Made by a program: the position numbers and the translations under genes. The notes beneath the pieces were generated by a model. The model made no database searches. It saw only the letters and a program-made list of their open reading frames with translations, and had not been told where the DNA came from. Of a stretch of 64,000 nucleotides of DNA, positions 1 through 64,000 are shown piece after piece. The first letter of the stretch is position 1. The number at the start of each line of letters is the position of its first letter. This DNA comes from Amoebidium appalachense (taxonomy: Eukaryota > Protista > Ichthyosporea), in NCBI GenBank assembly GCA_963693365.1, contig CAVNZM010000004.1, positions 10,010,468 through 10,074,467 on the forward strand, given 5' to 3'.

Positions 1-398
1 TGTAATGTCACGGTGTATGTAGAGTATGCTATGTCACATTCAATGCACACACGCACGGCACATACACACGAACATGCACACATGTACACGCACCCACATA
101 CACGTCAAGCACACACTACATCCATCCATGCGACATTCGCCTTTTTAATACCTATGATATCATTACGCGTAGTCAAAATACCATAATAATAATGTGTAGA
201 AGTGATTGCAGGTCACTTTCACATGCTGCAGCTGTTTAATTAATAATGACACTAATGGCACAAGCACACTGCAGATTCGGATTCCCCCCCCCCCCCCCCC
301 CCCCCCCGAAATTTTTGGTTGCGGTGGCGGCGGCGGCGGCGGCGGCGGGCGCCGGGGCGCCGGGGGGGAGGGGGGGGGGGGGGGGGGGGGGGCGGGGG

Positions 399-437
<39 letters not shown>

Positions 438-862
438 GAGGGGGGAGGGGGGGGGGGGGGGGAAGAGCTGGGAAACGAGGGTGTAACCCGAAAAAGCAAA
501 TTTGCCGGAACACTGACCAATCAGAACGCGTAAGCCGAAATCTGTACATTCCATCCCGAAACTGACCAATAGGACCGCGAATGGCTCATTGTTTTTGGTA
601 AACAGAGGCGGCCGGCCGGCGGCGGCCAGACACGCGCACAGACTTGTTGTTTTTGCGTACTGCTTCGTGAGATTTGGAGAGATTTTTGCTTTTGAGATTT
701 CACTGGGCTTTGAGATTTAATAGACACAGGCACAGAGACGTTATTTTGCATGCTGTTTTTTATTGAGGCATTGCTCTGGCACAGCCAGGCTAGCAACCAT
801 CGATTAGATTGATACTTGAGATTTATAAGATTACAGCCTGAGATCTAAGGTTACCATTCAAG

Positions 863-2400
863 ATGTTCAGCGAGAGCCAGGAAGAGTTTGAAGATGATCT
901 GTTGCGGGCACTGGATGCCGACCCGCAGCAGGTCCTGCAGGCCCACCCCTTCCTGCAGGCCATGTTGGCCCCACCACCCCCACCCCCACCCCTCCCCGGC
1001 CAGCCCCCCGCCCCCGCCCCCATCAATCACCCCGATGACCCCCAGATCATTGCCATGCCGGCCGAGGGCAACTGGCGACTGCGTTCCCGTGTAGATGACA
1101 TGCAGGCACGGGGACTGGGTGTGCGTGGCCACACCCTCGAGTACCAACCCCTGCGCACCCTTGACGTGACTGAGTTCCCCCAGTTTTTTGCAGCCATGCT
1201 GTTCGATGCCATGGCCCGTGCAGATGTGCAGGCGGGGGACATGCTGATTGTGCGTATCATCAGCCTGCACGTGCAGGCCAACGGTGTGGACAACCAGGTG
1301 GGGGATGATGGCAACCCCAACGCCGACGTGACCAACCGTCGTGTGTTTACTGCCGGCCCCATGGAGGTGTTCAATGGTGATGTCAACGCCGTGGTGCTCA
1401 AGCTGATGGAGAACATACGGCAACGCACCCAGAGTGCAGCCGAGACCTTCATGGACGGCAGATCCACCGTGCATCTGACGGTGGCCCGACCCAAGGACAT
1501 GGTGAGGAGGGGGGCCTGCGGGTCCCTGTCCACCACCATGGGGGTGAATGCACGGTGGCTGCAGGATCTGGTGGAGGCCAAGGCCGTGGTGGATGTGACC
1601 GCCCTCGTGCAGGCTGCTCGCAGCACCGACGACCCACAGGTGACCGGGGAGAGGGCCCTCGACCACCAGCAGCTGCACGGCTTTGCCTACGGCCCCAACT
1701 GTGCCCAGCTGTGCCTGTTGTACAGCATGGTGATGTGAGTGAAGAAGGCAGCCAATGGCAACGAGCAGGCCAGCCTGCCCACCGAGCACACACGCAAGGT
1801 GCTGGCCAAGGGGGGCAACCTCATGGATCGCAAGGACCACCACGTGCTGTGCCACCTGCTGACCCCGGAGGAGGTGTTGGGGGCCGGCAACACGACCCTG
1901 GGGGTGTCGAGATCTTCCGGCTGTGGGGTGTGCAACCTGCTACTCCCCCCCACAGATCCAAGGAGCCACCACCAAGACCGTTACCTGCGGAGATTGGTGA
2001 GGGCAACCCGAGTGCTGTGGACCAAGTACGACCTGCCTGTGCCTGCAGAGGACGGCCTGACGGTGGATGAGCTGGGGGCAGCCGTGGATGCCCTCAACAC
2101 AGCCATTGCCGAGCAGCCTGAGTCAGTCACCCGCCTGCGGCTGGTGGTGGTGGACATGGACAGCGGGGCCAAAGTGCTACGCCGGTACGGGGACCTGAGC
2201 ATGGCCCTGCCCCCCTCCAAGCTGTGCACCATGTACTTGGCCCACTCCCAGAAGCTGGGCCACTTCACGGCCATCACCTCCAGTGTCAGCACGACCATCG
2301 AGCGCCTACGACACAGCAACCACACGGGGGAGGCACGACGGAACCTCAGCACCTGCTACTACCCTCTGTCCTCCATCCCACCCCCAACCCCACCCAGCTC
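863..2400 (+). pseudogene. Disabled ORF resembling the N-terminal (OTU-like protease-containing) region of a Polinton/Maverick/adintovirus protein-primed DNA polymerase B; premature stop and 3' truncation
   Basis: GC-rich coding-like frame from ATG 863. TGA at 1736-1738 is TGG in copy B (41632-41634). The motif order GDMLIVRI...RTQSAAETF...VHLTV...G...NCAQLCLLYSM...GLTVDEL...LRLVVVD...MYLAHSQKLGHFTAITS recalls the Polinton PolB N-terminus. No exonuclease or polymerase motifs follow. The end coordinate is approximate. Confidence 0.55.
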
Positions 2401-2609
2401 TGAAGGAACAACAGTTGTAAACAGACTATGTACGCTGTCAGACTATCAGGGGATTAGGGGATTATGTTCTCTTTCTGCAACGATTTTCCACAGACCCCCC
2501 CCCCTCCCCCTCCCCCCCCCGGCCCGCCCACTCCCCTTCCTAAAATGCACACAGGCACACATGCAAGTAAGCGCACGCACGCACACCCACAGCCGCACAC
2601 ACACGCGCG

Positions 2610-2643
<34 letters not shown>

Positions 2644-2912
2644 TCCGGTTGTATCCCTCGCTTATAAAAATTATTATTTTTCTGATAGAGTTTTCCGGCA
2701 GGTGAAACAGCGGGCAGATTTCTGGAACAGTGTGGGAGTAGCAGGTGGTGTGCGTGTGTGTGTGTGTTTTTTTTTTTTTTTTTTTTTGTGTGTGAGTAGG
2801 TTTGTATTGTATTTGTCGTGAGTGTGTGAGTGTGCGTGTGTATTTTTTTGTGTGTGTGTGTGTTGTGGTGTGTGTGTGGGTGTGTGTGAGTGTGTGTGGG
2901 TATGGGTGTGTG

Positions 2913-3836
<924 letters not shown>

Positions 3837-3849
3837 GGTTAAAGGCCCA
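3837..3849 (+). promoter_or_regulatory. Primer binding site, variant of the copia half-tRNA-iMet type
   Basis: GGTTAAAGGCCCA lies immediately after the 5' LTR; the canonical copia PBS is GGTTATGGGCCCAG. Confidence 0.8.
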
Positions 3850-3954
3850 TTTTCGCACGCTCTCGCAACACATACTCTCGCTGCAATCAAAAATATTCAA
3901 ATTTGAATACCGATCTGATTCCTCTCTCACGCATCATCTGACTGATTGATCACC

Positions 3955-6900
3955 ATGTCGGAGAAACCTGCGTATCTCAACCTCACCCCCTGGAAAGGGG
4001 ATGACACCACGGACAAGAAGTCCGGCAAACGTCTCACCTATTATGAGTGGGAACCCGTCATCTTCCGGTACCTACGTACCACCACCGCGGCCAAGTTAGT
4101 GCCCGTCATCAAGGCCCCCAAGTGGGTCGACCCTTCCGACGAGAATGAGTGGCACGGCTACGACACTGAGGAGGCCTACACCGAGGCATCCAACCTCCTT
4201 GAACAGATGTTTACTCAACTCGTCTCCAATGATGAGCTGTATAACTCTGGTCAAATCCACGATGATGTGTCACCTGCCCAAGCTTTCCACAACCTCCGTA
4301 TGACCTATGCGGCTGAACGTGAAGATCGTGCTCGTCAAATCCTCCTCGACTACCATGAGCTTGAACTCAAAGACTTCAAGACCGTCACGGCCTACCTCAC
4401 CATGGCACGCCGTCTGTGCACTACCCTGCACATCCTCGAAGAGCCCATTCCTCACAAGACTATGGTTGATAACTTCTTCATCCACCTCAAGAAGAACCGT
4501 AAGTTAGTTTGTACCGACATCCAGGCCATGATTGCCGACTACTTCCGTCGTACCATTAACTACGAGACCTACAACCGTCTAATCAGTGACATCAGAGCTG
4601 CAGAGATCCGTGAAGGTCTCATCGACTCTGGGTCCGGGTCCTCCTCCACCGTCCGAACAGCACGTGCCCTGCAAAGCCGTGTACTCACCAAGGACGACCT
4701 CAGACACCGGATCCCCCGACGTGACAGCTCCGTCTCCCGTCACCCCCGCGGTCGTCCCACCGATCGATCCCCCTCAGTTGACCGTGATTACTCACGGTCC
4801 CGTTCCCCCGGCTATCGTTCCCGGTCACCCTACCCCCCACGTAAAGGGGGTAACCGTCATTCCCAGCCACCCCGAGCCAAGACCACTGGCTCCCTCGACT
4901 GTGCCTACTGTCACGAAGACCATCATGTCACACAGTGTGACAAACCTGGCTGCTCAATTGCCCGTCGTCACCGTGCCAACACCAAGTCTGGAAAAGAGGT
5001 GCATTTTGCCCTCGTGTCCACCACGGCCTCCCTACCCATGGACCCCTGCTGGGACTCGGCTTCAAACGTCCACGTGTGCCCAGTAAAAGAGTACTTCTCT
5101 ACTCTTGAGCCCGGGCCATGCCCCCCGACTGACGTCCACGGCCTCGGCATGATCGTCACTGCACATCACCGTGGTGTCATTAACCTGGCCGTCACCTACA
5201 ACGGAGTAACATCAGTACTGAGCCTCAACACCCTCTATGTACCCGACTCCCCAGCCTTCCTGATATCACCCTCAATGGCCTCCAAGTCGGGTCTCCTTGC
5301 CCACCTCGATGATGAGGATGCATTCCCATCATCCCTCTACACTCGTGGTGGCAACATCGTGTGTTCCCTCACAGGCACAGATGGACTGTACTTCATCACT
5401 GACTATGAGATACGTCCCTCCATCCCTCGGACCGTCACTGCTCTGGTAGCCAACGTCAAGGTCAACAATGATCCTCAGCTCTGGCACCACCGTCTCGGCC
5501 ATCGTGCCCTGTCCACCCTCACCAAAATGGTGAGAGGTGACCTCGTGACAGGCCTCCCCTCATCCCTCTCAGTGGCTGACACCACTGACTGCTTCGGTTG
5601 TGTCTCCGGCAAGACCACCAAGGCCCCATTCTCCGGCACCAGAACCCAGTGCCCCTTCCCCGGTGCCAAGTGGCACATGGACTTCTTCGAGCCTCCCTGT
5701 GCCTCCTATGGTGGCTACAAGGTGGCCCTCGTGTGTACCTGTGATGCCTCCGGCTACACCATCGTGTACCTCCTCCGTGATCGATCCGAAACTCTCGAAT
5801 ACGTCAAGGCCCTGGTTGAGACTACTGACAAGCAACCCGACAAGGTGGTGACCCACTTCCGTTCAGACTCTGGGTCCGAGTTCACCTCCCACGCTATGGA
5901 GCAGTACTGCCAGTCCAAGGGCATCATTCAGGAATTTGCCCCGGTTGACTGCCCCCAACTCAACGGCTTCGTTGAACGTAAGATGAGGGATCTGCAGGAG
6001 ATCGTTCGGTGCTTCCTTCATCAGGACAAGGCCGACTCCCTTTCCCCCAAACTGTGGGGAGCTGCTCTCAAGCATGCTGCCTACATCATCAACGTGACCC
6101 CGGCCAGAGCTGCCAATGGCCGTACACCGTTTGAAATTTTCTACGGTGTCAAGCCTGACATCTCCCACCTGCACGTGTTCGGCTGCCCAGCCTATGTACA
6201 CGTCCCTGCATCCAAACGAGACAAGTTGGCCTCTACCGTCAAACTCGGCACCTACGTGGGCTGGGATATCACCAACAAAGCCCACAAGATCATGAATCTA
6301 CGTGGCAACACGGTCAACCTCTACCGCGATGTCGTCTTCGACGAATCACAATTCACCACGGCATCCAATCAGATTTCTGTGCAGGCCACCAATCAGACGA
6401 CCTCAATCGATTCATCCCTGCATTCCGGAAATTCCAATTCCGATGACGATGAAATTCCGTCGGTGATTATCCGTCGTTCCCCCCGTCGTGTACCTGCCCC
6501 CGTGGCTCCACCCACCCCCCCCCCCCCCACCGGTCAGCAACCCCTGCTGCCGGCCCCTGCCGTCAATGACCACGTACCTGGTCATCTCACCCCGGTTCGT
6601 CCTGGGTCTCCGGAGTTCCACTCGGCCCCGTCCAGCCCCGTGTTATCCGACTCCCCCCTCAACACGGCACCCATCCCTGGCTTCCAGGCCCCCATCCCCG
6701 ACCACCGAGTGTCTGTCCCAGACAACCCCCCGGCCCCTGAGCCCCTCCGTACCGTTCCCCGTCGTTCCTCCCGTCTCTCCTCCCGGCCTGCTATGGCTAT
6801 GGTGAGCATCTCCCGACCCAGCCTTGATGTGTCTCAGCTGCCCCGGTCAATTCAGAAGCTGTGCTCTGGCACCAAGGGTGATGAAGTGGTGACTGCCCTC

Positions 6901-8388
6901 ACTGCCGAGTACAAGGCTTTCATCGACAAGGACATCTTCGACGTAGTTGAGCCCCCCTCCGATGCCAACATCATCCGATTCAAGTGGATTGTCACGGAGA
7001 AGGTCCTCAACTCTGCTGGTGACACCAAGATCAAGGGTCGTGGTGTGGCCAAGGGTTTCACCCAAGTCTACGGTGTTGACTACGGTGAAAACTCTTCCCC
7101 CGTCGTCATGTCCTCCTCCGTCCGTGCCCTGCTTGCCCTCGGTGTGCAACAGGACCACGAGATCCATCAACTCGACATCAGCACGGCCTTCCTCAACAGC
7201 CCCCTCGACGAGACTTTGTACATGGAGCAACCTCCTGGTTTTATCCTCCCTGGCAATGAACACAAAGTCTGGAAACTCAAGAAGGCCATCTACGGACTCA
7301 AGCAGGCATCCCTGGCATGGTACGAGTTCTTCTACTCCATTCTCATTGCCCACGGCCTCACCCGTCTCCGTTCCGATCCGTGTGTCTACTTCCGTCAGTT
7401 CCCCAACGGGCACATCATCCGTTCGGGCAACTACGTTGATGATGCCATCATCACCTGCACACGGAACTCCACCATCATGCAGGGGCTTGTTCGTCACATC
7501 ACGAAGTCTGCCGAGTGCAAGGTCGGTCTGCCAGACATCTTCCTCGGCACCCAACTGCTGTACACCCGTGACTCCCTCAAGCTGCTGCAGTCCTCCTACA
7601 TCAAGGACATCATCACCGACTTCAACCTGGTCGATGCCAAGCCTAAGGCCACCCCTATTCCCGTGGGCACCATCATCAACGAGACCTCCCTCTCATCCCT
7701 GCCCACCACCGTCCCCTACCGTGAACTCCTCGGCCGTCTGCTGTGGGTTGCTCGGTGCTCCCGGCCTGACATCTCGTATGCCATTGGCTACCTCGGCCGA
7801 TTCAGCTCCAAGCCCACCAAGACTGCCTGGGAGCTTCTCCTCCGTGTCGTTCGTTACCTGCTCGGCACCATCAACCTCGGCCTCTACTACACGAAGAAGG
7901 CCCCCAACAGCAAGGTGCCCATCCTTGAGTGCTACTCGGATTCTGACTTTGCTGGTTGCCCCACCACCCGTCGTTCCACGTCTGGGTACGTCATCCTCCT
8001 CGAAGGCTCCCCCGTCACCTACCACTCCAAGCTGCAGACGATCACTGCAACTTCCACCTGTGAGGCCGAGCTCCTGGCCCTCAATGCTGCCGTGCAAGAT
8101 GTTGTCTGGCACCGTGATCTACTAAAGGAGCTGGGCTACCCCATGACCGAGCCCACCCCCGTGTACTGTGACAATCAGTCCACCATTGCTCTGGTCCACT
8201 CCAACACCATCAAGCACCGGACCAAGCACATTGCCGTTCGTTACTTCAACACCAAGGACTACATCAACAGTGGGGACGTCACTGTCACCTACATCGACAC
8301 CAAGAAGAACCTGGCCGACATCTTCACCAAGCCTCTGGCTGGTCCGGCCCACGACACACACCGTGCCAACCTCAGTCTCCGTGACTGA
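3955..8388 (+). CDS. Copia Gag-Pol polyprotein (Gag zinc knuckle, protease, integrase, reverse transcriptase, RNase H)
   Basis: Uninterrupted ORF with first ATG at 3955. Motifs: CAYCHEDHHVTQC, WDSASNVH, LWHHRLGH...CFGC, HMDFF/RSDSGSEF/NGFVER, QLDISTAFLN, YGLKQA, YVDD, YSDSDFAG, EAELLA, CDNQS, LADIFTK. Integrase-before-RT order identifies Copia. Confidence 0.98.
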   Translation: MSEKPAYLNLTPWKGDDTTDKKSGKRLTYYEWEPVIFRYLRTTTAAKLVPVIKAPKWVDPSDENEWHGYDTEEAYTEASNLLEQMFTQLVSNDELYNSGQIHDDVSPAQAFHNLRMTYAAEREDRARQILLDYHELELKDFKTVTAYLTMARRLCTTLHILEEPIPHKTMVDNFFIHLKKNRKLVCTDIQAMIADYFRRTINYETYNRLISDIRAAEIREGLIDSGSGSSSTVRTARALQSRVLTKDDLRHRIPRRDSSVSRHPRGRPTDRSPSVDRDYSRSRSPGYRSRSPYPPRKGGNRHSQPPRAKTTGSLDCAYCHEDHHVTQCDKPGCSIARRHRANTKSGKEVHFALVSTTASLPMDPCWDSASNVHVCPVKEYFSTLEPGPCPPTDVHGLGMIVTAHHRGVINLAVTYNGVTSVLSLNTLYVPDSPAFLISPSMASKSGLLAHLDDEDAFPSSLYTRGGNIVCSLTGTDGLYFITDYEIRPSIPRTVTALVANVKVNNDPQLWHHRLGHRALSTLTKMVRGDLVTGLPSSLSVADTTDCFGCVSGKTTKAPFSGTRTQCPFPGAKWHMDFFEPPCASYGGYKVALVCTCDASGYTIVYLLRDRSETLEYVKALVETTDKQPDKVVTHFRSDSGSEFTSHAMEQYCQSKGIIQEFAPVDCPQLNGFVERKMRDLQEIVRCFLHQDKADSLSPKLWGAALKHAAYIINVTPARAANGRTPFEIFYGVKPDISHLHVFGCPAYVHVPASKRDKLASTVKLGTYVGWDITNKAHKIMNLRGNTVNLYRDVVFDESQFTTASNQISVQATNQTTSIDSSLHSGNSNSDDDEIPSVIIRRSPRRVPAPVAPPTPPPPTGQQPLLPAPAVNDHVPGHLTPVRPGSPEFHSAPSSPVLSDSPLNTAPIPGFQAPIPDHRVSVPDNPPAPEPLRTVPRRSSRLSSRPAMAMVSISRPSLDVSQLPRSIQKLCSGTKGDEVVTALTAEYKAFIDKDIFDVVEPPSDANIIRFKWIVTEKVLNSAGDTKIKGRGVAKGFTQVYGVDYGENSSPVVMSSSVRALLALGVQQDHEIHQLDISTAFLNSPLDETLYMEQPPGFILPGNEHKVWKLKKAIYGLKQASLAWYEFFYSILIAHGLTRLRSDPCVYFRQFPNGHIIRSGNYVDDAIITCTRNSTIMQGLVRHITKSAECKVGLPDIFLGTQLLYTRDSLKLLQSSYIKDIITDFNLVDAKPKATPIPVGTIINETSLSSLPTTVPYRELLGRLLWVARCSRPDISYAIGYLGRFSSKPTKTAWELLLRVVRYLLGTINLGLYYTKKAPNSKVPILECYSDSDFAGCPTTRRSTSGYVILLEGSPVTYHSKLQTITATSTCEAELLALNAAVQDVVWHRDLLKELGYPMTEPTPVYCDNQSTIALVHSNTIKHRTKHIAVRYFNTKDYINSGDVTVTYIDTKKNLADIFTKPLAGPAHDTHRANLSLRD

Positions 8389-9114
8389 CCCGTGCACTGG
8401 TGTTCATCATCGAGTGGTTTCTGAGTAGGTTGGGGCCCTGGACAGCAGTTGACACACCTACGGTGATCAAGATGCCTCCCAACGAAAGTCTACTACTCCT
8501 CATCGTTTCTCTTCATCAGTGGGGACTCAGTCTTCCATCGTCATATGTGTGCATCTTCAGTGGGGATTATTCTCCACCATCCGTCGTTTATTTATATTCA
8601 TATCCCACCATATATATTGGTTTTCTTCTATATTCGACTTATATATATGTCGAACTGGGATGGCGTCCCAGTATAAATAATTATCTATAGCCATGACGTG
8701 CTGGTTGACTGCCAGTCTAAACCTAGTCCACGGGATGCACCTTCCCCGTGTCTTAACTGGTTGACCACCAGTCTATAAATCAGTCCACAAGATGTTCATG
8801 TCTTGTGTTTACCTGGGTGGTCCCCAGTATAAACCATTAGCCACCAACACGTCACACATACACTAGTGTTTCCTATATATATATATATATATCGCCGATA
8901 ACCACCATGATTTCTTATTTCGAGTCTTCAGAGGCAACCGTCGTTGTGTGCCTCTTCAGTTTTGATTCTCTCCTTCCCACCTCAAGGATCTTCGGTTTGC
9001 ATCCTCGAGTGGGGAAACTTGAGTGTGACGGCCCCTCCTGTGTTTGGACCTCATCTACCGTCACATCAACAGACACGAGAACACAAACTTCAACCGGGTC
9101 CCCTTGAGTGGGGA

Positions 9115-9195
9115 TGTTGGAATACGTCACCATGTATGACAGCAAGAGCCTTGAAGTATGTATGTGTCCTAGCTTGTTTGTATTCGTGTCTGCTT

Positions 9196-9281
<86 letters not shown>

Positions 9282-10029
9282 CCCCCCCCCCCCCCCCCGT
9301 ATCTCTCTCTCCCTTGTTCCTGTGGGCACAGATATCTGTAGATCTGTGCACACCTGGCTCTCTTGCCTGATAAGAACTTATTGTGTTTTTATTTCTGTTT
9401 GCTCTCCTCTGTTTATCTGAGAGGTAGCGTGATTGGCTAGCCTCACTCGTTGTCTTTCCTTTATTTCAAAATGGCCTAGTTTTGTTCTCAAAAGGATGGC
9501 TCGCCAATAGTCGCGAGCGAGTACATCTGTAGATTGTGTTGTGCATTCCTGTCTGTTAATATATGTGTGTTGTGATTGGACAATAGATATATATGGAATT
9601 CGGTTTATTGCAAAGTGTCTTCACTTTGAGAGTGTCGACTATTAGGAAATATATGTATTTAAATAAGTTTCTTTATAGAGACGAACATAAATATATATGT
9701 GAGTTAATAGTGACTAGATGTATAATTACTTAATTTATTTAAGTAAGAGTTTCTACACTTTAGTTTAATCGGAAGTTGGAATGCGTATGCTCTGTCGGAA
9801 TGTGTTTTTCTATCTTCTGATAGAACCGATTGGTTCTCCCTCTTTAGTTGTGATAAGGTGATAAGTCGCAAGTACAAAAGGAACCGAGAGCACAATAAAG
9901 ATTCAGTTGTTGTTTGAAATCTTTCAATGTCTCGTGAACAACTCCGATTGCCCTCTCATTAATGTGTTAGTCGTGTTTTTACATGACACCTCTGTGCACT
10001 CTGCTCCCTTAGACCCGTACAAAACAACA
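9115..10029 (+). repeat. 3' LTR of Copia element 1
   Basis: Direct repeat of 2913-3836, preceded by the PPT and followed by the TSD. Confidence 0.97.
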
Positions 10030-10083
10030 GTGTGTGTGTACGTGGGTGGGTGGGTGGGTGGGTGGGTGGGGGTGGGTGTGTGT

Positions 10084-10119
<36 letters not shown>

Positions 10120-10220
10120 ATGGGTGGGTGGGTGGGTGGGTGGGTGGGTGGGGGGAGGTGTGTGTGTGTGTGTGTGTGTATGTGGTGTGCGAAAAAAAAG
10201 GTGAGGGGGAGGGGAGTAAG

Positions 10221-11409
10221 TGTTATTTTGTGTGGGTAAACGGAGAAGCAGAGAGCACAGATGGGTGTTATGTAAAACACAACACAAAGACACACGGGAA
10301 AAACACAACCGGAGAGGAGGAACGATTTCTGGAACCATAGGAAGTGAATACGACTGCTTGTGATTTATTTCAAGATGAGGTCCCTTTTATACTTGGGAAT
10401 GTGAAACGATAAACCAATCAAAAGAATGAAAACTATGAGTGTAAAATATATCGAATAAAATGTCTGTCGACATTTAGAATATAAAACTCAATCCTCTAAT
10501 GAAAGAAACTTCTAATAAAAGCACGGAAACATTTAATAAAATGAAACCACTTATGTAACTATTAATTCATAACATATATTTATACATGTTCTTATCATAA
10601 CACGTCTAAATATAATTATTCCTAATAGTTGAAGAACATAGCACAATGCTACGTCGTGGGAAAGGAATGAGAAAGGAATGTAAGTTACTATATTTGGGAA
10701 AATACAAACGAGATATGATTGGATGACATATATAGATTTTGACGCAAACGACAATACGTGTGCGCGAGCTAAGTATGTCGATACGTACACAGATCTAAGA
10801 TGTCGTGTACACGGAAACGGAAAAGAAAGAAAGAAATGAAGAAAGGAAAAGGAAACAAACTACAACAACTAATAAATAAATACCAAACTCAACTTCTAAG
10901 TCTTGCTGAGAATTAAGTGAAGATGACATCCCCACTCAAGGGTTGGAAGTTGGGTTCTCGTGAAGTTTGTTGATGTGACTGTTGATGTTAAGACTTTCAC
11001 ACATGTAGAAGTAGGTGCCGTGAAGTCACAGTCAAGTTTCCCCACTCGAGAAGACAATGGAGAAGACTTGAAGGTGCAAGCCGGGGAAGAAAACCAAAAC
11101 GGAAGAAGCACACAACGACGGTTGCCTCTGAAGACTCGGAAGATGACGGTAGCCAATGACGTGATATATAAATATATATAGAAGAAACAACTAGTGTATG
11201 TGTGACGTGTTGGTGGCTAATGATAAATACATTATATATATGGTGGTATATAAATAAACGACGGATGGTGGAGAAGAAATCCCCACTGAAGATGCACACA
11301 CTGAAGATCGATGAAGACAGCAGTAGACTTTCGTTGGGAGGTGTCTCTACACGGTGATGTGTAGACCACTGGCCAGGGCCCCAACCTACTTGAAGACCAC
11401 TGTAGATGA

Positions 11410-11464
<55 letters not shown>

Positions 11465-13055
11465 CTCAGTCACGAAGACTGAGTGAATCACGGTGTTGCT
11501 CGTGGGAGGGCCCGGGCAGGGGCTTGGTGAAGATGTCAGCCACGTTGTCTTTGCTGGACACGTAGGTGACGACCACATCCCCACTCTTGATGTAGTCCTT
11601 CGTGTTGTGGTAACGGACTGCAATGTGTTTGGTCCGGTGCTTGATGCTGTTGGTGTGCAGGAGGGCAATGGTGGACTGGTTGTCACAGTAGACGGGGGTG
11701 GGGTCGGTCATCGGGTAGCCGAGTTCACGGAGGAGATCACGGTGCCAGATGACGTTTTGAACAGCAGCATTGATGGCCAGAAGCTCAGCCTCGGTGGTGG
11801 ATGTTGCCGTGATGGACTGCAGCTTCGAATACCATGTGATGGGTATGCCCTTGAAGAAGATGACGTATCCGGTGGTTGAACGACGGGTGTTGGGGCAGTT
11901 GGCAAAGTCAGCATCAGAATAACACTCCAGCAAGGGGGTGTTGTCGTCGGAAGCAGACTTGTCGTAGTGAAGGCCGAGGTTGGAAGTGCCGATGAGGTAC
12001 CGAACTACACGGAGTAGACATTCCCATGCAAGTTTGGTGGGGTTGGCACTGAATCTACCGAGGTAGCCGATGGCAAAGGAGATGTCGGGCCGGGAACAAC
12101 GAGCAACCCACAAAAGACGGCCGAGTAGTTCACGGTAGGGAACCTTGATGGGTGGTGAGTCGTTCTCGTTGATGGTGATGACGGTGCCGACGGGAATGGG
12201 AGTAGCCTTGGGGTGAGCATCGTTGAGGTTGAAGTCTCTGACGATGTCGTTGATGTAGGATTGCTGAAGCAGCTTGAGGTGACCGGGGGTGTGGATGAGC
12301 TGGGTGCCAAGGAAGATGTCGGGAAGGTCAACCTTGCAGAGAGCTGACTTCATGATGTGGTCTACTAGATCCTTGGTGTGGGAGGAGTTGGCCGTGCAGA
12401 TGATGATGACGTCGTCCACATAGTTGCCAGTGAGGATGATGTCACCGTTGGGGAAGGTCTTGATGTAGACACATGGATCTGAACGGAGACGTTCGAGACC
12501 GTGAGCAAGGAGGACCTTGTCGAAGTACTCATACCAGGCCAGTGATGCTTGCTTGAGCCCGTAGAGTGCCTTCTTAAGTTTCCAGACCTTGTGTTCGTTG
12601 CCGGGGGTGATGAAGCCAGGTGGTGGCTCAATGTAGATGTCTTCTTGAAGAGGACTGTTGAGGAAGGCAGTTGAGACGTCGAGTTGATGAATCTCATGGT
12701 TGCCGTCCACACCGATGGCAAGGAGGGCACGGACGGAGGAGGACATCACCACGGGGGAAGAGGTGTCACCGTAGTCAACACCGTAGACTTGAGTGAAGCC
12801 CTTTGCAACACCACGAGCTTTGATCTTGGTGTCACCGGCTGAGTTGAGGACTTTCTCAGTCACAATCCACTTGAACTTGATGATGTTGGCACCAGGGGGG
12901 GGATCAACAATGGTGAAGACATCCTTGGTGATGAAGGCTTGGTACTCGGAGGTGAGGGCAGCTATGACGGCATCACCGTTGGGACCGTTGCAAAGCTTTT
13001 GAATGCCCTTGGGGAGCTGGTCAATGTTGATGGTCGGTGCTACGATGCTGACCAG
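10221..13055 (-). mobile_element. 5'-truncated Copia element (related family): 3' LTR 10221-10928, 3' UTR, RT-RNase H
   Basis: Sequence departs from copy B after GGGGAGTAAG (10220). TGTT...GACA segment is adjacent to the PPT complement TCCCCACTC (10929). The 3' UTR shares blocks with element 1. Host sequence resumes near 13056 with about 240 bp of flank (copy B ~43035-43275) missing. Confidence 0.93.
11466..13055 (-). pseudogene. Copia pol fragment (reverse transcriptase + RNase H), N-terminally truncated
   Basis: QLDVSTAFLN, YGLKQA, YVDD, YSDADFA, CDNQS and ADIFTK motifs. The frame continues upstream of the called ORF (IDQLPKGIQKLC...IIKFKWIVTE) to the breakpoint. Confidence 0.93.
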
Positions 13056-13062
13056 TGTGTGT

Positions 13063-13094
<32 letters not shown>

Positions 13095-13173
13095 GTGGTT
13101 TTTTTTTTTTTTTGGTGGTTGTTTTGATTTGGCTGTGGGTTTTGGTGGTTGGATTGGGTGTTTTTTTCTTTTT

Positions 13174-13206
<33 letters not shown>

Positions 13207-13207
<1 letters not shown>

Positions 13208-13552
13208 GCCCCTTGAAATTAGGTTCGTGTTGTATTGTTTTCGGTGTGGTGTTGTGGGATACGGGCCTATGAACTCAGAGATGGTCCCTGTGGTATTTAG
13301 GTACGTGGGTGGTGGTGTGTGGTTATTTAGGTTTTGGTGTTGGATTTCTCGTGGTTTTTTTTTTTTTTTTTTTTTTTTTTTTGGCCCCTTGAAATTAGGT
13401 TCGTGTTGTATTGTTTTCGGTGTGGTGTTGTGGGATACGGGCCTATGAACTCAGAGATGGTCCCTGTGGTATTTAGGTACGTGGGTGGTGGTGTGTGGTT
13501 ATTTAGGTTTTGGTGTTGGATTTCTCGTGGTTTTTTTTTTTTTTTTTTTTTT
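13207..13552. repeat. Tandem duplication of a ~176-bp unit bounded by T runs (single copy in duplicate B)
   Basis: GGCCCCTTGAAATTAGG begins at 13207 and again at 13383; only one copy near 43449. Confidence 0.9.
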
Positions 13553-13570
13553 TGCCCTTTTTCTTTGTGT

Positions 13571-13726
<156 letters not shown>

Positions 13727-14061
13727 TTATGGGTTGGATTATTTTTTTTAAATTTTTTTTATTTTTTATTTTTGGCTTTTTTTGAATTTGGCATCGTGTG
13801 GTACTGTTTATATTGGTCGGGCTTGTGGGATACGGGCCTATGAAGACGGATATGGTCCCTATGGTGTTAAGGCCCATGGTGTTTTTGGGTTCTGGATTTC
13901 TGTGTTTAATTGGGTGGGTATAAATGTGTATAGTAGTAGGTGTTTATAAGTATGTAAGTGGGTTTGTATAGATGTGTAAGTGTGTGTGTCTGTGTGTGGG
14001 GGGGATGTGTGTATGTGTGGGGGGAAGGGGGTGGGGGTGGAGGGGGGTTGATGTTTAAATG

Positions 14062-14094
<33 letters not shown>

Positions 14095-14116
14095 GGAATG
14101 TAAAGTTGTTGTATAA

Positions 14117-14275
14117 GTGGGTGTGTATAAATATATCAAATGAGAGACAAAAAGACACCAGTTGGTAGGTATAAATCTGGACGTGGATGTGGATAGTGGG
14201 TGTGTATAAATATCAAATGAGAGGCAAAAAGACACCAGTTGGCAAGTATAAATCTGGACGTGGATGTGGATAAAT
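14117..14275. repeat. Two ~79-bp tandem units within a GTATAAATG-rich degenerate minisatellite (about 13900-14680; paralog about 43950-44710)
   Basis: GTGGGTGTGTATAAATA...CTGGACGTGGATGTGGATA starts at 14117 and 14196. Confidence 0.85.
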
Positions 14276-17200
14276 GCATGAGTGATTTGTGTAAGTATAC
14301 ACTCATGTGGGAACAATGTCTAAGTGGGTGTGTACAAATGTATGAATGGGTGCCTCCATATGTGTCAGGTAGAAATGTAAAAATGGGGGTATGTATAAAT
14401 GTTTAAGTGGATTGGTGTATGTCTATGTGGTGTGAATAAATATGTAATGGATGTGTATGAATAACGGATGTGTAGAAGTCCATTTGTGGGTGGGTATATG
14501 TGCAAAATGGATGCTTATAAATTTGTAACTTGGTGCGTGTAAATTCATAAGGGGGTGGGTATAAATGTATAGTGGATATGTATAAAAATGTATAAGTGGG
14601 TGCGTATAAATGTCTAAGTGGCCACGTTTTCATGCATGAGCGTGTTCGTATAAATGTTTGGCTGGTATAAATGTTAAATTATGTAGTGGATGCTGACCGT
14701 GTTACTACAGGGCACAGGTAGGAGAGGAAAAGGCAGGGAGCACAAATCTGCACATCTATGTCGCACTGGTGTGAAGCCCCCCCTCCCTCCCCCCTCCCCC
14801 CCCCCCCCTCTTTCCTTCTCTTCCTCTTATAGCTTTTCTCTTGGTCCACTCCCCTGCCTTCTTCCCCTCCCCCGCGCTTTCGCCCCTCATATGTTATTCC
14901 CCCCCCCCTTCCCATGGACAGGGGAAGGGGCGGTCTGAGGTCAGGAGGGAGAGAGAGAGAGTGTGTGTGTGAGGGCAAGCCTTGAGTGAGACTGAGATTG
15001 TGAAACCCGAACATGCATGCGGAGACGAGAGAGGGGGGAAGGAGTCGGGGGAGGTGGGAGAGAGAGGGGAGGGGGGGGGGAGGGAAGGGGACATCTAGGG
15101 GCGCCAAAAGCAAACAGAGGCACATACCACAAACGGATGCACGTACACACGAATAGCAATTTCATCTCCCTGATCGCTCCTTCCCCCCCCCCCCTTCCCC
15201 CCTCCCCGCCCCCCCTCTCTCATCCCCCTCCACCAACCACCACCATCACTCCCAACATGTACACATACACACGCATACAATTACTGGCACACCTTTGGGT
15301 GCGTGCGCAGACACACGTGCACACACGCATACACGAAAACACGTTTTATTGTTATTATTATTTTACTTATTTTATTAGTTCTGATTGGCCACTTTACTTA
15401 CACGGTCGTTTTAACTTCTAACAGGCCATCGTGATTGGTGGGTTTGGCGTGGGTGTGCTGGGTCTGCTCGTGTGGAGGAAGATGGGCAGGCGCAAGAGAC
15501 AGGAACAGACACAAAGCAACATGTGCCTTCCGGTGGAGGACGAGGAGGATGAAAACATGTAGGGACGGTGTTTTTGGTTTAGTTTGCCGTATCTCCGTGT
15601 ATGAAATAATGCAGGGAACATCCAATACGTGGTGTTTTTGGTTGAGTTTTCCGAATCTCCTGGATTTATCGGCGTTTAGGAGAGTGAAACATGTAGGGAG
15701 TATCAAAAAAAAAACTGTGTTTTTGGTTTGGTTTTACGAGTTTCCCATGTCAGAGGGGGGGGGAAACAATTCGATAATAGAGAAACCCGGGCGTTTTGGG
15801 GTTCTTTTTCTGAGTTTTCCCCAACTCGAGGCACAAACACAGGCTAACGCGTGGTTGCCTGTACATGTGGAGGACGAGGAGGAGGATGAAAACATGTAGG
15901 GAACATCGTGGTGACGTCATGCGTGACAAATGTTTCCGACCCGGCTGTGCTGACTTGGCTGACGTAAGCTTAATTAAGACAGCAGAGTCGTAGAAGAGCA
16001 AAATAGATGACGAGGACGTTTTTTGACCTATACCCTTTAACCCTATTTTCCCTTATGCTAGCCATTGAAGTTTTTCAGTAGCTTGTGGAGCTTAGACAGA
16101 CGAGCGAAGCGCTTTACAGCCCAAGGGGACCCATTCGCCTGCGAGCTGTGACGTCATACTTGGCGTGGAAGAGTCCAGTGGTGTGTGTCTGGAAGTCTAT
16201 GGTCGAATATTTCATGGTTCCTTTGATGATCAGAGTACCTCGTCCCATTACCTCCACACATGCCTAGTCGAGCATGAGCTCTTTGTCGTAAGTAGCACTT
16301 GCGGCAACCCAAAGTAACTAATTTTGCACTTCTTTTCGGGTTCGACAAGAGTTTTTTCCGGACATGGTGTACAAAACAAAATAATCAGTACTGAAGCTAT
16401 GGCAGCTCGTGATCACATAGATGCTGTTTGGCCTAGTCTATTTCGCCCGTTGACTCTTAATGAGTCCTGAAATAACAGGGCTGGCTGACAAAGAGCTTGT
16501 CGAGACCTTGATCGAGACAGTTGTTAACGAGCATGCTGTTCAAGTTTGTCCTGATGACTAAGTCAAGCTGAAGCTTCGATTCCATGAAAGCGATGCGGAT
16601 AGTACACACACACATGCACAAACACTTACCCCTGCCATTCACTTGCTAACAAACATCAACCATACTCTTGCTGTCCCCTCTCTCTTGTTCAACACGTGCT
16701 TACTCTTAAGAGATTCGACCACCCTTTTCCTTTTGCCTCTTACTATCCCCCCGATTCCGTGCTTGCTTACTTGATACCCCCTCATTCATGCTCAACCACA
16801 CACACACATGCATGAATTTGCTTTTTTCTCCCCTCCCTCCCCTATCACCCCCCATGACTTTTTTATCTCCCTTCTCTCCTCGGAACCACAACTATTTCGT
16901 ACTCTGGCTCACCTCACACACACGCTTTCACACACTTTCTCTCTACTTTCGAACCACCCACCAACCCACTCGCCGTCCCTTCTCGTATATCTCCTATTTG
17001 CGCACTATCTACAGAAGTGAGCTATCGAGAGATTCACATTCGTTTTTAGATTCTATTATTATATATCTTTTATATTATATTTGCCCAACAATCTCTGTTC
17101 CTCGTTCCCTATAGTTGTTGAAAACTTTTGTGACACGTCCTTAATATGACCTATGAATGCTAAGGCTTAATGCCAGTTTTTGCAAATGATTGACAACACT

Positions 17201-17914
17201 GTCATTTTTTGGTATAAAGCTGATAGACCCACACAGGAATCCAACTAAGCGCGGGGCATGGCTTCTGTGCTTCTGTGATGAGCCATGCTTATCATTGCAC
17301 AGTAAAGCTAGCTTTAAGATGTCTAGTGTGTATGAACACATCAGGACATCTTGGCACCCTGGCACCCGGAATGGATAACGAGGGGGTAGAAGAGAGGAGT
17401 AGAACGGGCAGAAATCAAATCAACTGCCGCCGAGCTGCAGCGGCGAGACCCTAAGACGGCATCACCAGGGCCACTTGGGAAGGCTTCTGCGTCTGCATGG
17501 CATTTAAGTGCGTAGTCAACTTGAGAGAAAGGTCGTTCCAGCCTTATGTATTGATGTGGTCGTCAGCAAGGGTGAAGTGTCGATAGTGTAGGTCATTCGA
17601 TAGAGCAGCTTACGGCTCCGACTAAAAATTCAAAACAAACGGTGTCCCTTGCTTCACTCAAATAAACGGCTAGCTATTGCCACCTGGGCCCTGCAAGCGC
17701 TTTCACTGACCTTCACTCATATCCACTTTGCATGTCTTACAACTGGACTTGTACATCATCAACCTATGCCACAATCTCATAAACAACCTTCAAAAAATCA
17801 GTTTCCTAACAGCGAACAAATACATCTAAAACGAGTTTGCTGCATGCCCAGGTTCAAAGACGCCGGAAGTAACTCAACCATAACAACTTCTTACGAGGAC
17901 CTCTGACCAAGCAT

Positions 17915-18367
17915 CTACTGCCCGGCCTTGGGATGGGGCTGGAAAGGGTAGTCTGCAGACAGGCCGGTCTTCACCAGAACATCCCACGTAAACGCCTTGA
18001 AGGCTTCCACCTCCCTCTGGTGCTTCTGCTCCTGTATCTCCAGCTTGTGCTCAAACAACTCCCTCTGGGCAGCCATTTCCTTTTCCTTGCTACGCAGCTC
18101 AACCTCGAAGACCGCCTGAGTATTGCTGATCTTTTCCTTTAGAGCTACCTCCTTGACCTCGAAGACCGCTTGAGTCTTGCTGATCTTGACCTCGAAGACC
18201 GCTTGAGTCTTGCTGATCTTTTCCTCCAGAACTGCAGTGCGCTGACGGTTTGCCTCAACGTAATGCAACGTAGCCCCGAACGTCCCAAACAGGGCCACCG
18301 CTGCGGTAATATTTGTTGCATTGTCGGTGAAGGCCTGAAAAAACCGTTGCGCCCAGTGGGTTGTCAT
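17915..18367 (-). CDS. Hypothetical 150-aa protein: N-terminal hydrophobic helix followed by a coiled coil with KIS(K/N)TQAVFEV repeats
   Basis: ATG-initiated ORF outside microsatellite sequence; ITAAVALFGTFGATLHYV hydrophobic segment; three 11-aa repeats. No family recognised. Confidence 0.5.
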   Translation of the reverse strand: MTTHWAQRFFQAFTDNATNITAAVALFGTFGATLHYVEANRQRTAVLEEKISKTQAVFEVKISKTQAVFEVKEVALKEKISNTQAVFEVELRSKEKEMAAQRELFEHKLEIQEQKHQREVEAFKAFTWDVLVKTGLSADYPFQPHPKAGQ

Positions 18368-19334
18368 TTTTCTCTGACGACTTCTTGGTAGACCAGAGCA
18401 AGGCCTCCTTCCTGCAAATGAAAATGGGCGAGCGATTGGGCAAACTGATGATCATGTTCGCAGACAAGGGTCGACGGGTCGCTTTTCGGGCCAGCACTCC
18501 AGATGTTCGCATGGAAAAGCATGGAAACCCAGTCCGAAGTGGGTTTTAAAACTTTAAGGTGAAATCATATATTTTAAAAAGTAAAATATCATGCTATCGT
18601 ATGCATTTATTACGGATATTATGTAATAAATATCATGCTATGTCTTTATATGTGTGCATGGAAAATGAAAGATTTTGGTGCTTTGTCAAAGCGCAGGCCC
18701 TATTTTTATGGTGGTGTGTCTTTCGACACGCACATCAGGAGCAGGGAATAAAGGTATTTTGAAAAACCTTGTTGACCTGACAATGTGTGCCCGTGTTCCC
18801 CCCCCCCCCCCCCCCCCCCCCCCCCACTGCCCGCACGGAATGGGTCGAAACCCGGGTATACGTACTCAGTGGATGACTTGGGCCCACCTGAGGCCTGAGG
18901 GATGTGTGTTTGTTTATGAAGAATACTCATTGTGTGGTTTGCCCTCTGTCTTTCTTTGTCCGTTAGGAATATGTACTTCTTCATCGTATGCAAACACATT
19001 CTACCCCCCCCCTCCTCTCCCCACACACCAAGAAAAAGAAACTTACGCATGCATACGGCTCGGGTTCGGCATGCATGCATGATAGCATTGATAGGCCGAG
19101 AGGCAGCTCCGGATCGAGGATCCAATTATATATATATACCATTGCTATTTATGGCAGAAACAATTTATATGTTCTGTTACAGTTGAAGGTTCACAGGTTT
19201 TGCGTTTACATGCTTACATTCATGATAAATAATTTGCCATTTATATCCTGACTCGTTGGCCCCGATAATTATACGCAACGTTAAGATTTTTAAAAAAAAG
19301 CCCAACACTGTTCGTGTTGCCCCCCCCCCCCCCC

Positions 19335-19368
<34 letters not shown>

Positions 19369-20731
19369 GGGGGCCCCTCCCTCTCTAGAGCTCCCACCCC
19401 ACCTCCCTACAAACAGGCAGTGTTCCCGTGCACACACAAACAAGTCAGTCCTGTTATGAGACGAAAATTAAAAGAGCGGCACAAGATTTAACGTGCATTC
19501 CGACATTCAAAGAGCATGGGCATTCGCATACATCTGCTGTGTGTGTGTGCACGCGCATGCACACGCGTGTGTGTAGAGGGGTCTTCGCGTATGTCCGTTT
19601 GAACAAGACAAGAGTGTTTGACTCTACAATGGCACGTTTATCTACATCGCTCCCACTATACGTGGAAACCACTTTGCTGACAAACCAACAAACACAAAAA
19701 AGTGAAACAGCCCATCCACCAAAAAAGAGCAAATCCGTCCTTGATGCCTTTCCATGAGCCAGCCAAACTTCCATCCATGTCCTCCCCCCCCCCCCCCCCA
19801 AAGTGTGTAAACCCCCCCCCCCCCAAACACCCTCCAGCGCCAAAAAATAAAACCAAAAATAAAAATAAAAAATATAAAAAATAAAAAATAAAAAGCCCTA
19901 GACCTCATTCAACAGGGCAGGCATTGCATCTCTCAACCCCCGTCTAGACACATAAAATGCCACGTCATTTACCTCAGAATCGCTGTAGTCCGATTGGTCG
20001 CTGACACTGACCAATGGTGGGGGTCCGTCATCCTCGCTGCACCCATCCCCCCGCCTGGCCTGCCCCGTACCCCTCCGTGTTCCCACCCCCATCCCGCCGC
20101 CCGTATGGGCCCCTCCCCCTCCGCGTATAGTACTCGTCATCAGACAAATCTGTATCGGATGCAGTTACCAAATCGGGAAGGTCATCTTCTATCCCTAGCA
20201 ACTGCCCAACCAATCCCCTCTGAGGCATCAAAACGGGCGGCCGGCCCAACCCCACCTGCACCCCATGCCGAAAATACAACCGGAGGGGTTCATGATGCAA
20301 GGTTACCGGCCTTAGGGGGTTTACTGGCTGGAGCAGCCGTGGCGGGGGGTCTCTATTAACTTCCACTCGAACTTCAGGTCTCGCTGGGTGTGGGGCAAGG
20401 CCCCAAGGCGGGAGTCTCAGCGGGTCGTCTATTCGTCCCTGGGGCATTATCAATACTCGAAAAAAACCCTCTGCCGTCTCCCCTCCTCTCCCTCCCGGTT
20501 GGCCCCCTGCTGGGCAGGCCGGGGGGGTTCTTGCAACCACGGTGCCTCATCCTCGCTATCATCTTCAGACCCCTCCTCCTCATGTTCATCTTCGTAGTCG
20601 TAAAAGTCGTCGTCTGAAATTTCGACCTCGAGCGGGGGCAGGTCCCATACGCCATTTGCAGGGAAACGTCCAAATTCGTGCTCCTCCAATGGACCCCAAA
20701 TGCTCTCGGGCCCACCGAACCTCTGCCGGTG

Positions 20732-22336
20732 TGTAAACATCTGTACACGCCGTACATGTTTACTATTACGAATATACTGTACATATCATAGTGATCACGT
20801 AGATATTGTGTACATATGATCAGATCAATATCACACGCGACAGCCGCGGGCTGCGGCTCACGACTGAGCCGCGGCGCCGGCAATATGCAGTGGCCGTGCA
20901 GTCAGTATGAACCAATAGAATTCGAGAACCGCTAGGATAGGAATGCAAGTCTCATCCACTACGGAGGCGACATCTATAGCTAAACGAACGGAACCAATAA
21001 GGAAATCAGACCCAGTTGCATAAACCTAAACGGGCTTAAGTATTGACCAATCATTTGCCACAAAGTTATCCTTTTAGTTAGCTTCATGTTATTGGTGCAC
21101 TGTGTGCACATAAAGACGACCGCTCTCTTCTGACTGGTCAGAAGTCACGAAGGCATCAATGCCACCCATCCAGATGATCCGGAACCTGGGGGCTATATAA
21201 ACAAGCCGTCCCAGTACGGGGGATCACTCTGAACGAGCACATTAAATAGTAACCTGGCCGCGTGTGTGTTAAATTATATAAGTATTTTGGGATGAAAGTA
21301 GAGACACAGTGGTGCAGTGTGAAAACACCACAGACACATACAACAACAAAACACGGAACGATCGGAGCAGTGTACACAACAGACATCAATGTTTAGACAC
21401 GACTGAACTCAATTTATTTTGATCGCTAATAAATACCTGAAATTCCCTTAAGTTAAATCCATACATGATTTCCGACCAGTCGGAAATCAGATCTATGTCT
21501 AAAATAACCAATCACAATTAACTGATTATTTCCCGGATAGATCCGGAGACACAGGAACGCACACCATAGGTCACAGCTATAAGAAAGAAAAGAGGTGAAG
21601 AGTAACGAGGAAAGAGGTGATGTTTCTAACCTATCAACGGCTACAAAGACTCAGACATTTTCTGACTAAGTCCACTGATTGGATATAGTACGGCAACACA
21701 CAAAACAAAAGTGGTTGACTAAGCTATGAATCATACCTGACAAGCTAAAGTGTAACCTAAGTGTTTTTCTACCAATCAAAACATAACGAGTAATATAAAT
21801 CTACTCAACGTATATTAGTGAGAGAGAAATATAATTATGTGAAAGGAAACAAGAGAAGAAAGAAAGAGAAAAGAAAGAAGAAGAAAGAGGAAAAAGAAAA
21901 GAAAGCAGGACAGAAAACACGAACAGCAAAACACAGTTATAACCGAAGATATTCATGTACACATAACATGTACACGTTTCTCCCTCACTGGGTAGACTCG
22001 TGTACCTATAATCAGTTGCTGTAATCGATATCTAAACACACGAATATAGCCGACACAACACGATTACAAGTACTCAAATACACTGGAGATCGATGTCATA
22101 ATTTACGTACAAGGAGCACATCTTTTTCATTAAGTAAATGAATGAAAACATAACACGAACTGAGAAGATCTTACAATATGTAAATACTACGTATTATAAC
22201 ATCCCCACTTAAGACTTTGAAGTTTGTGTTATCATATCCCCACTGAACTAGTGAAATCTCCCCACTTGAGAACAGAAACGGAAAAAAAAAAATTAAAGTT
22301 TGGACTTTTCCCGGGGGGGGGGGGGGGGGGGGGGAA

Positions 22337-22415
<79 letters not shown>

Positions 22416-24653
22416 AGGGGGGGGGGGGGGAGGGAAGGGGGGGGAAGGAACCGGGGCAAAAACAACGAATATATAGAACGTGTATAGTCGGGGTTTGATT
22501 AACTGGGTGTTAAACCAGTGAAAGATAGAGTAGAGTCATGGTACAGGTCAAACCTTATATATAAACCCTAAGTGGGCATACCCACAAAGGCAATACATAT
22601 GAAATAATGATGGTGGTAAAGTAGGTAGTAATCATTCCACTAACTGGTACTAACTGGGTCGGGGGCAGGGGGTTTCGGAAACGCGGGCAGGCAGCACGGT
22701 AGGCTGGCTAGAAACGTGGATGGGAACGGCCGGACCTGGCAGCACGTGTCTTGCTGGCCGGGGTCGGGTGGTAATGGGGGGGAAACAGCTGCAGGGGTAG
22801 CTGTTGCCCGTGCAGAGCTGGTGGTAGTTGAGATCTCGACGAGGTTGGCCACGTGATGGGGGGAAACTGCTGCCGGAATGCAGGGCAGATCAATGGAATG
22901 TGAGGGGGCCATTGACAGTGACGGCACGGTAAGGGGAGACATGGCCGAAAACAGGGTTGGAAATCCTGGAAGGAAGCAGGTTGGACACGGTAAACGGTTC
23001 TGGAGGGACTCAGGGTCGGGACTCCTAGGGAGGAGGGAAGCACAAAGGGCTTGGACGGGGTGGAACACGGTAGACTGGAAAGAAGTACCGAATTTGGATA
23101 CTTCAGATGGACTTGATGGATGAAGGTCAAGTCGGATCGAGACGGGGTGTCAAATTATCGTCGATTGGAACGCAGACGGGGTGTGAAATTATATTCGAAT
23201 GCGGGTTGACGGGGTTCGAAATCGGATGGAATGGGATTTCGATGCAGGATCCTCAGGCCTGGGTAGACAGGGCGGCGCGGTTGAGACCACGTCGGTGAAG
23301 TGTCAAGGAACTTGGAGCGCGATTGCAGAACCAAGGGTGGAGGACGGTTTGGCGTGACGGAACGAAACCAGGACGGAGCTGGAAGGAGTGCAAGCTGGAA
23401 TTTGAACTTGCGAGGATGTCACGGGTGTCAAGGCGTGACAAAAGCTCTTGTCAAGATGAGTCAGATCTTGTCAAGAGGAGTCACGTGGGACCGGTTACGG
23501 ACGGACGCCGGGGATGAATGTACACAGCCTCAGCACCAAGATGCATGAGGAGCTGACCACAGCTATGATGTGTACCAGGAATTTAACGATCGCTAGGTCT
23601 AGGTGTGTGTAGGGAGCGTGCATCTGGGCCCATAACCTGTTAAATTATATAAGTATTTTGGGATGAAAGTAGAGACACAGTGGTGCAGTGTGAAAACACC
23701 ACAGACACATACAACAACAAAACACGGAACGATCGGAGCAGTGTACACAACAGACATCAATGTTTAGACACGACTGAACTCAATTTATTTTGATCGCTAA
23801 TAAATACCTGAAATTCCCTTAAGTTAAATCCATACATGATTTCCGACCAGTCGGAAATCAGATCTATGTCTAAAATAACCAATCACAATTAACTGATTAT
23901 TTCCCGGATAGATCCGGAGACACAGGAACGCACACCATAGGTCACAGCTATAAGAAAGAAAAAGAGGTGAAGAGTAACGAGGAAAGAGGTGATGTTTCTA
24001 ACCTATCAACGGCTACAAAGACTCAGACATTTTCTGACTAAGTCCACTGATTGGATATAGTACGGCAACACACAAAACAAAAGTGGTTGACTAAGCTATG
24101 AATCATACCTGACAAGCTAAAGTGTAACCTAAGTGTTTTTCTACCAATCAAAACATAACGAGTAATATAAATCTACTCAACGTATATTAGTGAGAGAGAA
24201 ATATAATTATGTGAAAGGAAACAAGGGAAGAAAGAAAGAGAAAAGAAAGAAGAAGAAAGAGGAAAAAGAAAAGAAAGCAGGACAGAAAACACGAACAGCA
24301 AAACACAGTTATAACCGAAGATATTCATGTACACATAACATGTACACGTTTCTCCCTCACTGGGTAGACTCGTGTACCTATAATCAGTTGCTGTAATCGA
24401 TATCTAAACACACGAATATAGCCGACACAACACGATTACAAGTACTCAAATACACTGGAGATCGATGTCATAATTTACGTACAAAGAGCACATCTTTTTC
24501 ATTAAGTAAATGAATGAAAACATAACACGAACTGAGAAGATCTTACAATATGTAAATACTACGTATTATAACAGTGTGCCTTACTACCCGTTCTCTGTCT
24601 TTATTCTGATTCAGTTGTTCTCTGCCTTATCCCAACTAGTTCAACTGTTTACA
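20732..24653. mobile_element. Solo LTR (~610 bp) split by a nested element
   Basis: Ends TGTAAACA...TGTTTACA; 5-bp TSD CGGTG (20727-20731, 24654-24658); empty site GCCGGTGGCAG at about 50767-50777; TATATAAA near 21194. Confidence 0.88.
21267..24573 (-). mobile_element. Non-autonomous Copia-type LTR element (LARD/TRIM-like) nested in the solo LTR
   Basis: LTRs at 21267-22201 and 23638-24573 (about 3 differences seen), TSD GTGTG, canonical PBS GGTTATGGGCCCAG (complement at 23624-23637), PPT complement TCCCCACT at 22202. The 1.4-kb interior has no recognisable gag or pol motifs. Confidence 0.93.
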
Positions 24654-24681
24654 CGGTGGCAGATGTTCGGTGGCATTGCGC

Positions 24682-24718
<37 letters not shown>

Positions 24719-24789
24719 AGGGGGGTTTTGAATGCGTCATAAAGTACAAGTACACATGAACAACGGATAACACGATGCAGAATGCCAAC

Positions 24790-27390
<2,601 letters not shown>

Positions 27391-27956
27391 AGCAGCAATC
27401 CAAGAACACAGGGGAGGGGGGAGAGGGGGGGGGGGGGGAGGGGGGAGGTAACAATGTGGTACACGTTACACGTTACCTTTAGCCAACATTTCGATATAAA
27501 TACATGCAAAGAAACAGCAAGAGCAAATGTATATAAGAGGCTGCATAACTGGTTTCTTCACGACCATAGAAGCTCGGGAGCAGGGGCAGAGAAAGGGCAG
27601 GTGTGGGGTGTGGAGGGCAGGGGGGGGGGGGGGGGGACTCGTCCAAGGTAATTTCAAGTAATAAAAAAAACCTATCAACAGCAACATCTCCCTTCAACAG
27701 GGGCACAAAACCTCCACATTGTGCACAACCACTAACAGCAGGACAAGCACATCCATACACCCACCTTCCACGTAGGTGCCGTACTCTGCATGACCAAGCA
27801 GCAGCAAGTAGATGTGGTGGATGACATAGGTTAGCAAAACGTCCAGTATCCCCTCCCCCCCCCCCCCCCCCCCTCCCCCCCCCCCCCCCCGCCACCGCCG
27901 CCCTGGCCGCCACCCCCCCGCCTCCCGTCTCTTTTTCTACCAACACACACACACAC

Positions 27957-28003
<47 letters not shown>

Positions 28004-29259
28004 TCTCGATTCACTCTTTGTTCCCTCTTACTCCCTTACGGCAAACGCATTGCGCCACCCCGGCTACCATCGATCAACAACATCCCCTACCTCCTCCCCC
28101 CCCCCCCCCCCCCCCCCCCCCCCCATCCCCTCCCCCCTCCCCCCAACCCCTTCCCAACCCCCCCACTCCCCCCGGGGGACTCTCCGTCACCTTGTACATG
28201 ACACAAGTTCTACCAACTTAGCAAGTCGAACAACCCAGGAAGGCTTATATGCTAGAAAATTGGTCGAGTAAAAGGGAAATCCAAGTAATTCTTACTCTTC
28301 AGACTTTTGCTTATGTTGCCTGTTCCTGTTCTGGAGTGGGACAACAGGTTACAGGCGGGCTCAACTTTCTATTGAGCTTTCTAAGGCGGTCGCGTCGACG
28401 TCAGCAAACGCAAACATTACAACAACCAATCGGCAATCTAAATAACCTTATATAGGTATTTAGAACGTCACAGCACCCTTTCGACAATACTATTGGCTTA
28501 AAGTCACTACTAAGTGTTACCGATAGCTGGGAAATTGCAGGGACCAATAGGATACCCCTGAAACTTTGCAAAAACGTTATTCTATTGGTTGAGATTGGTT
28601 TGTTACTTTGCTATGCCCGAAAGGCGCTTTCTACGAAGGGGTTTACTATTAGGGTCCTGTTAGACTTAAAAAAAATTCTCGACTACTCTTGGATCACAAT
28701 CACGCCCTCTCTTTAGGAAGTTAGCGGAAATATACTCATACAAAAAATACATGCATATAATACAAATATATAAGTAAAAGAAAAAAAAAAAAAAAAAGAA
28801 AAAGATAAAACAAAAGTGAAAGAAAAAATCCTGGGAGTTCAATAAGTTTTTTGTCGTATATAAGGTGTGATTTCAACATCATTGATGGCCCTTTTTGAGT
28901 GACCGTTAGATATCGATCGTTTGGTCCCCCATCAGTTTGGAATTTACGCTGATCTGATTGGTCAAGACAGTATCGATCGGATGTGTTTTTTCTTTTGACT
29001 CGGGTTTATAGATCCGTTGATGAATACAACGTGCAGCCCCAGGCTACATAACCACCAATTAAGGGATACGGGATCGGCGATTTTGAATGGTCCCCGATTT
29101 CTTTCTGGCGCCGCCTTTTTTCCCCCTGATTACGTAACGCGTTGCTACGCACCCACGCCGTACAACGATTTTTGTGTTCGCACGTTAACGCAGAGGGCGC
29201 ACAACCCGAAAGAATTTTTTTCATGAAAAGAAACTACTTTGAATACATGCACTTTTACC

Positions 29260-29966
29260 ATGGGTGTGCAGGGCTTGCTCCCAGCACTCGGCATTAGTGC
29301 CGAAAAAGCCACAGATGTTACTGCAGAGTTGCAACGTGGGGTAGTTGCTTTTGACGGGATGGTGCAGGTCCACAAGTCCTTTTCAGTTTTCGCTGACACA
29401 GTAGCCAAACAGCAAATAGATGACAAAAAAGTCACAGACGACACATATGCAGCTATTGCAAATCACTTTATGTCCAAAGTTAATACGTATAGGCTAGCAG
29501 GGGTCCAGCCACACTATGTGTTTGATGGGCGCAGATTGAAAGAGGGAAAACTAGTTGATAACGACCGTGCAGAAAAGGTGGTCAAAGCCCGCCAAGAAAT
29601 AGCCACAAAAAGAGAGAAACAGGAGGAGGTAACTAAAAACAAATGGAGAAGCGCTGCAGAGTTAGATAACAGAGTTTTACATGCAATCATCCTTAGACTG
29701 AAAGATGAGAATGTCGATTACACAGTAGCTCCATACGAAGCAGACCCCCAGCTTGCCTATATGGCACGTACCGGTTTGGCACACACTGTTGTCACTGAGG
29801 ATGCCGACCTTCTTCTGTATAACATCCCGCGGGTTGTATACAAACTGCGCATTGCGGATGCGGCGGTCATCCCTGGGACCGCTAATGCGGTGCGCATTCC
29901 CAAACTGTACGGAGTGATTGTAACCCCCGCCGATGTTTTTACCAGAAGCACAAAGTACAACATAAT

Positions 29967-29997
<31 letters not shown>

Positions 29998-30015
29998 GGG
30001 GGGGGGGGTCAGTAA
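29260..30015 (+). CDS. Exo1-like XPG/FEN1-family 5' nuclease (XPG-N and XPG-I regions); C-terminus truncated or spliced
   Basis: MGVQGLL, VVAFDG, YVFDG, APYEADPQLAY and VTEDADLL motifs. Recognisable homology ends near 29960, where (GT)n and a G run begin. No H3TH GCDY motif seen. Confidence 0.88.
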
Positions 30016-30189
30016 TCTTCTGACCGATCTAGTGAACCTATAATGAATGAATGAAGACCGTGTGTCAAATCTGAGAGCAATGTACCAGACCCTGGTGCCT
30101 GCATATGTTTCCTACCCCCCCACCCCCCCCCCCCCCCACCCCCTCCCCCCGGTCCCTCCTCCCCCCTTGGTGTTTGCATACGTGCCTAC

Positions 30190-30228
<39 letters not shown>

Positions 30229-30361
30229 ACACGTGTGTGTGTGTGGGGGGGGGGGGGGGGTGCATGCGTGCGTGTGTGCACGTCATGCGTGGGTGCGTGC
30301 GTGCGTGCGTGCGTGCGTGTGTGCGTGCTTCCGTGTGTGCGTGGTTGTGTGTGTTTGTGAA

Positions 30362-30392
<31 letters not shown>

Positions 30393-30519
30393 GAACGACT
30401 CAAGGTTGTACTTGGCACACAAATACATAATAATTTCAATTATTATTATTATTTTCCTATACAGGAAAAGTGGAGCCCTACTGGCCGAATACATACATGC
30501 AAGCATTCATTCATATTTT

Positions 30520-30609
<90 letters not shown>

Positions 30610-30658
30610 CAGAGAAGGGGGCTTTAGGGAGAGGCACTGGCAATCGAAAACGAAAATT

Positions 30659-32575
30659 CTACACCATGCTTTTGGTGTGCCCGGGCCCCACCATATCCTT
30701 ATATAGTGGCTCTTGCATGTTACACAAGAAAGCCACAGCCTTAGCTACCATCCAATGGGTGCCTACCATCGACATCTGCACCTGATTGCTAAACAGCCGA
30801 TAATTTTTCATGCGCCCAAAAGCCCTCTCCACATGCACGCGCACACTAGACAGTCTTTGGCTATATATGGTGTCTTCAGCGTTTAGCTGCCCATGCTCAA
30901 CAAACGACGGTAATAGCAAGGAAGCACCCTTCTCCATGATTAGCCCGTGCACTCTAAACCCTTTATCAGCTGCTATTTCATCCCCCTCTTCTATCTGATC
31001 TACAAATTCACGCTTGCATACACCTGTGAGATCCGGGTCTTTGAACCCCCCCACATGTGCATCGGACACCGGTCTGAGTTTCATATCCGTTGTGATGCCC
31101 CCGAAGTACTTGAGAGTATAATTGCTTTTGTACTCTGAGTAGAAACATCGTTTCAGAAGGAGGTTTGTCGGCACCTGTACAAACACCTCGGTGCAATCAA
31201 TGATCCACCGTACATCGTCCCATTGCCCAGTGTAGCAACCGGCTTTAAACTTCGAAAGTTGCTCTCTGGTGGGGGCTTTTTCGTATAGAAAAACCTGTGC
31301 TAACGCCAGTGCACCAAGAAAATGGCGGAATATACGCGAAAGATTCGGTTCTGACACATCCACCAGCCGACTCAATAGTTGGAAGGATGTGCCGTGGCGG
31401 AGGCGAAAAAGTGTAAAAAGACATCCATCATGCCATATTATTTCCTTTCCTGTTTTGGTTTTAAAATCATTCATGTTTATAGTTGATTGGCCAATAAAAG
31501 CAACAATCCCCAGCACTCCCATGAGAGCTTCAAAACTATCCAACCCCGTGTATGTTTTCACCACATCATCTCTAGCCTTCCCTTCCTCTTCCGCCACTAT
31601 GTCCTCCATGCATATTCTTTTCTGGTTTTGTAGTAATTCCTCCCTCGCTTGATCAAGCGCTTGTTCGAGCTCCTTCTTCTCCAATCTTTGTTTCTTCTCA
31701 TTTTCCTCCAATTGCTTCGTAGCTATCTCAAGTTCGATTTGCATTTTCTCCGCCTGCTCCTTATAGAAAGCTCTTGAACGTTCCAGGACATTCACATAAT
31801 CCTCTACATCCATCCCTTCCTCACCTGCCTTCGACTCTAGATAGTCAAATGTCCTTTCACGCACATGTTCCCTCCTTCTTTTCGCTCGTTCACTGTCCTC
31901 TGCTTCTTCACTGCTCGTCTCCCCCCGCTCCCTCGCTCGTTTCCGTGTTTGCTCAATATCTGAGGCATCCATTCCTACAGCTTGCATATGACTATTGGCC
32001 CTTTCCTCCCTCAATAGCTGTACCTTCTCTCTGTACATCGGGTCTAGTTCCATTCGGATGGGACATGCATCCTTTGTTAATTTCAGTTTTCCATTCTTAG
32101 CAGTAATATCATCATCGGTGAAATGTGCCTCGCATACAACCAGTTGCTTAAGGATAGCCAGTGGCCAGGGGACTTCCACCTTCGGTTGCCCCCGTTTCCT
32201 CTTTGGTTGTGGTTCTTGTGCCGACTGCTCAGCTGGCACAGCCGAGTCATTGGCATTTTCGGATTGTGTGTCAGCTGTGTGTGTCTCAGTAGTGGTTGTG
32301 TCTGTATTTACGTCTGTCCCATCCGAGGCCTTTGGCCTTGTGTCTGTGTGTGTGTCTGGGTCGGGGGGTGCTTGCTTTGTGTGTTCTGCTATTTGTTTCC
32401 GCTCATACTTTGTTTGCTCCTGCCTGCCTATAGCATTTAACCAAGCATGCCTCCTAGCCAATACATTTGGTTTGTATCCATATGGAACAGTAAAAAGCTT
32501 TATCTTCCTGGTAGGATCTTTGGGAGAGACTGTTTCTTCGTCATTTTTGCAGTAGTTAGCCGCGCAAGTTGGCAT
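30659..32575 (-). CDS. Transposase with THAP zinc finger, coiled coil, HTH and DDE_Tnp_4 (HARBI1/ISL2EU-like) domains
   Basis: MPTCAANYC...F..P...R..W...VCEAHF...ACP (THAP); YTGL; LFRLRHG...SRIF; IIDCTE; YSEYK..TLK; ADKGF; RVHVERAFGRMK. Intact 638-aa frame. Confidence 0.95.
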   Translation of the reverse strand: MPTCAANYCKNDEETVSPKDPTRKIKLFTVPYGYKPNVLARRHAWLNAIGRQEQTKYERKQIAEHTKQAPPDPDTHTDTRPKASDGTDVNTDTTTTETHTADTQSENANDSAVPAEQSAQEPQPKRKRGQPKVEVPWPLAILKQLVVCEAHFTDDDITAKNGKLKLTKDACPIRMELDPMYREKVQLLREERANSHMQAVGMDASDIEQTRKRARERGETSSEEAEDSERAKRRREHVRERTFDYLESKAGEEGMDVEDYVNVLERSRAFYKEQAEKMQIELEIATKQLEENEKKQRLEKKELEQALDQAREELLQNQKRICMEDIVAEEEGKARDDVVKTYTGLDSFEALMGVLGIVAFIGQSTINMNDFKTKTGKEIIWHDGCLFTLFRLRHGTSFQLLSRLVDVSEPNLSRIFRHFLGALALAQVFLYEKAPTREQLSKFKAGCYTGQWDDVRWIIDCTEVFVQVPTNLLLKRCFYSEYKSNYTLKYFGGITTDMKLRPVSDAHVGGFKDPDLTGVCKREFVDQIEEGDEIAADKGFRVHGLIMEKGASLLLPSFVEHGQLNAEDTIYSQRLSSVRVHVERAFGRMKNYRLFSNQVQMSMVGTHWMVAKAVAFLCNMQEPLYKDMVGPGHTKSMV

Positions 32576-34009
32576 TGTGAGTGCCTAACATATATAGTTA
32601 GAAAACAACCCGCCTTCATGAAAAATGTGCAGCGCAGTTTTGTCCGGACACGTGTGTGGCATGCCGTGTGTACATGGTATAGCTCGGCCACACGATCTTA
32701 GGTGCCCAATAGGCAGATCAAGCCCACTCAATCCAGATAGATATCGATCTGAGCGGCGCCAGAAAGTATTCGAGCCGCGCGATCCCGTATCCCTTAATAG
32801 AACTGAAAAAGCCAAAGCTACGAATTAATAATAATAAAGCGATAAGTGACAAAGGACACCAGCGGGCAAAACCTTAAGTGTACGTGTATGCGTGAAACTA
32901 GTTTGCTCCAACTAGTCATATGCATCGATGTTGACCAGACCACACTCCGCAAGAAGTGTCACATCATTACTGCTCCTTCCCAACAGGCCCCCCTCAAAAC
33001 CTACCGAGGCACAGCAAGCAAGTCAGCCTCTAAAAGAGCAATGCAGACCAAATCTGAGCTAAAAAACAATCCCAACGGGCCCGGCCAGTAGATAACCCGG
33101 AGAAACTGCATCTAGCTCTCTGATATGGTGGCCTACTTGTGGCAGGACACACAGAAAAACACAATTACAGAATGCATGCAAGCAAACCCGGTCATTGCCA
33201 TACGGCTGGAGGCTAAGGACTGGCAGTCACTTGGAAAGCTCCCCGACGACCAAGAAGCCGCCCCTCCACTCACGCAGCGCAGAAGTAGCTAAAGAAGTTG
33301 CAGCAGCCCACCGATAGGTCGCGTAGAAGCGTAGACAGCGTGTAGAAGTTACCATAGGTTGCAGTGGACCACCAGGCGTTGAAGAAACCACTTCTCAAGC
33401 GAGAAACTCCGCGAAAGGGAGATGCCCCCACACTCTCACAGCAGTAGGAATATGTACACCAGGCCACACCACACAGACGCTGCAGTCACGTTCCCCTGGG
33501 CCTGATGTATTTTGGAAGGGATCTAAATCGATTTGATTGGCTGTTCCAACGTTTACCTCTGCTGTCGACGTCTCTTTATGGTTATCTTGTTTCCTTATCA
33601 GGCTATTTGCTAATGCTGTCCCCAAGATCTAGGGGGACCATCCTGTTTCGTGCGTGCGCTCAAGGCTTTTCATTCCGGCTCCTTTTCGCTCTCGCCCCCA
33701 CACTTGAACTGACTTCGAATGTTCGCCACACTCGCACATGCCTTTGTGCGAAACACACGAGCACACCAAAGCAGAACATCTTTTGCTTCTTATCTGAAAG
33801 CGGACGCATCTTGGACTGGCGTTAGCAAGTACTTTGGGCTGCATGTTAGGTAGGCGAAATGAGTGCTCATGATATGCTGATGAAAGCAAAACGGGTGTGG
33901 TGGAGTGTAAGAAGGGGGGAGGGAGCGAGTAAGCGTGGGAGGGAGTCTTAGGGAGGGGCCTATGGGAGTGGACGGGAGGGTCGAGGGTAGGCTAAGGACG
34001 AGGGGCCCA

Positions 34010-34640
34010 GTGAGAAGTGGCTGCACAGGAGAGCGAGGGGGGGTGAGATCTTTGCAGGTTGTGGGACAGGAGAAGCCTTGGAAGTTCAAGGGGGTTGGGG
34101 AGGGGGGAGGGGGAGGGGGAGGGGGTATAGGGGGTCTCCAGGATAGAGGGGAGGGGCGGCGGGGTGAGGAAGTGTGTGTGTGGTTTTAGGGTGGGAAGGG
34201 GGGGAGGGGAGGGGGGAGGGGAAGGGAGGGGGGCGAGAGAATGATATGGAGGGAGCCATAAGGAAAGGGGGGCCCAAGGGGGGGGACGGGAGGGTGGGGG
34301 CTGGATAGGGAGGAGGAAAGAAATGGCTGCAGAGGAGAGCGAGGGGGAGGTTAGACCTTGGCAGGTTGTGGAGAAGGGGAAGCCTGGAAGTTTTTTTCTT
34401 TTTTTCTTTTGTGTGTGTGTGGTTTTAGGGTGGGAAGGGGGGGAGGGAGGGGGGGAGGGGAAGGGAGGGGGGCGAGAAATGATATGGAGGGAGCCATAAG
34501 GAAAGGGGGGCCCAAGGGGGGGGACGGGAGGGTGGGGGCTGGATAGGGAGGAGGAAAGAAATGGCTGCAGAGGAGAGCGAGGGGAGGTTAGACCTTGGCA
34601 GGTTGTGGAGAAGGGGAAGCCTGGAAGTTTTTTTCTTTTT
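34010..34640. repeat. Purine-rich tandem repeat, ~239-bp period (two copies plus a diverged partial copy)
   Basis: GTGTGTGTGTGGTTTTAGGGTGGGAAGG starts at ~34172 and ~34411; TGGCTGCA.AGGAGAGCGAGGGG at ~34018, ~34324 and ~34562. Confidence 0.85.
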
Positions 34641-34648
34641 TTCTTTTT

Positions 34649-34679
<31 letters not shown>

Positions 34680-35141
34680 GAAGGGGGAGGTGGGTGGGGA
34701 GGGTTCTCCCCGTGATGGAGGGAAGGGTTGGGGAGGAGGTGTGTGTGTGTGTTGGAGGGGAGGAAGGGGTAGGGGGAAGAATTATTCAGCCGGAAGCCAG
34801 GAAGGAGAGGATTGAAGGGTGGGGAGCTGTGCAACTAATTCGTTTTGATATGTAGGACACAATGGTGATATGTGCGCCCGCTTGACATTCCCCCCCTCCC
34901 TCCGCGCCTCTCCCCACCAACACCACCACAACCATCATTACCCCCCCTCCCCCCTCCCCCCTCTCCTCCCTCTTCAGCCCCCTCCACGCACTACACACAA
35001 CTCCTCGGGCTTCTAATCGTGATCCCCAAGCTTTCCACACTGTTGTCTTTCATTTTCTGTGCCTTGGCTCTCACTTCTTGTATGTCCCCCTAACTCAAGT
35101 TTTTCGCTTTGTCTTGCCACCGTGTACATCCCCCCCCCCTC

Positions 35142-35190
<49 letters not shown>

Positions 35191-35536
35191 CCCCTTCCCC
35201 CTCCTTTCTCCTCCAGCGCCTGCACTTGGATCCAAAAGCCCTGTCTACCGTGCACATGCGCACTTTTCTTGTCTTTGTTTTTGCATATTATTTCCTGTTT
35301 TGCACCTTTTTTTTCGTGTTGAGTACTTTTACTCAGTAATGAATTGTGTGCACATTCTACCCCGCCTCCCGCGTGGGCCACCCACCCACCCACCACCTTC
35401 TTTCCTCTTTCCCCAAACTGTCCACGTTTTACTATTCGATTGTTTGAGCCCATCACCTAAATACCCCCCGCCCCCCTTACCCCCCCCCCCTCCCTCCCCC
35501 TTCCGCAGGTTCTTGAGCACACGGCAAGCCGAGGAC

Positions 35537-38715
<3,179 letters not shown>

Positions 38716-39416
38716 AGTAGTGAGTGCCTGAGTGTCCCCCGGGGGGGGGGGGGGGGGGAGGGGGGGGGGGAGGGGGGGGGGGGGGGGGTGGTGGTGGTGG
38801 TTGTTTGGGGAGGGGGGAGGGGGGGGGGGGGGGGGGATGGTGGTGGTGGTTGTTTGGGGAGGGGGGGGAAGGGGAGGGGGGGGGGGGGGGGGTTGGTGGT
38901 GTGTGTGGCGGAGGGGGAAGGGCGGGGGGGAGGGGGGAGGGCACTCCGGGATGTGGGGGATGTGATTCCGTCCGGTATGCCACTGCTGGAATCAAGGAGA
39001 CAAAGACTGTAGTGTTAAATTTGCTTATGTACGCCCTCGTCACCATGTATGATCGTAGCGACATGTAGTAGACATCTTAAAGGGCCCACGCCGTAGGCTG
39101 CAAATAAGAATGTAAATGGAATATCACCATATCATATTATAGTGTTGTATAAAACGTGTAAAGATTTCGGTGATATTTACAGGCTGCAGCTACGTAATTG
39201 TACAAAATATTATAAACAAGAAATTTTTTTGCTGAAGTCAAAGATCTCGGGTCATCTATGTCGCATTAATATTACATGATCATAAACACAAGAATTCCAA
39301 CTTCTTAAGATTACTACTTTTTACATCTGCAGACAATATTCGTAAACCCCCCCCCCCACACACACACACACACACACGTGCACACACACACGCACATGCA
39401 CATGTAGACACAAATA

Positions 39417-39448
<32 letters not shown>

Positions 39449-39746
39449 GATAGAGAGAGAGATCTAGCTATGATAATGACATTCGAAGGCCAGAGGGAGA
39501 GGGAGGGAGGGGAGAGAGAGAGAGAGAGAGTGTGTGTGTGTGTGTGTGTGTGTACACGTGTGTGTGTGTGTGTGATCTAGAGCTATGATCATGACAGCCG
39601 AGAAGAAAGATCTAGCTAGAGAGAGGCCGGAGAGAGAGGGAGAGAGAGAGGGAGGGAGAGAGGGAGAGAGGGAGAGAGCTCGAGGGAGAAAGCCTTGAGA
39701 GAGAGAGAGAGAGTGTGTGTCTAGAGAGAGAGGGGGGGGGGGGGGG

Positions 39747-39784
<38 letters not shown>

Positions 39785-39841
39785 GAAGGAGAGAGAGAGG
39801 GAGAAAGAGAGAGAGAGGGAGGGAGAAAGAGAGAGAGAGAG

Positions 39842-39872
<31 letters not shown>

Positions 39873-39994
39873 GGAGGGGGGGGGGGAGAGAGGGAGATCT
39901 AGCTATGATCATGACAGTCGAGAGAGATCTAGCTAGAAAGGCCGGAGAGAGAGGGGGGGGAGAGAGAGAGACTACATATGGGGGCGCGGCACCC

Positions 39995-40030
39995 GTGGAT
40001 GTGACGTCACAGGTGTGACGTCACATCCAC
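39995..40030. promoter_or_regulatory. Perfect 17-bp inverted repeat with a TGACGTCA (CRE/ATF-type) site in each arm
   Basis: GTGGATGTGACGTCACA-GG-TGTGACGTCACATCCAC. Confidence 0.6.
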
Positions 40031-40304
40031 ACGGTCCCGCAGCCCCCAAAGATATGGCATAGGTGGATATGAGGTGTGTGATATCTGTGTATATCGCGAC
40101 ATGGGATATGAGATATGGGTGGATATATGTACAGGAGCACGTGCACACACTGTGTGTGTGCAAAACACGTGCAGGCACGTGGTTTTAATTAAAAAATTAA
40201 ATAGAGAGGGCGGAACACGTGTACGCGTACGTGTGCGCGTACATGTGGTGCGCACACGTACAGGTGCTGCGGATCCAAGGAATGCGAGAATTCTGAATTC
40301 CGGC

Positions 40305-40470
40305 GAAAACTGACCAATGGGAATTCGAATCCTGAATTCAATGGGAAATTGACCAATGGAAATAGTCGCCCATTGGGAAGAGGCGAAAAAGCAAATTTGC
40401 AGGAACACTGACCAATCAGAACGCGTAAGCCGAAATCTGTACATTCCATCCCGAAACTGACCAATAGGAC
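40305..40470 (+). promoter_or_regulatory. Cluster of TGACCAAT (CCAAT/NF-Y-type) boxes upstream of the PolB-like ORF
   Basis: TGACCAAT at about 40311, 40350, 40409 and 40458; the last two are also in copy A (~514, ~563). Confidence 0.55.
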
Positions 40471-40757
40471 CGCGAATGGCTCATTGTTTTTGGTAAACAG
40501 AGGCGGCCGGCCGGCGGCGGCCAGACACGCGCACAGACTTGTTGTTTTTGCGTACTGCTTCGTGAGATTTGGAGAGGTTTTTGCTTTTGAGATTTCACTG
40601 GGCTTTGAGATTTAATAGACACAGGCACAGAGACGTTATTTTGCATGCTGTTTTTTATTGAGGCATTGCTCTGGCACAGCCAGGCTAGCAACCATCGATT
40701 AGATTGATACTTGAGATTTATAAGATTACAGCCTGAGATCTAAGGTTACCATTCAAG

Positions 40758-42300
40758 ATGTTCAGCGAGAGCCAGGAAGAGTTTGAAGATGATCTGTTGC
40801 GGGCACTGGATGCCGACCCGCAGCAGGTCCTGCAGGCCCACCCCTTCCTGCAGGCCATGTTGGCCCCACCACCCCCACCCCCACCCCCTCCCCGGCCAGC
40901 CCCCCGCCCCCGCCCCCATCAATCACCCCGATGACCCCCAGATCATTGCCATGCCGGCCGAGGGCAACTGGCGACTGCGTTCCCGTGTAGATGACATGCA
41001 GGCACGGGGACTGGGTGTGCGTGGCCACACCCTCGAGTACCAACCCCTGCGCACCCTTGACGTGACTGAGTTCCCCCAGTTTTTTGCAGCCATGCTGTTC
41101 GATGCCATGGCCCGTGCAGATGTGCAGGCGGGGGACATGCTGATTGTGCGTATCATCAGCCTGCACGTGCAGGCCAACGGTGTGGACAACCAGGTGGGGG
41201 ATGATGGCAACCCCAACGCCGACGTGACCAACCGTCGTGTGTTTACTGCCGGCCCCATGGAGGTGTTCAATGGTGATGTCAACGCCGTGGTGCTCAAGCT
41301 GATGGAGAACATACGGCAACGCACCCAGAGTGCAGCCGAGACCTTCATGGACGGCAGATCCACCGTGCATCTGACGGTGGCCCGACCCAAGGACATGGTG
41401 AGGAGGGGGGCCTGCGGGTCCCTGTCCACCACCACGGGGGTGAATGCACGGTGGCTGCAGGATCTGGTGGAGGCCAAGGCCGTGGTGGATGTGACCGCCC
41501 TCGTGCAGGCTGCCTGCAGCACCGACGACCCACAGGTGACCGGGGAGAGGGCCCTCGACCGCCAGCAGCTGCACGGCTTTGCCTACGGCCCCAACTGTGC
41601 CCAGCTGTGCCTGTTGTACAGCATGGTGATGTGGGTGAAGAAGGCAGCCAATGGCAACGAGCAGGCCAGCCTGCCCACCGAGCACACACGCAAGGTGCTG
41701 GCCAAGGGGGGCAACCTCATGGATCGCAAGGACCACCACGTGCTGTGCCACCTGCTGACCCCGGAGGAGGTGTTGGGGGCCGGCAACACGACCCTGGGGG
41801 TGTCGAGATCTTCCGGCTGTGGGGTGTGCAACCTGCTACTCCCCCCCACAGATCCAAGGAGCCACCACCAAGACCGTTACCTGCGGAGATTGGTGAGGGC
41901 AACCCGAGTGCTGTGGACCAAGTACGACCTGCCTGTGCCTGCAGAGGACGGCCTGACGGTGGATGAGCTGGGGGCAGCCGTGGATGCCCTCAACACAGCC
42001 ATTGCCGAGCAGCCTGAGTCAGTCACCCGCCTGCGGCTGGTGGTGGTGGACATGGACAGCGGGGCCAAAGTGCTACGCCGGTACGGGGACCTGAGCATGG
42101 CCCTGCCCCCCTCCAAGCTGTGCACCATGTACTTGGCCCACTCCCAGAAGCTGGGCCACTTCACGGCCATCACCTCCAGTGTCAGCATGACCATCGAGCG
42201 CCTACGACACAGCAACCACACGGGGGAGGCACGACGGAACCTCAGCACCTGCTACTACCCTCTGTCCTCCATCCCACCCCCAACCCCACCCAGCTCTGAA
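40758..42300 (+). pseudogene. Second copy of the PolB N-terminus-like ORF; +1 frameshift in a C run near 40885, no internal stop
   Basis: ATG 40758 corresponds to 863; the offset changes from 39895 to 39896 across the C run; TGG at 41632. The frameshift could be a homopolymer sequencing error. Confidence 0.55.
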
Positions 42301-42508
42301 GGAACAACAGTTGTAAACAGACTATGTACGCTGTCAGACTATCAGGGGATTAGGGGATTATGTTCTCTTTCTGCAACGATTTTCCACAGACCCCCCCCCC
42401 ACCCCCTCCCCCTCCCCCCCCGGCCCCCCCACTCCCCTTCCTAAAATGCACACAGGCACACATGCAAGTAAGCGCACGCACGCACACCCACAGCCGCACA
42501 CACACGCG

Positions 42509-42542
<34 letters not shown>

Positions 42543-42669
42543 TCCGGTTGTATCCCTCGCTTATAAAAATGTGATTCGTGTTGTTCTGATAGAGTTTTGC
42601 CGGCAGGTGAAACAGCGGGCACAAGCATTTTCTGGAACAGCTGTGGGAGCTAGCAGGTGCGTGTGCGCG

Positions 42670-42727
<58 letters not shown>

Positions 42728-42764
42728 TGAGCGAGTGTGTGTGTGTGAGTGTGTGAGTGTGCGT

Positions 42765-42803
<39 letters not shown>

Positions 42804-43284
42804 TGTGGGTGTGTGTGTGGGTGTGTGTGAGTGTGTGTGGGTATGGGTGTGTGTGTGTACGTGGGTGGGTGGGTGGGTGGGTGGGTGGGGGTGGGTGTGT
42901 GTGTTGGGGGGGGGGGGGGGGGGGGGGGGAGGGTATGGGTGGGTGGGTGGGTGGGTGGGTGGGTGGGGGGAGGGTGTGTGTGTGTGTGTGTGTATGTGGT
43001 GTGCGAAAAAAAAGGTGAGGGGGAGGGGAGTAAGGGGGTAGGATAGCGATTTCTGACTCATGCTGTGAAAACAACACCACCAGGCCCCAGTATATGGCAC
43101 ATAGGGGTTGGCAGCCATTCAGTGTTCATACAGGCACTGCTTGCCCAGGTTGGGCATGTGGGCTACAGGCCTATGAATGCTGAGATGGTCCCTGTGGTCT
43201 TAAGGTGTGTGGGTGATTTGTGGGGTTTTGGATTTTTTTTTTTTTTTTTTTTTTTTTGTTTTGTTTTGTTTTGTGTGTGTGTGT

Positions 43285-43331
<47 letters not shown>

Positions 43332-43397
43332 GTGGTTTTTTTTTTTTTTTTGGTGGTTGTTTTGATTTGGCTGTGGGTTTTGGTGGTTGGATCGGGT

Positions 43398-43450
<53 letters not shown>

Positions 43451-43629
43451 GCCCCTTGAAATTAGGTTCGTGTTGTATTGTTTTCGGTGTGGTGTTGTGG
43501 GATACGGGCCTATGAACTCAGAGATGGTCCCTGTGGTATTTAGGTACGTGGGTGGTGGTGTGTGGTTATTTAGGTTTTGGTGTTGGATTTCTCGTGGTTT
43601 TTTTTTTTTTTTTTTTTTTTTCCCTTTTT

Positions 43630-43762
<133 letters not shown>

Positions 43763-46700
43763 TTATGGGTTGGATTATTTTTTTTATTTTTTTTTATTTT
43801 TTTTATTTTTGGCTTTTTTTGAATTTGGCATCGTGTGGTACTGTTTATATTGGTCGGGCTTGTGGGATACGGGCCTATGAAGACGGATATGGTCCCTATG
43901 GTGTTAAGGCCCATGGTGTTTTTGGGTTCTGGATTTCTGTGTTTAATTGGGTGGGTATAAATGTGTATAGTAGTAGGTGTTTATAAGTATGTAAGTGGGT
44001 TTGTATAGATGTGTAAGTGTGTGTGTCTGTGTGGGGGGGGGATGTGTGTATGTGTGGGGGGAAGGGGGGTGGGGGTGGAGGGGGGTTGATGTTTAAATGG
44101 CGGGGGGGGGGGGGGGGGGGGGGAGGAATGTAAAGTTGTTGTATAAGTGGGTGTGTATAAATATATCAAATGAGAGACAAAAAGACACCAGTTGGTAAGT
44201 ATAAATCTGGACGTGGATGTGGATAGTGGGTGTGTATAAATATATCAAATGAGAGGCAAAAAGACACCAGTTGGTAAGTATAAATCTGGACGTGGATGTG
44301 GATAAATGCATGAGTGATTTGTGTAAGTATACACTCATGTGGGAACAATGTCTAAGTGGGTGTGTACAAATGTATGAATGGGTGCTTCCATATGTGTCAG
44401 GTAGAAATGTAAAAATGGGGGTATGTATAAATGTTTAAGTGGATTGGTGTATGTCTATGTGGTGTGAATAAATATGTAATGGATGTGTATGAATAACGGA
44501 TGTGTAGAAGTCCATTTGTGGGTGGGTATATGTGCAAAATGGATGCTTATAAATTTGTAGCTTGGTGCGTGTAAATTCATAAGGGGGTGGGTATAAATGT
44601 ATAGTGGATATGTATAAAAATGTATAAGTGGGTGCGTATAAATGTCTAAGTGGCCACGTTTTCATGCATGAGCGTGTTCGTATAAATGTTTGGCTGGTAT
44701 AAATGTTAATTATGTAGTGGATGCTGACCGTGTTACTACAGGGCACAGGTAGGAGAGGAAAAGGCAGGGAGCACAAATCTGCACATCTATGTCGCACTGG
44801 TGTGAAGCCCCCCTCCCTCCCCCCCCCCCTCCCCCCCCCCCCTCTTTCCTTCTCTTCCTCTTATAGCTTTTCTCTTGGTCCACTGCCCTGCCTTCTTCCC
44901 CTCCCCGCGCTTTCGCCCCTCATATGTTATTCCCCCCCACCCCTTCCCATGGACAGGGGAAGGGGCGGTCTGAGGTCAGGAGGGAGAGAGAGAGTGTGTG
45001 TGTGTGAGGGCAAGTGAGACTGAGAGTGTGAAACCCGAACATGCATGCGGAGACGAGAGAGGGGGGAAGGAGTCGGGGAGGTGGGAGAGAGAGGGGAGGG
45101 GGGGGGGAGGGAAGGGGACATCTAGGGGCGCCAAAAGCAAACAGAGGCACATACCACAAACGGATGCACGTACACACGAATAGCAATTTCATCTCCCTGA
45201 TCGCTCCTTCCCCCCCCTTCCCCCTCCCCGCCCCCTCTCTCATCCCCTCCACCAACCACCACCATCACTCCCAACATGTACACATACACACGCATACAAT
45301 TACTGGCACACCTTTGGGTGCGTGCGCAGACACACGTGCACACACGCATACACGAAAACACGTTTTATTGTTATTATTATTTTACTTATTTTATTAGTTC
45401 TGATTGGCCACTTTACTTACACGGTCGTTTTAACTTCTAACAGGCCATCGTGATTGGTGGGTTTGGCGTGGGTGTGCTGGGTCTGCTCGTGTGGAGGAAG
45501 ATGGGCAGGCGCAAGAGACAGGAACAGACACAAAGCAACATGTGGCTTCCGGTGGAGGACGAGGAGGATGAAAACATGTAGGGACGGTGTTTTTGGTTTA
45601 GTTTGCCGTATCTCCGTGTATGAAATAATGCAGGGAACATCCAATACGTGGTGTTTTTGGTTGAGTTTTCCGAATCTCCTGGATTTATCGGCGTTTAGGA
45701 GAGTGAAACATGTAGGGAGTATCAAAAAAAAACTGTGTTTTTGGTTTGGTTTTACGAGTTTCCCATGTCAGAGGGGGGGGGAAACAATTCGATAATAGAG
45801 ATACCCGGGAGTTTTGGGGTTCTTTTTCTGAGTTTTCCCCAACTCGAGGCACAAACACAGGCTAACGCGTGGTTGCCTGTACATGTGGAGGACGAGGAGG
45901 AGGATGAAAACATGTAGGGAACATCGTGGTGACGTCATGCGTGACAAATGTTTCCGGCCCGGCTGTGCTGACTTGGCTGACGTAAGCTTAATCAAGACAG
46001 CAGAGTCGTAGAAGAGCAAAATAGATGACGAGGACGTTTTTTGACCTATACCCTTTAACCCTATTTTCCCTTATGCTAGCCATTGAAGTTTTTCAGTAGC
46101 TTGTGGAGCTTAGACAGACGAGCGAAGCGCTTTACAGCCCAAGGGGACCCATTCGCCTGCGAGCTGTGACGTCATACTTGGCGTGGAAGAGTCCAGTGGT
46201 GTGTGTCTGGAAGTCTATGGTCGAATATTTCATGGTTCCTTTGATGATCAGAGTACCGTTACTCCACACATGCCTAGTCGAGCATGAGCTCTTTGTCGTA
46301 AGTAGCACTTGCGGCAACCCAAAGTAACTAATTTTGCACTTCTTTTCGGGTTCGACAAGAGTTTTTTCCGGACATGGTGTACAAAACAAAATAATCAGTA
46401 CTGAAGCTATGGCAGCTCGTGATCACATAGATGCTGTTTGGCCTAGTCTATTTCGCCCGTTGACTCTTAATGAGTCCTGAAATAACAGGGCTGGCTGACA
46501 AAGAGCTTGTCGAGACCTTGATCGAGACAGTTGTTAACGAGCATGCTGTTCAAGTTTGTCCTGATGACTAAGTCAAGCTGAAGCTTCGATTCCATGAAAG
46601 CGATGCGGATAGTACACACACACATGCACAAACACTTACCCCTGCCATTCACTTGCTAACAAACATCAACCATACTCTTGCTGTCCCCTCTCTCTTGTTC

Positions 46701-47923
46701 AACACGTGCTTACTCTTAAGAGATTCGACCACCCTTTTCCTTTTGCCTCTTACTATCCCCCCGATTCCGTGCTTGCTTACTTGATACCCCCTCATTCATG
46801 CTCAACCACACACACACATGCATGAATTTGCTTTTTCTCCCCTCCCTCCCCTATCACCCCCCATGACTTTTTTATCTCCCTTCTCTCCTCGGAACCACAA
46901 CTATTTCGTACTCTGGCTCACCTCACACACACGCTTTCACACACTTTCTCTCTACTTTCGAACCACCCACCAACCCACTCGCCGTCCCTTCTCGTATATC
47001 TCCTATTTGCGCACTATCTACAGAAGTGAGCTATCGAGAGATTCACATTCGTTTTTAGATTCTATTATTATATATCTTTTATATTATATTTGCCCAACAA
47101 TCTCTGTTCCTCGTTCCCTATAGTTGTTGAAAACTTTTGTGACACGTCCTTAATATGACCTATGAATGCTAAGGCTTAATGCCAGTTTTTGCAAATGATT
47201 GACAACACTGTCATTTTTTGGTATAAAGCTGATAGACCCACACAGGAATCCAACTAAGCGCGGGGCATGGCTTCTGTGCTTCTGTGATGAGCCATGCTTA
47301 TCATTGCACAGTAAAGCTAGCTTTAAGATGTCTAGTGTGTATGAACACATCAGGACATCTTGGCACCCTGGCACCCGGAATGGATAACGAGGGGGTAGAA
47401 GAGAGGAGTAGAACGGGCAGAAATCAAATCAACTGCCGCCGAGCTGCAGCGGCGAGACCCTAAGACGGCATCACCAGGGCCACTTGGGAAGGCTTCTGCG
47501 TCTGCATGGCATTTAAGTGCGTAGTCAACTTGAGAGAAAGGTCGTTCCAGCCTTATGTATTGATGTGGTCGTCAGCAAGGGTGAAGTGTCGATAGTGTAG
47601 GTCATTCGATAGAGCAGCTTACGGCTCCGACTAAAAATTCAAAACAAACGGTGTCCCTTGCTTCACTCAAATAAACGGCTAGCTATTGCCACCTGGGCCC
47701 TGCAAGCGCTTTCACTGACCTTCACTCATATCCACTTTGCATGTCTTACAACTGGACTTGTACATCATCAACCTATGCCACAATCTCATAAACAACCTTC
47801 AAAAAATCAGTTTCCTAACAGCGAACAAATACATCTAAAACGAGTTTGCTGCATGCCCAGGCTCAAAGACGCCGGAAGTAACTCAACCATAACAACTTCT
47901 TACGAGGACCTCTGACCAAGCAT

Positions 47924-48373
47924 CTACTGCCCGGCCTTGGGATGGGGCTGGAAAGGGTAGTCTGCAGACAGGCCGGTCTTCACCAGAACATCCCACGTAA
48001 ACGCCTTGAAGGCTTCCACCTCCCTCTGGTGCTTCTGCTCCTGTATCTCCAGCTTGTGCTCAAACAACTCCCTCTGGGCAGCCATTTCCTTTTCCTTGCT
48101 ACGCAGCTCAACCTCGAAGACCGCCTGAGTATTGCTGATCTTTTCCTCCAGAGCTACCTCTTACCTCGAAGACCGCTTGTTCTTGCTGTTCTTGACCTCG
48201 AAGACCGCTTGAGTCTTGCTGATCTTTTCCTCCAGAACTGCAGTGCGCTGACGGTTTGCCTCAACGTAATGCAACGTAGCCCCGAACGTCCCAAACAGGG
48301 CCACCGCTGCGGTAATATTTGTTGCATTGTCGGTGAAGGCCTGAAAAAACCGTTGCGCCCAGTGGGTTGTCAT
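47924..48373 (-). pseudogene. Frameshifted paralog of the 150-aa coiled-coil ORF
   Basis: Same sequence as 17915-18367, with small indels near 48160-48190 ending the frame after 70 aa. Confidence 0.45.
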
Positions 48374-48806
48374 TTTTCTCTGACGACTTCTTGGTAGACT
48401 AGAGCAAGGCCTCCTTCCTGCAAATGAAAATAGGCGAGCGATTGGGCAAACTGATGATCATGTATGTTCGCAGACAAGGGTCGACGGGTCGCTTTTCGGG
48501 CCAGCACTCCAGATGTTCGCATGGAAAAGCATGGAAACCCAGTCCGAAGTGGGTTTTAAAACTTTAAGGTGAAATCATATATTTTAAAAAGTAAAATATC
48601 ATGCTATCGTATGCATTTATTACGGATATTATGTAATAAATATCATGCTATGTCTTTATATGTGTGCATGGAAAATGAAAGATTTTGGTGCTTTGTCAAA
48701 GCGCAGGCCCTATTTTTATGGTGGTGTGTCTTTCGACACGCACATCAGGAGTAGGGAATAAAGGTATTTTGAAAAACCTTGTTGACCTGACAATGTGTGC
48801 CCGTGT

Positions 48807-48853
<47 letters not shown>

Positions 48854-49343
48854 TGCCCGCACGGAATGGGTCGAAACCCGGGTATACGTACTCAGTGGAT
48901 GACTTGGGCCCACCTGAGGCCTGAGGGATGTGTTTTTGTTTATGAAGAATACTCATTGTGTGGTTTGCCCTCTGTCTTTCTTTGTCCGTTAGGAATATGT
49001 ACTTCTTCATCGTATGCAAACACATTCTACCCCCCCCCTCCTCTCCCCACACACCAAGAAAAAGAAACTTACGCATGCATACGGCTCGGGTTCGGCATGC
49101 ATGCATGATAGCATTGATAGGCCGAGAGGCAGCTCCGGATCGAGGATCCAATTTCATATATATACCATTGCTATTTATGGCAGAAACAATTTATATGTTC
49201 TGTTACAGTTGAAGGTTCACAGGTTTTGCGTTTACATGCTTACATTCATGATAAATAATTTGCCATTTATATCCTGACTCGTTGGCCCCGATAATTATAC
49301 GCAACGTTAAGATTTTTAAAAAAAAGCCCAACACTGTTCGTGT

Positions 49344-49401
<58 letters not shown>

Positions 49402-49933
49402 AAAAAAAAAAAAAAACGGGGGCCCCTCCCTCTCTAGAGCTCCCACCCCACCTCCCTACAAACAGGCAGTGTTCCCGTGCACACACAAACAAGTCAGTCC
49501 TGTTATGAGACGAAAATTAAAAGAGCGGCACAAGATTTAACGTGCATTCCGACATTCAAAGAGCATGGGCATTCGCATACATCTGCTGTGTGTGTGTGCA
49601 CGCGCATGCACACGCGTGTGTGTAGAGGGGTCTTCGCGTATGTCCGTTTGAACAATACAAAAGTGTTTGACTCTACAATGGCACGTTTATCTACATCGCT
49701 CCCACTATACGTGGAAACCACTTTGCTGACAAACCAACAAACACAAAAAAGTGAAACAGCCCATCCACCAAAAAAGAGCAAATCCGTCCTTGATGCCTTT
49801 CCATGAGCCAGCCAAACTTCCATCCATGTCCCCCCCCCCTCCCCCCCCCCCCCCCCCCCCAAACACCCTCCAGCGCCAAAAAATAAAACCAAAAATAAAA
49901 ATAAAAAATATAAAAAATAAAAAATAAAAAGCC

Positions 49934-50791
49934 CTAGACCTCATTCAACAGGGCAGGCATTGCATCTCTCAACCCCCGTCTAGACACATAAAATGCCACG
50001 TCATTTACCTCAGAATCGCTGTAGTCCGATTGGTCGCTGACACTGACCAATGGTGGGGGTCCGTCATCCTCGCTGCACCCATCCCCCGCCTGGCCTAACA
50101 CTGCCCCGTACCCCTCCGTGTTCCCACCCCCATCCCGCCGCCCGTATGGGCCCCTCCCCCTCCGCGTATAGTACTCGCTATCAGACAAATCTGTATCGGA
50201 TACAGTTACCAAATCGGGAAGGTCATCTTCTATCCCTAGCAACTGCCCAACCAATCCCCTCTGAGGCATCAAAACGGGCGGCCGGCCCAACCCCACCTGC
50301 ACCCCATGCCGAAAATACAACCGGAGGGGTTCATGATGCAAGGTTACCGGCCTTAGGGGGTTTACTGGCTGGAGCAGCCGTGGCGGGGGGTCTCTATTAA
50401 CTTCCACTCGAACTTCAGGTCTCGCTGGGTGTGGGGCAAGGCCCCAAGGCGGGAGTCTCAGCGGGTCGTCTATTCGTCCCTGGGGCATTATCAATACTCG
50501 AAAAAACCCTCTGCCGTCTCCCTCCTCTCCCTCCCGGTTGGCCCCCTGCTGGGCAGGCCGGGGGGGTTCTTGCAACCACGGTGCCTCATCCTCGCTATCA
50601 TCTTCAGACCCCCCCTCCTCCTCATGTTCATCTTCGTAGTCGTAAAAGTCGTCGTCTGAAATTTCGACCTCGAGCGGGGGCAGGTCCCATACGCCATTTG
50701 CAGGGAAAAGTCCAAATTCGTGCTCCTCCAATGGACCCCAAATGCTCTCGGGCCCACCGAACCTCTGCCGGTGGCAGATGTTCGGTGGCAT
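49934..50791 (-). CDS. Hypothetical acidic/proline-rich protein (~285 aa); the copy A allele (19898-24676) is frameshifted and carries the nested LTR insertion
   Basis: Open frame MPPNICHRQRFGGPESIWG...DDDFYDYEDE...PALLNEV* in non-repetitive sequence. No family recognised. Confidence 0.4.
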   Translation of the reverse strand: MPPNICHRQRFGGPESIWGPLEEHEFGLFPANGVWDLPPLEVEISDDDFYDYEDEHEEEGGSEDDSEDEAPWLQEPPRPAQQGANREGEEGDGRGFFRVLIMPQGRIDDPLRLPPWGLAPHPARPEVRVEVNRDPPPRLLQPVNPLRPVTLHHEPLRLYFRHGVQVGLGRPPVLMPQRGLVGQLLGIEDDLPDLVTVSDTDLSDSEYYTRRGRGPYGRRDGGGNTEGYGAVLGQAGDGCSEDDGPPPLVSVSDQSDYSDSEVNDVAFYVSRRGLRDAMPALLNEV

Positions 50792-50796
50792 TGCGC

Positions 50797-50831
<35 letters not shown>

Positions 50832-51871
50832 AGGGGGGTTTTGAATGTGTCATAAAGTACAAGTACACATGAACAACGGATAACACGATGCAGAATGCCA
50901 ACCATACATAAAGAGTGTGCATAGTAAGCAGAGCCCATCGTCAGGGGGGGCCCACGCCATCCACAGTACCTGGGGGGGGGGGGGGGGGGGGGAAGGGGGA
51001 GGGGAGGAGGGAGAGAGGGAGGGGGGTGGCCAGGTATCACGTTGTTCGACCCCTTGGGGGGGGGGAAGGGGGAGGGGAGGAGGGAGAGAGGGAGGGGGGG
51101 GTGGCCAGGTATCACGTACCCCGAGGAAGGCCCCGGGGGGGGGGTTTGAATGCGGAACACGGTACGGAGTACGCATACACGATGAGAAGCATGGTGCAGG
51201 ACACATGCAAAGGCAAACATTCAAGTATGCGACATCAGCTATGCACACAGTATGCGTCATAAGCAGAGCCCATCCTCAGGGAGGGCCCAAGTCGTCAATT
51301 GCATCTGAGTTTCGACCCCTTAGCCCGCGTATATACGACTCTCCAACTCAGACAGCAGCATCAACTGAACTTGGGAGGGTCAACCCGTCTTGATCAAAGA
51401 CGAGCAGGGTTGCTCATGCAAGCAAGGTGAGCAAAACGGTGAAGACGTGTGTGCAAACTAAAGCAGTGCAGCGAAAAATGCGTATATGCTTACAGATGCA
51501 CGACACAGAGCAACCATGCCCGGTTGCATGGAAGTAGAGCGGTCTCCACACAGTGGTCTGTCCTGAAAGGACACCTCTGAAAGAAGACTGGGGGGGTTTG
51601 AATGCGGAACACGGTACGAAGTACGCATACACGATGGGGGGGGGGGGGGGGGGGGGGGGGGTTGAATGCGGAACACGGTACGAAGTACGCATACACCAAG
51701 GACACATGCAAAGGCAAACATTCAAGGGGGTTAACGAAGTCTGGTAAGGGGCAGGCTATTAAGCCCTCCCAAAATGAAGTCACAACCATGCATGTATGTG
51801 TGGAGGGGAGGAGGGGGGAGGCGGAGGCAGAGGTGAGGGGGAGGCGGAGGGGGGGGGGGGGGGGGCAAATA

Positions 51872-51916
<45 letters not shown>

Positions 51917-51945
51917 GGGTGTGGTGTGTGTGTGGGGGGGTTGTT

Positions 51946-52011
<66 letters not shown>

Positions 52012-52014
52012 CGC

Positions 52015-52062
<48 letters not shown>

Positions 52063-52071
52063 TGTGCGTGC

Positions 52072-52247
<176 letters not shown>

Positions 52248-52512
52248 GTGTGTGGATATATTAGCACGTGTTGCTAGTGTAGCCCAAAGATCCAAAGAAT
52301 AACATGCCAAGGGATTTCCAATTGTACACCTGGCCATGTGTGTAGGCCTGCTCATAAGTGTGTGTGCCTCGGCTTACGGAAAGTCTTAGAAACTGAGAAA
52401 CTGCGAACCCAGCATAATATCATATCTTTCACACCACTTAGTGCAAATCATCATGTGGATGGGTATGTTGGGGGCCTGACGATGTTGGCAGTGTTTTTCT
52501 TTTTGTTTTTTT

Positions 52513-52551
<39 letters not shown>

Positions 52552-54209
52552 TGAATACAGTTGTTTTGGATTACAGATCACTACACACAGAGTGCAGGGC
52601 ACATGGAAGACGAGGCTGTGTATAGATGTGTGTGGGTGTGCCAGAAGGGGGGGTGGGGGGGGGGGGGGGGAGTAGAAAGCGGAACGCGATGCAAAGTACA
52701 GCTACATTGAGGCGGGTACAAGGCACAGGCAAAAGCAAACTTTCAAGTATGCAACAGCAGCAACGCGCACAGTATGCACAAAAGGCAGAGGCCATACTCA
52801 GAGGGGCCAAGTCATCAATTGCATCTGAGTTTCGACCACTTCACCTCATTTACGAAACTCAACTCAGATAGCAGCATTAAATGGAGGATCAGCCGTCTTA
52901 ATCAGAGACAAGCAGGGTGGCTTATGCGAGCAAAACTATGAATGTGTATGTGGGCAAACTATTACGGCATGCAGGGAAAAGTGCATACAAACAGATGCAG
53001 GATAGAGAGCAACCATGCCGGGGGGCAGGGGGGGAGGGGGGGAAGGGGGAGGGGGGGGGGGGGGGGAACCAGCTGGGGGGTTATATGCATTAGGCTATGC
53101 GGCTGGGAAGGGCAGGGGAAGTGGGAATCTGCATGCAGCAGAGTGCGCGCGCGCCAGCGCGATGTATGGAGGGGAGGATAGGGGGATGTATGCGTTAACA
53201 GGTGGGTGCAAAAAGAAAGAAGAACAGGATATGAGAAGAAAAAGTATAAACACGATCCAAAACAAAAAATGTGTGCAGGCAAGGGGCAACTGGGAACAGA
53301 GCTTGCCCTTCAGAGGAGCCCTAATACCTCCATCAAGAAACACATGGGGGGGGGGGGGGGGGGGGGGGGGGGGGATGTGTGCGCTAAAGGGTTGGAAATA
53401 TGGAGAAGACAAGAAAAAGCAACAACAAAAAGGTCACCAAAATGAGAAGTGCGCAGGCAGAAGACGCTTGAACAGAGCCCATCATCAGGGGGATTCCTAA
53501 GCCTCCAAAAAAGCATGGTTATCGACTCTTTAACCTCTCGCGTGTGTTTCCCAACCCATACTTGTTTCCATAGCAATAGGCGAGTCCACCCGTCTTAGCC
53601 AAAGACGAGCAGGGTTGTTCAAGGAGCAGCAATCCAAGAACACAGGAGGGGGGAGGGGGGGAGGGGGGGGGGGGGGGGGGGAGGGGGGGGGGGTAACAAT
53701 GTGGTACACGTTACACGTTACCTTTAGCCAACATTTCGATATAAATACATGCAAAGAAACAGCAAGAGCAAATGTATATAAGAGGCTGCATAACTGGTTT
53801 CTTCACGACCATAGAAGCTCGGGAGCAGGGGCAGAGAAAGGGCAGGTGTGGGGTGTGGAGGGCAGGGGGGGGGGGGGGGGGGGGGACTCGTCCAAGGTAA
53901 TTTCAAGTAATAAAAAAACCTATCAACAGCAACATCTCCCTTCAACAGGGGCACAAAACCTCCACATTGTGCACAACCACTAACAGCAGGACAAGCACAT
54001 CCATACACCCACCTTCCACGTAGGTGCCGTACTCTGCATGACCAAGCAGCAGCAAGTAGATGTGGTGGATGACATAGGTTAGCAAAACGTCCAGTATCCC
54101 CTCCCCCCCCCCCCCCCCCCCTCCCCTCCCCCCCCCCCCGCCACCGCCGCCCTGGCCGCCACCCCCCGCCTCCCGTCTCTTTTTCTACCAACACAAACAC
54201 ACACACACA

Positions 54210-54259
<50 letters not shown>

Positions 54260-54954
54260 TCTCGATTCACTCTTTGTTCCCTCTTACTCCCTTACGGCAA
54301 ACGCATTGCGCCACCCCGGCTACCATCGATCAACAACATCCCCTACCTCCTCCCCCCCCCCCCCCCCCCCCCATCCCCTCCCCCCTCCCCCCAACCCCCT
54401 TCCCAACCCCCCCCCCACTCCCCCGGGGGACTCTCCGTCACCTTGTACATGACACAACACACACATCGTTCCCTAATCGGAGAGCCACAAGCCTACCTAT
54501 TCACATCACCGTCCCTATCCTATTTTCAAAAAAAAAAAACCTCAAATCTGATTGTTCAATTTTACCATCGACCGGGGCTGGGTGGTCCTTTGTTGCGCCG
54601 CTGACTGGGCATTTGCCCTCACTGGCCCCACTGTACGGGCAGCTGTGTGTGCGCTCGGCAACTGTGGAAAGAAAAAACAAAGGGGAGGGGGGGGGGGGGG
54701 GGGGGGGGGGGGAGGGAATGGATGCATGAGAGCGTGGCAACCATGGAAACAAAAACATTGTACTACCAAAGGGGGAGAATGTGCTGTTTATTAACGACAT
54801 GTAGGTGAGCTGTGATGAGTTGTCGGCACCAAGGCCAACAGAAGACAAAAACACCAAATTGAAATAAAACACATTGTGCAGGCAGATGATACCTGAGCAG
54901 TGCCCATCATCAAGGAATAAGGGGGGAAGGGAGGTTGGAGGGGAGATGGGGGAA

Positions 54955-54985
<31 letters not shown>

Positions 54986-55698
54986 AAGGTATTATGTTGG
55001 TGGGGAGTATGCTACCTATTGCGACAAGCTAGAAGCGAGGCAAGCGGAGGGACCCCAGCCAACATTGTGCCGAAGAAGACAGTATTCCCTGAGCACACCC
55101 CTAAGGCACACAGAGAGGTGCACTGCCCATTCAACCTCCTGACTCCTGAGATCCATGTCTAAAACGGCAATCCCGAAAAAAAGGTAACCCCGACAATGCC
55201 CCCCCAGCCACCCTCCCCTCCCCTCCCCCTCTCTCCCCCCTCTCCCCCCACCCTCCCCCCCCCCCCCAACCCGCCACCGCCACTACCAGGCAAACCTCTA
55301 TCTGTTCCCATAAAACCGCACACAGCATACACATGTGTGTGTAACATGTACACAGCCACCAACAATACCGGCACACACGTACACCAATAAATGGTCATCA
55401 CAGGCACACGGAAAAAAAACACACACCTGCAATGTGAGCCTGGACGTCTGCATGTTGACAGCGCAGACACACCCAGGAATCAGTGTTAGTGTTGAGCGTT
55501 CACACACTGGAAAGAAGAGGAATGACGCAGAGAAGAGGCCGTGTGTGTGTGTGTGTGTGCGTGCGTGTGTGTATTGTGTCCATGAGGGCGCACATGTGTG
55601 TGCGCGCGAATGCTCATGTGTTTGTGTGTGTGCTTGTGTGTATGTCCGTGTCTGTGTATGTGTGTGGCCGAAAGCACCTGCATGTCCATGTATATGTG

Positions 55699-55748
<50 letters not shown>

Positions 55749-58461
55749 TGTGTGTGCACGTGTGTGCGTGTGCGCAACTTGTCCACTCCAACCGAGAACG
55801 TTCACCCACCGACTCAATATGCCCCTTCCACGACACCCACCCAACCCAACTCTTCCTGTTTTCACTCCGATAACTCCACTCCAATTGCGCACCAGTGTCA
55901 GTTCCCCATACAACCGCCAAAAAACCCAAAATATGACCAATTCACTGTCCCTTTTGCTCACCTGCTCTGTGTCTATCACCGTAGGTGTTCCCCATCTCTT
56001 TCTTGCTGTCCATCTTTCACTCGTCCTCCCCCCCCCCCCCCCCCCCTCCCCCTCCCTTTCCCTTCCCCTTCCCTCCCCCCTTTTCCACAGTCCCTATCCC
56101 AAGTGTTCAACCGATGTCTCAAACTTGGTGCACGGTCTCTCCTCCAAACGAAACACTAGGTTTTGTTTCTCAAGAAAAACGAGTTTTTCAGAGCATCGCA
56201 TTTTTGCTTCTGGACGGAAAATTTAAGGGATGGAAAGAAAGGTGCATCATGGGGCAAGGACTCCTATTCCCTTAAGGGCATCTGGGGGGGGGGGGGGGGG
56301 GGGGGGGAGGGGGGGGGGGGGGGGGGGGAGGGGGAGGAGGGGGGGGGGGGGGGAGAACATACTGTCGTTGGGGGTGGGGTGGTCCTTTGTTGCGACTGTG
56401 GCAGGGCATGTGCCCTCTGCTTTGCCGCTGAAGGGGCAGGTGTGTGTGGCCTTGGCCTCTGCAAAAGAAGGGAGTGTGGAGGGTGTGTAAGTTGGTGAGG
56501 AGAGGAGAGACAATGTAAACAGGTGTGGGAAGGCGGATGCTTGTGCTTGTGTAGGTGGGTTGTCTTGGCATGCACAGCCACACATACACACAGAGAGATA
56601 CTCACATGCCTTCATACCATCCCCCCTCTTCCCCTCCCCCCCCCCCCCAAAAAAAAAAAAACAAAAAAAAACCACTCCCCAGCTGGTAAGACAGACCAAC
56701 ACAAGCACATTTGGACCGACCTCCCCCCCCTCCCCCCCCCCCCCGCCCCGTTCCCCCCTTCCCTCCTCGCTGAAGTCTTGCATAAATCCAGCAGGGCTAT
56801 CCAACACAGCACTCGTGCCAAGCACCAACAATCCCATGGGTGTGCACGACTACCAAAACCCACCTATCTACTTGCCAGGCAACGACCATCCGTACACTAT
56901 CAAGATATGGGATAACTATATGCATATCTGGCAGGAAATGAACACGTGCCAAACAATTAATTGTCCGGGTCATCCCACATATGCCAAATAAAACAGTTTC
57001 CATATATGGTACACACACCTTCAATCTTCTCTGCAAGCTTGTCGTGGCTCTCGGCTGCAGCTTTGCCTGGTTCAGTAACGGGGGGGGGGGGGGGGGGGGG
57101 GGGGATGTGTTGGCCACAAGTGGGTAAGGGTCGGTGGAGGTGGGGTTGGGTAAGTGTGCGCATGTGTGTTGGAGGGCGGGGAAGGAGGGGGGGAGGGGGA
57201 GGGGAGGGGAGGGGGGGGGGGGAGGGAGGGGAGTGGGCTCAGCACCACTACAACCTGAGCCCTGACTGGCACTGAGGGTGCACTTCCTTATTGAGTCCCA
57301 GAGGGGGAGGAGGCATAGGGGGAAAGGCCCGGGGGGGGGGGGGGGGGGGGGGGGGGGGAAGGACACATGCATGGGCACAATAATTTGATAGTAGACACAC
57401 AGCTATAGGAAGATATTAGTAAAGGCAAACCGAACCAGAGGAAAGGGAGGGGAGACGAGGGAGGGGAGGGGAAGGGGTGTAAATGCTTGCAGAATCGCAA
57501 GTCCACACATATATGTGTGGATGTGGTTGTGTATGTGTGTCCGTGTGTGCCGAGCACGTGTGTGGTATTCGGTGGGTGTGTCTGTGGGAGTCTTTGTGTG
57601 TGTGTATGCATGTGTGCATGTGCATGTGTGTGTGTGTCTGTGTGCTGTGTGCGTGCCTGTGTGTGTGCGTGCATGCAGGTGCGTGGGTGCGTGCTTGCGT
57701 AGGTGTGTATGCGTGAGTGCCTGCATGTGGGCAAGAGAACATGTGCATGTATGAATTTGTGTGCTTGAACAGGGTATGCAGAGGAGTGCCAGGTGTTCCA
57801 GAAGAAAAAGTTGGGGGTGATGAGGAAAAGACTAGCTGGGGGGGGGGGGGGGGGGAGGGGGAGGGGGGAGGGGGGAGGGAGGAACTAACCCGAAGCAGGG
57901 CAGGTGCCGGCCTGGCCGGTAACGGGGCAACGCTTCTCCTGGTCACTCATTCTGGAAACATCTGTTGTGAGCAACTTAAACCCCTTAGGCCTTCTCTCCC
58001 TAATATACACAGACACACATACACTCTCTCTCTCCCTCTATCTCCCCCCCCCCCCCCCTTTCCTTCCTCCCTCCCTCCCTCCCCCTCCCTCCCTCTCTCC
58101 CTCCCTCACTCCTTCCTTACTCCTCTCTAGCTCCCTCCCTCCCTCTCTCGCTCCCTCCCTCCCTCTCTCTCTCGGTCTCTCTCTCTCCCCCCCTCTCTCT
58201 GTGTGTGTGTGTGCGCACGCGTGTGTTGTCTCTTTGGCTGTCATCTCTCTCTTTCTCTTTCAGTGTGTCTGTGTGTGTGTGTGTGTGTGAATGTGTGTGT
58301 GTGTTTGTGCGTGTGTGGGCAAGCAGGGGCACGTGTGTGTGCTTGTGTTTGTGCGTAACGTAACGCCAGATCTCTCACCCTCTCCATCTCCCTATCTCCA
58401 CATGCTCATCAACACCCCATCTCACCACATCCCGAACCGATCCCTTTTGCTCCCTTCTTTG

Positions 58462-58499
<38 letters not shown>

Positions 58500-59954
58500 T
58501 CTCTCTCTCTCTAAGTGTTTGTGTCTGGGATATATGTGCACATGTATCATTCTCTCCTCACATTTTGGTATCTTGCCATCCGACACTTTCTTACAGTTAG
58601 GGCCGAATGGAGCCTGGACACACTCATAACTACAGCGAAGCACTAACTGAAGCTCCCTTCGCTTCATCTAGCTCGTGCGCTAAATCCCATAAAAACCCTT
58701 TTTGCCACAACCACTCCCAGACCCCAGCTTCCACACGTTTGCGTGTGGTTGCCTGCCTGCCTGACCTATTCCTGCTCCCTGAGCTAAAAAGAACCTCCCC
58801 TTTATTCAACCATCCCCTCTAAACTTTGATCTCTTTCAGAGAAGAGAAGGGGGGAGGGGGGGGGGAGAGGGGGAGGGAGGGAGTCAAAGGGGTAAGGGCG
58901 AAGGGGAGGAAGGCGGGAAGGGGGAAGGGGGCGGAGAGGGAGGGGGGGGGGGGGGGGAGGGGGGGGGGGGGGGGGGGGGAAGGGGAGGGGGGTATTCACT
59001 TGGTGCGATTTCACTGAGCAGAAGAATGTAACACTGAGCAGAAGAATGTAATCACCGGGAACATCGCGTGTGCCCTTGCGTTGAAAACTAAAACTTTGGA
59101 AGCCTTGTTCCGGTGATGTCGTGGTGCGCATATATATTCTGCAAAATTCAATCCTCCTAATTATTTGGAAGTTGAGATACACAAGAGCTAGTTTTGCATT
59201 AGTAAATACTTAGGTAGGAATGGATATATGATGGATAACTTTAGGTGGCTCACTGACTGAGCCACCGTGCTAAAGTTCGGGAAGATGGAAAGAGTTGTGT
59301 GGCTCGAGCTCCGGCGGACACGTGTTAAACCGTTTCAATTTGTGTACATGTGAGGGCTCTCAATTTTGTGTCAAGCCTAGTACTGCATGTACATGAGTAG
59401 GAAAGACTTTCTCTCTCTCACGTGTCGTTTTGTTACGGTAGAGGTTTGATGTCGGGGGCAGGGTTATCCTAAGTAACCGTTTTGATGACCGGGGCGCCAC
59501 AGGTACGGGTCGTTCACGTAAATACCCGGGCGTGTGTGCCCCAGCTGACCCCGTCTGTATGTACGTGTGGCCGTGGAAGGGGGAAAGCTAGGTGAGACGC
59601 TCAGGATATATATCAAGAGGTGTTGGTGGTGCACGGTGGGTGGGTGGATGGGGGAAGGCCTAGGGGGGAGGGGGGTGGGGGGGTGGGGAGGGGGGGAGGG
59701 GGGCGGGGGAACCGTTTCTATGTTAACTTCCGTATTAAAAAGGACCAGCTGCAGCGAGGATTAGGAGAGGGGGAGAGAGAGGAAGGGGGATCTGGCCGAA
59801 GGGAATCCAGCAAGCTGCAATGGTTTTTCTTTAAATCATGTTTTTTTTCATTTTGCTTTTCTTTCTTTCTTTTTTGGGGGGGGGGTGGGGAATTCGAAGG
59901 GGGTGTGGCGGAGGGGAGGGGAGGGGAGGGGGAGGGGGAGGGGGGGGGGGGGGG

Positions 59955-59995
<41 letters not shown>

Positions 59996-60667
59996 GGGGA
60001 CCGTTGTGCTCAAAAATTTAAATCGATTCATGTGCATGCCGTAATGGTTCCGTTTGATGCCCACTGAGCTGTGCACTTGGTGAAACCGGTACCGGTACGC
60101 GTGTGTGCAGTAGGCTGCTGGCCTCTACCAGTAGCAAGGTTTTTTTTTTGTGTGTGTGCCTGCCAGTGGCATGTACATCGTAAATGCAACAAACATGCCA
60201 AACGGCATCACCAGGTCTGTGCAGGTGTGTGCTTTGAGCTTGCCAAACCCGAGTACTTCCGTGGGGATATGATGAGTGACTCTGAATGATGCTGTACAAT
60301 GTCATGCATATGTTCAACATTGCAATTGGCTGTGCCTTGAAGGTTTTGCAAGTGTATTTCCATGTGCCTGATAAGTATAAAGCCGGATTTGGGCATGAGG
60401 ACGAGGCAAAACAAGACAGACGGGGCAACACTGATTTACTTATTTAAATATGGAAAATGCAGGAACCCTTGATGCTATGCAGTATTGCTTGTTAATCATG
60501 GAGTGCCACCTGTTCCGATACAAAGCGTCGGGATGGGGGTCATAATCATATGGTTAAGGGTTCTGGCGGGGCACACGGGGGGGGGAGCTCGAGGGGTTAG
60601 GGGGGGAGGGGGGAGGGGGGGAGAGGGAGAGGGCCGGGCCGGCGGTCCGAGGGGGGGGGGGGGGGGG

Positions 60668-60704
<37 letters not shown>

Positions 60705-61127
60705 GCCCTTGAGGAGGGGCCGAGCGGAGAGGGGGGGAGGAGGAGGGGGGGACCCGGGGGAGGGGGGGGGGGGGGTAATATGGGAGCTGTGGGGTCCCTG
60801 TCCAAGCTAGCTATATAGGTTTTGCACAAAGTTCCAGGTACCCTTGACTTTATTTGATCTCAGCAGCACACGACGGTAAAAACATCTGATTTCTTGTATG
60901 CACGAGGCATTTGAAAGGTGCCATGCATGTCAATTAAAAAAATAGCCACATGGCTAGACTAAGTGGTTTAAAATAACTAGCCGTTTTAACTGCTGGTGCA
61001 AATGCTCGTCCGTGTCAGAGTGAGGCTGCATTGTGTTGTACAGCAGTCAAAATACAAAATTGCACAGCAAATATGCATGCTAGCAAAATCAGTGTGATTC
61101 GACGTGCTGAGGCGACATGAAATCTAC

Positions 61128-62792
61128 CTAAAACATAAAAAGGGCAGCGGCAGCGGCCAGAAGGGTCGAGGCAAGAGCTGGAACAGAAGAACCTGTAGCA
61201 TTCTTTCCGTCCTTTCCAACCGCATCAGATGCACCATCCTTCACGGTGGTGGCTGCGGCAGTAGTGGTGGTGGTAGTGGTAGTGGCGGCGGCGGTGGTGG
61301 GAATCTCAATGATATCGGTGTAGGTGGCTGTGGGGTCGACATCAGGAATCAAAGTGGTGGCGGTGGCAACGGTGGTCTTCTTGGTTGTTGTAGTTTTAGC
61401 TGGGGCGGGGGTGGTTGTTGCCTTAACCGTTGTGGTGGTGGTGGCAGCGAGGGTGGTGGTCTCCTCTCAGATGTCAGAGCGTCAGCAGTGGTTATCTGAG
61501 TTGTGGTGGCGGTGGCGACAGGGAGGATGGTGGTGGTGTAAGCCGAGGTGGTGGTGGCCATGGTGGCGGTGGGCTCGGCAGTGGTGAGTTTCTCTGTGGT
61601 AGTGGTGGTGTTGATGATGGTGGTAGTGGTGGGGACGGTAATGGTGGTTGTCACTTCCTCCATCTGTGGTGTGACCTTCATGTAAATCTTGAAGTCCATA
61701 GTCTCCTCCACAGGCCCAAGGCACTCGCCAGGCCCAGCCGAGTTGTGCGCGTCCACTCGGACTGTTCAGCTGTGCACGCGTCCGAGTCGTCCGTGAAGCG
61801 CTGGAATGTGACCTTGCCCGTGTCGGCCCGATGTGTAAGACAGGTGGGCATACCAAGATGCAAGGTCGATGGGCTTGGCGCACGTGTCGAGGGGGAAAGT
61901 CTGGCACTCGCCCACTGGCATGATGGGAGGAACCTGGGTGCAGTCACCGTCGATGAACGGGCACACCTGGGCCGTTTTTGCATCGGATACACCCGTGGGC
62001 TTGGGTGTTTCCGTGGTGGTGGGAATCAGAGTGGTGGTAGCAACGGTGGTTGTGGTGGTTGTAGCCAGGGTAGGGGTGGTGGTGGTGGTGGTGGTGGTCG
62101 TGGTGGTCGTGGTGGTCGTGGTGGTGGTGGTGGTGGTCGTGGTGGTCGTGGTGGTGGGCTCAGCAGTAGGCTCCTCCGTGGTGGTGGTGGGGATGGGAAG
62201 GGTGGTGGTCACTTCATCCATCTGTGGTGTGACCGAAGTTCATGTAGATTTTGTAGCTTATAATCTGCTCCACGGGCCAAAGGCACTGCCCGGGGCCGGC
62301 CGTGCGAGTCTACTGCGTCTGTTCGGCTGTACACACATCGTCCGTGAAGCGATTGAATATGACCTTGCCAGACGTGTAAGACAGGCGGGCGTACCAAGAT
62401 GCAAGATCGATGGGCTTGGCGCACGTGTCGAGGGGGAAAGTCTCGCACTCACCCATGATGGGAGGAACCTTGGTGCAGTCATCGTCGATGAACGGGCACA
62501 CCTGGGCCGTCTTTGCATCGGACACAGTTGTGGGCTGGGGTGCTGCCGTGGTGGTGGGCACCGTAGGTGGCCTTGGGGGAAGGTTCATCACCGAACGAGA
62601 ACACAGCCCAGCGGTTGTTCATGTCATTAGGTGAAAAGGGGGCCAGCACACTGGCCAGCCATGAGGGTCTTGGAGAAACCAGGCTGGTCGAGTTCGTCCC
62701 CGTCGGTGCATGCATCGTCCCTGAAGTACCTGTAGGTCACCTTGTTGTTCTGCACGGTCCTTGCTTCCTAGGCCTCAGCACATACCGTGTTT
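61128..62792 (-). pseudogene. Decayed mucin-like, probably GPI-anchored surface protein with repeated Cys-rich domains and Thr-rich linkers
   Basis: Two near-copies of AQVCPFID.DCT.VPPIM..GEC.TFPLDTCAKPIDLASWYA plus a diverged partial third domain; poly-Thr tracts; hydrophobic C-terminus GSSVPALASTLLAAAAALFMF*. Several frameshifts and stops; cut at 62792 by the repeat. Confidence 0.75.
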
Positions 62793-64000
62793 CAAGTTCT
62801 ACCAACTTAGCAAGTCAAACAACCCAGGAAGGCTTATATGCTAGAAAATTGGTCGAGTAAAAGGGAAATCCAAGTAATTCTTACTCTTCAGACTTTTGCT
62901 TATGTTGCCTGTTCCTGTTCTGGAGTGGGACAACAGGTTACAGGCGGGCTCAACTTTCTATTGAGCTTTCTAAGGCGGTCGCGTCGACGTCAGCAAACGC
63001 AAACATTACAACAACCAATCGGCAATCTAAATAACCTTATATAGGTATTTAGAACGTCACAGCACCTTTTTGACAATACTAATGGCTAAAAGTCACTACC
63101 AAGTGTTACCGATAGCTGGGAAATTGCAGGGACCAATAGGATACCCCTGAAACTTTGCAAAAACGTTATTCTATTGGTTTAGATTGGTTTGTTACTTTGC
63201 TATGCCCGAAAGGCGCTTGCTACGAAGGGGTTTACTATTAGGGTCCTGTTAGACTTAAAAAAAATTCTCGACTACTCTTGGATCGCAATCACGCCCTCTC
63301 TTTAGGAAGTTAGCGGAAATATACTCATACAAAAAATACATGCATATAATACAAATATATAAGTAAAAGAAAAAAGAAAAAAAAAAGAAAAAGATAAAAC
63401 AAAAGTGAAAGAAAAAATCCTGGGAGTTCAATAAGTTTTTTGTCGTATATAAGGTGTGATTTCAACATCATTGATGGCCCTTTTTGAGTGACCGTTAGAT
63501 ATCGATCGTTTGGTCCCCCATCAGTTTGGAATTTACGCTGATCTGATTGGTCAAGACAGTATCGATCGGATGTGTTTTTTCTTTTTACTCGGGTTTATTG
63601 ATCCGTTGATGAAGGCAACGTGCAGCCACAGGCTACATAACCACCAATAGAACTGAAAAAGCCAAAGCTACGATTTAATAATAATAAAGCGATAAGTGAC
63701 AAAGGACACCAGCGGGCAAAAATTTTTTTTTAAACCTTAAGTGTACGTGTATGCGTGAAACTAGTTTGCTCCAACTAGTCATATGCATCGATGTTGACCA
63801 GACCACACTCCGCAAGAAGTGTCACATTATTACTGCTCCTTCCCGAACAGGCCCCCCTCAAAACCTACCGAGGCACAGCAAGCAAGTCAGCCTCTAAAAG
63901 AGCAATGCAGACCAAATCTGAGCTAAAAAACAATCCCAACGGGCCCGGCCCCTAGATAACCCGGAGAAACTGCATCTAGCTCTCTGATATGGTGGCCTAC
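62793..64000. mobile_element. Second copy of the unclassified repeat, lacking the DNA transposon; runs off the window
   Basis: Matches 28204-29059 joined to 32799-33135 with scattered substitutions; truncates the mucin-like gene. Confidence 0.65.

Follow-up and report, generated by a model that had tools for sequence, protein, structure and literature searches.

Why should a DNA transposon, of a kind whose second gene usually codes for a YqaJ-PHD exonuclease, carry an EXO1-type nuclease in that place? The question is raised by positions 29060-32796 of the window, as we call the whole 64-kb stretch of Amoebidium DNA that was analysed, and according to our analysis this segment is almost certainly a single ISL2EU-type transposon (Table 1). 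Its ends are perfect 17-bp inverted repeats (TAAGGGATACGGGATCG), as a sequence-only reading of the locus had claimed. Perfect 17-bp inverted repeats outside low-complexity DNA occur at five places in the whole window, the other four being three within one large inverted repeat (6850-13004) and one local hairpin near 39995. A subterminal 14-bp motif common to both ends is likely a transposase binding site.

The element interrupts one copy of a repeat (28204-33136), whose uninterrupted paralogue lies at 62793-64000. The flanks match this paralogue at 98% and 95%, and the AT that is single there stands on both sides of the element in the filled copy, which bears out the claim that an empty site is present and that the element moved as one unit. 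The joined, element-free form of the interrupted repeat is also found in public contigs, where AT is present at element junctions with other flanks as well; the 2-bp AT duplication of ISL2EU is seen both in the comparison of filled and empty sites and at those junctions. The preferred ISL2EU target is A-AT-T, whereas the site here is A-AT-A, with no T after the duplication; at the few other junctions seen, T precedes AT, or G or A follows it. A Pangu-type, 3-bp AAT duplication was rejected: it gives unequal ends at this site, and the left junction of contig X12 contradicts it. Terminal inverted repeats of ISL2EU measure 6-259 bp and usually start with GG, while those of our element, of 17 bp, begin with TAAGGG; this rule seems to be loose, since the YqaJ element L080 begins with AGAGG.

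The transposase gene runs through 638 codons without a stop and all three of its domains were scored in a profile search (THAP, E 7e-8; HTH_Tnp_4, 2e-7; DDE_Tnp_4, 5e-30), so the intact THAP-HTH-DDE transposase read from the sequence stands. The residues D460-K483-D513-D537-P556-R579-E583, with gaps of 22, 29, 23, 18, 22 and 3, fit the PHIS pattern D(19-29)K(29)D(18-40)D(11-19)P(18-28)R(3)E, as given in the available part of PMC4122938. By tblastn the protein matches the YqaJ-partnered transposases of L080 and L081 (E 2e-16 and 3e-13, with segments 27-50% identical), and it had no match in plasmid and phage collections or in PDB. An Atlas look-alike bears the name 'Putative is4eu-1 dr'. For a place in the ISL2EU clade, as against Harbinger, Spy, Pangu and IS5, we take this name and the tblastn matches as leads only. 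The start codons of the transposase (32575) and of the nuclease (29260) lie 221 and 200 bases inside the right and left ends, respectively, exactly as had been read. An 11-bp motif is common to both upstream regions, and the ATG within its nuclease-side copy opens a short out-of-frame ORF that overlaps the nuclease start.

Table 1. Features of the transposon and of its target site (positions in the window)
Feature	Position	Strand	Basis or remark
Left target-site duplication, AT	29058..29059	.	single AT at empty site 63647-63648
Left terminal inverted repeat, 17 bp	29060..29076	+	sequence comparison of ends
Subterminal 14-bp motif, left	29101..29114	+	common to both ends
11-bp motif, nuclease upstream region	29217..29227	+	also upstream of transposase start
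EXO1-type nuclease, codons 1-234, XPG-N + XPG-I (D32, D89, R103, E160, D162, D181, D183)	29260..29961	+	profiles, alignment, model
Low-complexity segment (poly-G, poly-C, GT repeats, poly-A)	29962..30620	.	replaces H3TH-coding 3' part of nuclease
Transposase, 638 aa, split THAP finger + coiled-coil linker + HTH_Tnp_4 + DDE_Tnp_4 (D460, D537, E583)	30659..32575	-	domain profiles, motif positions
Segment missing in deletion derivative, 1080 nt, transposase residues about 223-583	30828..31907	.	joint in X12 and X15
11-bp motif, transposase upstream region	32615..32625	-	also in nuclease upstream region
Subterminal 14-bp motif, right	32753..32766	-	common to both ends
Right terminal inverted repeat, 17 bp	32780..32796	-	sequence comparison of ends
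Right target-site duplication, AT	32797..32798	.	filled vs empty site
Empty target site, single AT	63647..63648	.	paralogous repeat copy 62793-64000

The second ORF, convergent to the transposase, had been recognised by its XPG-N and XPG-I motifs, and the profiles agree (XPG_N 3e-5, XPG_I 3e-13); the same search found no YqaJ in it and readily detected YqaJ in L080 and L081. Within the FEN1/XPG family the nuclease belongs to the EXO1 branch. In PDB it finds human EXO1 at 5e-21 and its best FEN1 at 3e-9, its predicted structure (pLDDT 77) has human EXO1 for all top Foldseek matches (TM about 0.76), and in a tree of EXO1, FEN1, XPG and four viral FEN-like rows, with GEN1 left out, it falls inside the EXO1 clade with support 100/99, the viral proteins lying outside. 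All six acidic metal ligands (D32, D89, E160, D162, D181, D183) and the equivalent of R92 are kept in the window copy, and the basic residue that we take to match EXO1 K85 is displaced by one (G96/K97). Identity to the EXO1s returned by our searches, which did not include the host's own, is about 26-34%, with a ceiling of about 34% outside Amoebidium, so that the feared case of a near-identical piece of EXO1 does not hold for any EXO1 returned. Fold, catalytic residues and the H3TH motif, the latter seen in another copy, are common to the transposon nuclease and eukaryotic EXO1 (human, PDB 3qea/5v0b), while the transposon protein, of about 360 aa, is intronless, lies within a transposon and lacks the long regulatory tail of EXO1.

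In the window copy the homology ends at codon 234 (29961), the frame continuing into junk up to a stop at 30013-30015. The H3TH part is absent from the whole 64-kb window, and a hidden H3TH exon in 29962-30620 was rejected, as residues 69-196 of the EukProt Amoebidium protein P0002 had no tblastn match there even at word size 2. Contigs of other copies diverge from the window sequence at this low-complexity segment. P0002 is 97% identical over the 68 shared residues and then carries the missing H3TH motif with its aspartate kept, and because this near-identical protein continues into H3TH, the loss is a property of the window copy; the earlier caveat that no H3TH was visible is right for that copy, and another one has it. 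Such a loss would weaken or abolish the nuclease of the window copy, and the full protein is likely supplied by other copies. A complete intact ORF is implied by the gap-free contig X14 only, every version read directly being damaged: the EukProt one is frameshifted (P0001/P0002), that of metagenome contig L069 has a stop and a frameshift, and the window nuclease is broken off.

Public contigs contain further insertion sites of the element, with near-identical copies, and the nuclease is present in contigs of other copies too, contrary to the possibility that those copies might lack it. A deletion derivative has its joint in contigs X12 and X15, with matching loose ends in X2 and a 2-nt microhomology. 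The same tail-to-tail pair of a transposase and an EXO1-type nuclease is found in the unrelated contig L069, a transposase being the neighbour in 1/48 metagenome nuclease loci. In L080 and L081, YqaJ-PHD stands in the nuclease slot and likewise converges with the transposase gene, and L080 also has AT-flanked terminal inverted repeats; an EXO1-family nuclease thus occupies the YqaJ slot of an ISL2EU-type element, as had been suggested. In the papers searched we found no report of an ISL2EU-type transposase paired with an EXO1/XPG nuclease, and the available sections of PMC5499597 and PMC11244446 contain nothing on it.

From canonical ISL2EU elements this one differs in its second ORF, an EXO1-type nuclease of the XPG fold in the slot of YqaJ-PHD. 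With the ISL2EU group of the PHIS superfamily, as described in the available sections of PMC4122938, PMC4482050 and PMC9179366, it shares the AT duplication, the THAP/HTH/DDE transposase with PHIS spacing, and two ORFs inside short terminal inverted repeats; the convergent layout is that of the YqaJ loci L080 and L081. The 25 families of Han et al. 2015 are all in animals, as far as the available part of PMC4482050 goes, whereas our host is a protist, placed in Amoebidium by proteins 98-100% identical. PIF/Harbinger, NuwaI/II, Pangu and Spy have DDE_Tnp_4 and the PHIS motif in common with it but differ in their TWA, CWG, TNA or ANT duplication, or none, and in a Myb/SANT, uncharacterised or absent second ORF (PMC4482050, same part). 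Neither the 3-bp TWA duplication and Myb/SANT ORF of PIF/Harbinger nor the 3-bp ANT duplication of Pangu is found here, and THAP and HTH are present, unlike in Pangu, which has no domain besides DDE. An XPG-family nuclease is also carried by Academ elements, likewise DDE transposons, but there it forms part of a single large protein whose transposase is from an unrelated superfamily, whereas our nuclease belongs to the EXO1 branch and has a convergent gene to itself. Kolobok lineages D, E, P and H, according to the available sections of PMC9587614, swap accessory nucleases, including a lambda-type exonuclease, within one DDE superfamily, although both that superfamily and its TTAA duplication are unlike ours. 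The term XPG does not occur in the main text of that paper.

As to the origin of the nuclease, AU tests rejected neither an old transposon lineage nor capture of a holozoan EXO1. A displacement of one 5'-3' exonuclease by the other, as the earlier reading suggested, may have occurred, in either direction and once or several times. Holding six candidate transposon nucleases together gives a likelihood 10.6 units above the free tree, to be read with the facts that these six rows were picked after a quick tree had been seen, that the bootstrap of the careful tree had not settled and that both constrained trees scored better than the free one. The best named matches outside Amoebidium, Branchiostoma 'exonuclease 1-like' proteins, group with the EXO1s of animals in the quick tree and lie apart, unplaced, in the careful one. 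A GTDB scan with nuclease patterns gave 34 matches, with 0 confirmed. Viral origin or carriage was rejected: the transposase has no match in viral contigs, most nuclease patterns gave no match, none of the 30 FEN-like viral loci found with a further pattern has a transposase nearby, and the four used in the tree fall outside EXO1.

These data bear on whether the nuclease is a passenger, captured once from the host or another EXO1, decaying and with no role in transposition, which we find improbable. Damage in all three versions read, the fact that grouping with animal EXO1 was not rejected (p-AU 0.58) and the separation of the window and L069 nucleases in the free tree would fit such a history, but a passenger would hardly be expected to be intronless, to start symmetrically to the transposase behind a common 11-bp motif, to recur tail-to-tail in unrelated DNA, or to gain in likelihood when the six candidates are held together. 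The catalytic residues, moreover, are kept at about 30% identity to EXO1, which indicates long purifying selection. We regard the nuclease as quite probably an integral partner gene of the transposon.

Lambda-type exonuclease and EXO1 have unrelated folds and a common activity, 5'-to-3' resection leaving 3' tails. As a structurally unrelated enzyme stands in the same slot, the question narrows to this common property, 5'-to-3' end processing. We tentatively propose, giving it not quite an even chance, that the nuclease resects the donor break left by excision, both its activity and its substrate being predicted. By analogy with the family, the transposase would bind the ends, excise the element and insert it with a 2-nt staggered cut; the nuclease would degrade the 5' strands at the break, and the resected break would favour repair by copying the sister chromatid (gap repair), restoring the donor copy. 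EXO1 identity, the kept catalytic residues, the slot shared with YqaJ, the L069 pair and the deletion derivative speak for resection. In P and Ac elements, aborted gap repair typically leaves deletions with short microhomology, although such derivatives arise also in transposons without a nuclease. Against resection count the damaged versions, the K85 shift, the 1/48 loci, the trees, which fit an old transposon lineage and a captured EXO1 alike, and the host, which likely has its own EXO1. Most Spy elements, moreover, have a single ORF and carry no nuclease (available sections of PMC4122938), so the superfamily does not need one.

The nuclease might instead belong to the chemistry of excision and integration: the transposase would nick and join 3' ends only, and the nuclease would take off the non-transferred 5' strand or flap, a task that falls to TnsA in Tn7 and to host nucleases in phage Mu. 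EXO1 is active on 5' flaps as well (flap DNA is named in PDB titles), and a 5' nuclease sits in the same slot of EXO1-type and YqaJ elements; lambda-type exonucleases, however, depend on a free double-stranded end and do not act as flap endonucleases, and, a weak point, none of six matches among long fused proteins has a transposase domain. The transposases of Harbinger and Spy, which are related, manage transposition with no nuclease encoded by the element (available sections of PMC4122938 and PMC9179366). We hold this explanation to be rather unlikely. Quite improbable is an integral nuclease acting outside transposition, which might, for example, destroy excised linear elements or rival mobile DNA, or disturb host DNA sensing or silencing: Kolobok lineages do carry varied nucleases, and the KolobokD exonuclease was proposed to degrade DNA intermediates (available part of PMC9587614), but nothing specific to our element supports it, and it leaves the same 5'-to-3' polarity of both slot alternatives unexplained.

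It is possible, if doubtful, that we see here an old pan-eukaryotic PHIS branch with its own EXO1 lineage, in which EXO1 and YqaJ would be independent solutions to one needed step, 5' DNA-end processing, and ISL2EU transposition would be an undescribed two-enzyme reaction. The available sections of the PHIS papers (PMC4122938, PMC4482050, PMC9179366) contain no treatment of what the YqaJ exonuclease does in ISL2EU. The present element has a small size and no introns, its near-identical copies and clean empty site mark it as recently mobile, and with it the pairing is found in a unicellular organism closely related to animals. A transposon of the ISL2EU kind may gain by trimming broken DNA ends itself, and in protist genomes some of the genes annotated as 'exonuclease 1' may belong to transposons.

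The defining features of ISL2EU transposons, as described in animals, are an AT duplication, a transposase with THAP, HTH and DDE domains, and a second ORF that encodes YqaJ (PMC4482050). Our element has the same duplication and the same transposase architecture, whereas its second ORF is not YqaJ, and for this reason we consider it an ISL2EU-type variant rather than a plain member, an assignment by features (duplication, domains). An XPG domain is also present in Academ. No published pairing of XPG with an ISL2EU or Harbinger transposase was found in our search of openly accessible article texts; swapping of accessory nucleases is known in Kolobok (PMC9587614).

Features of the element and of the surrounding window
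Feature	Coordinates	Strand	Description
TIR, left	29060-29076		17 bp, perfect inverted repeat
TIR, right	32780-32796		17 bp, perfect inverted repeat
Nuclease ORF	starts 29260	+	XPG_N, XPG_I
Transposase ORF	32575-30659	-	638 aa, uninterrupted; THAP, HTH_Tnp_4, DDE_Tnp_4
11-bp motif	29217-29227, 32615-32625		identical at both places
Large duplication	13355-28206 vs 43422-54457		near-identical
Large duplication	489-2915 vs 40384-42856		near-identical
1480-aa ORF	3946-8385	+	
Partial copy of that ORF	11469-13274	-	inverted

The sequence-only reading had claimed perfect 17-bp TIRs, an intact transposase and an ORF with XPG-N and XPG-I motifs, all of which were borne out. A 14-bp subterminal motif is common to both ends, and perfect 17-bp inverted repeats that are not low-complexity occur at five places within the window, the element's pair being one; a single large inverted repeat, together with a local hairpin, accounts for the other four. 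The flanks align to 62793-64000 with 98% and 95% identity, and since this copy has a single AT where the filled one has AT-element-AT, the 3737-base unit was mobilised whole, as the reading had proposed from the empty site, and its insertion duplicated 2 bp.

Part of the element is contained in 20 of the 24 listed public sequencing runs, and at least half of its words in 18; contigs from seven of these runs were compared with it, their depths being taken as hints only, and no contig among them spans the whole element. Other flanks, with AT retained in each, were seen at the left end (run X12) and the right end (X12, X15). A contig of X2 joins the flanks with 4 extra bases between two ATs (window 29061/32797), which resembles an excision footprint keeping a few terminal bases and may just as well represent a variant form of the high-copy host repeat. 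The element is inserted in this repeat (28204-29059, 32799-33136, 62793-64000), which has very high contig depth and may itself be a non-autonomous mobile element. Much of the window is made of the large duplications (93-97%), about 30-40 kb apart; the 1480-aa ORF and its inverted partial copy share 74% DNA identity over 1.8 kb and by eye are like LTR-retrotransposon polyproteins.

The nuclease homology in the window copy ends at codon 234 (29961), beyond which the DNA is of low complexity for about 660 bases. Two proteins from one Amoebidium parasiticum record in EukProt, presumably a transcriptome assembly from the naming convention, represent the same gene in two frames: P0001 (100% over 98 residues) and P0002 (97% over 68). 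P0002 extends beyond codon 234 and carries an H3TH motif, and this continuation is absent from the whole window; thus the caveat that no H3TH is visible was right for the window copy, while a near-identical gene has it. An X14 contig of 1382 bases tracks the nuclease over 29230-29956 with 2 substitutions and no gaps, differs from the window at T222P as P0002 does, and continues for 655 bases, a length similar to that of the part presumed replaced in the window copy; the X14 run has no cover at 30006-30107. An X1 contig ends at about 29961, as 5 bases remain after 29956, and this is the point where the window and P0002 diverge (contig letters at 29957-30017 were masked in the comparison). From these alignments we infer that other copies would hold a complete nuclease gene, about 360 codons long, and that the 3' part of the window copy was probably replaced or misassembled. 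At 29760, X12 and X15 carry one inserted base, in agreement with the P0001/P0002 frameshift, so that damaged nuclease copies exist as well. Contigs of both runs hold a derivative without 30828-31907, thus without the transposase HTH and DDE core, and in that of X15 codon 117 is a stop as well.

Among proteins of solved structure, human EXO1 is the closest to the nuclease in sequence (5e-21; best FEN1 3e-9), and a structure model built on an alignment of 10 sequences, EXO1 relatives among them (pLDDT 77), matches human EXO1 first (TM about 0.76), FEN1 second and XPG third. D32, D89, E160, D162, D181, D183 and R103 (equivalent to R92) are retained, and a lysine lies one position off K85 of EXO1; the pieces of this nuclease that were examined show no SWIM finger. 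No close relative other than the Amoebidium pair came up among 5.8 billion and 1.8 billion proteins; 3157 proteins match at E 0.001 or better, and ordinary EXO1 makes up most of the top 150.

A quick tree with 94 rows, which left out about half of the host matches, put the nuclease outside the host EXO1 group with weak support, near metagenome proteins P0010, P0017 and P0177. The careful tree (52 rows, bootstrap not settled) places it within EXO1 (100/99) as sister to P0177 (95/95), with the metagenome locus L069 grouping with P0010. Neither holding the window nuclease together with P0177, L069, P0010, L032 and P0017, a group named after seeing a tree (likelihood +10.6, p-AU 0.67), nor joining it to four animal EXO1 (+5.0, p-AU 0.58) was rejected. 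Its highest identity in this set is 34%, and a very recent capture seems unlikely because host EXO1 is so conserved across the sequences compared, Amoebidium's own EXO1 not being among them; ten candidates looked up included no ichthyosporean EXO1. In Branchiostoma there are several additional 'exonuclease 1-like' genes (P0014, P0160, P0003, P0005, P0016), of which one is fused to HIRAN and another, as a gene model, to BEN; they may stem from a separate capture of EXO1 by a mobile element.

In the transposase, D460, K483, D513, D537, P556, R579 and E583 match the spacing of the PHIS superfamily (PMC4122938). The THAP finger is split, its Cys pair being separated from its C-x2-H pair by a low-complexity insertion of ~90 residues (about 60-140). 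The two start codons are preceded, at distances of 43 and 50 bases, by the 11-bp motif, whose ATG starts a short out-of-frame ORF overlapping each of them; the motif is possibly a shared promoter or a translational brake.

Scanning metagenomes for a motif common to the divergent nucleases, we obtained 104 pattern matches, which led to 48 confirmed loci, most of which, among the matches listed, resemble ordinary host EXO1. One of the 48, L069, has a transposase neighbour: its XPG_N gene (E 2e-7), broken by one stop and one frameshift and with an H3TH-like stretch by eye, is met convergently, less than 100 bases off across an AT-rich spacer, by a DDE_Tnp_4 transposase C-terminus (E 5e-8). No transposase was found at the 26 metagenome loci having at least 1500 bases downstream, nor at 30 viral FEN-like control loci; the divergent L031 and L032 have only about 120 bases of downstream sequence. 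At L042 (1421-3290) a divergent EXO1-like gene and a weak Myb/SANT-like ORF (E 0.005) converge, transposase being absent within the 3.3-kb contig.

Searching GTDB with the transposase yielded four loci (L079-L082), L079 being too short and L082 a weak match. L080 and L081 are canonical elements, the former with AT-flanked TIRs, and as their YqaJ-PHD also converges on the transposase, EXO1 fills the slot held by YqaJ. The observation made in the sequence-only reading stands, and its nuclease-swap interpretation is supported in part: the slot agrees, and the pairing recurs at one metagenome locus, L069. L080 (4019-8244) and L081 (4200-7140) are filed under one bacterial and one archaeal MAG, bins likely to contain animal DNA because these are eukaryote-type ISL2EU with YqaJ-PHD and apparent introns.

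Judging from its family, the transposase would bind the ends, excise the element and integrate it at an AT through a cut staggered by 2 nt. The YqaJ/lambda exonuclease and EXO1 have no common fold and both resect 5' strands, and on this ground we tentatively favour a role in which the nuclease would resect the donor-site break and steer repair to sister-chromatid copying, so that the element is restored. The microhomology deletion derivative is compatible with such resection and does not require it. The nuclease might instead take off the non-transferred 5' strand during transposition itself, a less likely reading and one weakened by the mobility of Spy and Harbinger, which have no enzyme of this kind (PMC4122938 and PMC9179366). 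That the nuclease is a passenger appears improbable, and that it has some other role slightly more so.

We may suggest, with considerable reservation, that the element belongs to a single old branch bearing EXO1, for which the processing of 5' ends would be a required second step.
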